Shown here piece by piece: positions 1 through 64,000 of a DNA stretch of 64,000 nucleotides. The DNA is taken from contig OX597832.1 of assembly GCA_951406725.2 (NCBI GenBank), positions 65,720,001 through 65,784,000 of the forward strand. The letters are read 5' to 3'. The stretch's first letter is position 1, and every line of letters starts with the position of its first letter. A model generated the notes under the pieces. That model saw nothing but the letters and a program-made list of their open reading frames with translations. It made no database searches and was not told where the DNA came from. The translations under genes and the position numbers were made by a program. The stretch is from Octopus vulgaris (Eukaryota).

Positions 1-111
1 ACATGTAACTATTTCTTTACGACATCAAACACGATATTAGTTAATACATATGACTCTATAGTCATATTCTATGCTCAATCGGGCGTACATACTAATGTAA
101 CCATGGTTTCT

Positions 112-155
112 TTCTTTCTTTCTTTGTTCCTTCTTTCTTTCTTTCTCTCTATCTC

Positions 156-234
<79 letters not shown>

Positions 235-308
235 GTCTATCTATCATCATCTCTGTTTCTCTCTACCTACCTACAGATATATATATATATATCTTCTTCC
301 CTGTGTGT

Positions 309-352
<44 letters not shown>

Positions 353-372
353 GCATATATGTATATATATAT
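112..372. repeat. Compound microsatellite (CTTT)n/(CTAT)n/(CA)n/(TA)n
   Basis: Direct reading of tandem units. Confidence 0.95.
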
Positions 373-545
373 AGTTGAATTTTACAAAAAAAACAAAGAG
401 TGAAGACAGGTGTATAAACAACAAACAGGTGTATTCGTTTAACACTCGGGAATGTGAGACAGTCTTTTACGATTCGAGCATACGCTCTTCCACAGAGAGG
501 TACAGTAGGAGATAAACAGAGTTAGCGGTTAAAATAACCGACTTA
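372..545 (-). mobile_element. Short PLE pseudo-LTR-like repeat with degenerate minimal hammerhead motif (copy 1)
   Basis: Clear homolog at 30799-30985. Minus strand reads TGGAAGAGCGTATGCTCGAATCGTA and the element ends at (TA)n. Confidence 0.55.
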
Positions 546-703
546 GGGATAAAATATATGTATGTGCTATCGGTATCCATTTCCCGCGTTATCACCGCGA
601 AGGGATATTTGTAATGTTATGCTTTTGTTTGTATTCAAATATTAGCTAAAAATGGGATCCAGTCGATGTGATTTTTAATCTGAGGTGTTCTCTATTTTCT
701 GAT

Positions 704-735
<32 letters not shown>

Positions 736-736
736 C

Positions 737-860
737 GACGGGCTTGTTTCCGTTTACCAAATCCACCCACAAGGCTTTGGTTGGCCCGAGGCTATATTAG
801 AAGCCACTTGCGCAATGGGACTGAACCCGGAACCCTGTAGTAAACGTCTAACCACAAAGC
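737..860 (-). mobile_element. tRNA-derived SINE family A, partial
   Basis: Homologous to 10883-11025 and 63828-63995 (GGCCCGAGGCTA...GGGACTGAACCCGGAACC). Confidence 0.8.
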
Positions 861-874
861 TGGTGTACTGCTTT

Positions 875-975
875 TATTTAGTCAAACAAATCGCCCCCAG
901 GACTTATTCTTTGAAGGCCTATTACTTATTCTACCAGTTCTTTTGCCAAACCGCTAGGTTAAGCGTTAACGGGTA
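875..975. mobile_element. SINE-like repeat family B, partial
   Basis: CCCCAGGACTTATTCTTTG...CCGCTA shared with 30128-30345. Confidence 0.75.
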
Positions 976-1644
976 GAATATGACTAATCTAAGAGGAAGG
1001 GACATGTAGATATCATGCATGTATTTACGAGTGTTAGATATGGTAGAACGCAATAATTTTTTGAAAGTAAATATTAAAAGAAAATGCCGTAAATCTTCTA
1101 AGGAACAATGAAATATTGAAGGAAGAATTCCTGAAAGTTTATTGGCCCCTAAGAAAGTTTAGTAGTTAAAGCTGATTACCTCTTAAAGTAAGTCAGTTTC
1201 GAACACAGCAGAATTATGACGGGGCGAGATAAATAAGAGAATATTAAGATCGGTGACGATGTAATATAAGAAATCTATACGGAAAGCTTATGTTGCGAAA
1301 AGCGTAAAATATATTGAGAAGAAGAGAAAGAAAATAAGAGCATGTAAATAATTTTAAAGGAAAGAAAATGAAAGGAATCATTAAAGAATTTAAGTAAATC
1401 ATATCACATATGGTAACGACAGGTGAAAAAAGATTATAAAACACTAAAAGAAAATAATGCTGCCAAGATAAGGCTGAAGCAAATGTAAATTCATTACTTA
1501 AAACCTGGCTGAAAGTAATCTAGGAATGCACAAGAAAATCCAAACGTACGCAAATTTATGCCTAGTATATGTATTATATAAGTATGTGTGTGTCTATTAA
1601 GTTACATATCTATATATATATAATGATATGGATACTTATAGATA

Positions 1645-1646
<2 letters not shown>

Positions 1647-1722
<76 letters not shown>

Positions 1723-1895
1723 TACGTACATATATATATGTGTGTATATATATATGCATATTGATACGTATACATACATGTGTTTATATATTATACACAT
1801 ACATCTACACATTCATATACACTCATACCACCCACACACGTACATACACACAAATATATTTATGCGCGCACGTATGCGTGCGTGTGTGTGTGCAA
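1647..1895. repeat. (TA)n/(CA)n/(TG)n compound microsatellite
   Basis: Direct reading. Confidence 0.9.
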
Positions 1896-3088
1896 CTTAC
1901 ATTTGATTTTGTTTTGGATTTGTATGACACGCAAAAATTTGTGAACTTCTATTAGAAAGATAAGTACAAGCAATTCCTAACACGAGTGGAAATTTTATTA
2001 AAACTTTAAGCACATTTCTATTTTCTATACTTTTCTGAAGCGATCTTTAACTCTAATTCGTTTTTCTATCGAATTTGTTTTTTGTTACTATGCTAGCTAT
2101 CTTTCCTTTCTCTGCATTTACTAAAATTGTTCAACTATCTCTTATCCAACTCCCCAACCTGTTAACACAAGCCTATATTTCTGTCAGAGAGCACACACTC
2201 AAATATTCCAAGATTTATGATATAATATCAATACATTTTTTATTCTCTGTCCGAAATATTCTTCATTCCAAAATACTTTCATTAATATTTCGTCTTTGTT
2301 TTCCTACAATTTTTAAGCAGTAAATCATAAAATGTTTACATCTACTGTTGGTGGTTCTAGCTTCATAAATAAATTGTATATTTAGGTATAAATTACCTTC
2401 ACTCCACTAGTCACCTCCCATTCAAACGTCAAATTCTTTCATATCTTTAACGAAGTGATCTATACTATCATCTTCTGATAGTTCTTTATCTATTTTACTT
2501 TGTTACTCCGACTCACTCTTCTAACAAAATATTTATACATAACTTTCTGTATGCATCTTCGTAGCTATGCACCTCGAAAACTATATTCCTTGTGAATTAC
2601 AATGTATGAATATGTGCGTTTATATTTTTGATGTTTACGATCGCCAATTAAATTATATATTCCTGAAAGCAATTACTTCTCACCAGGCTTGAAGACACTA
2701 CACAGCTGTTCTGAATTTTTTAAATTCTAATTTATTATTTAGCTGGTAAACCATCATTCTGCCCAGTCTGGAGTGAAAATCAGAATAGGCTGTAAACATT
2801 TATACGATTTTTAACCTCACATGTATAATGTATGTGCCCAACTACAATGCCGGTCGGATGAAACTTGGTGTGTTGGAGATGATTCTCTGCAAAGGCCGGT
2901 GTTTAAACATCTGAAAATCAGTCATAAACAAGCGTGACGACGCACAGAAAGTTCTATTCAAGTGCGATGGAAATCGATGTTTCGTCATTTTTGCGACCCA
3001 TAAAGAACACGTACACGAATGAAACCTAAATAAAATTGGTGCATACACACACACACACACAACACACAAACACACACACATACACACA

Positions 3089-3120
<32 letters not shown>

Positions 3121-3124
<4 letters not shown>

Positions 3125-3460
3125 GTATATATATATATATGATTTAACTTATTAAACAGGGTTCACCATATCCATTTATATTTGCCGTAAATGGAGGAGA
3201 TTGGATGTTAATATAGATGATAATTTTTTGTGAATAAATAAATTATCGTCCATATTAACATCTAATCTCCTCCATTTACGTAAAACATAAATGAGTTTGT
3301 TGAACCCTGTTTAATAAGTTAAAACATACACTTAATACATCTATATAACTTTTCTTATCTACACCAGTAAATTCAAAATTAAGTATGAAGAAACAACGTT
3401 ATAAATCTTTATGGAAATTACTCCAATTAAAGAACGAATTCGCACTCAACATTTTTAATA
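3121..3460 (+). mobile_element. Fold-back element 1 (arms about 3121-3226 / 3240-3335, unique tail to 3460) within (TA)n
   Basis: TTAACTTATTAAACAGGGTTCA pairs with TGAACCCTGTTTAATAAGTTAA; CGTAAATGGAGGAGATT pairs with AATCTCCTCCATTTACG. Confidence 0.9.
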
Positions 3461-3462
3461 TA

Positions 3463-3514
<52 letters not shown>

Positions 3515-4436
3515 CATAATTATGTATATGTATACATATACATATATACATATTTATATATATATTATATATATTTATATGTGTTCGTGTACGTATGTAT
3601 ATAGTTATATGAGAAATAAATTTTATTTATTTCTACAGAATTGTTGTTTTGCTTAAGATTAACATCTAAATTGTGAATATTCCGCAGGTGAAATAAAATA
3701 ACTCTTTAATTTCAATAATCTATCTTACTTTGTGGGAAGCAAAATGAAACTTTCATAACGGCGATGAACAAAGGGAAGATGCCCATTATGTATACCTGGT
3801 AACTGCTATGTTACTGATGAGACAAGCACGGACAGAAATAAATATTTATTTTGCCATTCATACTGGGAGACTAGTTTTTTTTTATTTATATAGTGTAGAA
3901 TATGTGAAGAAGAAACATAGTATAACTGCTCCAGTTTCAACAAAATCCATCGTGAAATTTGAACGTATGTCAAACCGAACCTCCTAAATCATATATTATG
4001 GCAGTTATTGATAAATATACAAGAATAATTATCTTAGTAAACATTAAAGAGAGGTAAACTATGGAATATTCTGTTTCAGGGTTGCTTTCTAAGATGTAAC
4101 TCAAGCTACCTCGATTGATATGACGCTAGACGTCAATTAGACAGCGTACAAAATATAAAGACATGGCGATAATTCATATACTTAGTATGCAAATACACTT
4201 AAGTTATATGATATAAGATGCCTGTATGAAAAAAAACAAAAAACAAGTCATATACGAAAATTAAAGTCGATAAAAACAAATACATGAAACTAAATTTTTC
4301 CAAAGTTTCACGATTTACGGAAAAACTTAATTTTGTCTTCTGTCGAGCAAACCCGTATACACATTGATACACATTGCACACAGACACAATAACAGAAACA
4401 CGCACAGACACAGACACACACACACACACACACACA

Positions 4437-4476
<40 letters not shown>

Positions 4477-5532
4477 CACAGAAACACATACATACACTTT
4501 TGTATAAGTATATAACTTATAGTTATATGCATATACATGCATAGATACGTATATAAATACATATGTGCATGTGTGTGAGGATCGCACAGAGAATATGACG
4601 GACTCGAGGGAGATATATTTGCTATTTCTTGCTGATCTAATCAGCCCATTCCTGGTTCCTTCCTTTTTCTGTCCCTTTGAACCCCGTCTATTTTACTCTC
4701 AGAATATTTAACACTTCGTAACTACATGAATCGCTGAATCATTACATATGATGTTGGAAGATCAAAAAATATATTTTGAAGAATTCTTTTTCCTTTCTAT
4801 ATGTGTGCAGCTGGAATTTACTCGGTTCAAAACTTGAATTCCAACGATTGTTTAAGAAAGAAATGCTAGAGACAGTAATAAAAAATAAACACCCCAGTGT
4901 GACTACTTTCCTTTAGCTTCTCACTACATCTCTCTCTCTCTCTCTCTGTGTGTAACTTTGTGTGTGTACTTGATGAGAAAACTAATGTAAAAGCAGGAAG
5001 AAATATTGAAGAGGAAAGGAGAGTTTGACGTCATGCACATATATCTTAGAATATTTCGTTAATTAACATTACCACTCTCCCAAATTAATGCATTTTCCCC
5101 CAATTCGCTAATACTAGTCTTTTAAATTTTAGTTCAATCTCTATCTCTCTTCTTCACAGAGAGTTAGGTTGTTGCATTAGTGAAATTTAGCTGATATTTC
5201 TAGAAATAAATTTTGCCTGTGTGCTGAAAAATATTAATAAAATATCCGGTTTTTAGTTGCTTGTTTTGAAGTTTGTGAATACAAAGCAGAAGTAATATAG
5301 ATTACAGGCAATTTACACATCCAGAAATACACATCACACGCACAAACGACTATGCATATGTATAAGTTTATATATAAACGTACATAGCGAAGCATGTATG
5401 TATGTGTGTTTAAATCTATCTATCTAAATATATATATACAGACATATATACATATGTATATGAGCATCTATATACATATATATGCCTGTATGTCTGTATG
5501 TGTGTGTGTTTGTGAGTGTGTATGTTGTGTAC

Positions 5533-5581
<49 letters not shown>

Positions 5582-6715
5582 CGTGGTATGTGAGTATGTG
5601 CGCGTGCGTGTATGCATCGTGGTGTTTCTTAAGATTAAATCCGAAATCTATTCTGCTATTATAACTTCAACTCCATTAAGATGAAGACCGTATTGAATTA
5701 AGAAGTTAACATGAGACGTGACAAATTGTTTCATTATCACGAGGGACAGGTGTACACAGTTAAGAAGTAATTTAAGCATCAATTCTACATTTTACGCTTG
5801 ACGCTTTGCCCTCGCCTTTTATAGTATTTCAGCGAGTATTTTTGAATTTCAATTATTGAAATTGAGGGGAAATCGTGGTGCACGCTTTATTTAATTGATT
5901 CTGTGCGAACTATTTCCCAGTTTGGCAGAATTATCTCAAGTAAATGAGATAACTTGCTATCATGGTAGTGTAATTAATTTCGTGCTTATGGCCAACGACC
6001 TACATTAAACATTTTTGTATAAAAGAAAACGAAAGTTAGACACAAGTGTTATATTGCGGTATTAGGAATTTAAGGATGCTATGATGCACATTATCAAGTG
6101 TGCTGATATATGACGCTGAAATTAAAACCAAATCTAAAAGGAGAAAAATTTGAGAAATAGACGTGCTCTTTTACACTGAGGGATGTACGGTTGTATTTGA
6201 GATTCAAGGTTTTAGTTATAGGATACAACGCGATCGCTAATAAGGCGCTATGGTGAACATAATGGAATTTAGAAGTTTTCCAGAGATATGGGAATATGTG
6301 AGCCAATGCACGCATTTAACTGTGTGTTCACATGGAAATCTTCGAACTCTTCTATGATGTGTGATTGCTTGTTTCGTAGATAAACATGTTGTATTCGTTT
6401 CATGTGTACACATTATCTGTTAATGTCTCACATGTGCTGAGCTGACAATAATCATAAAAGATACTCAAATAAATAATAAATATATAAATGAAAGGTTTTT
6501 GGTCACGTGCTGAAAACTCTTTGAAGCAGTGGAATCAGCGCTACAATATTTTATAATAAACACAGAGAAAATGCAACTTCAATCTGCTGCTTTATATTAT
6601 CATATTAGGCAGGAGCAGGTGGCTACAAAACTGCAAATCTTGCACGTTGTAATTTAATATCTCTTTAGGTATATCATGCAGCAAATGATCTCCCATTAAT
6701 AGACGCATAAATAAA

Positions 6716-6759
6716 TACATACATACATACATACATACATACATACATACATACATACA

Positions 6760-6846
<87 letters not shown>

Positions 6847-6848
6847 GT
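6716..6848. repeat. (TACA)n-(TA)n microsatellite
   Basis: Direct reading. Confidence 0.95.
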
Positions 6849-7476
6849 ATATATTTAGAACTTACTTGGAAAAGGATGCGTGGCGTTCGATCATATAATA
6901 ATATAAATAATATATAAATATATGCATATATGCATACATATATGGACATACATACATCTATGTATATATACATACATATATGAGTACAGGACGTCAAAAA
7001 AAACGTTGAACACAATGAGAAACTAAAATATAAAAACAAAAACATGGAAACGAACTCTTTTTAAAACAACGAAAAAACAGAGTACAAGACATACAACACA
7101 AGGAATAATCCCATTCTTCAGTTGTCCCTGAACGTCTACTCCGCGTTGAAACAGTCCTTCCCGCAAACCAAATTAAATAAAATTTGGGTTTTTCGCGGAG
7201 GGTAAAAGTGGTAACAAGAACAGGACTGTAAGAACAAAACAAGATAGTAAAAACAATACAAATAAAAACAGTAAAAGACAGAACAAAGAGAATAACACAG
7301 TAAAAACAAAGGATGAGGGCTGTTAAGCCAAGACGATGGAAAATTTATTCTGAACGTTTGAGTAAACAGTTTATGAGAGAGACGGATTAAGCGGTCTGGT
7401 CTTGGTGAATATAGCAGTTGGAAAGTTGGCTTCCCTTTGATCACGTGTCAGTGACAAGAGAGTATACACGGATATA

Positions 7477-7620
<144 letters not shown>

Positions 7621-8499
7621 GGTTTCTCTGTCTTTCTGTCTCTCTGTCTATATATATGAATGTATCTATATATGTATATAAAACACAGGATGTGTGTTTG
7701 CCTGTTTATTTGCCATATCGTTAAAACTCGATATCCACCCAACTGATTTTAATGCAATACATAGGGTACATACAGTGTAATGGGCTCAAAAACATCTCAT
7801 ATTCTTCCTTAATGCGGGCCCAGGGGCAGATAAACTGCATTTTAAAGCATGTTCGCAGGTTTGAGACCCGTCACATGAAGAGTGTTCAGTCGCTTTCCTA
7901 CAAATTTGAAAGAAATATTAATCACACTCCTGGAATTGCTGTTGTCTAAAGGAATTTCCGACACCGAGTAAGGGACCCCAAAAAAGTGCAAATTAATCAG
8001 ATTTGTGTATACTGCACTTTGTTTTTGGCCATTTTCTGCCGATAAAATATTGACACAACTTATACATTCTAAATGGCGTATAATATTTCTCGAAAACATT
8101 TTTGTCCAATTTGGCAGAGGTAATAAGAAAATTTAAACTTTTTGTCGACAACCTGTCGATGCTTTATGTTAACATCACGCGCACCATCGGGCCATGTCCG
8201 TGTGTGTGCGGCTGAGTAAAGGCACATCAAACCCATTCATCCATTCTCCAGAAGTGTCCTGTTGATGTTTCACATTTCCAATCCTGCACAACCCAGCATG
8301 GCCCGGCGGCATGTCTGCTTTCTATGTCATCAATGTCTGATCTATATAATGCAAAATGTTCATAGAAAAAAAAACCCGCTGCTGTTGTGACTCATATCTA
8401 TGTGAGTTTGACTGCACGACCACTTCCGGAAGCTACGCTCGCCACCTGCAGTTAGTCCTGCTCCTTTGTTCCCTCCCCGTGTAGTCGGACAACTAAATA

Positions 8500-8973
8500 C
8501 AGGGTGTCCCAGAATTTATGATTTGACTGAAATCAGGTGCATTTTTAAAAACTCTTATTTATGTTTATCATCTTTAATAGGTGTTAAAAGTGTATAAGTT
8601 TTGAATTCTGTTTATAATTTTATTTTCTCCCCTATTGGACCTCTGTTATTTCTCCATGACAACTTTTATTCCAATTTGGCAGCCATTATCTTCTTTACTG
8701 CCATCCCCAAGATGGAGCAATCGTTTAGTTGATCTTAAAGAACATATTCAGTTGCAGTGCAGGAGCTAACTCGTCAAATGCTTCAAATTGTGTTTCACAA
8801 CACTAAAGAGAGATTTGAGGTATGGAGGAATTCAGACATGATGAACATTTTCAATAAGTTTGACATAAGATTTATAAATCTATTTGTTTTGGTAATAAAG
8901 ACAATTATGTCAGATTTTTTCTAAATTTGCTCAATTTCATTGAAACAGATGGTTAATTCTGGAACACCGTCTG
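8500..8973 (+). mobile_element. Internally deleted Tc1/mariner-superfamily DNA transposon
   Basis: Imperfect TIRs TA-CAGGGTGTCCCAGAATT and AATTCTGGAACACCGTCTG. Internal frame ...VQELTRQMLQIVFHNTKERFEV resembles a Tc1/mariner transposase C-terminus. Confidence 0.6.
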
Positions 8974-9104
8974 TGGTGTAGCGTTGTTAGTTGTTTGGTT
9001 GTTCAAGTAAATATTAAAATCAAAGGTATTCTCGACGTAAACATCCTGTTTTTGTTAAGTATATTGTATCAAGGAGTATATTATTCAAAATGTATCTCTC
9101 CTTT

Positions 9105-9215
9105 GTAAGCGTGGCTGTGTGATTGAGAAGCTTGCTTTCCAACCATGTCGCCTTGGGTTCAGTCTCACTCTGTGCCACGTTGGGCAATTCTCTTTCATTA
9201 CAGCTCTTACCAAAA
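9105..9215 (+). mobile_element. SINE family A, partial
   Basis: GTGGCTGTGTG...GGGTTCAGTC...TTGGGCAA matches the family head. Confidence 0.75.
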
Positions 9216-9393
9216 CGTTGTGTATTATATAATTGCTATTAAAATATTGATATATAAAATAACACACGCAGCTCACTTATTATTGCCATATAATAAACAA
9301 ACAGAAGTTCCTGTATGAAATTGATCGTTTTTCTACTTCAATCACTACATGTTTTTCTTTTCTTATAAAATACACACATACAGGTGGAGTAAA

Positions 9394-9481
9394 TCTATCT
9401 ATATATAATAAGACTTTGTATGTGGCGACTGAAAAAGAGTAAAAGAGTAAAACCCGATCAACGACGAGTATTACTGCTACT
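9394..9481 (+). mobile_element. Very short, degenerate non-autonomous Helitron-like element
   Basis: Starts TCTATCTATATATAATAAG. Ends CCCGATCAACGACGAGTATTACTGCTACT, a decayed version of the CCCGGGCAACGCCGGG...CTGCTAG end at 36670. Confidence 0.45.
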
Positions 9482-10689
9482 GTATATATAAACCTGCATT
9501 ATCTACAATGCAATAAAAGCTGGACGTCTTTCACAATCGACTTCCAATATAATTACTCGTTTTACGAAGATACTTAATACCTCTAACTTGTACTAGGAAA
9601 ATATTTATGAGTGTGAATTAGAAGGCTTAAATTGGACGTACCTAGTTGTAAGCGTATACACATTTGGTTGCGATGTTAAACATATACGATTTGAGCAGTG
9701 CTAGGGCAATTTGATGTCTATTCCTGACATCATTGTTGTATTTTAGTGCAAGAATTTCATTTAGTGAATTTGGGTGCGTGTTAGAGAATGGACCTATTCA
9801 TGTAATTTAGTGGCAAATTTAGTTAAGGAGTTTAACAAAGCATATTCGAAATTGATGAAGGGGTGCACCAATGGAGAGAAATTTTGAATGGTCGAATGGG
9901 TGGAGTTGAAGCAGCTATAATTTTTCTAGTTCGTAAATTCTATAGATTATTTGTGGATAGAGATTGAAAGGAGGGACTGGAAAGGAAATGTTTGAAATAC
10001 GATGATGGTCAATTGGCTTTGTTAGTATTGGTAAGAATTTGGTATGTATGAATTTGCGTTAGTCTATAAAGAAGGCAGATATGACTGTATCAGTAATAAG
10101 GACAAGCAAGTATCCACTACATATGGCTAAATAAACGCACGTATGTGTATGTATGTATGGATGGATGGATGGATGTATGGCATGTATGCATGTATGTATG
10201 TATGTATGTATGGATGGATGTATGTATATATGTATACCTGTATGTATGTGTACACAGAAAGACAAGGTGACAGTGTCTGGCGAAGGGCATTGAATTGCAA
10301 ATTAGGCGTCACAGTTACGCCCCCTTAAAAATTAATGCAAAAATCTATTGAAATATTTTAAGAGCTACCTTAATTAAAGCTTGGCTGTTTTAAATATATA
10401 TGTGTGTATATTGGTTGTGCGCATGTATGTCTCATTTTATGTGAAATGTTCAGTTACTACCAATAGTAGGACAGTGGTGTAAGCACTTTTATTGGTGTGC
10501 AACATAAATCTATGCGAATACATACATATATGAATTCATACATATATGCATACACACATACATGCATGCACTCATACATATGCACACCCACCCACACACA
10601 TGTATACGTAAATAATGTGTGTATATATATGCGGGTTTGTGTGTGTGTGTATGTGTATATATATATATATATATATATAATCTTTTATT

Positions 10690-10865
10690 CTTTTACTTGT
10701 TTCAGTCATTTGACTGCCGTCATGCTGGAGCACTGCCTTAGTCGAACAAATCGACCCAAAGAATTATTCTTTGTTAGCCTACTACTTACTCTATCGAACC
10801 GCTAAGTTAAACGGACGTAAACAAACCAGCATTGGTTATCAAGCGATGTTGGGGTAAAAAAAATA
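10690..10865. mobile_element. SINE-like repeat family B
   Basis: TTTACTTGTTTCAGTCATTTGACTGC...CATGCTGGAGCAC shared with 30128-30345. Confidence 0.85.
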
Positions 10866-10882
10866 CACACAGACATACATAC

Positions 10883-11025
10883 GACGGGCTTCTTTCAGTT
10901 TCCGTCTACCAATTGGCCGGCCCGAGGCTAAAGTAGAAGATACTTGCCCAAGGTGCCACGAAGTGGGACTGAACTCGGAACCATGTGGTTGGGAAGCAAG
11001 CTATTTACCACACAGCCACTCTTGC
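10883..11025 (-). mobile_element. SINE family A
   Basis: Reverse complement gives A-box TGGCTGTGTGGTAA, B-box GAGTTCAGTCCC and a CORE-like ACCTTGGGCAAGT. Confidence 0.85.
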
Positions 11026-11781
11026 AGCCATATGTATATATGTATGTATATATATGTTTCTATATATATATATAGTATATAAGAAGTTAGAGAGAGAGAG
11101 AGAATGAAAGAGAGGGAGGTCGTGAGAGGCAGTGGTGGAATGAACGTACGAGAGTATTTTATACAATATTATTTGTTTATTTGATAGAAAACTCGAACCC
11201 GAGCAATTAGCTATTCACTGAAATATATGCAATTTAATATGCAAAATTTGTTAGTTCAATTTCTCTCTCTTTCATTTCAATTTCCTTTCAAGCACTTTCT
11301 CTCTCAGGCCACGTGCCTATTTTAATTTAGACACTTCGGAAATAGTCAGAGGCCGTCCTGTTTCCTTCTAAGTTTTATATTTGTATCTCCTTCTCTGCAT
11401 TTCCTCTAATTTCATTGTGTAGCATACTCAAGGAAAATAATATGTCTGTAATTCTAAAATAGATCTTATGGATAACTGCGGGTGTGGAATCAATAAATTC
11501 AATTTAGCTAAAGTCACAAACAATTACCAGTTTATATTATCACGGATCAAGATCAATACTTCAGGGTAAACAACGTGAAGTGGGTCGGGTGAGAGGGACG
11601 AATCGATGCAAAAGGGTGAGGAATGTGCGCTGGTCCAACGGCATTAACAGCTAATCCTTATATTCTGTTTAAGTTCTTGCTCACATGATGATATTGGTAA
11701 CGATTCTCTGCAAATTAATGTTGATACTGATGGTATGATTATACATAAACACAAAAACACACACATGTATGTCTAAGTATA

Positions 11782-11827
<46 letters not shown>

Positions 11828-13919
11828 TGTGTGTGTGTGTGTGCACGTGTTTGTGTGTGCATATATATATATACATATAAATATATATGTATATATGCAT
11901 ATATGTGAGTATGTTTTATATAATATATATTGTATATTATGTACATATTGTTGTATATATTATTTGTTTTTACACTTATTTGTATCTTAATCTATGTATA
12001 TCTACATATATGCATGTGTGTGTATGATTATGTGTGGATATAAATGTGATTGTATATGTTGGTAAAGATTTAGATGCTTCCAGAAAATTAGTGTTACGTC
12101 TATGAATACTCTAGCCGTACAACGCAAGCACTTTCAAATATTACTTTCCTTAGCATTTTGTTTAATTCTATCTATCTATCCGTCTCCGTATAAACATATC
12201 ATTTTGTGTGTATGTGTGCGTGTGCGTGTGTGTACGGATGTGCATATATGCTTAAAATTATGCATATGCACATGGAACGTATAAAAAGTATATTTATATA
12301 CAAATATTTATATGGAAATTATATAATGTGTATATATATATATATATACATATACACATAAATATATATATATATGCATATATATACATATACATGTGCG
12401 TCTATGTATAGTATCCATATACGTGTATATGTGCTCAGAGAGTAGGGAGATATTTGTAATCTAATTTTGCTTCTCTATGTGTATGTATTTAGCTCATAGC
12501 AACAACGGCTATTATCATTAAATATGTTGCAACATGGCGATTACCCGGTTTGTACATTGTGATATATTTTGGTAGGGAATGCACTTCACGCGTGAAACTC
12601 ACATGAATGTCAACGTCTTCCTGGAAAAAAGGACGCTTGTGAGATTTTAACTTGTTGGGCATTGTAGATAACATCTGTGTTAATAAAATCAAGCCCTTCT
12701 AAAACAAGACGAAATTAAACAATGGATAATATATTTCTGGTTACACTTTTCATGCAACAGATATATTATGTTCGCGATTGCCTTGTTTTACTCGAGCATT
12801 TGCTTTAATAAAAATTACCTAGAAATATACAATAGCAATATTTTTACCTTTAACCTAGTTTAGTTCATTCACAAATCTCATTTTTCCTAAATTCATATTA
12901 TTAAAATATCCTCCGATATTTATAGTAGATAAAAATATTTATAATTGTTTAGGTTTACATTCAAAACTGCCGGGTATTTCGTCATGACTGTATACATTCA
13001 TAATTTAGGATTAAGAAATCAACAGATGTTTTTAAGAAGTACCAAGTGTGCAATGTTGTTCAGTCTCCAATCAGCAGGCAGGTTTTCTAATAATTTATTC
13101 ATTAATGATGTAGTTTGGGAAACAAATTGGGTATCTCTTCTCTTTCTGCCTCCGAAGAGTTCTAGAAAAGAGGAAGCAGTCTGTACACTGCCGATCGATG
13201 TAGTATATTTGTGACAGGGTGAATCACTATATGTACCCAATGGAATGTTACTGGTGAGAAACGAAGCACCATATTACATTCATCAGCCCAGGGGAAAAGT
13301 AGAACATCCTCTCGAAATTCTGGTTGCAACCATAGAAAAATTACCTGAATATGGGGCATGATAACACTGAATTTGAAATCAAGTAGTTGTGACAAGACTT
13401 CTTTAAATATTCTGGTTGGCTTCAGTTCAAATCCTTCAAATACTTCCTCCGTATATACAGAACACCCCTATCCACCTTACTGAATAAAGCGAAATTTTTA
13501 ACTCTCAACATTGCAAATAAACTCGAAAAAGGCAATTCCATCAAATAGTCTCCTCGTCCGACATTTGTAAACAATCAACATCTGCAAAACGTCAGCCAGT
13601 AATTTCATTTCAACAAATTTATTAGTTCTTGTGTCATTAATGATTACAAAGGACAGATAACCTGCTGTTCGCCCTAATAATTATAGCCTGACGGAGGAAA
13701 AGACCACATGAACTGTATTTCTGGATCGAAATAATCCAACAAATATGGTCATATGACGGATGCAACTAGGCTGTCATTGGAGTAAAACATTATCATCAAC
13801 AAGAACACCAACCAACAACAAAAGCAGAAACAGAAACAACAGCGACGACGACGACGACAGAGACAACCACAAACCCAAAGATGAGAAAAACAACAGATTT
13901 CTATCGATATATTCTTCTT

Positions 13920-13985
<66 letters not shown>

Positions 13986-13998
13986 TTACTAATACTAC
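13920..13998. repeat. (TAC)n microsatellite
   Basis: Direct reading. Confidence 0.95.
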
Positions 13999-14539
13999 TA
14001 CATATCCACTGATTCGTCAACTTCGGATTATTGTTGGTTCAACCAAATATGTACGCCAGGAATATTGAGGTAATTATATGCAAATATAAACTTTACCATT
14101 TTGCGCATATATGTGATTGATATAATGTCACTTAGCAAACTTCAAACACAATTCACGTTAAGGAACGTCAGTTTATTCCATCTCTAAGATGTTTCCCTCT
14201 TCTGACTTGTCATCTGTCAGCCAATCAGTGTTAATTACAATGTCACAAACGTGATTGCATTAGAAACAAAATCTCAACGTCATCCTTAAAGTATTTAATT
14301 TTGTAAAGGCAGAGATATCACGTAGAAGCATTCAAATGCAATACTAAAGCCTTGAGTGTCTATTTGACATTTATTTGCCTCTGTATGTGCAAGCCTGTGC
14401 AAGGCTTCTGGTCATTCGAGGCTACGGCACAACTCTTCTGTTTGTTTCTGATGAGTAGGCTGTCGAATTCGGGTCAATAGAAGCAGGTAGCAATGTCGTC
14501 TCTCGCAAAAAGTTGGATAAAAGACCATAAGATATCTAC

Positions 14540-14690
14540 TCTGATGTCTAACAGTTTCTTGGTTTGATATTTATCCACTTCGGAAGGATGAAAAGCAAAT
14601 TTGAGATCTACGTGATTTGATATCAGAGTCAGAACGAATCACGCGAACATTTTATCGAACACGCTATCAATTCAGCTCATTCGCCGTTTT
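14540..14690 (-). mobile_element. SINE family C, degenerate
   Basis: GAAGGATGAAAAGCAAA matches the family core in reverse. Confidence 0.55.
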
Positions 14691-16799
14691 AATAATATCC
14701 TCAGGTTTATGTCAATAACACATTTGGAAGAATTGTTTATCTACTCGGCATAAGGAATAAAAATTGAACGAGAATTACAAGAAGATTTCCGAGTTTCTAT
14801 TTCTCAATTCCTAATTTTAGGTTTATTTCAGCTTAGCATCATTGATCCATAAACTTGAAATATAATATATGAGATTATACTAGTTTAAGAACTAAAGATG
14901 TTGATATGTGAAGAAATCAAAATAAGCAAAAACGCTTCTCTGAAATTTTCGCACTACTTATGTGTACAATTTGCCTTTATAAATTATTTAGCGCAAACGT
15001 GGGAGTGTTGACGTGGTTATTCGACCCGTTAGTAATAACAGAATAAAATTCTATCTCTCATCCCAGTTAAGCCAATATTATTTACGGAAGGAGACGTATC
15101 GGCTAATGTATGGCGAAAACTACTCCTAAAAATGTAGTGAACGTAGCTGCAATATATCTGCAGAGAGGTGCGTACGATTGATGCAGTTTTGATGTTAGAT
15201 ACCTTTCTTATTCAATAACCGCAACAGAAAGAACAAAGAAAAGCATTAGCCAATGTATCGGTGATGCAAAGGAAAAAGCTAAATATTTCAACACAATTTT
15301 AAAATACGCGACCGTCTCTCAAAATATCCTTACCTAATAACTGACTGTATTTAGCTTTGATATTCACTGCTGTTATCAATATACTAGAGTTTCCTGTCAG
15401 TTTATACAATTATACCCCACGATATTGCAATTTCAGGTTCAAAGCTTTACAATGCTGCCGTCTCTGGATATATAGAAACCTGTTATATTTAGTTTCACCG
15501 CATACTTTGTATATATTGTAACTGCTACTAGATTATTTGATGTCTTCTTACACGTTATTATTTTATATGAAGTATATTTGTTTGCTTTTTCTTGTAGAAG
15601 TAAGACAAGTGCAGATAACTACTTGTTTGATTGCGTTACCAAGGTGGTTTTATGTCTAAGTTCATGATGATTAACGTATCACATTTTGCAACGATTTAAA
15701 TCGTTTATCTTTGCATTATATGAAGTGTTTAGATAATTATCCTCGGTGCTTGTTGGGTAAGCGGGAGAGAAGAAACGATTGCAAGAATCATGTATACACC
15801 GATGAAATAAAAGCAGAAACATTTTTTTAGTCAACGTCCCGTAATATAATCTATTTTGAAGATATATACTCACGAATATGTTCGTACATTTGTACATTCA
15901 TATATACTTTCACATCTATATAAAATTGTGTGTGTATTTGCATGTAGTCGTGAACCTTGATGTGAATATTTTTATATCTGTGAGAAAGATCTGCGTCCTG
16001 GAGTTTGAGGATCCGGGTTTAATTTCGAGACTGTATGATACCCCAAAATTGCAAAATCTCCTGAAATATTTGCTACATTGATTGAGGTCATTAGATTCTT
16101 TAACATAGGTGTTTGCATATTCTGCACTTTGTAATCAATCAAACATTGGATGCACGGGATATTAATAACGCCCAAAACCTTGTTTATCCCGGGTATTTGG
16201 AGATTAACATGAATAACAGAAAATATAGGAAGCATAGGTTTCATTCAGAGACCCTAAGTTCTACTAAGGATTGTGGATCGTTGTTGTGGTCCGCTATGTT
16301 ACTTCAAGCAGAATCTGCAATTGATCACCGATTACTGATAAACGTAAGCCATTTCACAATGAGCCAACTGTGTTCTCCTGGATCAGGTATGTGTAAATCG
16401 GTAATATGCAAGGATATATATTCTAACATAGAGTTTCAAAAAGATAGTGACTTTAAAACAAAACCTCAAATTTTACTCCTGCTTTGTAAGGAATATCGAT
16501 ATTGTGCGCGTTAGATGTCATTCCCGGAAACTATGAGAGCCAAATTATTAGCCGTTTACGTATAAAGAACCTGAAGACTGGAAATTGAAATTTTTAATTT
16601 CTCCAATTTTTAATTTTATATTATTGAATATCCATACACAAAGATCATCCATTTATTTCTTGGACGTGCTAGTAACATGGGAATCCAAAGTTTGGTAACT
16701 TTTAAGTTTGTGTTCAAATTGTAGAGGAGTTTATTCACTTTTAAAATTAATCTGTTTTTCGGTTTCACTAAGAAGGCGATAAAACGATTCTGTTGCAAC

Positions 16800-17320
16800 G
16801 TTTCAAATGCATGCTGTGACCCTTTTCAACCTTCATGAAAAGACTTACAAAAAAGATGTCGAGGAAATAATTCCAAATCACTAGATGAAAACTTCTTTAA
16901 ATCTAACGTAATTCTGGCCAAAATATTTGTAACAAATATCGTAAGATATTACCAGAGACAATCCTCAGATGTTTCATCTGTAACTGAACAACCAAAGTGT
17001 TTTGAAAATGCTATTTTTTTTCTTTCTTCTAATACTGAATTCCTTTCATTTAAAGAAATTTCATCAGTACCTCGTTGTGAATCATCATTGAATGCATTTG
17101 AAATATAAAGGAGCAGGATAAAAGAAAACAGAGAAAATCCAGAAAAGAATTTCAAAGAACTAAAACTTAGCTTCACTAAATCTAAAATTGAAGAAGAATC
17201 CACACAAGAACGGAATGTGAATTTATGAAGGCGTTAAAAGAAAACATTACAAGTATTGCCTAAAAGAAGAGAGCATTTTATAATTCTGAGAATCAAACGC
17301 AAACTGAAGAGGAATTTGTT
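16800..17320 (+). pseudogene. Decayed DNA-transposon-like coding relic
   Basis: TGCTGTGACCCTTTT = CCDPF, followed by frameshifted LH.K and ICNK.R. Resembles the Cys-rich N-terminal motif of some DNA transposon ORFs (Sola2/ARL14EP-like, from recall). Many stops. Confidence 0.3.
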
Positions 17321-17849
17321 ATCAATTTTTTGACAAAACAAACTTTTGTCAAATATGCAATTAGTACTACATTACCAAACGTACATTTCCAGTTTGGAAG
17401 ACTGAAACCTGAGGGCAATTATTGCTGTTATTTCTACCGTATGAAGTGCAGATATCTGAAGGTGGTTTCAAAGATGGACGCAACATGTATTGCATTAGAG
17501 TTAATCGGATTCCGATATAGATATTTCCTTAAGCGAAATGGGAGATAATCATTATCACCGTCATCTTAAGCATCATTCCATTATGCAAGTAAAAACATTA
17601 GCAGCCTCATCATCATCATGAACATAATCATGAAGTCGATAATAATAATGATTATGATGATGATCATTATTATCTTCATCAACTAAGTCATCGTCATCAC
17701 GTCATCATCCTTATCATCATCATCAACATCATCAACATCGTCGCATTCAAATGTCTTACATGTCAATCGAACGTTTTATTAAGAGAGAGATATAATAATT
17801 GTCAGAGACAAAAACAACGAAGCAATTAACTGATAACAACAACAAAAAA

Positions 17850-18250
17850 GTTCCAAACCTTGACACAAATCAAGCAGTGTCGGTGGGGGTGTCAGTCGAT
17901 TACATCGACCCAAGTTTACAACTGGTACTTCTATCGACCCCAAAAGATGAAGGGGGAAAGTCGACTGCGGTGAAATTTGAATACATGGTGTAAAGGTGGA
18001 CGAAATGCCGCTTACCATTTTTCCCGTAAGTGCCTTCGACTCTGATAGCTTTCCGCCATTATAACTATAATAGCAATAATAGTCTACTATAAGGCACATG
18101 AGCTGAAATTTTGGGACAGAGAATAGTCAATTATACCGCCACAGTTGTTCAATTGGTAATTAGTCCATAGAACCCAAAAGGATCAATAGCAAAGTGAAGC
18201 TCGGCGGAATTGTAAATACTACGAACCATTTTCCCTGGTGCGCCAACGAT
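17850..18250 (-). mobile_element. Two adjacent SINE family C copies
   Basis: CAACTGGTACTT...ATCGACCCC...AAGGAT...AAAGTCGAC...AATTTGAA pattern occurs twice. Confidence 0.75.
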
Positions 18251-18253
18251 TTT

Positions 18254-18255
<2 letters not shown>

Positions 18256-18346
<91 letters not shown>

Positions 18347-18347
18347 G

Positions 18348-18413
<66 letters not shown>
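18256..18413. repeat. (AAT)n microsatellite
   Basis: Direct reading. Confidence 0.95.
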
Positions 18414-18424
<11 letters not shown>

Positions 18425-19812
18425 GGTGTTAGGTGTTAGCTATAAATTCCTTAGCAGTTCCAGTTGTTACTTATAGCTACAATGTGTTGAACTGGAATAT
18501 GAGTGAAGTAAAGAATATAGATAGGAAAATACGCAAGCTGCTGAGTTGTAATAGGATGCACCACCCAAAGGCAGACGTAGATCGCCTTTACCTTCCCAGA
18601 GCCCAAGGAGGTCGAGGCCTGATCCAATTTGAACTAGCTTACAAAACAACCACAATTGGACTGGCCAAATATCTTGAAATAACGAATGACTGGATGCTAA
18701 AGCTCGTGGAAAATCACGAGAGACGAAAGAAGCTTCATTCTATCATAAAGGAAAGCAAAAATTTTGCTATTGATCTCATGCAGGATACCCGAACTGAACA
18801 ACCCGAGGGAAGTACGGCAACTATTGTTGCAAAGAAGGTAAACATAATGGCAACGAAAAAAGCGCACGAGCAATTGGCTGATAGGTGGGAGGAGAAACCT
18901 CTGCACGGCAAATATGTGGCCCGCAGCAAACAAGCTGATGTTGACCAGAAGCAAACCCATCAGTGGCTACGGAGCTCAGGGCTAAAATCAGAGAGCGAAG
19001 GTTTCATCCTGGCTGCTCAAGATCAAAGCCTATTAACCCGGAACTACCAGGCCAATGTGATGAAAAATGGAGCAGACCCAAAATGCCGATTCTGCAACGA
19101 CATGATTGAAACAGTGGACCACCTAATCTCTGGATGTAAAGTCTTAGCACCAGTGGAGTATAAATTAAGACATGACAGATTTGGCCAATATCTACACTGG
19201 CTAATAAGTCGGCATTACAATATCAAAACTGCCGACAAGTGGTATAATCACCTCCCTGAGGCTGTAACTGAAGGAGAAAATGTAACCATTCTGTGGGACT
19301 TTCCAGTACATACAGACCGAACCATTCAAGGCCAATAAACCAGATATTGTTGTGAAAGACCAAAACAATAAAGTTTGCTTATTGATCGACATGAGCATCC
19401 CCTGTGATCATAATATCTCAGCGAAAGAGTTTGACAAGCTCAGAAAATATAAAAGACCTACTCATTGAAATTGAGAAAATGTGGCATCTCAAGGCGGTTA
19501 CAATACCAGTGATCGTCGGAGCACTAGGAATGATCAAGAAGGGAACCGAAAATTATATGAGAATGATCCCTGGCTTACCATCCCTGCAAGAAGTGCAAAA
19601 GATTGACTTAACTGGTACATCACACGTATTGAGAAGAGCATTGTCGATGTGAGAACTGTTGCTGCTCATGTATTTTAATTTAACTTTAAAAAAAAAAAAA
19701 TGAACGAACTATTGAGTTTGGTTTAATGGCCTACCAATGTATACTATGAGTTTCTTTGCCCTAGGAGTCGGGAAGACACTCGGCAAGAAATGGAAGCAAA
19801 TTTGAAAGTGGA
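18425..19812 (+). mobile_element. 5'-truncated R4/Dong-clade non-LTR retrotransposon (RT thumb, CCHC knuckle, restriction-like endonuclease), frameshifted
   Basis: ORFs 18433-19338 and 19404-19652 contain RLYLPRAQGGRGL, ILAAQDQ, CRFC..ETVDHLISGC, RHD, ILWDF, a frameshifted NKPDIVV and PVIVGALG. Flanked by (AAT)n. Confidence 0.9.
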
Positions 19813-19819
19813 AAAAAAA

Positions 19820-19967
<148 letters not shown>

Positions 19968-19984
19968 CATTCGTTTTCATTTCT

Positions 19985-20750
19985 ATGCTTAATACTGTGT
20001 CAGATTCTAATACTTAGTATCTGATTGAGTATGGACTATAGAAATGAAAACTCAAATTGAGGAGTACATTAGACGGTGAGAAAGTTAATGAAGACGAAGT
20101 TAAGTGGCAGAATCGTTACTTAGATACTGAGCAGCTTTTGTAGATTGGACACAAACTAAATTAGTAAAGCTAGGCAGAAGAAATCGGAAGCAATTTCATA
20201 TGAACGAAAGACTCCACCGAAAGGCAGGAATAGTAAAAATATGCTTACCTAAAAAGGAAGTGGGAAGAGGGCGGACTTAGCTGGAGTAGATATAGACCTA
20301 TGACAGTAATAGTGAATAAAGTTTATTACGCGTTGCTTGTGTCTCGGCAAGACAGTGAAAATGAAAAACCAAATTAAGTTACAAAACCAGAAGAAAGACA
20401 AAAGTTATCTGACTGGCAGGAAAAGGCGTTGCATAGTAGGTTCCCAAAGATAGTTGCAGCAATCAGTAGTAGTGAGACATGGTTATGGTTGCAGAAAGGA
20501 AGGCTATAAATGGAGACAGAAATTTTGTTGGTAGCAGCATAAGATCAAGTATTAATGACTAACTAGATAAAAAGAAAGACATGCAAAACCAAGTAGATTA
20601 CTAATGTAGGTTTTTCACATCAAAAGAGGAAAGTGTTGTTCATATACTAAGTGAATGTAGCATAGTGGCACAAAAAGAATACAAGAAAAGACATGAGTAA
20701 TCCCTTGGAGTTAAGTAGAAAGCGAGAATTTGAACATACTAATAAATGGT
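19985..20750 (+). mobile_element. Older, degenerate R4/Dong-type fragment
   Basis: Translates to LHRKAGIVKICLPKKEVGRG, ETWLWLQKGRL*METEILLVAA*DQ and YKKRH, colinear with the 18433 ORF. Confidence 0.75.
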
Positions 20751-21126
20751 GGCTGACGATATGTGCATCTCTGATCACGAGCAGAAGTAGTGGGGGAGCA
20801 TCATAGCCATGTGTTGAGAGGGATTCTTTGGGGTTTGAATAGTTCACCTCTGGAAACATGGGTGGTTCTTTCAACATCCTTAAACAACCCTTATTCAGGG
20901 ACCGTTTGAGCGGGATGGGCTACTCAATCTGAAGAAAATTCTAACTGGGCCCCACCTGCAAGGTCATGTGCTGTTTATCTTGATATGAGATCACCATGTC
21001 GCGCACATATGGTTGTGATGCATGTGCCTGGTGTACCTTTATCAGACGGGTAGTCATGATGGGTATATTGGGCTTCGTATATTTTACCCCAGTGTCACTT
21101 TGATGGCATGAACTGCTCTCTCACTC

Positions 21127-21160
<34 letters not shown>
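20750..21160 (+). mobile_element. Inserted retroelement 3' end/UTR terminating in (AAT)n
   Basis: More GC-rich block between two R4-type fragments, ending CTCTCACTC(AAT)n. Confidence 0.5.
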
Positions 21161-21162
<2 letters not shown>

Positions 21163-21690
21163 GATACGAGAATGTGGCCAGATATGTGCACTGGCTGCTG
21201 TGCAGTAAACCAAACTTCGAGAGAGCCGCACTGTTGCATGAACATAAGCTAGAGGGAGTAATCGAAAACAAACATTGCAAAATACACTGGGATTTTAACG
21301 TTTTAACGTACAGTGCTACTCAGTCATAGAGGCACGACGGTGAGAGATCGTGATCATCCATAAAGAAGAAAAAGAAGCAAAGACGATAGATGCTGCAATA
21401 CGAGGCGATTCAAAGGTGAAACGTAAGGAAAAGAGTGAGAAATATCAGCCACTGCTGGACGAGATAGGAATGTTATGGGGCACGAGAAGTTGTTTTGAGA
21501 ATCATGTTAAGAATATTGGAGCTACTGTCAGGCTCGAAGTGTTCCAGAAGACAGTATTATTGGGTAGAGCTCACATTCTAAGGAGAATATCGTATCATTG
21601 AGTCACAGGAGGCGGCGCTAGTTGAAACCTCTGATTTGTTGTTGCCTGCTTTCAACTAAAGAACAACCGGTAATTAAGAGTCTTTCATAA
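21161..21690 (+). mobile_element. Degenerate R4/Dong-type 3' fragment
   Basis: RYENVARYVHWLLC, IHWDF, KSEKYQPL and QKTVLLGRAHILRR motifs. Confidence 0.75.
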
Positions 21691-21704
21691 TAATGGTAAT
21701 CATG

Positions 21705-21780
<76 letters not shown>

Positions 21781-21782
<2 letters not shown>

Positions 21783-22283
21783 GGTCACAGAAAAGGTCAC
21801 AGAAAACGAGAAAGCAACCATACTCTGGGATATGCCGATACACACAGATAGAGAAATTAAGGCCAACAGACCAGATATAGTTGTCAGAGATCATGAAGAA
21901 AAAAAATGCTTTCTAATTGATGTATCAATACCGGCTGATGACAACGTGTCTCTAAAAGAAATGGAGAAACTCTCAAAATACAAAGACCTGGAAATAGAGG
22001 TAACTAGAATGTGGAATCTGAAAACAGAAACAATTCCTATCATAGTAGGTGCATTAGGCATGATAAAAAAATATTCAGACAAATACATAACAAAAACACC
22101 AGGACTTACAAACACATATAACATACAGAAAATTGCACTACTAGGCACTGCACACATCCTACGCAGAACACGTTCCATACAATAACCATCAGAGCATCAC
22201 AACAAATCACAGCACATACCCAAGGCACACAGAGCTGTGCTCGGTAGTGAAGTGAAAGCACGCTATAAAAATAAAACTACTGA

Positions 22284-22286
<3 letters not shown>
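21781..22286 (+). mobile_element. Short 5'-truncated R4/Dong-type element (open RLE C-terminus + 3' UTR)
   Basis: ORF 21832-22185: ILWDMPIHTDREIKANRPDIVV...LIDVSIP...KLSKYKDL...PIIVGALG. (AAT)n on both sides. Confidence 0.9.
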
Positions 22287-22344
<58 letters not shown>

Positions 22345-22490
22345 TGATGACGATAACGATGACGACGATGACGATGATGTTAATAACAATAATAACACTA
22401 ATAACAACAACAACAACAACAATAATAATAAGAAGAAGAACAACAACAATAACAACAATAGCAACAATAATAACAACAACAATAATAATA
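22287..22490. repeat. (AAT)n/(GAT)n/(AAC)n compound microsatellite
   Basis: Direct reading. Confidence 0.9.
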
Positions 22491-22519
22491 GACAGCATGA
22501 AGAGCTCGATGCGATTGCA

Positions 22520-24060
22520 ATAGATATGTTATTTGTCGAGTTAAAACTGAAAAGTGAAAGAAAACTATTCCATCAAATTTTTCTCTGTTGCTTATTGAGG
22601 TTTCTGTTAGAAAGTAAAAATAATGAACTTTGGACAGAAATGTTACCGCCGGACAAGGGATTTCGACCTGGGAAATCCCAATGGCATTTAATTCGAGACA
22701 CACTTACTGAAGTCATTCACATTCCTACATGGATATAAACCAGTAGTCTGGTTACGTTCACTGGTGACGTCTTTGTTGTCTGGGATGTAAGTTTGGGTAT
22801 GTCTACATTGGTGTTGAGAAGATTTAATTATTTTTGTTTAATTGATTTCTTGCATTTCTGTAACTCTTATGCTAAAGACAATGGCTTTAAGTCTAACAGA
22901 ATTATGTCTAAATTTTCAAATACTAGCGTTGAGGTTTCGGAAACATAAGTTTTCTGGAGTTATTTTGCAAGACCATATCATAACACTTTTACTTCCACCG
23001 TCACTCCGATCACTCACATAGTATTATTCGATAAAATCCGAAAACCTAATTTTTTAGGATAAAACGGATTTGTGCTGAGATTGGGGATTACTGGAAACAT
23101 GCAACTACTTTTGTACACCATTATGTCAAACGTAGTTACAGTGAATCCCAATAAAGAAAATGGCAATTGACGAAGCTAAGATTAACAAAAAAAATCAAAT
23201 TTTCACATATAATTTTAGAAAACACAGTACAATATGTGACAGAATTTCTGGCACCGAAATTTCGCTGGTGTTTCAAAAGAGCTGTATGAAAATTACCATC
23301 ATGTTGCAGCAAAATATCCTCGTTTCAAACAAATATATCCTCATCCGCCTATTGTAGCATTTAGACGGAATGAAATTGTAAGAGAACTATTAACCTCTCC
23401 TTCTGACTACAGGAAAAACTGACATTGCTGTATCTGCACGCTGTACCTTGAAAATCAGCCGCAAGTGAGTTAAACCCTGTTCAATGTGAAGAAGAGTAAA
23501 GTGAATTCCATTAGGAATCATAACAGAAATGTTATGATTTACACAAAAGGTTGGACAAGTAGAGATTCGCATTTGGTGTAAGTAGCAGAATACATGAAAC
23601 GCAAATTGATTTATGTTGGTTGTACAAAAGCACACAATTACACAAAAGATTTAATGGACTCATATATGACGTCAGGTACAATAACAGTAGTTCAACAGAA
23701 CTTGCCAGACATTTTGCATCAAACGGCTGCAATTTTCAAAAAGACTTGAAAGTGCAGATTCTCAGAAAATATCATTCTGAATCAGATACACTTTCAATGC
23801 TCAAAATGCATGATGAGAAATATATTTGCGGGTTACTGACTTCACGCCCTGGAGGAAAGAATAAAACAACAGAATTGCAACAAATTTACACAAAACTGTT
23901 TGATGAAATATATTTCTTCTTTTTCCTTTTCTTTCTTCTTTCCGTTTCTATTTTCTCTTTTTTTTCTTTTCGCCAGTTGTAAAATTCAAACTTGAAGACT
24001 AATGGTGTCTTTCCATCAACGCATGGACGTTGGTGGCTCTCGACCATACTTTCGATTTGA
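22520..24060 (+). mobile_element. Degenerate Penelope-like retroelement (RT + GIY-YIG relic)
   Basis: Near 22735, KPVVWLR/FTGDVFVVW matches the PLE W.RYIDDIF motif. At 23600-23870, LIYVG...QLHKRFNG...ELARHF...DLKVQIL...KYI..L.T..P.G.N is a typical PLE GIY-YIG C-terminus. Confidence 0.75.
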
Positions 24061-24223
24061 ATTTCTAAAATTTTGGATTTTTATGACTTTTCATTTTGAA
24101 CTCGACAAACTTGCTGTCGAAATATCGTTCAACAATTAAAACATCTATTGCAGTCGCATTGCGCACTTCCTCTTGTTTTTTTTTACCTTTGTGAAGAGTT
24201 ACGTCAATCCTTTTAAAATGATG

Positions 24224-24289
<66 letters not shown>

Positions 24290-24291
<2 letters not shown>

Positions 24292-24437
24292 CCTTTCTAC
24301 TGAAGGGACTAGGCCTTGAAATTTTGGGGGAGGGGACTTGTCTGTAACGTCGACCCAAGTGTTTCACTGTTAATTAAATTATCGCTCCCGAAAGGATGTA
24401 AAGCGGAGTCGATCTTGGCGGAACTTGAATTTTATAT

Positions 24438-24527
<90 letters not shown>

Positions 24528-24760
24528 TAATAATAATGATAATGATTCCAAATTTTTGACAGAATTGCAGCCTAGGGGAAATGGGGATGAGTCGATTACA
24601 TCTACCCCCGTGTTCTACTGGTACTTATTTTATCGACCCCGAAATGATGAAATGCAGAGTCGATCTTGGCAGAATTTGAACTCAGAACGTAAGTATGGAC
24701 GAAATGCCGCTTAGTATTTTGTTCGGCGTGCTATATCCATTCTGCCTCCATGCCGTCTTT
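24290..24760 (-). mobile_element. Two SINE family C copies separated by (TAC)n/(AAT)n
   Basis: ACTGGTACTTATTTTATCGACCCCGAAA...GTCGATCTTGGC...TTGAACTCAGAACG. Confidence 0.75.
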
Positions 24761-25099
24761 AAAAAAAAAAATAATGATAAAACTGGCCTACTGCGTTTGA
24801 AATTCTATCCTCAACTTAGTCAACTTTGCTTTCCTTCCTTTCTGATTAAATAATGATGAAAAGAATATTTGCTTTGAAAAGGGTACAGTTCTAAAAACTA
24901 AACTTAATGTAAGCATCCTTAGATACCATTATTTACGTCACGATCTTAAATTTCGCATTTTCATCTCTGTTGGGAATCCATTCTATTTTCGCCATCAAAA
25001 TTCGTATTTAAGCTCTTGGATTACAGACATTTACTCTTATTAGTGTCTCTCAAAAGATTGCGAAATAGCAGAATCATTAGAGCTTCAGTTAAATGCCTT

Positions 25100-25470
25100 G
25101 CAGTGGCCCGGTGTTTAGGGCAGCGGACTCGCGGTCGGAGGATCGCAGTTAAGATTCCCAGACCGGGCGTTGTGAGAGTTTATTGAGCAAAAACAACGAA
25201 ATCTCTACGAGGCTCCGGCAGGGAGTGGTGGCGAACGCTGCTGTACTCTTTCACTTCACCATAACTTTCTTCCTGTTTCTGTTGTACCTGTATTTTTAAA
25301 GCGCTAGCCTTGTCACGCTCTGTGTCACGCTGAATCTCCCCGACAACTATCTTAAGGGTACACGTGGCTGTGGAGTGCTCAGCCATTTGCACGTTAATTT
25401 CACGAGCAGGCTGTTCCGTTGACCGGATCAACTGTCACCTTTGTCATTGTAACTGATGGAGTTTCACGAC
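25100..25470 (+). mobile_element. tRNA-derived SINE family D
   Basis: tRNA-like head GGCCCGGTGTTTAGGGCAGCGGACTCGCGG. Body shared with 38275-38490 and 42125-42425. Confidence 0.8.
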
Positions 25471-26439
25471 GAAATGCCTTGCGGTATTTCTACTACGAAT
25501 TTATGCTTTAGATTTGGGCTTGTCTCCAGACATTTGAAGATAGTTTATAAATTGTTTTTTCTCATAATACAAATAAAAATAATTCCTAAAATATCTCAAA
25601 TATATATTCAGTATATGAACAAAACATAAATTTTTAGACTTATTTTCTCTGTGCAACATTTAAACTTAATAAGCCTCAACGGTGTGAATGAAGGGGCAGA
25701 GTTCAAATGTAAGGAGAGAAATAGAGATTAAGAGGAACAGATTGAGAATAAAGAAGATTAGATGGAGAGGCAAATTGAGAATAATTAAGAGATGACTTAA
25801 AGATGAGTGATAGAGAAAGAGAGAGAGTACAAAATGAAACAAAATAGATTGAGAATGAGAAGGAGAGAGAGAGATAGTAAGAGAAAGAAAAAAGTGAAGT
25901 ACAAGTGTGGGTTGACATCCAAACTTGTGACATCACTGTTATCGCATTATTTATCTTCTGTCCGTTTCAATAAAATAAGGGCATGATCAAAATTTTAACT
26001 GGGATTAGTTCATGTAACCAAGTATGTTATGTGAGAGTAATTGTTTGAGAGACACCATGTTTAAAAATATCCAACAATACAATACACTTCACAAAATATT
26101 ATCTTTATAAGTTATCATTTTCGACAGCATGCGTACGCAGGTCATGTCATCTGTGTGGGTATGTGTGTGTATTTTACTATATTAGGTTCTTTGCGCCTAA
26201 CAATCCTAAAAATAAGAGCTAGTATTTGCGCTGTATTTTGATTTGCATATAAGCGCTCCCATTTTCCTGTCCAATTGATATGGTTACATTTGTAGTTTAT
26301 TTGCCTTCTATCTTTCTGAATGATGAAATAGAAACTATCACCAAAAAAAAAAAACAGATAAAAATAGCGAACGGAAACAAAATGTTGTGCGCGGACATCC
26401 AAAGAAGAATTCTTGTATTATCGTGATTTGAAGGATTGG

Positions 26440-27250
26440 CTTGAAGAAGATAAAAATATATATATTTAAAAAGCTTTCTAGCGTAAAAGCTGCAACGGTC
26501 CTCTGAGATATACGAATAAATCCATGCGAATGAAACACAAAGCTTCTGTCAAATATCAGAAATGCTTTGGTGCAACTAAATCTAGTGATGATATTTTTCA
26601 GTTCGTGGCCAAAAATAAGTCAACATGGAATGAATGGATCAAAGTGAAATGTGTACTGCAGGATATTATGCTGATCACAAAATTCCTTTTGTATACGTTG
26701 ATCACACTTTGAGGATGAATTGTAGAACATTGCTGGACAGCAACTTCGCTGGTAATTATTAATGTCAAGAACAAAACATTCGAATACTATTCACGATGGG
26801 AAAATAAAACCATCTTGAAAAAATAATGCTACTTTTAAAATGTCAATGCTTTCACTTGTAATTGATGAAAGTACAGATATTCCAGTTAATTAGATTTGAG
26901 ATCTACTTTGATTTGAACAAGCGTATTGTCGTGCACATACAGTTAGATGCTGCAGTTATAGGAATTCAAATACTATTGTTTGTACAATTCTGTAACGTCT
27001 ACATTGTATGAAAGAAATATTTATCTAACATTTAGTTATAATTGCAAACGTTACATTGTTCAGAAACAGACAAAATTAGGTGCCAGAACTTACTAAAAAT
27101 ATTGTAGCATGGGATGAGTTTATTATTTTTCAGTATTTTGTTAGTCATGCTGCTGTTTACCTATTGGCTTCACATTTTGGAAAATATTTACAATATTACT
27201 TCCTCACAGCTGTAAGAAACAAACGTGTTCACTTCTTCTGACAACTATAT
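26440..27250 (+). pseudogene. Decayed hAT-superfamily transposase fragment
   Basis: About 26850-26890 encodes SLVIDESTDI, the hAT first catalytic Asp motif (D-E-S-T-D), preceded by an RTK-like motif. Confidence 0.55.
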
Positions 27251-28187
27251 CTCATACATCTAGTACGGTGGGATGCCTATTTGTCTTACCTTCCCTTTCT
27301 TCTCCATTTCCAGTCAGGTGGTTGTTTTGTGCCTTTGTGTATGAATGTTTATTTTTCTATTTTATGTTGCATAGAATGTTTGTTTCCTAATCTGTTTTTT
27401 GACTTGATAACTTCTTCGTATTCTTTCTTATATATTCTTAGTCTTTCTACATTCAATAGTCGTATTCGGCTTGTGAAAAACGAAAATGTCTCCTCTTTCA
27501 TTTTCTGATATATTTATATCAAATGTACATAATGTATCTTCAATTACGAAATATAATTACCATGTCTGTCATTAAATTATTTGCTTGTTTACTCCATATT
27601 TCTTTTATTTCTGTTTTCGATGATCTCTTTTACGTTAATTAATTTAAAAAATAAAAGCGTGTTCTTCTATTCACATTTCACCGTCTGTAATTACATTGTA
27701 CCAGTGTACAAATTTACCCGTCGAGTGCCAAACAGCTATTTACTAAGAATTAAACTTAAGTAAATTTAGTTACGATAACAGTATTAAACATGGTGATCCA
27801 TCATTCATTCAGCTTATCTATGTTTATCGTTTGATTTATAACTGCTATTGACATAAAGTACAAGTCGAAAGAAAACCGTATCAAACATACATATATATAG
27901 ACAAACATTTATACGTATGCAGCGACATATCTTTAGAAACCTAACAGACTTGTGTCTCCTGAAATACTTGTAGCAATCTATATCGATCTGGTATGAAGCT
28001 ACAAGACAAAGAAAAGAAATACAATAAAATAGAATAGAATAGAATAAAGTAAAACAAGATAAGATATGATAAAGTGGGGAGGTAAAATACAGCGAATATA
28101 GAATATAATACAGGTAGTTTAATACACGGAGGTTTAATTTTCTTTAATAGCTTATTGGATACACACACACACACACACATACATGTA

Positions 28188-29824
28188 TATTGTAAAAGAT
28201 CATGGATATAAAATCTTTAAAGTTTCGTGGATACAAATGCTTTCAAAAGTTAAAAGGTTTTAAAACTAGTTAAATTTGAAGCAGCAGACTTCTGGTGTGT
28301 TGTTGATATGTGCGAGGTAGAGTTTGACCGTGCTGCTCTGTCTAGATCTTCAGCCGGGTAGGACAGATCTACTGATGTTGTTTCTTTACTGGTTTCCCGC
28401 CATGAACTGTAGGGCAGGTCAAAGTATTCTTCATTCTGCTGGTTGTATCCCTCTTAATCATTTGTTCTACAGATAAACAAGAAATAGAGTCCCGATTCAG
28501 TTAATTTTTTAAATAAAAATGAAGGAAACCTCAGACATAGGAGAATAGCTGTGAATACACCATCAGAAAATCAGGGATCACTGAGCTCATATTCCGTCGT
28601 CTATAACGCCGAATATTATCTTTTCAAATGTGAATATATTTTGGGGCATCAAACTAACATTGACGCGCCGAGTGAATTGAAATATAAATGTATAAATATA
28701 TATTAGAAATTAAGGTAATCTCGAATAAAGTTGAGTATGTGCGAAAACAGTTTTAGGAAATCGGGTAAAATACCTCTGCAGAGAGAAACAACTGTTTAGG
28801 ACTCTATACTGTGAATCGAACTCTGTGCGTCTCAAATCCTGGATGAGCACTCTGCAGTATTGAAACAAATGTATTTTGTTTTAGAAGCTATAATATTTAG
28901 CGTCATAAAAAGACGGATCAGTTTTCAGAGTGACTAGCACAGAGAGAGATCAGCAGGCCTTTGAGAGGAAAAGAGTTCGATTCACTGTAGCGCTTGCTGC
29001 CCTTTTTTCGTTTCCGTTTGTAGGGTGTATTTTCCTAGCTATTCTCCTGCGTTCTAGATTTCTTTCATTTAACATCTGTAGCTGTATCTCAGGTAGCATG
29101 GGTGGAATTTAGTATGAATAAAAGAGTAACGCTGTTAGGAGGGTTGTTAGGGAGAAAGGTGAGAAATAGTATAAAAAGCAATAAAGTATAAAAGAATCAG
29201 ATACAATAAAGCGTGGGAATTGAAATGAAGTGAAACAATATGGAATGCAATAGAATTAGAGAAGTAGAAGTATCAACAGCAATGACAACGATGACAGATG
29301 AGCACGTGACGACAAGAACAACAATAGAAACAACTATCATGGCGGTTACAACAACTGCCACAATAGAAACAACTATCATGGCGGTTACAACAACTGCCAG
29401 CTACAACAATACCAACCACTACAAGAAACACCACGACAGCAATGAAAATATCTGGACTAGCATCGCAGACTGAAACTTTAGACGCTCCTTTGGTCGTTTA
29501 AAGTTTCTATCTGCAGAGGTATTTTACCCGATTTCCTAAAACTGTTTTCGCACATACTCAACTTTATTCGAGATTTCCTTAATTTCTAATATATATTTAT
29601 ACATTTATATTTCAATTCACTCGGCGCGTCAATGTTAGTTTGATGCCCCAAAATATATTCACATTTGAAAAGCTAATACTCGGCGTTATAGAAGACGGAA
29701 TATGAGCTCAGTTATCCCTGATTTTCTGAAGGTGTATTCACAGCTATTCTCCTATGTCTGAGGTTTCCTTCATTTTTATAAAACAAATTACCTGAATCGG
29801 GACTCTATTTCTTGTTTATCTGTA
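28188..29824. mobile_element. Fold-back element 2 (about 322-bp arms at 28468-28789 / 29503-29824, about 713-bp spacer, unique tail 28188-28467)
   Basis: Long, high-identity inverted repeat, e.g. CATTGACGCGCCGAGTGAATTGAAAT pairs with ATTTCAATTCACTCGGCGCGTCAATG. Confidence 0.92.
29321..29398. repeat. 39-bp perfect tandem duplication
   Basis: ACAATAGAAACAACTATCATGGCGGTTACAACAACTGCC x2. Confidence 0.95.
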
Positions 29825-29835
29825 ATGAAATCTTC

Positions 29836-29875
<40 letters not shown>

Positions 29876-29878
<3 letters not shown>

Positions 29879-30079
29879 TTAATAAATCTTAGGGTAGCAA
29901 AGAAAATTAGAAAAATTCTTTGCTACCAGTGGTCTAGCGAGAAGGAAAAATTAATCAATAGACTATATATTGTTCATAGAAAAATACAGTGTACATTTAA
30001 ACACATAAGAGGTGACCATAATAGGTCCTATTATGGTCATCTATTATGTGTTTAAATGTACACTGAATTTTTCTATGAA
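29876..30079 (-). mobile_element. Fold-back element 3 (53-bp arms 29973-30025 / 30027-30079; unique segment 29876-29972)
   Basis: Near-perfect palindrome with 3 mismatches, centred on ATAGG-T-CCTAT. Flanked by (TA)n. Homologous to element 4. Confidence 0.92.
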
Positions 30080-30127
30080 TTATATATATACACATACATA
30101 TGTACATATATATATATATATATATAC

Positions 30128-30345
30128 TCTTTACTCTTTTACTCTTTTACTTGTTTCAGTCATTTTGACTGCGGCCATGCTGGAGCACCGCCTTTAGTCG
30201 AGCAAATCGACCCCAGGACTTATTCTTTGTAAGCCCAGTACTTATTATATCGGTCTCTTTTGCCGAACCGCTAAGTAACGGGGACATAAACACACCAGCA
30301 TCGGTTGTCAAGCAATGCTAGGGGGACAAACACAGACACACAAAC
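30128..30345. mobile_element. SINE-like repeat family B, well-preserved copy
   Basis: (CTTTTA)n end followed by GTTTCAGTCATTTTGACTGCGGCCATGCTGGAGCACCGCC; at least 7 homologs in the window. Confidence 0.85.
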
Positions 30346-30353
30346 ATACACAT

Positions 30354-30410
<57 letters not shown>

Positions 30411-30798
30411 TATGTATGTATGTGTTTGTGCGTGTATGTATGTCTATCTCTGCATATGTATATATATGATGAGTGCTGAAATATCCCTGGTTTTAAAGGT
30501 GTCGGAAAAATCTTGGTTAGAGACTCAACTTTGCGAGTTCTTTGCAGGGCTCAGAGCAACTGAAGGACCGCTTCAATAAGTGTGCGAATCTGAAAAGCGA
30601 ACATGTTGATTAAAATCATAGCGAAGAAATTTTCAGCACCACTTCATATATATATACTTCCCATATAAAAGCATAATTGTTGTTGCCCACCAATATTATT
30701 GTTATTGTTATTCATTATTTACATATTTACTGCCAATGATAATAATGGGAATAATATGTATATGAATATTTACTCATTTATCATATATATATACATAT

Positions 30799-30985
30799 AG
30801 TTGAAATTTACAGAAAAACAAAAGGCGAAGATAGGTGTATAAATGACAAGCGGGTGTATTAGCGTGTCGCTCGAGATGGTGAGAAAGTATTTTACGTTTC
30901 GAGTCTATGCTCTTCAATAGAAAGGAACACGATGAAATAAAAAGAGAGAGAATAAAAGCTTCTGCATTTAGCGTCAGTCATGGTG
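30799..30985 (-). mobile_element. Short PLE pseudo-LTR-like repeat with minimal hammerhead-like motif (copy 2)
   Basis: Homolog of 372-545. Minus strand reads TTGAAGA-GCATAGACTC-GAAAC-GTA. Confidence 0.55.
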
Positions 30986-31839
30986 GTGTGTGTATGTTAG
31001 TGTGTGTGTGTGTTTGTGTGTATGTCTGTGTATGTATGTGTATGTGTGTACGCATATTATGTTTAATAGATATGGATTGGCTTTATAGTTCTGCTAGAAA
31101 CTTATACACTTTCTCATACATGTGGTAACGGCGAAAGTCTCTCGAAATGATCAGAGAGTTACAATGCAAGCTGATACTGCCTTGATTCTTTCATAGGATT
31201 TCATCGAATGTTTTGCTCTTTTCAGCTTATAGATATGATACGAATCAAACGACGCTTTGCCTGATGATTTTTAACATAAAGAAGGACTTGCCAAAGCAAA
31301 CCTCACTCGCCAAATATAGTTTTGATTGTAGAATTTCTAGCTCACGATTATTTGGGGGCATTTACACGAACAGAGAAACCATTTGACATTAAATGTAAAA
31401 GCAGTCGCCGTGTTTACATTAGTTTTCTTTTTCTTTCTAAATATAACCTATTGTCTCTGACTCATAACCATTTGATATTTCAGTCAGTACACATTTAATT
31501 CACCCTTTGTCAGGGCTTGTGTTTCGTTCCACATGATGTCCCATGAAAACCGCTCTCGTTAGCAAGAAGGCTAGGTCGTGTTGCTTACTTGTTACCCGAC
31601 ACTCCCACCATGTGTCAGTCACATGGGTTGATTGTTACCAATGACGTCTTGTTTGACCTCAAATATCTCCTGCTGAAGTCGGTTGCGGAGTTTCATATTC
31701 AGAAAACCATAAAACTTATCCCCTTCCGTGTCTGCTATTAGCTTTGGCATTTTGCTTCTAGTGTTTCTGAACAAAATGTTGATGTCAACGCTGTTATTTC
31801 TGTTGTTACTGGTGCTTTGGATTACTTTGATAGGTTTCG

Positions 31840-32345
31840 GCCATGTCTAATTTAAAAGCATCACATGGTGAAGTATTTTAGTTATATATGGGGTACCATG
31901 GTCGACTCTGGCAAAGAGTTATTATTGTTGGAGACATATCTGGGTGTAGTAGGTTGGTCCGGAATTTTTTGAAGAAATTTGTCCTGTGAACATTTGAATT
32001 TTATGGGAACCGTTTCCATTTTGACTTATTTTGGTAAGGTATTAAAGAGATCTGGACCAGTTGAAGTAAAGTAGTTGTGTCGTATTGGTATGTGTTCTGA
32101 TTTTTGTAGTGTGTCGATAGCACGGGGACGAAGTTTTGGGTGCATTTTAAAATTGATGCCAACATCATTTGTGTAATATTGATGGAATATTTTCCACACC
32201 ATGCAAATGATGCGGCGCACCTGGCAGTGTTGGAGAGAGAGTAGAGATTGAGTTTGTTTTTAGTCTACCCCAATAGTCAATACTTGTCATACCGTCTATT
32301 TTTCTTGTTATTGACCTCTGAAGAGCTTCCAATTTCATAATGAGT
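31840..32345 (-). mobile_element. CR1/L2-group LINE 3' ORF2 fragment
   Basis: Minus strand: LEALQRSITRKIDGM...YWGRLK..LNLYSL...VWKI...GPDLFNTLPK. Confidence 0.75.
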
Positions 32346-32883
32346 TGCTATATTTTGTTACTGGTTTGGGTGATGAAAGCAATTGAGTGTTACGCTCCAT
32401 TGCTTGATAATTGCAACTCCATTAAGCTTTGGAGTTTTAAACTGAGATAAGGCAGCAATTGTTCTGCAAAGACGTAGATTCGGAGGTTATCTCGCGTGAG
32501 GTAATTTGATGGTTCATTACTGTGAATTGAGTCGGCAGCGAACTAGCAGAATCATAGGAGCTTTGGATACACACCTTGTCGTATTCTTTCTGGCTCTTTA
32601 GGCTATGTGTGTGGGTTTGTGCGTGTGTGTGTATGTGTGCGTGCGTGTGTAGATGTATGTGTGTGCTTGCATGTGTGTATATAATATGCATATGTGTGTG
32701 TATGCATAATATGTATATATGGGTGTGTGCATTTGTGTATGCTAATAGACTTATATGAGTATATGGACATGTGGGTGTTCCAAAAACACAACAAAAAAAA
32801 GTCAGGATGATTCCGATTGGAACGAATAAGTTATTTCAGTTAAGGTGACCTGAAGCTAGACTCCTCCCACCTTCATCAATAAA

Positions 32884-32884
<1 letters not shown>

Positions 32885-32954
<70 letters not shown>

Positions 32955-33000
32955 AACAACAACAACAACTACTACTACTACTACTACTACTACAACTACA

Positions 33001-33047
<47 letters not shown>
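32885..33047. repeat. (CTA)n/(CAA)n microsatellite
   Basis: Direct reading. Confidence 0.95.
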
Positions 33048-33664
33048 CTCCAAGTGTATACAGCGTTCATTATACAATTGTAGTTATCATGAATCGATAT
33101 TAATTTCTCTAAGTACGGTTAATAAAGTTCTTCTGAATGTGTTTATTCGGTGTGCTTGTGTCTGTGTGGTATGTATGATTGGTGCATGTATGACTGTTTG
33201 CATGTGTTTCTTTGTATATGTGTTGTGGGTGTACTTCTGCGTGTGCGTGTAGTTTTTTCGTGTGCGTATATGATTCCAAAGCGACAGTATAACTTTATTT
33301 CATACGTTTGAGACAACAAAATGATAACCGCGAGCAATTGTTTTCAGGACGGTATTGTATAAATGGTTTCCCAAGAGCTAGAAATTTAGTAGTTTATCTA
33401 ATAAATCATATTCCCAGACATGAAAAGTTACAAGTTTAAACATGGTAGCTATAAAATATCTCGGCAAGGATAACATTAAATAAATCAGGATAATCACTTT
33501 TTCTAGCTTTTGTTCACCGGTTTACTCAAGAAGGGTAGCAACAACAACATTAAGATAGAAAAAGAAGCCATTTGCATAGTCGCTTAGTCTGCTAGACATT
33601 ACCGTCAGATTGCCCTCATAATACATTGTAATCAATTAAAACAGCGAAAAGAGATATTAAAGAA

Positions 33665-34530
33665 TGATTTCAAATTTTGGCACAAGGCCTGCAAGAGGTA
33701 AGTCGAACACATCCACTACAGTTCTCAACTGGTACTTATTTTATCCACCCTGAAACGGACGAAAGGCAAAGTCAACTTTGGCAGAATTTTAATTCAGCAC
33801 CTAAAGACAGGCAAAATGGCGCAGAGCATTTTGCCCGACGTGCTATCGATTCTGCCAGCTTGCTGCCTTCAGAAAATATTAAACACTCCTTTCTACTAAA
33901 GGCACAATGCCTGAAATTTTCGAGGAGGGGGTATGTCGATTACATCGATTCTAGTGTTTTACTGGTATTTAATTTATCGACTCCGAGGGCATGAACGACA
34001 GTCAACCTTGGCCGAATTTGAACTCGGAACGTAGCGATAGATCAAATACCGCCAATAATTCGTCCAGCTTGCTACAGATTCTGCCAGCTCACAGCATTGA
34101 GGAAATATTAAATGAGCTTTTTTTATTCTAGTCACCAGAGGAAGAGGGGGCCAGTCGATTAGATCGACCCCGGTACGGAACTAGTACTTTATCGAAACAA
34201 TCAAAGTCGACTTCGGCGGAATAAGGAGACATTGAATGATGCCGTCTTAAATATGGTATATATTAATTTTGTCATATGTAAATTCAACAACTACAACAAC
34301 AACAACATAAAAAACAGTTTGATATATTACTTTGGAGGGAGGACCAACGTTTATAGATGGTGTGTTTCTCAATGGTATTGGCCCCAGAAATTGTTGGGCA
34401 GGTTATTTTATATACATCCTTGAAGGATGAAAAGCAAAATTGGCATTAGAAAGATTTTGACTCAGATTGCAAAGAACGGGAACAAACGCAGCAAACCATT
34501 GTAACCGACGTCTGGTGATTCACTTCGCTC
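33665..34530 (-). mobile_element. Cluster of about four SINE family C copies or fragments
   Basis: Repeated CTGGTACTT/ATCGAC/GAATTTGAACTC/GATTCTGCCAGCT motifs. Confidence 0.7.
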
Positions 34531-36254
34531 GAAATCTTCGGCAACATTACAAGGAACACCAATGTCAGGCCTATGTTTCACTTTAATGAATGTTTGCAAG
34601 GCGGGAGTTTTACCCTTAATATAACGTATTAATTGCAAATATGATATGTCGACCGCCTTCACCAACATATATGTACATTAGTTTTCCGAATTGTCAGTTG
34701 TGTACTGATCTCAGATAAAACAAATCATACAGATAACACCCTTATCAGTTTATCGTATATTTAATTGTCTGACATTGTCCGCAGAAATACAATTAAGCAA
34801 AATACTATTATCAAATAACTACCATTAAATGCACATTTCAATTCGATAGAGACACTTGCGAGAGAATGAAGGAATGAAATATTATAAAATAATACAATAA
34901 TACTTAGTTTCATTAGTCATTAATACTATTTATGTCTGATTTATTCGTTGTGTCATCATGCTTATATGACATTCATTTATATTCAATTGCTGGGTGAGTC
35001 TTTATAATTTTTGTAATAACTTCCAAATATTGCCGAAATTAGAATATGAAGTTAGTAATTGTCATATATATTTACTTTTAGCAGAACTAAAGCTGGAGAT
35101 TATTTTAAGTTGTCTTGACTTGCTAGGAATAGCTACCACCTAGTCTACATATCAACTACCAGAATCTGAAGCATGAGGCGAAGAAATATTGGAAAATATT
35201 GTCCCCAGTTTATATATAAAATATGAAATGTAAAGTGAAGCAATTTTGTGTATAGTGCTGCTACCTCACGGCTGGTTGGGGGCTGAAATATAAGAATGCA
35301 TTTCAGCATTTACACTTTGCAAGTAAATAGGGTTAATTTATTTATTAACCTCTGGGATGAATGTAATCGACACATTCCCCTTGCCTTGCAAAAGGATGTG
35401 GGGCCTCGTTTCTATGGTGAAAACCATTATAGTAGGATTATGTCGATGGAGTAAAAGAATTTAGTGAATGGGCGACAATTTAACGCGTAGCATTTACCGC
35501 CGTTTATTCACGTTCACTGTTGAAATGGCATTAGAATCAGTTTAGTCGTTGAACATGGAAGGGAACAATGAAAAATAAAGTAGAATTCAATATAAAGAAT
35601 GGAATCAGCTACAGATTCACTCAAAATTTGTGAGCTTCTACCAATGAGAAAGAATAATGTTAAAACGAGTGTCTACCAGTACTTAGGATAATGGCTTTCC
35701 TATTTCGAAGACGCACGGGGGCAAGTTTGACTTCCATCACCAAAACTTAAAGAAGTAAATATTAGTTCAGTACTAGTGTAATGTAGTCGGCTATATACAT
35801 AAACCGTCCAAAACCTGTTGTTTATGCCATTGTTTAAAATCAATTTTAAAATTTATGAATCATCTGTTGTGTTATAATACGATACAAAATTCATATTTAT
35901 TCAAATGTGATATATATCAAATTTTTATTCGACTTGACCACCCACCTTTATAATATTATTCAAATTCGAATATTGAATTAGTCGTTGCTATTAAATTTAT
36001 CATCCGAAAGCGGAGAACTTGCAGAGTTGTTCGGTCATCGCCCTTTGTTCATGTACCAGCTCAAATCACACCGATATAAATGCTGTATTTCCTGCTTCCA
36101 GGGACCACAAAACATAATGCCAGGAAAGAACTAAGGACGATATCATAGACTATACTACTTTAACAAACATTAAACTCAATTGAAATTATGTTGTAACTAA
36201 ACATATATAGAGAGGTGATTTGGTAGAGGGAAACTGAAAGAAACATGCCGTATA

Positions 36255-36667
36255 TATTTACATTTCCAGTGGTCTAACGTTTAAAAAATTTAGTCTAACA
36301 GACTATATATTAGTCATACGATATAGTGTATATTTAAACACATGAGGAACCACTTATATGAATCCAACACGCTAGAAAGAACAGCTAGGTTCTATAACCA
36401 CAAAAATTAGAGATAAAATTCGACAGGAACGAAACGAAAACTAAAAAACATTTTACCATCTAGATTTCCTGGACCAATTGGTTTCTGACTCGCTAAACTA
36501 AAATCAGAAACCAATTGGTCCAAGAAACTAGATGGTAAAATGTTTTTTTATTTTTCATTTCGTTCCTGTTGAATTTTATCCCTAATTTTTATGGTAATAG
36601 AACCTAGCTGTTCTTTCTAGCGTGTTGGATTCATATAAGTGGATTCCTCATGTGTTTAAATATACAC
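36255..36667 (-). mobile_element. Fold-back element 4 (about 163-bp arms 36326-36488 / 36504-36667)
   Basis: CACTTATATGAATCCAACACGCTAGAAAGAACAGCTAGGTTCTAT is perfectly mirrored. CCAGTGGTCTA...GACTATATATT...TTTAAACACAT is shared with element 3. Confidence 0.93.
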
Positions 36668-36669
36668 AA

Positions 36670-37448
36670 CTAGCAGCATAGCCCGGCGTTGCCCGGGTAT
36701 GTAAGAGCCCCTAGTAGGCAACGACTAATCCCAATCTAGTATTTTCCCTCTAGGGAACGAAGGCGCATGTGTAGGTTGCAATGTCTTCTCTTCACTCCCA
36801 AATAACTATCAAACAGCTATCGATAATTCAACCCAACCAATTCCTACCACGAAGAAATTACATCCGAGACTTTACCCCCAACACCGCCACTTCTGCTAAT
36901 AGCTGCTGCAGCCGCAAGTTATTCGAATACTTATTTTGTTTAAACTTTCTTTATAACTACCACCCCAAACGTTTTACCTTAAATTTTTGACGTACCCTAA
37001 GGGTCCTCGGACGCTACTTGCAAACTCTTGGTTTATTATAAACCGCTTTTGTCGTGTGCACTAAAAAACCTTTTCCATTCGTTTGTTCTGTTTGGTCACT
37101 TTTGACTTTTTCGTTGTTGTCACTCACATTGCTGCCCGCTTTTTTGCCGTTTTTGTACATTGTTATACATTTTAGGATACTTACCCCACGTGTTCCGAGA
37201 GTTAAAAAGGTCAAGCTGCGTCCCCTAGACAGTCTGTAGAAAATGTGTTGCATATAAAAAGCTTAGATTCTCGACCCATGTCGAATTTATCAATTTTTTT
37301 CAGAACTGGGGGAGCTTTTCAAACTTTTCGCTGCGTTAGTTTTGAATTATGACATTGGGCTGTGTGTGTCAAGTTTCATCAGAATCGGTTGAAAGCCGTG
37401 GTCAGGGTGAGGGTACAACCTGACAGGCACACAGACAGACAAACTGCC

Positions 37449-37460
<12 letters not shown>
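36670..37460 (-). mobile_element. Non-autonomous Helitron-type element
   Basis: Minus-strand 3' end is hairpin CCCGGGCAACGCCGGG, 8 nt, then CTAG|T. The 5' end lies in (TA)n and is followed by a (GTCT)n-like tract, typical of non-autonomous Helitrons. Confidence 0.8.
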
Positions 37461-37523
<63 letters not shown>

Positions 37524-37559
37524 TGTATGTATACATATGTATGTTTGTGATTGTTAGTT

Positions 37560-37752
37560 GTGTCTGTGTTTGTCTCCCCACCATCACTTCAAAACCGATG
37601 TTGTTGTGTTTACGTCCCCGTAACATAGTGGTTCGGCTAAAGGCCGATAAAATAAGTACCAGGCTTACAAAGAATATGTCCTGCGGTCGATTTGTTCGAC
37701 TAAAGGTGGTGCTCCAGCATGGCCGCAGTCAAATGACTGAAACAAGTAAAGG
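37560..37752. mobile_element. SINE-like repeat family B (opposite orientation to 30128)
   Basis: GGTGCTCCAGCATGGCCGCAGTCAAATGACTGAAACAAGTAAA. Confidence 0.85.
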
Positions 37753-38029
37753 AATAAGTAAATGTTTTAATTCATCTTCACGATATTATTAATCTTCAAA
37801 TATTTATTTCGTCTGTGGCACATGAATAAAAAGCCGAGGACGATAAAATGTTATACTAAAAGCTCTGAGCTGTTCAGTAAACGTATCATTATATTCTCAG
37901 CTCAAATCCAGTTCGCCAAACGTTAATAAAATACGTAACAGTTCCGAATGGGGGATTCACATTACTGTCATCCATATAATAAAATACTTTAGTGTTGTTG
38001 GAGATGCCTTTTGTGAATGTACATCTGAA

Positions 38030-38220
38030 GGGAAGCAGTGAGCTGGCAGAATCATAAGCAAGCCAAGCAAAATGTTCATCGACATTGCGGACGTCTTTAG
38101 GTTCTGAGTTCACATTCCACCAAGGTCGACTTTGCCTTTCACCATTTCGGTGCTGATAAGTACGGGGATCGTTGTAATCGATTGATTCCTCTTCCAAAAC
38201 TTTCTGCCCAAATTTGGAAT
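38030..38220 (+). mobile_element. SINE family C
   Basis: GAGCTGGCAGAATC...GTTCTGAGTTCA...GGTCGACTTTGCCTTTCA; the core recalls the Meta-SINE domain. Confidence 0.75.
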
Positions 38221-38274
38221 CAATATATTGGCGCTGAAATGTAGTAAAAGGAAAATGTATAAATCTTTGTCTAT

Positions 38275-38490
38275 GGGGTGTGGTTTAGTGGTTAGGGTAC
38301 CCAACTCATGACTGTAAGATAATGAGTTCGATTCCTGGTGGCGCGTTGTGTCCTTGTGCAAGACACTTTATTTCCCGTTGCTCCAGTCCGTCCAGCTGGC
38401 AAAAAATGTGTAGTACCAGTGTTTCAAAGGGCCAGCCGTGTCACGTTCAACATCCCTGAGAACTCCGTTAAGAGTACGTGTGTCTGAGAA
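38275..38490 (+). mobile_element. SINE family D
   Basis: A-box TGGTTTAGTGG, B-box GAGTTCGATTCC, then GTGTCCTTGTGCAAGACACTTTA. Confidence 0.8.
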
Positions 38491-39979
38491 ATTATAAATA
38501 GCTACTGCATAAATACACACACACACACACACACACACAGACAGACACGCACTCTCTCCCTTTCTCTTTCTCTCTCTCTCTTCTTCTCACAGAGAAGGTT
38601 ATATATGTAACTGGAAAAAGTATTAGCAGCATTTTCGCTGGGTAACGAAAAAAAAAACACTGCTTTTTTATGCATAATCCGCTTTCCGAATCATAACAAC
38701 AAATTGGGCAGAGAGTTTCTCGTCCTATTATAAACCTTGATGTTACTTTTTTTATAAGATTCGACTCTTCGGTTAACAGTTCGGTGAAGTTACAGTTATA
38801 AATCACTGCATACTTAGCTATTGACGTTTCATATCACCAGTAAACGAAGAACAACTTAGCATATAACAGTAAGGTTATATTCAAAATAATATCTTTTGTT
38901 TGGGCAAATATCTTTGTATTTTAAATTGGTTGGATCAGCGTTATATGTTGATATACTGTAATTATTGGATATTTAGAAATTATTTTAGCTCAACATGAAA
39001 TCCTAATTAAATCATATTATCGTAAGTAATGAAAATCTCTACGTGACTACCAGACAAGGGCACCGTTTTCTTTGTTTCGCTATTGGTTTTCGCAAATTAA
39101 GTTGTCATAATACAAATCAATTATGACAGGTTCTGAACCAGCCAAGGCCAAAACAATAGCAGACTTGTTATAGAGAAGAAGAGTCTTCATAATACATGTT
39201 GAAAGAAACGTGTTTTAGATATAATCTCAAAGCGTGGTCTTACTGTTAATATCAATCTTCACACAATATCTCTAGTAAATGAAATATATTGTATATAGAA
39301 ATTGCAAACAGTTTAATTCTATGGTGTTATATATTAACATATCAGTCTCTTAAAATCGCATTGTAAATCAGTTCCTTTGGGACTACATGAGTTCATAATT
39401 GGAATGTTTAAGGAAACACTGGAAGGCCATAAAGGATATTGAAAGAAGATATTATGTCAATTGAACTGTGTCTTGATGTGCTTAATAATAATTGCACAGT
39501 TCATCATTATATCTCCTCTACAGAAGAGTTTAATAAAACTGTATCTATTCATATATTGCCTTTGCATTCTTATATTAATGTCATGAATATTTGTAACGAT
39601 TTTTATAGTTATTGCTGTTACCAGGTATTCCCGGAACGTTTAAGATTTTATCGAATTTGTTTTATGAATTGTGTTTGAGATTCACTGAGATGATCTATCA
39701 AATAGCTATACTGGTTGTACAGAGAGAATCTTTTAGAATAAGAGGCTACAGACGGTTTAGCGTAAGAATGATTAAGATTGTAACTTCGCATTTCAGCTAC
39801 TTCCAACATAAAAGAATAAACCATTGGCAAGAACATGATCAACGTTTTCACTTATACTCACCCCACTGGACTTAAAGATGGAGTATTTCCCCCAACCTCC
39901 AGTTTTTAATAAGAATGTTGGTCATAAGGCAGAAATGGTAGGAAGTCTACATATATATACCTTGTATTAGCCTATCTCC

Positions 39980-40185
39980 GTCATTTACTGCGGCACAATC
40001 TTGAAACATTTAGTCGAATAAAACAAATTCTGAACTTCTTTTTAAACCTGGTACATATTCTATCAGCTTATTGTGCCAAACCATTAAGTTAGCAAAAACG
40101 TATACAACACAACACCAGATGTCAAACGGTGGTGGGGAACAAACACACAGATGCACATGCACACATATATGTATACATACGTATA

Positions 40186-40216
<31 letters not shown>

Positions 40217-40640
40217 TTCTTTCTTTCTATTTATATATCTGTGTGTGTATGTGTGTGTGTGTGTGCATATCTATGTGCGTTTGTGTATCTTTGCGTCAGC
40301 ATTCGCCCTCACAAACGCTTAACGGCTGGTGTTGTTGTATTTACGTTCTCGCAAGCTCGTAGTACGGCAAAAAAGACTGATAGAATAAGTAACATGACCG
40401 TTTGTTCAACTAAACCTCTTCAAGGCTGTGCCCCAGCGTGGCCGCAGTCAAATGACTGAAACAAGCAAGCGATACATACACGGTAGACTTTCAGTTTCTA
40501 TTTACCAAAGTCATTTACAAGGCATTGGTTGGCCCCGAGGCTGCAGCAGAAAACACTTTTTCAAGGTGTCCTGCAGAGGGACTGAAATCTGAACGCTGTG
40601 ATTGATGAGCATGCTTCATACCACAAACCCACGCTTCTGC
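39980..40640. mobile_element. Cluster of SINE B, SINE B (inverted) and SINE A copies
   Basis: Family motifs at about 39980-40150, 40315-40470 and 40480-40640. Confidence 0.7.
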
Positions 40641-40811
40641 CTATATGCAAGCATATTCGATTCTGATTTGATAAATATTTGGCAACTATATGGATGAGGT
40701 AGAATATAGTCTCCCATCATTGGCGGCTGATGTTATCTTTAAGTTCCATATGAACTTCTATTAATCAACCTTATGATGAAGAGCATTGCAGTCTAATCAC
40801 GCCTAGGTCCA

Positions 40812-42112
40812 CGAGGTAGTATCAAAAAGTTCCCGGACAAGTTCTGTTGCGCGCCAACAGATGGCAGTACATGGGTGAATGCACAGTGGGAGCTAGCAGC
40901 GACCTTCATGAGGCTGAGTGCCGAGTGAGCAGTAATGTGATTACTTCGTAAGTTCTGCAATTTGTCATTTTGTGATCTTGTGTATAAAATAGTCTGCGAT
41001 TTTGTCATATACAGGAAGATGAAATAAAGACCCAACGTGGAATTTTGCGTTTATCTTGGAACATCTTCTACAGAGATATTGAGTATGCTTCGGCAAGCTT
41101 ACGGCACGAGGTAATGAGTCGTATGCAATGAGTAGCACGGGTGCTTCAAAAGTGGAAGAACGTCCCTAGAAGACGACGAGCGATCTGGAAGACCTTCCAC
41201 GTGAGTCACCCACGGAAATGTGGTGAAAAGGCAATAGATGAAGAAGATCGTTGGAGGACAATGAACAACATAGCTCATGTTGGTGTGTCATATGAGTTTG
41301 TGCAAGCAATACTAACATCTGAATTGAACAAGCGTGTCTTTGCCAAGTTGGTCCCTCATCTGTTAACCACTGAGCAGAAAAAAAGAAAACATCACGTAGA
41401 CGTCTGTCAAGCTCTTCGTCGGTGTGCCGCTAATGACGTATTCTTCATTTCGCGGATCATCACTGGTGACGAATGTTGTGTCTACGGGTACGACCCTGAG
41501 AGGAATCTGCAGTCGTCACAATGGAAGTGACCGTCATCTCCACGACCTAAGAAGGCACCAGAAAGCCGCAACTCAATGAAGAGCATGCTCATCATTTTAA
41601 TTTTTCGATATCCGCGGTATTGTGCATCGAGAATTCGTCCCCAGACATTCTATCAATCTAGAGTTTAACGTTTTGAAGCGTTTGAGGGCGGACATTTGTC
41701 GAAAGTGACTAGAACTGTTGAGTGCGAAGAATCGGATTCTTGACGATAATGCATGCTGTCTCCTAGCTCTCCTCACTCGTGCGTTTCTCGCCAAAAACAA
41801 CAGAGAATCGCCTCCACACCCTCCCCATTCGCCAGATTTAGCACCTGCAGACATCGACCTCTTCCCCACGATGAAAAGTTGGCTCAAAGGTCGCTGTTTT
41901 TATACCATTGTGGAGATCAAAAGCCAATCCAAGAATGTCCTCGACTCGCGTAAGGAAAACTCTTAAAGGCCGGATTCCAAAAATGGTAGGAACGCTGGGA
42001 CCGGTATAGTGCTGTGCAAGATAACTGTTTCGAAGGCGACTATACTAAAACTTAGGTAATCAAGTTATTTTCTATTAAACATAACTAGTCCGGGAAAGTT
42101 TTGATACTTGCA
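40812..42112 (+). mobile_element. Degenerate mariner transposon, near full length
   Basis: TIRs GTATCAAAAAGTTCCCGGAC and GTCCGGGAAAGTTTTGATAC. Motifs KLVPHLLT, IITGDE..VYGYDPE and PHSPDLAPAD. Many frameshifts. Confidence 0.9.
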
Positions 42113-42124
42113 CTATTATGTGAA

Positions 42125-42425
42125 CGCGTGTATCTTATTGGTTCGAGCATTGCCCTCACGGTTGTGAGTTCGTTTCCCGGCGGTGCTTTGATTCTTTGAA
42201 CAAGACACACTATTCCACGTTGCTTCAATCCACACGGCTGGCAAAACTGTATCTGCAATTCAAAGGGCCAGCCTTGTTACTTTCTGTGTCAAGCTGAATC
42301 TCCCTAAGATTACGTGCTAGGGGTACGCATTTCTGCGGAGTTCTTGCACGCTAATCTCACGAGCATGATCTTCTGTTAATCGGATTAACTGCAACACTCG
42401 TCTTTGTAGCTGACGGGGTGCCAGT
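42125..42425 (+). mobile_element. SINE family D, degenerate
   Basis: TTCAAAGGGCCAGCCTTGT...GCTGAATCTCCC shared with 25100-25470. Confidence 0.75.
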
Positions 42426-42904
42426 CTATGTAATTTTGGATACTGTATCTTCTCTACAAGAAAGAATAAGATCTATATTGCTGTTTAATTGAATTAAGAT
42501 CTATATTGCTGTTTACATTATATTTCCAGCATCCATTTAATGACACAAATATATGTAAGCGAATTAAAGACGATTGTGTAACAGGTGTTTAATTAATCGA
42601 TTCCCGTCTTATTAAAAAAAAGCAAATCAATGTCAACATATCTCGAAATAGGAGCTTAAGTGCTTTCAATTTTGCTGAACCAATTTCCATCCACAGCTTT
42701 CTACATAATGGCTCAGTGAGGTGAGGAAGACGCAATCTATATTATTTTGTAAGATCTCGTACGAAATTAATCCTCTGGTCGAATGTTTGCAATAGTTTTT
42801 TTTATCGTTTTAATTGTTCCTGTAATTGCACTGTGGCCGAGCTGGGGTATCACCTATATTGTTGTAGTTGAATCATACGAATACAGTACATAAAAAATAT
42901 GGTT

Positions 42905-43205
42905 GGCATTTATATTTTCGTTCTGTTTTATGGAATCACTAAGTTAGAGGGACATAAACATACCAACACTGATTAGCAAGTTATGGTGGTGGAACAATCA
43001 CAAATTCAAAGAGTCACACACACGTAATCACAGATTTACATATATTATAGTTTTGGACTTAGGTTCCGTTTCCGTCAACCAAATTCATTCTCAAGGGACA
43101 AGAGCGCCGGGGTCATAATAAACGACACTCAAGTGCTACGCTGGGGAACTAACCCGGAAATCACTTGTTTGCAAAGTGAGCTTTTCACGCACACAGCCTG
43201 TGCCT
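42905..43205. mobile_element. Degenerate SINE B + SINE A pair
   Basis: CTAAGTT..GGGACATAAACA..CCA and CCGTTTCCGTC.ACCAAAT motifs. Confidence 0.55.
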
Positions 43206-45246
43206 AGAATTGATTTTACTAAAGGCATGCAACAACCAGAGAATGATGTTGGAATGAACAATAGTCAATGGTCTATTTCTGGAATGTCCATCTAATTCAG
43301 GTGTCCTGAAAATATAGCAAACACACATGCCTATATGCTGCGTTGTGGGAAAGGTCACAAAGCGAACTACTTAACAACAGGGTCATCTAATCTGTACCAA
43401 ATTCTTGTTTTCTGTTATGTGAACATCGATAATAAAATCTAGTAAATGAAATACAATTCTCTGACGTATCGGTTTTTTTGTTGTGCTTTTGGTAACATAA
43501 ATCTAAATAATCTGGCTTAAAATTAGAATTAAATTCACCTAACCGTTTTGTATTCCTTTCTGTGTAACTGTTGCTAAATGACGCACCATGTGCCACTCCA
43601 ACCCATAATGCATCAATTACAGGAAGAAGATCATCAATATTCAGGAATATGGATTGAAATGATTTAGCATTTACATTATCGGAATTCATTTTAGTTCTAA
43701 TAAAGTAATCATCGCAGCAAGCTACCTGATCAATTCTCTTGTTCTTTTCCTTCTTATTTCTTTGTATTGCTTCCTTGCAAAAATCCTGACATTGCAGAAA
43801 GATTTTGTTAAATTAAAGAACTATTATGATGTTTCCTTCTTTCGCTCTTCACGCAACTCAGTTTGAGTTATGTCAGTTGTAATTTCCCCTTATTTTTCTC
43901 TCTTCAATACAAACTCAACAAGACTTTTCGGTCTGTTAATCGATTTGATGGAGGATAATTTAGCGCACCATGTGGTACAATTAGAGCTTCATTGTACAAT
44001 TAATGGGAAGATTTTTTTTCTCTCTACTCTTATATGTTTCTATTTCCATCGCTGCATTGATATTAGCAAGACTGTTAAGTTAGATTTTTTTCTGACCAAT
44101 AATCGGCTGTAATTGTTTGAAATTCTAGTCATTCATTTTAATTTTTATTTATTTTTTCTTAAGGGGATTTCACATATTGATACGAAATACTATTCTTACA
44201 GAGTCTGTAGGATATCATTCAGGCTATCAACCATTGCAATATGCTGTGGTTCTGGATTAGATAATTTTTATTTTAGATTCATATGTCGCATTTATAAATA
44301 AATGCAATATGTAAGCAGAGAAATTACGGGGCGCTAAGGACTTAGTTCCTATGACCCAGATAATCTCGGACAAAAAACAAAAACTTTAATACAAAACATA
44401 CCAGTCATAAGCATATCTATGCATGACTATCCCTACGATGCATTCTGCTTAAAAAGATACCAAAAACACGTCAAATAGGACTATAGTGCAAACTCTGTGA
44501 CAACGGTTGAGTTCCACGCGTTCCCAGAGTTAAATATATCATACATACGGAAGTATATTATACGCTTAAGGGATCACAAGTAAAGTTAGACAAATAGAAT
44601 TATTTTCTGAAGTCATTACTAAAGAAAATATCACTATATGTGTGTGCGCGTATATTTTCAAGTTAAGTAACCACAGATGTGAGTTGAAATCTGTGGTGCG
44701 ACAGCTCGGAAATTCAAAGCGACTATGTAAACGTCATTCAGTTAAGGTATACTCGGTCTCATGATTAACTACGTTGAATACCCCCGTCGAGTAATTATTT
44801 CGTCAGCCCATTGGCTGGCTGAGAAACGTATGTAGCCTACATTTTTTCCCGTTCTGCTTCGTCAATTTGAATTTGAATTCGCGTTTGTAGCGAATCTAGT
44901 CGCTAAACGTGAGCAATACAGGAACGTTCAGATTATCCAATTTCCTCATAACTTCGATATGGGAAAACCTTTGAATCCAATAAAGGTTATTGCTCCCGAT
45001 CGTACCCTGTACACCTTTTGTTTTCTATACCTCCCACACGGACTGCTTGCTGCTTACAAATCTCCTATATTTGGATCCCTGTATCTTACCCATATGTATG
45101 CGTGTGTGTTTGTGTGTTTGTGTATCTGCATGTGTATGCGGATGTGTGTGTGTGTGTGTGCGTGTAAGTATATCTACTAAAATAAATCGACGCGCGCACA
45201 CACACATACATACACACATTTCACGCACACATACACACATACATAT

Positions 45247-45670
45247 ATAAAGGTGAGATTCAAAGATCGAGGTGCAGGGAAAAAGGGAGCTTCAAGCAAT
45301 CCGTATCTTATTTTTTTTAAATCAGTAACCATAGTGGTTTGTTGGTGCGGAAGGTTGTAGATTTTTCCCGCATCGAAGTACAATAATCTCTAAAAAAAAT
45401 CTATGAGTAAAAGAATGGAGTAAATAAATTTCAGGTTACGTATGTTTCACGGTAAGCGAACCCTCGGAAGTAGTAAATATCCAAACATGGTGTATACCGC
45501 AGGTTATTCTTCAGGCCAACGGTATCTTGATTCTCTGAAGTTTACTTTGTCGTTCGCTTGAATGGTAGCAAGCTGTATACACATTGATTTGATATTTACT
45601 ATTTCCGAGGTTCCGCTCGCTATCAAACGTATGTAGTCTGTTTTTCATCTACTCAATTCCTAAACTTTTG
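45247..45670 (-). mobile_element. Fold-back element 6, older and diverged (arms about 45405-45525 / 45548-45670)
   Basis: CCTCGGAAGTAGTAAATATC pairs with GATATTTACTATTTCCGAGG; weaker pairing extends both ways. Abuts (TA)n at 45670. Confidence 0.8.
45434..45517 (-). ncRNA. Type I hammerhead-ribozyme-like motif
   Basis: Minus strand: GGC-CUGAAGA-[...GCGGUA...UACCGU]-GAAAC-AUAC-GUA-ACC. Canonical core and near-palindromic stem III; stems I and II are imperfect. Confidence 0.55.
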
Positions 45671-45844
45671 TATATATATATGAATGGACAAAAGAACGGA
45701 AGAAGGTGGTATTCAACGCCTTTAGCATAAGTTACATACATTATTGTCTTAAGCAATTTGAACCGATTCCCATGATGATTTCAGTTTCCTAGGCAACCTG
45801 CAGAAACCTGCACGGGGGCGAATAAAACTGTTTTAAATAATAAG

Positions 45845-46035
45845 AATTTCAAATATTGCCGCAAGGACATTAATTTTGTGAGAGGGGTAAATCGGCTAAA
45901 TCCGCCCTAGTGACCAACTGGTACTTAATTTATCGACCCAGAAAGGATGAAAGGCAAAGTTGACTTCGACTGAATTTGAACTCAGAAAGTAAAGACGGAC
46001 GAAATGCTGCTGTGAATTTTGACAGGCTCCCTACT
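45845..46035 (-). mobile_element. SINE family C
   Basis: CAACTGGTACTTAATTTATCGACCCAGAAAGGATGAAAGGCAAAGTTGAC...GAATTTGAACTCAGAA. Confidence 0.85.
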
Positions 46036-46057
46036 GTTTTAAATAATAATATATAAA

Positions 46058-46215
46058 CGCAAGCGTGGCTGTGTGGTAAAAAAGTATGTTTCGTACCCGC
46101 ATGAACCCGAGTTCAATCCCACTGCGTTTTTTGTTGGGCAAATGTCTTCTAATATAGTTGCGGGCCGACTAAAGACTTATGAGTGTATTTGGTAGATCGA
46201 AACTGAATGAATCTC
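46058..46215 (+). mobile_element. SINE family A
   Basis: GTGGCTGTGTGGTAA...GAGTTCAATCCCACTGCG...TTGGGCAAATGTCTTCT. Confidence 0.8.
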
Positions 46216-46220
46216 AAATG

Positions 46221-46251
<31 letters not shown>

Positions 46252-46443
46252 GTAACTGAGATGCAGTTGAATTTGGTACTTCAGCTGAAATCAAACTCCT
46301 TCTTAGCTACAATAGCGACAGCATGAATTTCTTCCATCTTGCTTATTTTTCTTACTTTTTTTTATTTTATCTAGTTTCAGCTCATGAGCTGTGGCCATGC
46401 TGGGGCACCGCCATTAAATATTTTGTGAAAAAAATTGTCAGCA

Positions 46444-46515
46444 GCCAGCCATGAGACGCGAACTCATATCCCTGTGATTATTGGTCAAGTACTTTACCAA
46501 TTAAGCTAAACTGCC
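46444..46515 (-). other. tRNA-like sequence (Ile-AAT-like pseudogene or SINE head)
   Basis: GGCAGTTTAGCTTAATTGGTAAAGTAC...CAATAA...GAGTTCGCGTCTCATGGCTGGC has A and B boxes and a partial cloverleaf with mismatches. Confidence 0.6.
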
Positions 46516-46519
46516 CACT

Positions 46520-47224
46520 GACTGTTAAAATATTTGAGAAAAATTGTATTGATGTGCCCTACTTGTTAAAATACTAATTATTTATTTGTGCAGCTGAAGA
46601 TGGCACTGCTTTTAAATTGATGTCATGACTGCAATGTTCAATTAAAGGAGGCCACTTGAAACGGTCATACTGAATCATTATTTGGTATCCTGTTGCTTAT
46701 TTTGATTTGATATACATAGCCCCGAATTTAAGAACCTATGACTAAATATAAGACCATGGATTTAACAAACTCTCTTCTCTTCTATTCTCATACTGATACA
46801 TTGAATTATGGACCTCACTAAAATGTGAGACTGTTGAATTAACGAAAATTTTCCCTTATTCCTTTCCTTTCCTTCTATTTTTCTTTCTGTATTTCCTTAT
46901 ATTTATCTTTGCCATACACTCATTCTGAAGATGTTTATCAATTGTAACCAGGTAAATGCAAATTTACCCCATTCTGATAAATAGCTGTAAACATACTCTC
47001 ATCTTAATTAAATAATGACTTCAAAACACCAATGATCCACTTCTCATTGTTAATTATTGCTCCATTTCTTATCATCTTTATATATATTAAACCCGGGTTT
47101 TACCTTTTAAGTTACCTACTACCGTATACCTTTTAACAAGGACCATACGTACTGAGGTAATACCAGAAGTGCCTATGGATACATCTATCCCTTAGAGAGT
47201 TACATTACCTCTAACTTATATCTT

Positions 47225-47230
<6 letters not shown>
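46520..47230 (+). mobile_element. PLE pseudo-LTR/retrozyme-like segment with two degenerate hammerhead-like motifs, ending CCAA(TA)n
   Basis: CTGAAGA + long hairpin + GAAACGGTC at 46594-46666; CTGAAGA + hairpin + GTAAAC at 46925-46992. Confidence 0.45.
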
Positions 47231-47280
<50 letters not shown>

Positions 47281-50059
47281 AGATTATATTAATTTCTACC
47301 CTTATTTAATTATAATTTATACGCACACACACATGCACACACACACACAGAGGCTAGGCTTTAAAAGGGCACATTTATATATATACACACATATATAGAT
47401 ATGCACATACACGAACACATACACATGCTCTGACAACGGTCGGTGGAAGGATATCTTCTTCATGTCTTAATTTTTTTCTGTGTAAAATAGTACCAGCAGC
47501 TTGCATGTCCATGTTGACCGGTTACATAATTGAGTGATGATTTGCCTTCATTAACACTGACCATGTTCGAAGCACTTTGGCTCTCCTGAGGTATTCCATC
47601 CTTCTATAGCCCTTGCTTTTTATCCTACAAATTGTCTGCATTGCACCCTCCTTAAGAAGCAAGTTTGTTAGGGTCTTCAATTTTGTCCGCGATGACTGAT
47701 CGTGCAACCAGTAATTTGTAATCAACTTCAACATTTTTATCTCGTTTTTCTTTACGATTTAAAAAATAAACCAAGTAATATATCTGTCATCCAAAATAGC
47801 TGTCTTGAATTTATGTTAATTTTATTCTAATATTTCGACGGGAGTTAATATAATTTGTTTGTTTTGTTGCTCCGGTTGCGGTAAAGTAAAATTCGATTAG
47901 ATCTAATTTCATATTTTTCTATGATTGTATGAGCAGATAAAGAAATAATTACCAAATATTTGCCTTCGTAGATGTTTATTAGTTTCGTACTATGTCAGGT
48001 AATCCTGTTATTCAAGGAATTTAATATTTAATTTTCATATTAATCTTTTTTATCCTTCCTTCCCAAGTTTCTGGTGTCTTCGTACAGTTGTGATAATCCT
48101 CTTATAACATCGATGCACCACTGATTCTGTACATCTTAAGAGCATAATTTTATTGATAAAAACTAGCGTAAACGTCCATCCTTCCATCTTCTCCGACCAA
48201 TGTTCCAAGGAGTGTCATGTGGGTAGAGTCTTCAGGCATTTTCTCCAAATGGTCCTATCAAACTATGAATTTATTATCTAACTATCTCTTTCTTGGTTTA
48301 CCCCTAGGTATCCTTCCAGTTGGTTAGGCTACAAAATAATCATATCAATACTTATTTCTTCGTAAATATAACCTACTTCCATATTTACTTATTTTGCAAA
48401 TATTAAGGCATCAATATTTTAGTGTGGAAAAAAACTGAAACCTCATAAGATTTCTCTATATTAATTCTGCAAAAGTTTCAGTCTTCTTTTTTATCCTCAG
48501 TATTTATGTTACTTATATTTCATCTCATTAAATAAAAACTGTCCTTATTGATAATGTATTAAATATTAAATGTGGCCCTCAAGTGTAATACCGAAAATAT
48601 GATTAATATATGATATATACGAGCGCAGGCATGGCTGCATTGTGAGTGAATATGGTTGTCATGCATACAGCGTGAAAGCTCGTCGTATGTAATATACACA
48701 CACACGCACACAAACATGTGTATGAATGTATATTAGGTATATGCGTGTGTAAAGTTTTGTTCTTGCCTTTGTTACACGACCACTTGGTGAAAGATGTATT
48801 AACATTCCAATAGGAAAGTGCTTCAGTAAGGAGAAGGAGATAATAAGTATCAGTTTTAGAACGAAACACTGTCGTCTATTTATTCGACGAATGTAGCATG
48901 GCCGCAGACCATTGACTGAAACTCATCAAAGAATTATAAAACCATTGCTACGTAATGGTTTGTTTCCTGCAAAGCGATTTCTCGTTATTGATTAATGACT
49001 TAGTCAAGTGTAGAAGGGTAGCAACTGTGAAATATTTTAGATGAGAGGAAAAGACAACGTTTCTCTTCAAACGAGCAACTAGAAGAATCATCCGGGCATT
49101 GACTAAAATGCCTCACCATATGTGTTCAGAATCTCTACCCATTGAGTTCAATCCAGAGCAATCCATTGACTTCAATATTTCTCTCGTGGATGTTGGGTGT
49201 CTAATACATTTGTAATGAGGAAAAGAATAAAGTAAATACAAGATTGTGTGTTGTTTTTTAAACAATATTAGAGTAAACTTCACTGTTTGCTGTTTTTTAA
49301 GGAATAATACACATTCGATTACATTGGAGTCACGACAGAGCATTACTTAAACTCATCATGACTGGTTGGTATTTATTTTCCAAGATTCAAATCGGGAGAG
49401 AATTTTATCTGAAACCACATGCATTTCATGGCGATCTATGTCGGCCCATCTCATTCAAATTGTTTCCCTTTCTCTCTCTCACTCACTCTCTCTATCTCTC
49501 GCTCTCTCTTACTCCTGCCGGTCTGTAATCTCTATGTCCGGTGTTGGTGAAGGATGTGCTCCACCCGATCTACAGATGCGGTGTACATCATAGCGTTGCG
49601 CTTCTTATTTCTATCCTGGAGTTGTTCACTAAGAGAGGAATAAAGTGGTTTTATAGAAGCACATACACACACACCCGCGCGCGCGCACATACACATACAC
49701 CCATTACACGCTCAGATGCACACACACACACAAGCACACGCTCACACACACATATTATGTATGTTCACGTGCATATGTGTATGTGTGTCCGAGTTATTAA
49801 ATCGTATGATAAATAACTATATTAGATATTGAGAAACTATACGATATTTTCTTTGGAAGCCGATATCTGTTTTCGTTGGATAATTTCTAACCAGAAAGGA
49901 ATGTTGTAAGGCAATTTACATTTTCCTTTAAACTACATCCAACACCTGCCTTTGACATTAGAACGTTCTTTCAATTCTGGAAACTTCACAAACATTCAGA
50001 CACTCCGAGACAATCTTTGTTTCCATATGTCACTTATTTCATCCATCAGTATACATGCC

Positions 50060-50377
50060 TAACTACCTACCCACCTACCTATCCATCTGCCTACCTACGT
50101 AGCTATCTACCTCCCTACTTACCTACCTACCTACCTACCTACCTACGTACCTACGTACCTACCTACCTCCCTACCTACCTACCTACCTACCAACCTACCT
50201 ACCTACCTACTTACCTGCCTACCTACCTACCTACCTACCTACCTAACCTACCTAACTACCTACCTACCTACCTACCTACCTACTTGCTTACCTGCCTAAC
50301 TACCTACCTACCTACCTACCTACCTACCCAACTAACTAATTATCTAACTACCTGCATAAACTACCTACATAACTATC

Positions 50378-50409
<32 letters not shown>

Positions 50410-50535
50410 GTCTGTCTGTCTGTTTGTATGTCTGTCTGTCTGTCTGTCTACCTGCCTGTATATCTGTTTGTCTGTCTCTCTATCTATCAATTTTCTATCT
50501 GTCTTTATGTCTCTCCGTCTGTCTCTGTCTTTCTT

Positions 50536-50580
<45 letters not shown>

Positions 50581-50630
50581 ACCTACCTTCCCTCGTATTT
50601 ACCTTTCTATCTATCTATCTATATATCTAA

Positions 50631-50697
<67 letters not shown>
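50060..50697. repeat. (CTAC)n/(CTGT)n/(CT)n/(CTAT)n compound microsatellite
   Basis: Direct reading. Confidence 0.95.
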
Positions 50698-51967
50698 CGA
50701 GGGACGTTCAATAAGTAATGTCCCTGATCCACTTGCTGTTGGTTGATCTAGCTGAAATTTTGCACCTGCAATTATTTATATCTCTATAGATTAAGTGGTA
50801 AAGTACGGCTCTGAACTAAGCGTGGTTTCTGATTTACAGGTGTTTGAACTGAGTCAAGTGTGAAATGGAGCCTGTTGAGTGTCGAGCAGTGATCCGGGTT
50901 TTGTATTTGAAAGGACGCTCACCACGGGATACTTTTAATGAAATAAAAGTAACTTATGGTGATGATGCCCCATCATATGACTTTGTAAAACGCTGGCATC
51001 GTGAATTGAAACATGGTTGGAACTCTGTGGAAACAGCTCCCAGATCTGGTTGTCCCCCTTCTGCCATTGATGAGGCATCTCTCCGTTAAGTTGCGGCTGC
51101 CATTTTGGAAGATCGACGCATAACTATTCGCCAAATAGCCCATAAGCTCAAGACCGGGTCTGTGGAAACTATCATTCATGATCATTTTCATATGCAAAAG
51201 GATGGATTTCCAGGTTGCTCACACCTTTCCAGAAGCAAGAACGCGTCGTGTGCTCGAGGATGAATTTGAAGATATGCCAAGAATATGAGTCAAAATTTTT
51301 CAAAAGACTGATTACACAGGATGAAACCTGGGTCCATCACTATGATCCAGAGACCAAAGCTCAGTCAATGCAGTGGAAGCATCGTGACTCACCTCCTCCA
51401 AAGAAGGCAAGGGTGAAGCCCTCCGCTGGCAAGGTCATACTCACAGTCTTCTGGGACCAGGACGGAGTAGTGATGACAGATTTCCTGGCAAAGGGTACCA
51501 CAATTACAGGAGCCTATTATGCTTCACTTCTGAGGAAATTAAGAGATGTTATCAAAATCAAGAGGTGGGGTAAGATCAGCAAAGGCATCCTCCTCCTGCA
51601 GGACAACGCTCCGGTCCACAACTCGCGTGTGCTAGATCAGAAGCACAGGCGTGCGGCTATGAACTCCTCCCCCATCCCCCTACTCTCCTGGCCTTGTACC
51701 CTCTGATTTTCACCTCTTCCCAGCCATGAAGTTGTTTTTGGAAAGCGTTTCCCAGATGATGCAGCCTTGATTTCTGAAGTCAAGTCGTGGTTGGAGGACC
51801 AAGCTCGGGTCTTCTACAAAAACAGTCTTCAGAGCTGCATCAAACGATGGGAGAATGCGTAACTCTGGGTGGTTCCTATGTGGAAAAAGACTAATAACTG
51901 TGCCAAGTTTCGTTGCTCTGCTGCTATGGGAAGTGGGTCCGGGGCATTACTTATTGAACGTTCCTCG
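50698..51967 (+). mobile_element. Full-length mariner transposon with disrupted transposase
   Basis: About 37-bp TIRs (CGAGGGACGTTCAATAAGTAATG... / ...CATTACTTATTGAACGTTCCTCG) and a TA TSD at 50696-50697 and 51968-51969. ORF pieces MEPVECRAVI..., LITQDETWVHHYDPE and LLQDNAPVH; one stop plus frameshifts. Confidence 0.95.
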
Positions 51968-52063
<96 letters not shown>

Positions 52064-54931
52064 GGAATCAATTAGGTTTAGCAAAGAATTAGCGGTAGAT
52101 CGAAATAGAGTAGAGAGAGACCTGGTTAAGAAACTAGAAGAGGCACTTACCACTGGCAGCGCAATCAACGTGCTGGCTGCGAGGATGGCCCTCGACCAAC
52201 ACCTCAACGCCAAGCACGAAGGTTACGTCGTCAGAGCTAAAATGCGTGCCTTAAGGAACGAAGGGATCGAAGCTGCGCGAGAGGCCCGGGTAGCGGAGGC
52301 GCAGCGTGGCAACAGAGCCACCATCCGGTCTCTATTAGATCAACAGGGATGCAGTTTACTCGAACCCGAAAGGATGTGTGAGGCCTTTCAACAGCACTTT
52401 GCTCAACTGTTTGGTGCGAGTGGTGGGTCGGAACGCGGGATAGATCTCAGTGCCTACCTGACCGACCTGCCGCGGCTCTCGGCAAGAGAAGCGGAGTGTT
52501 GTGAAAGTCCCATCACAGCCGCTGACGTGCGTGATGCGATGGCGGGCTGCGCGAGGGATAAGTCGCCTGGATTGGATGTTTTACCCTACGAGCTCTATAA
52601 TCAAATGCCAGACTTGTTTGGCGACCTCTTGGCATCAGTCTACTGCAACTGGCAACAAAACGGGAGAATCCCCAGTTTCGTGAGCCGAGGTGCAGTGACG
52701 TTGCTGAAGAAAGACCCAACAAGGGGAATTTTATTGATAATTCCAGGCCCATCACTCTGCTCAACGCAGATTTGAAAATTTTGGCCAAAGTAATAGCCGA
52801 GAGGTTGGCGCTTGTCATTGGTAAACTGGTCGACAGGGCGCAAACATGCGCCGTGCAGGGCAGAACCATACATGACAACCTCCATCTGATGCGCTACATT
52901 GTGGACAGGGTAGTTAAGCACCCTGGCATGGGTGGGGCGCTGATCAATTTGGATCAGTCTAAAGCCTTCGATAGGGTCGACCATCGGTACTTGGCGGCCG
53001 TCCTCAGGGCGGCTGGCTTCGGTCCCGTCTTCCGCGGTTGGATCGTTGCCTTGTATAGCGGCATCCGATCGGTGATTCGGGTGAACGGCCACCTGTCGAA
53101 ACCGTTTGACTTCACGCGTTCGGTCCGTCAGGGTTGTCCCCTGTCGGCGCTTCTATATGTATTGACTTTCGAGCCGCTACTGCGGAAGCTGGCGACACTT
53201 AGGGGCATCCCACAGGAACTGGGTTGCGGGACGAGCGTGTCGACATATGCGGACGATATCATCGTCATAGTGTCGAGCGAAAAACACATCCAGATGATAG
53301 GCGAGACACTAAGAAAATACGAAACGGTGACGGGAGCGAAGTTTAACCCGGAAAAGTCAGTGGGTTTGCTACTCGGCACCTGGAGAAGCAAGCCCATGCC
53401 GTCCGAGTGCGGCTCAGTAGTGGGACGCTGGACAGACGGACCGGTTAAATTGCTCGGGGTCTAGTTCAGTCCGGACCTCCAAATGGATAAGAACAGGGAC
53501 GAGATCACGAGTAGAGTGGTCGCTCTCAGCCAAACATGGGCCGAGAGAATGCTGTCTCTAAAAGGTCGGGCGGAGGTGGCGAACGTGTACATCGCATCTG
53601 TCATCGATTATCTCCTGACCGTCGTGCTTTGTCCCGACGCCACCATCACCAAACTAGAACGCATACTTTTCCGCTTCCTGTGGAAGGGTGGCATTCCAAT
53701 GGTGAGGAGGTCCATTTGCTGTCATTATCCGTTGAATGGAGGACTAGGCATGCCGTGGTTGATGATGCGCAGGCATGCGCTGAGACTGCGACATCTCCAG
53801 AACTTCATCGATGACGGTGAACAGGTGTGGGCGCCGTGTGGGAGGCGCGCCTTCCCGCAGTTCGTCTCACTGACCGAACTGCAAACGTGGATCAGGAAGA
53901 GACCGAAACTGGGCGATTGGCACCGTGAGTGATGCCAAGCTCTACGGCAGCTCTCCCGACCGGGGTCAAACTTGTGCAACTTACAAACGACTAAACCGTG
54001 TTATAGAGGACTAGTGGAGGGGAGGTCCGACGACACACTCGGGGCAAACATGGGCGTCGACGAGAAATTCCTAACCCGCCTGTTCAGGACGACGTTCGGG
54101 CCGGGACCTATGGATAACTACCAGAAATCCCTGGCTTGGCAATGCTATCGAGACGCACTACCTGTTCGAGAAAAGAGCTACAGGCACGGTTCGAAAACCA
54201 TCACCGGACCGACCTGCCCGAGATGCGGTCAGAGCGATGAAACCGTTCTGCACACACTCGTGCAGTGTCCAGATATTTCAGAGCTGTGGACCTTCGTCGA
54301 ACAGCTGTTGTCGCGTGTAGGACGGGTCCGCTTATCGGCCGAGTTTATCGTGAATATTGTTCCACCACCTTCCTTTAAACGGGAAGGGAAAACAGTTTTC
54401 GTTACGCTGATGGCTATGGCGAAAGAATGTGTGTGGTGGACGCGTTTGAAAGCCCTGCAAACAAACACCTTCCTCTCTGATCAGTCTCTCGTCAACTTTT
54501 TCAAGTACCACTTGAAAAGGAGGATGAGAATAGAGAGGAAGGCTTTGTTAGAACGAATGTTTTAACAAAAAGTTGGTAAAAGTGGCAAAAATGGTCAGTA
54601 TGAAAGACGACACTATTTTAAGCGTAAATCTGTGACCAAAAGAGACAAGGAGAGGTAAGGTGACTTACTCATGTGTTCATTTTCGAACTGCCTGAGGTGA
54701 CCTTGGTCTTTTTTGTAGGTTTTTCTTTCCAGGGCTACACCTAAACTGTGAAATTTACTTATATATATATATATTATATTTTTATACACCACGCAACCCA
54801 CAGATCCCTATTGATCGAACCTTTTTTTTCTTTGTATGTCCCACCCATCCCACCTCGAAAAGAAAAATGCTCTACATTGTATTTCGTCCATTTTTATTCT
54901 GTGTTTAGACCTGTGTGGCCACAATAAAAAG
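52064..54931 (+). mobile_element. 5'-truncated Tx1/L1-clade non-LTR retrotransposon (ORF2 RT + C-terminal CCHC), disrupted
   Basis: KSPGLD..PYELY, LDQSKAFDRV, VRQGCPLS, YADD, GGLG and CPRC...ETVLH...C. AATAAA at 54923. Both ends sit in (CTAT)-type sequence. Confidence 0.92.
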
Positions 54932-55069
54932 TTATCTATGAATCTATCTGTAAATATATCTCTCTGTGTATCAATTTTATTTTTGTATCTATTTATCTCT
55001 GTGCCTTCTCTCTGTCTTTCTTTCTCTCTTTCTCTCTATCTATATACCTACCTAATTACCTACTTCTCT

Positions 55070-55910
<841 letters not shown>

Positions 55911-56250
55911 ATAGATAGTTAGGTAGATAAAATGGATAAAATTATTGTTACCAAATAGCCCCAATAATAATATCAGTGGACAGTATGCAATTATAAATCA
56001 TTGAGGTAAAAATTGAGATTTATAGTTTTGTATAAAAATATATAATCTCAATGAAGGGTACTTTGAAATTGTACCAAAGTGCTAGAGACAGAAGTCAAAA
56101 AGTATGTAAACCACCTGTTTCACGCTACCGCTCAGGCGAATGGAGCAATATAATAAATCCCATCTTTAAAGGATAAATAGATAATACCATATCGATCGAT
56201 TCCAGACCCTCCTCAGCGATACATACCATATATTTACATACATATACATA

Positions 56251-58219
56251 ACTGGAGATCTCATCAGGGATCAAGGCAAGCAAATGGATAGATAGGTGGA
56301 GCACTACCAGGATCTCTACTCACGGGAGACCACAGTGGCTGAGGCTGCAGTCGAGAGTGTCAAGATCTTGCCAGTCATGTGCGAACTTGACAGTCCGCCA
56401 TCTATAGCAGAGCTCACCAAGGCTGTTGACTCCCTAGCAAGAAATAAGGCTCCGGGAAAAGACGGCAACCCCTCAAAGATAATCAAAGCCGGCAAAAACA
56501 CCATCCTGCTTCGGCACCTTCATGAGCTTCTGTGTCAGTGCTGGGAACAGGGTACAGTCCCTCAGGATATGCAGGATGCTAACATCATTACGCTTTACAA
56601 AAACAAAGGTGACCATAGTGATTGTAACAATTACCGTGGTATATCCCTTCTAAGCACTGTTGGAAAGACCTTTGCCCGCGTTATCCTGGCCAGGCTACAA
56701 CTACTTGCTTCTCGAATCTATCCGGAATCGCATTGTGGCTTTAGAAGAAGCAGATTAACTATCGATATGATATTCTCCATACGCCAACTTCAGGAGAAGC
56801 CCAGAGAGCAGAAAATGCCATTATATATTGCCTTCATTGATCTAACAAAGGCTTTTGACTCGGTAACAGAGCAGGCCTCTTCATCCTGCTCCAAAAAATC
56901 GGATGTCCACCAAAGCTGCTGAGGATCATCAAGTCTTTCCATGATGACATGTAAAGCACCATACAGCACAACGGTTCAACATCAGCCGCCTTCCAAATAA
57001 AAAACGGGGTAAAGCAAGGCTGTGTCCTCGCTCCTACATTGTTTGGCATCTTCTTCTCACTCTTACTTTCACATGCCTTTCAGACATCAGATGATGGAGT
57101 GTTTCTGCACAGTAGAAGTGACGGGAACCTGTTCAATCTCTCGCGCCTGCGTGCCAAGACCAAAATCAGAAACGTCAAGGAGATGTTATTTGCTGATGAT
57201 GCCGCTCTGGTAACACACACAGAAGAAGCCCTCCAAAGGCTCATTAACTGCTTTGAGCAAGCATGTAACGACTTTGGCTTAGCTATCAGCCTTAAGAAGA
57301 CCAACATCATGGGCCAGGCTACATCGGACATCCCAAACATACATATTGGAGACCTCAGATTACAAGAGGTGGAGAAGTTTACTTATCTGGGCTCTACCGT
57401 CACCTACAACATATCCCTTGACGCTGAGCTCAATATACGCATTGGCAAGGCAGCTGCTGCGATGGCCCAACTCTCCAAACGGGCTTGGGGCAACAATAAG
57501 CTGACCAAGACCATAAAAATGAAGATCCACCAGGCATGTGTACTCCGCTCTCTACTGTATGGAAGCGAGACCTGGACGCTATACACACGCCAAGAGCGTC
57601 GCCTAAACATCTTTCACCTGCGCTGCCTCCGAAAAATCCTCCGCATCAAATGGCAGAATCATATCCCCAACAAAGATGTCCTCAGGCAAGCAGGAATACC
57701 AAGCATGTTTGCACTCCTCACACAAAGACGTATGAGATGGCTTGGGCATGTTAGCCGTATGAAATATGGCAGAATCCCCAAGGACATACTCTACGGAGAG
57801 CTTGCTAGGGGTACTAGGTCTGTGGGTAGACCGATCTTACGTTACAGGGATGTTTGCAAAAGGGATATGAAGGCCTGCAACATCAATATTAGCGGTTGGG
57901 AGGCAGTTGCCGGCAACCGTGGAGAATGGTGACGTACAGTAAAAGAGGGAATACAAAAGAGTGACAGATAGAGAGAGGAGAAATGGAAAGAAAGGAAGAG
58001 ACGTAAACAAGAGACTATGGCACTACAACCAGCCAGGAACAGTCTTCGCTACATCTGCGGTACCTGCCAGAGGGAGTGTTTGTCCAGGTTAGGACTACAC
58101 AGTCACAGCAGGAAGTGTATCAGGACATGAAATATAAAAGCCGGACTAGACTACAAAAAAAAACAAAAAAACACATGCGCAACTCCATTGTCTCCCGAGA
58201 CAGAAAGGATGCCAATACA
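56251..58219 (+). mobile_element. 5'-truncated RTE-BovB-type LINE, disrupted
   Basis: NYRGISLLS, FIDLTKAFD, GVKQGCVLAPTLF, LFADDAAL, LLYGSETW, RWLGHV and a C-terminal C2H2-like CGTC..HSH. Candidate TSD ATACATATACATA at 56238-56250 and 58220-58232 (low complexity). Confidence 0.95.
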
Positions 58220-58418
58220 ATACATATACATAGACATACATATACATACATCCACACGCATATACACGGGGCAACTCAATTCACCCATCTCACCTGAGCA
58301 ACAGAGTAAAATAGAGTTTAGAATCTTATTCATATATATTTCTAGCGTGTTGTTACTTTTTCTAAGTACCCTTGATTGTGATTGTATATTTTTACATATG
58401 ATTATAAATTTCTCGCTC

Positions 58419-58461
<43 letters not shown>

Positions 58462-58502
58462 GTCTGTCTGTCTATCTGTCTGTCTCTCTCTATGTATACA
58501 CA

Positions 58503-58563
<61 letters not shown>

Positions 58564-60265
58564 TCACACATGTAAAATACTGTGTATGAGTTTTGATTAT
58601 GACATTTATATGTTTAAGCATAATTGAGCTGAAAAAAGGAAGGTGTGCAGAATGCCTTTCAGCTCTTTCATGAACAGATGCGCATCTGGTGTATTTCCCT
58701 GCAAACGAAAATAGTCTTTCCATATAGTAGTGGCCTTTCCTTACTACAGTCCTTTAGGGATCACACCATTTCGTGTTCACTAAAGCCTTCCACTAATTTT
58801 CCGCTTCATTCTCTCTCCAATAAAGAAACTGTTGGTTACTAATAACCTCGCCAAGTGTCTACTTCATTTTCTCTCCGAAAATGGAATATGCCGCTCCCAT
58901 ATGGACAGTTCATCGTAGTTTGGAGATAAATGCACCATCTGTGCATGACAATCTTCAAATCTTACCTTCTTTCTGGTTTTGTTTTTTATATTCTAATCGA
59001 TTGTAAACCACTCAGAAATTATGAATAGAGATATAAACACCATAATTTAACCCGACTCCAGCAATCAAATGTTACTGGAAGTTGCTATCAAGATAATTAA
59101 TTTTCTGCAGTATTACATATTTTTGAGGTTGTGCATCAATCTTCATTTCTCCTTTCGTATATTTATTTCGGGTGTTGTGAAATTTGCAAATTCTAAATAT
59201 GCTCCAGCAGCAACTCTTGAACTTTCAAATTATGTTAACCATCTCGCGTTTTCTATTTATTACTATAATGTCAAGTATTGCTTATGGTGTATACCCCTTC
59301 GCATTCATCTTATTTTTAACCTTCTTGAAATACGTAAGATTGAAACTTATATAACAGGGCAAGAGTTGGACAGGTTTAGATATTGCTCCGGTGTAGTTAT
59401 GCATACTAATAAAAACTTGTGCAATTCTTTAAAAAATGTGACCATTTTAGATAACGACTTCGGTATATTTCGCAAAATATATTTCATACGCATTTCTTTC
59501 TTTAATCATAAATCTCCTGGATAAAATTCAGTAATTCAAAAAATACCGCCCCCCCCCCCAAAAAAAAAGAGTGATATGTTTGATGCTAAATCTTTAAATT
59601 TATGTTTTCCATTTTTGCTCCACTATGACCTCCTATTTGTTAGCAAACTGATTGTTTCTAATTTCTTTGAATTACCAATAGCGTTTCCTTTTTATTTGTT
59701 ACCGAATATTAATTCAAAATTCTCAAGGCAAAATGTAGCATGATGAAGATAAACACGGCATGCGTGAACAATGAGAACATGCGAGGTAACTAAATGATTC
59801 AATGAGCGTAACAACATGCAAGCCCACAATATTGGTGCACGTTGCGGTAATTGAACTTTTCATTCATTCATTACGCAGGTTTATCATGTTTTACTCAATT
59901 CACTTCCAGCTTTCTATTTTCTAATTTATTATTATTTTTAATTTAATATCATTAACGAGAAATAGAGGAAAGAATAGATAGATTTAGGCATGCATGTTGT
60001 ATACAGCAGATGTACACACATGCAGACATACATATGCGCACATATACATGTTTAAATGGGTACAAATATGTATATACACATGTATACATCTCTCTCAATA
60101 CACATACATACATTTAAGATTAGTAGAGTTAGATACTGGAATCACCGTCTAAGGGGCAGATATATTCGTTTTACTACTGGTATAAATACCTATGTTAACC
60201 CTGGGCATAAATATGCAAGCATAATATACCCATATACTCATTTCTCCATTTTCTGTTTGCTTTAT

Positions 60266-60324
<59 letters not shown>

Positions 60325-60365
60325 ACATTTCCATGTACACTCATACATACACACACAAACAGACA

Positions 60366-60436
<71 letters not shown>

Positions 60437-61234
60437 TATACGCACACAATTATGTATCGAGAGGCAGACTCTGAAAAACACCGAACAACATCAGTAAAGT
60501 AGATGTATATTGGTGTAGCTTAACTCCAATTTAATATGTGACTCTTAATTAAACGACTTGGAGAACGCAATGTAAACGTTTATCCACTGATAAGATTTTA
60601 ATTATAAAAAGCCCCTAAAATCCTAAGTCCGATCATGCGTTATTTTCTTCCCCCCTCGTCAATCTATTTTACATCAGTTGTGGTCCCCACACTTTCACAA
60701 TGTGCTTCATTGACTCTATATCAGCCTTACTCTATTCAATACCGCCCTAATCCCTAGCTTACAGTGCTTTGCATCACTCTTTTCTTTACTAATAATCGAT
60801 TCTTCATACATCATATTCAAACGACACCATGCATTCTCTTTTTACAGCGTGGAATACAATATGATTTCCTTCGCCTAATGTAATTTAACCAATTAGTATG
60901 TTTAAGTGAGAAAGCTGACTTCTAATGTAACATTGCTGGCTTGTTCATTGACTTGCATGTGTCATTCGATTGTTGCCCGGCAAATCCTAATTTCTATACT
61001 AAATTTCTATAGAGCTTTATATCGATACAATGCAGGCATTTCGGCGAAATCTTTATAGGATTGTCCTATGACGCCATAGGAGGAGATTATTAAATAATTA
61101 TAAAATGCTTCTTAGTAAATATTTATGTTAACTTTATCTCATTAGTTTCTACAGATGAACAACGATTCATATTACCGTTTGCAGAGATCATGCAAAATTA
61201 CTGAACATTCAATATTCATTTGGTTATATTTCAT

Positions 61235-61395
61235 CAGCCGCTACGTTCTGAGTTCAAATTCCGACGAGATCGACTTTTCTTTTCATACTTTCGAGGTCGA
61301 TTAGATAAGTATCAGTTACGCACTGAGGGTCGATGTAATCAACTTAATACCTTTGTCTGTTTTCCCCCCTTGTGGGCAATAAAGAAATAAATATT
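61235..61395 (+). mobile_element. SINE family C
   Basis: GCCGCTACGTTCTGAGTTCAAATTCC...TTTCGAGGTCGATTAGATAAGTA. Confidence 0.8.
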
Positions 61396-61732
61396 CACAT
61401 GATTACTCTAATAGCTGGAAATGGCACACAAATATCCCTTAACTTATTTTGAATGCTATTAAAGGAGAACGAAAACATTATTTCATGCAGTTTACACTCC
61501 TTATATATAAGTGTAGTTTACTCAACGTTATACATTGAGAGTAGGTGAGCTAAGTCGAGACAAACCATGTGTTAGTCATGCGATCCTTTGTCTCTGTAAC
61601 TTTATGAAATAAATGAGAACGCTCATCGGAATTGGTTACATTTTGTTAGATCAGTTTAAATCAGCAACATTTTCCGGTCAAACATGCGATACAACTCCAT
61701 CTTATATATATATATATATATATACATACATA

Positions 61733-62912
61733 TATCTATAAAATAATTTGTTACAATTACTCAATAGACAGGATAAAACTCTGAGTTTTAGATGCCGAAG
61801 TGGAAATCCACAACACCATCTCTTCGGTTATCTGGCCATCTGAAAAAACGCTATGAAAAAATACCGTTATATAAAGGGAAATTATTGTGTTATAGTTCTG
61901 CTACTTATATAAAATAAGATTAAAATTTCATAGTCTAGTCATACGCTCACATGTGCGCTCGCGGACCCACGTGCGTACTTTATACGTCACTATGAAAACG
62001 TACACATCTTCACTCGCATTTTTCGCCAAATATATACGCATATATATACAAACTCATACACACACACATGCGTACCGTAAAAGTTCATACATACGTCTAT
62101 ATACGCACAAGCACAAGAAAAGCAATGGTTAAAAATAACAGAAAAAAAACAAGGAAGTATACAAAGCATAAAGACCACGTTCATATACGGACATGCCCTT
62201 ATGCACTCATACACATACGCCCATATATGTACATACCCGCATATGTTTATATACGCATACACACACACGCATATACAGAAAATGAATATACATATGCCCC
62301 CCCCCAACCCCCCCTAAATAAATGAAAAAATACTAAGTAAAAACGTCTATATATATATGCATTCTTATGCCCGCACACACGCACGTATCTAAACCACCCA
62401 CTCATACATATTCACACACGTGTACAAATGAAACTATATACACGTCTATATAGGCACAGGAATAAATGCAGGATAGAAAAGTACAGAAAAATACAGAAAA
62501 AATTATCATGTGTGAAAATATAAAAATATATGAAATGATAAAAGGTATAATGAGATAAAAAACCTTTTGGGACATAATATAGAAAGCAAGTTATAAGTAC
62601 GCACGTGGGTCCGCGAGCGCACATGTGAGCGTATGACTAGGCTATGAAATGTTAATCTTATTTTATATAACTAGCAGAATTATAACACAGTAATTTCCCT
62701 TTATATAACGGTATTTTTTCATAGCGTTTTTTCAGATGGGCAGATAACCGAAGAGATGGTGTTGTGGATTTCCACTTTTGCATCTGAAACTCAGAGTTTT
62801 ATCTTGACTATTGAGTAATCGTAGCATATTATTTTATAGATAAATTTCCTCTATTTACATAATATTGAGGTCTCTTTCTTACTTTTGTTATCTTACCGTT
62901 TTTACCAATATA
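61733..62912 (+). mobile_element. Fold-back element 5 (about 250-bp arms 61733-61984 / 62592-62842, about 607-bp spacer, unique tail to 62912) within (TA)n
   Basis: CTAGTCATACGCTCACATGTGCGCTCGCGGACCCACGTGCGTACTT is mirrored exactly, and pairing continues along the whole arm. Confidence 0.93.
62743..62803 (+). ncRNA. Type I hammerhead-ribozyme-like motif (U4C core variant)
   Basis: GAUAA-CCGAAGA-GAUG...CAUCU-GAAAC-UCAGA-GUU/UUAUC. Perfect 5-bp stem I and near-palindromic stem III (AACUC-A-GAGUU). Mirror copy at 61772-61832 (-) has AAAAC instead of GAAAC. Confidence 0.6.
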
Positions 62913-62915
62913 GAT

Positions 62916-63000
<85 letters not shown>

Positions 63001-63827
63001 GCTGCTGCATCATTGTTGCCGTTACTACTTGTGCATAAGCACAGAATCATGGGATATGCTTATAGTGATGTTTACTTGTAGCAAACTGTATTAGCGTTGC
63101 AAGGTCTGCGGTTTTGTCTGTGAACTAATCCATATTCTCACGAGTTCATTGCATATTGGTCTTAACACAACATCATACATAATTAACTATATTTTTTTTC
63201 GCAGAGAGCTTTCTGTTGCAAACATTCGGAGCGAATTCTCATACAAAGAACAATTTGCATGTATACTAACTTCTACCTATCAACCATTTCCCTCCTAATT
63301 AACTACGAATACGAAAAGAACAGAATAAAAATAAATGAACACTAGAGCAGAACATTAATACATCACCGTAAAGGCTATTGAAAGAAATACGTCCTGCAGT
63401 TACAAAAATGCTGCTAATTATCAAGGGAACTATGTAATCTATTTCATCCAAACGAATATAACAACAAAAAGATGAGGACAACTATCCGTCAAATGTAAAT
63501 AATGTAAATAATGTATATGTATTTTCAAAATATAGCCTCGTGCACCATGGAATTTCTGGAGACAGATACAACGATGAATGCAAAGTATCATTCGTGACAC
63601 TTGTGAGCTGTAAGTGATGAACTTGCTCCGCCGACGCACTACCTGGGACTTACCTTAAGACAAGGCATGAATACTGCGTTTGATGACTACTTTGTAAACC
63701 TTAATTCAACTTTACATATATATATATATATAAATTGAGGCTGATTCGTTGGTGTAAATGTAACACACTTGGTTGCGTTAACAAAGGGTTCGCCTCCAGC
63801 GCGGATAGAAAAGCCTTCATTTTTATA

Positions 63828-63995
63828 GGCGTAGGAGGGAGTGGCTGTGTGGTAATTAGCTTGCTTACCAACCACATGGTTCCGGGTTCAGTCCCACTGC
63901 GTGGCAACGTGGGCAAATTTCTTCTTTTATAGCCTCGGGCCGACCACATCCTTCTGAATGGATTTGATAGACGGAAACTGAAGGCAGCCCGTCGT
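63828..63995 (+). mobile_element. SINE family A, near complete
   Basis: A-box TGGCTGTGTGGTAA, B-box GGGTTCAGTCCC, body ending GACGGAAACTGAAGGCAGCCCGTCG. Confidence 0.88.
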
Positions 63996-64000
63996 ATGTT

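Follow-up and report, generated by a model that had tools for sequence, protein, structure and literature searches.

Two short inserts in the Octopus vulgaris genome share a block of homology and turn back on themselves at different points. Is such a palindrome inherited, or is it written anew at each insertion? We examined this question in a window of 64,000 nt (the whole stretch analysed: contig OX597832.1, positions 65,720,001 to 65,784,000; coordinates below are those of the window). The original prediction for these inserts, element 3 (E3) and element 4 (E4), held that the hairpin is made at each insertion by snap-back replication.

Two folded copies of one family

The homology proposed between 29926-30012 and 36266-36347 was borne out. 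Pairwise alignment of 29926-30009 with 36266-36346 matched 67 of 78 aligned bases with 5 gaps; the score was 68, compared with a maximum of 32 among 1000 shuffles, and a BLAST self-search of the window returned the block at E=8.7e-8. E3 and E4 are confirmed as two copies of one dispersed, high-copy repeat family with differing fold points. Overall insert size was 160-400 bp.

The E3 long arm, delimited by BLAST self-search and pairwise alignment, lies on the plus strand at 29926-30025, and a 1-nt loop (30026) leads into the return arm on the minus strand (30027-30088). The palindrome pairs 29964-30025 with 30027-30088 (57/62 matched); its innermost 13 bp are perfect and its centre is exactly symmetric. 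The stretch 29926-29963 (38 nt) was found on the long arm only: the return arm falls 38 nt short of the outer boundary common to both elements, and its end blends into a TA-rich tract. At the outer junction we observed a perfect 12-bp inverted repeat with an 11-nt spacer (29893-29927), whose right arm reaches 2 nt into the family block.

In E4, the long arm (36266-36488, plus strand; contig depth and pairwise alignment) is followed by a 15-nt loop (36489-36503) and a return arm on the minus strand (36504-36667). Here 36326-36488 pairs with 36504-36667 (155/162 matched, with three single-base gaps), the innermost 19 bp perfectly, and 60 nt (36266-36325) are present on the long arm only, by which length the return arm stops short of the common boundary. 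The fold points differed as predicted: arms were 62 bp in E3 (53 bp once a terminal TA-like stretch is omitted) and 163 bp in E4, which continued 142 bp beyond the shared block where about 140 bp had been expected. The E4 counterpart of the E3 turn falls at ~36360 by eye or ~36405 past a 46-nt gap (MAFFT), given two ways because the last 16 nt of the E3 arm align loosely to E4. The window contains just three perfect inverted repeats with short loops and arms of at least 11 bp: the two centres and the E3 outer junction. An assembly artefact was rejected, as the arms differ by 6-8% and depth over the E4 loop is roughly single-copy or higher in 4/4 runs. An E4 outer end 10 nt further left was also rejected; the five pieces that start at 36256-36258 likely carry decayed (AT)n target.

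Both elements sit within (TA)n tracts. The tract left of E3 (29837-29875) is likely part of the target, and a TA-flanked TIR element adjoins at 28468-29824. The E4 host site is the end of a very high-copy repeat, presumably SINE-like, with a decayed AT tail (36217-36265, plus strand; tail 36252-36265, 11/14 matching (AT)7). Depth reached 2e6 at this repeat versus 5-48 in the flank, and in each run 90-135 contigs had loose ends behind 36257 that continue as (AT)n(GT)n. E3 is followed by an unrelated dispersed repeat (30099-30350) that we also take to be SINE-like, with further copies at 10650-10879, 37559-37757 and 877-959 by BLAST self-search. The E4 return arm adjoins an insertion on the minus strand (36670-37452), assumed to be Helitron-like from its end features: a CTAG end (36670-36673) and, some 10 nt inward, a GC-rich hairpin (36681-36698). 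Its far end blends into (TA)n(TG)n, with which the host repeat tail usually continues. A search for a TSD of 4-12 nt gave none at E3 and one shifted 4-mer at E4; a TA duplication would be invisible inside a TA tract. The missing outer part was not found downstream over 3.3 kb: the scores of 19 and 20 were reached by 186/200 and 83/200 shuffles. That the return arms stop at different positions was correct (38 versus 60 nt short), but says little about mechanism, because both run out where a family TATA motif meets a TA tract and the E4 end abuts the Helitron-like insertion.

Centres and joints across the family

Copy equivalents (depth divided by flank depth) were obtained from contigs of four public runs, given here in the order X1/X3/X7/X8. 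Values were 578/400/687/158 at 36268-83, 2729/1695/3551/765 at 36316-31 and 1290/1240/1322/633 at 36428-43, then 546/442/645/454 and 178/211/428/275, and 71/83/165/119 at 36476-91, just before the E4 loop. Over the loop they were 0.7/4.2/1.4/3.7, at least 20-fold under the preceding bin; at least one diverged paralogue has the loop. Depth falling toward the centre is the pattern expected from 5' truncation, and depth rose 2.1-2.8-fold at ~36300, the position of the E3 return-arm end, in 4/4 runs; E4-private differences (36282-36299, 36349, 36435-36465) break 80% alignments, confounding both observations. Family homology stopped near 36488 in all four runs, and many pieces among the matches listed end at 36479-36488, resembling a common inner end.

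Other turns were also present. Strand-switch joints made up 4/6 of those tabulated, in one contig each (36349 to 36416, 36349 to 36421, 36349 to 36490 and 36383 to 36458), and three of these four start at 36349, itself an E4-private alignment break. A further joint of unlabelled kind joined 36439 to 36416 with 11 letters between (one contig), and one X3 paralogue joined 36349 to 36486 via 34 other letters. The joints overlap by 0-1 nt, whereas snap-back predicts microhomology. At least two X3 pieces (records 14 and 16 among the 32 listed, with 8566 more existing) run 757 and 386 nt beyond 36488 and 36484, respectively, with no listed fold. The loop depth of 0.7-4.2 versus 71-165 just before it, the other joints and the unfolded contigs together support the conclusion that no E4-type centre is common to all family copies.

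The two arms of each element also resembled one another in ways specific to that element. Both E4 arms carry a minority base at 36344, 36359 and 36364, where the other base makes up 68-97%, 84-96% and 74-99% of depth; at 36411, 36435 and 36441 the E4 left arm alone differs. The E3 arms match each other at 92% and E4 at 76% with gaps, and have in common an inner stretch unlike that of E4. Since the E4 arms share three minority alleles and the E3 arms their own inner stretch, we rejected derivation of E3 from E4 by a plain central deletion. Nor is a longer fixed palindrome with an E4-type centre present in all copies, the loop occurring at 0.7-4.2 equivalents. Coincidence of fold points with intrinsic stem-loops had also been suggested; the turns, few and uncertain as points, did not fall clearly at stem-loops, and the 11 short internal stem-loops were not a significant excess over shuffles (6.0; 45/500 reached 11).

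The claim that the palindrome is made anew and not inherited as a TIR fared partly well: it agrees with the lack of a shared E4-type centre, the other turns and unfolded copies, and the arm-shared alleles, but masters with asymmetric central deletions would give the same joints.

Origin of the hairpin

The structure is real, partly as first read, and of an already published kind. We consider E3 and E4 most likely to be short, 5'-truncated, head-to-head inserts derived from the non-coding 3' terminus of a Penelope-like element (PLE), with the hairpin likely made during integration (probability roughly 0.55). This reading rests on the homology, an outer end that is fixed and confined to one arm, the variable inner ends, the TA target, the lack of a clear TSD and the rarity of the E4 centre. 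An element-encoded endonuclease would nick the (TA)n tract, and reverse transcription would copy the RNA 3' end inward and halt early. The new strand would then fold back, or a second priming would start from the other target end, giving an inverted copy that joins the TA tract at an internal TATA motif and hence lacks the 38-60 nt at the outer end (the 'tail'). At the E3 outer junction, the 12-bp inverted repeat may mark a second, small snap-back during joining, and the Helitron-like element and SINE-like repeats would have landed later in the same TA tracts.

Like EN+ PLEs (Penelope/Poseidon, Neptune, Nematis, Naiad; PMC8557442, PMC3846280, PMC11167929), E3 and E4 are head-to-head, with the inverted copy 5'-truncated on the probable RNA-sense strand, and have a fixed outer and a variable inner end, additional outer sequence restricted to one arm (38 nt in E3), an AT-rich, TA-microsatellite target, a palindrome at the inverted junction and many short truncated pieces. 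An inverted 5'-truncated copy, a 30-40 bp tail at one end and (TA)n preference are given for two Octopus Naiads (PMC8557442). The palindromes at inverted PLE junctions have been interpreted as self-priming (PMC3846280), and the tail has been explained by two RT start sites (PMC11167929); how the inverted ends are made has been inferred (PMC3846280) but also termed undefined (PMC8557442). Unlike EN+ PLEs, E3 and E4 measure just 160-400 bp. The one-arm stretch differs in length between E3 (38 nt) and E4 (60 nt), which counts against a PLE because its tail should be fixed. The TA target is not specific to PLEs, since (TA)3+ lies within 14 nt of an end in 6/7 long palindromes of the window, versus 4/26 ends of other repeats (threshold set after seeing the data).

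No ORF of at least 110 aa covers E3 or E4, and neither copy links the family to an RT or GIY-YIG sequence; Pfam searches of 7 ORFs chosen from 41 gave RT families in three unrelated LINE remnants and nothing useful near E3 or E4. Self-search and alignment revealed no direct repeat (pLTR tandem) within either, and copies this short need none. In a motif scan neither E3 nor E4 had a complete hammerhead. The 3' half of a hammerhead-like motif (GAAA, a 10-nt self-complementary helix III and a GUC triplet) lies at 36507-36520 on the plus strand, mirrored on the minus strand at 36485, against a background of 3.8 such halves per 64 kb; the 5' core is absent at the E4 fold. A hammerhead in the pLTR is a PLE feature that Naiads do without, so it is not required of every clade. 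Rfam gave 53 matches at E<=5 over 28000-38500, none at gathering score and no hammerhead; the best over E4 was a generic miRNA hairpin below that score. PLE-like traces lie elsewhere in the window: the palindrome at 61730-62845 has a complete hammerhead-like fold altered at one core position, and 55556-55655 looks by eye like the published Naiad_Obim 3' end.

In an exact-term search of the published Naiad/Chlamys consensus file, 8/10 sequence terms gave 0 matches (wrapped lines can hide matches), two short terms gave 6 matches in contexts unlike the family, and the displayed Naiad_Obim 3' end was unlike it by eye. Family pattern scans returned 0 loci in metagenomes (both scans), GTDB genomes and viral contigs; 8 viral loci from an 18-nt pattern were put down to chance, none matching beyond 18-20 nt. 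The literature searched held no description of this family, which Repbase, Dfam or the O. vulgaris repeat library may list. LINE 5' inversions by twin priming also combine retro-insertion, a strand switch and two priming events, with the upstream part inverted; in contrast, the same stretch occurs twice in E3 and E4.

An inherited palindrome is rather unlikely. The family would then be a fold-back MITE descended from a few subfamily masters that differed in arm length; asymmetric deletions would have eroded the centres, and TA slippage together with nested insertions the outer ends. Palindromic DNA-class repeats do exist, as in the Harbinger repeats of Xenopus frogs (PMC5625713), and snap-back self-priming has been proposed for fish Angel MITEs (Izsvak 1999, as recounted in PMC5172404). 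E3 and E4 resemble both in being short, non-coding, high-copy and hairpin-forming, and a TA-flanked TIR element lies beside E3. The E4 loop is common to a few paralogues (X3 and X8), and the X3 joint to 36486 fits deletion from an E4-like master, as do the many pieces that end nearby; asymmetric deletions across a centre yield identical strand-switch joints. Unlike those MITEs, E3 and E4 have no clear TSD and a centre that differs among copies, and the same terminus at both ends was found in 0/2. E3's outer end follows TA, and both return arms adjoin later insertions or TA tracts, so end loss could be secondary; the missing part was not found in the downstream 3.3 kb. The internal structure was not uniform, with few loop equivalents and other turn points, two contigs cross the fold position unfolded, and the exactly symmetric E3 centre would be a rare outcome of random deletion.

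We regard it as quite improbable that a one-armed retroelement fragment or other repeat inserted first and was given its hairpin by host template switching or end-joining repair, either later or at the junction, or that conversion homogenised its arms. The 12-bp inverted repeat of flank-like DNA does indicate local fold-back synthesis outside the shared block, unfolded copies exist, and perfect inner arms beside differing outer ones are what conversion near a hairpin tip would give. Host events should not favour one family, however, and 2/2 copies in the window are folded, with 3/3 of its perfect short-loop inverted repeats belonging to them. Very improbable is a self-folding, non-coding element of ~240 nt, neither PLE-derived nor a TIR transposon, that multiplies by DNA snap-back as in the Angel model. 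The stop of homology near 36488 and the internal stem-loops would suit it, but no enzyme partner was identified, the hairpin excess was not significant, turn points were not clearly at stem-loops, and each feature seen has PLE or MITE precedent.

Implications of the folded inserts

Snap-back self-priming is not new here, having been inferred for PLEs (PMC3846280) and proposed for Angel MITEs (as recounted in PMC5172404), and with the structure type already published the surprise is modest. With thousands of very short folded copies, such a family would make it possible to count fold points, tail ends and microhomology at the junctions. A practical warning also follows: PLE-type folded inserts resemble MITEs. 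A bolder proposal, to which we give little credence, is a non-coding element of ~240 nt, without a coding parent, whose thousands of copies each have their own hairpin written by polymerase snap-back at insertion, in some cases with another tiny snap-back of target DNA at the junction. If true, it would form a natural library of fold junctions, would settle the mechanism of Penelope-type self-priming and would be a ready source of dsRNA in a genome with heavy editing. The proportion of loci that form dsRNA, like the level of hyper-editing, is exceptionally high in octopus (PMC5625713), and self-folding inserts such as E3 and E4 could, if transcribed, feed both.

Homology and fold geometry of elements 3 and 4

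Elements 3 and 4 are two related hairpins sharing a homologous block. Alignment of 29926-30009 (element 3) with 36266-36346 (element 4) gave 67 identities among 78 aligned bases with 5 gaps, and its score of 68 compared with a maximum of 32 in 1000 shuffles. The arms of element 3 (29964-30025 and 30027-30088) paired at 57 of 62 positions around a 1-nt loop, while those of element 4 (36326-36488 and 36504-36667) paired at 155 of 162, with three 1-nt gaps and a 15-nt loop. The outer boundary common to both was present on the left arm only: the return arm ended 38 nt short of it in element 3 and 60 nt short in element 4. Homologous blocks, different fold points and different return-arm ends had all been proposed in the original prediction and were confirmed here. 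The innermost 16 nt of the element 3 arm aligned loosely to element 4, to about 36360 by eye or to about 36405 past a 46-nt gap; with either alignment, the inner-arm state was common to both arms of element 3. No third family copy was found in the window.

Across the whole window, inverted repeats that are perfect, non-simple and at least 11 bp long, with a loop of at most 20 nt, numbered only three: the two hairpin centres and a 12-bp repeat at 29893-29927, which overlaps the first two bases of the element 3 block. Three other short-loop palindromes, at 3138-3328 (80/92 matched), 45413-45659 (78/109) and 19973-20051 (30/38), showed no relation to this pair; TA tracts lie at or close to the ends of the first two. 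A further structure at 28468-29824, with 322-bp arms, a 713-nt spacer and TA then CAGATAAAC at both ends, looks like a TA-flanked terminal inverted repeat (TIR) element, of another kind than elements 3 and 4.

Family copies and timing of the element 4 fold

Contigs of 4 of 24 public sequencing runs (four organisms) were aligned to 36060-36510 at 80% likeness, yielding 2543, 2637, 1988 and 1397 records per run, many on the end of the 36217-36257 repeat. Copy equivalents (contig depth over flank depth; rough sums, both arms counted) across the four runs were 158-687 at 36268-83 and 765-3551 at 36316-31 in the outer part, 478-6244 at 36380-95 and 633-1322 at 36428-43 in mid arm, and further inward 442-645, 178-428 and then 71-165 at 36476-91. 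Over the element 4 loop they were 0.7-4.2, with about four in two runs. The main joint table held six joints, two skips and four strand switches (36349>36416, 36349>36421, 36349>36490 and 36383>36458, one contig each); a further joint of unlabelled kind, 36439>36416 with 11 letters between, occurred in one contig. Three joints begin at 36349, where element 4 departs from the family, so the exact junctions of these three are uncertain. Among 32 pieces listed, two records of run X3 extended 757 and 386 nt beyond 36488 and 36484, at single-copy depth and with no fold listed. Given the low loop count, the other joints and these unfolded records, the centre of element 4 is not the common centre of the family.

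Pure de novo folding is countered by the roughly four loop equivalents in two runs, an X3 paralogue joining 36349 to 36486 via 34 other letters, overlaps of 0-2 nt at the joints, and the many family pieces, among those listed, that end at 36479-36488. The frequency of folding is not countable from contigs, in which hairpins are collapsed and infrequent variants lost.

Alleles were compared in the four runs at 11 sites within the paired arms, chosen among the differences listed. At 6 of the 11, one other base was the majority in all four runs; element 4 carried the minority base on both arms at 36344, 36359 and 36364, and on the left arm only at 36411, 36435 and 36441. Since minority bases are common to both arms, mutual copying or conversion of the arms took place after the element 4 lineage split from the family majority, and the arms later decayed. 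An identical pattern would result from a palindromic master of low copy number.

Insertion sites and return-arm ends

The animal DNA of the window is rich in AT and dense in microsatellites, and it contains LINE and mariner-like remnants. LINE reverse-transcriptase remnants and two ORFs that by eye resemble mariner transposase pieces occupied 18433-19338, 21781-22185, 52000-54565, 56296-57932, 41132-41530 and 51182-51706 (Pfam RVT_1 at 52601 and 56955, zf-RVT at 18433). Element 3 is preceded by a TA tract (29837-29875), 50 nt from its block, and followed by a TA-rich tract and a different dispersed repeat. Left of element 4 lies the terminal part (36217-36257) of a repeat with very high copy number, which ran on into (AT)n(GT)n in 90-135 contigs per run among the rows listed. 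This type of continuation appears in the window from 37452 onward; element 4 and the element at 36670-37452 therefore both lie within the repeat's tail. The latter is a minus-strand, Helitron-like non-autonomous element inserted where the element 4 return arm ends; it has a CTAG end and a GC-rich hairpin just inside, which we take to be the signature of a Helitron 3' end.

The return arm of element 4 ends one or two bases from the family's TATAT, and that of element 3 terminates in ATATATA. The outer parts absent from both return arms were not found downstream either. The differing stop points can be explained by later slippage, or by different TATA motifs having served for joining to the TA target; by themselves they do not demonstrate de novo folding. 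The original prediction held in that the fold is not one single inherited TIR, but its reading of return-arm ends as a sign of fresh folding was overstated.

Proposed Penelope-type origin and alternatives

According to PMC8557442, endonuclease-bearing Penelope-like elements (PLEs) prefer (TA)n targets, have an inverted 5'-truncated copy adjoining the insert and often carry a tail of 30-40 bp at one end, and two Octopus Naiads are tabulated as such; PMC8969392 gives this anatomy again. Palindromes at inverted PLE junctions are taken as self-priming in PMC3846280, which leaves open which strand is template, so the snap-back mechanism of the original prediction is already in print. PMC11167929 reports that the tail matches two reverse-transcription start sites and that cleavage in vitro favours AT-rich DNA. 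Non-autonomous PLE derivatives are proposed in bioRxiv 10.64898/2026.07.22.740005. O. vulgaris contains PLE, TIR and Helitron families according to PMC13282606, whose repeat library may include the present family; no description of it was found in the literature searched.

A small palindromic helix III is frequent in PLE hammerheads (PMC4209133). The element 4 fold contained a hammerhead-like 3' half only, and 64 kb of sequence is expected to hold 3.8 such halves. A relaxed full descriptor matched twice in the window (0.1 expected), neither time in element 3 or 4. One match lies in a palindrome at 61730-62845 (251-bp arms, the left adjoining a TA tract), whose right arm has a type I hammerhead-like fold at 62748-62804 (helix lengths 6, 4 and 4 bp, a single change in the core); this is likely another head-to-head Penelope-like insert. 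In a degenerate hammerhead-like motif at 3811-3860, the 5' core is intact and helix III is self-complementary over 12 nt. Between TA-type tracts, 55556-55655 resembled, by eye and without alignment, the 3' end of the Naiad_Obim consensus in the PMC8557442 supplement, which makes an octopus the likely host. A frameshifted ORF remnant at 23525-23982 resembled by eye a C-terminal GIY-YIG endonuclease of a PLE; the Pfam search was negative, and an Atlas match (0.86), no more than a lead, pointed to a mollusc cluster in which 15% of members bear GIY-YIG.

Descent from several fold-back MITE masters, with centres that then eroded, is a rather unlikely origin of the hairpins; PMC5172404 recounts a fold-back model for Angel MITEs. 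Folds made by the host appear less probable still. Much as in endonuclease-bearing PLEs, elements 3 and 4 have a fixed outer end, an outer stretch confined to one arm (38 and 60 nt, against 30-40 bp for the PLE tail), inner ends that vary, a TA target and no clear target-site duplication. This anatomy suggests that they may work like a head-to-head truncated Penelope-type insertion (probability roughly 0.55), with the family a candidate PLE.
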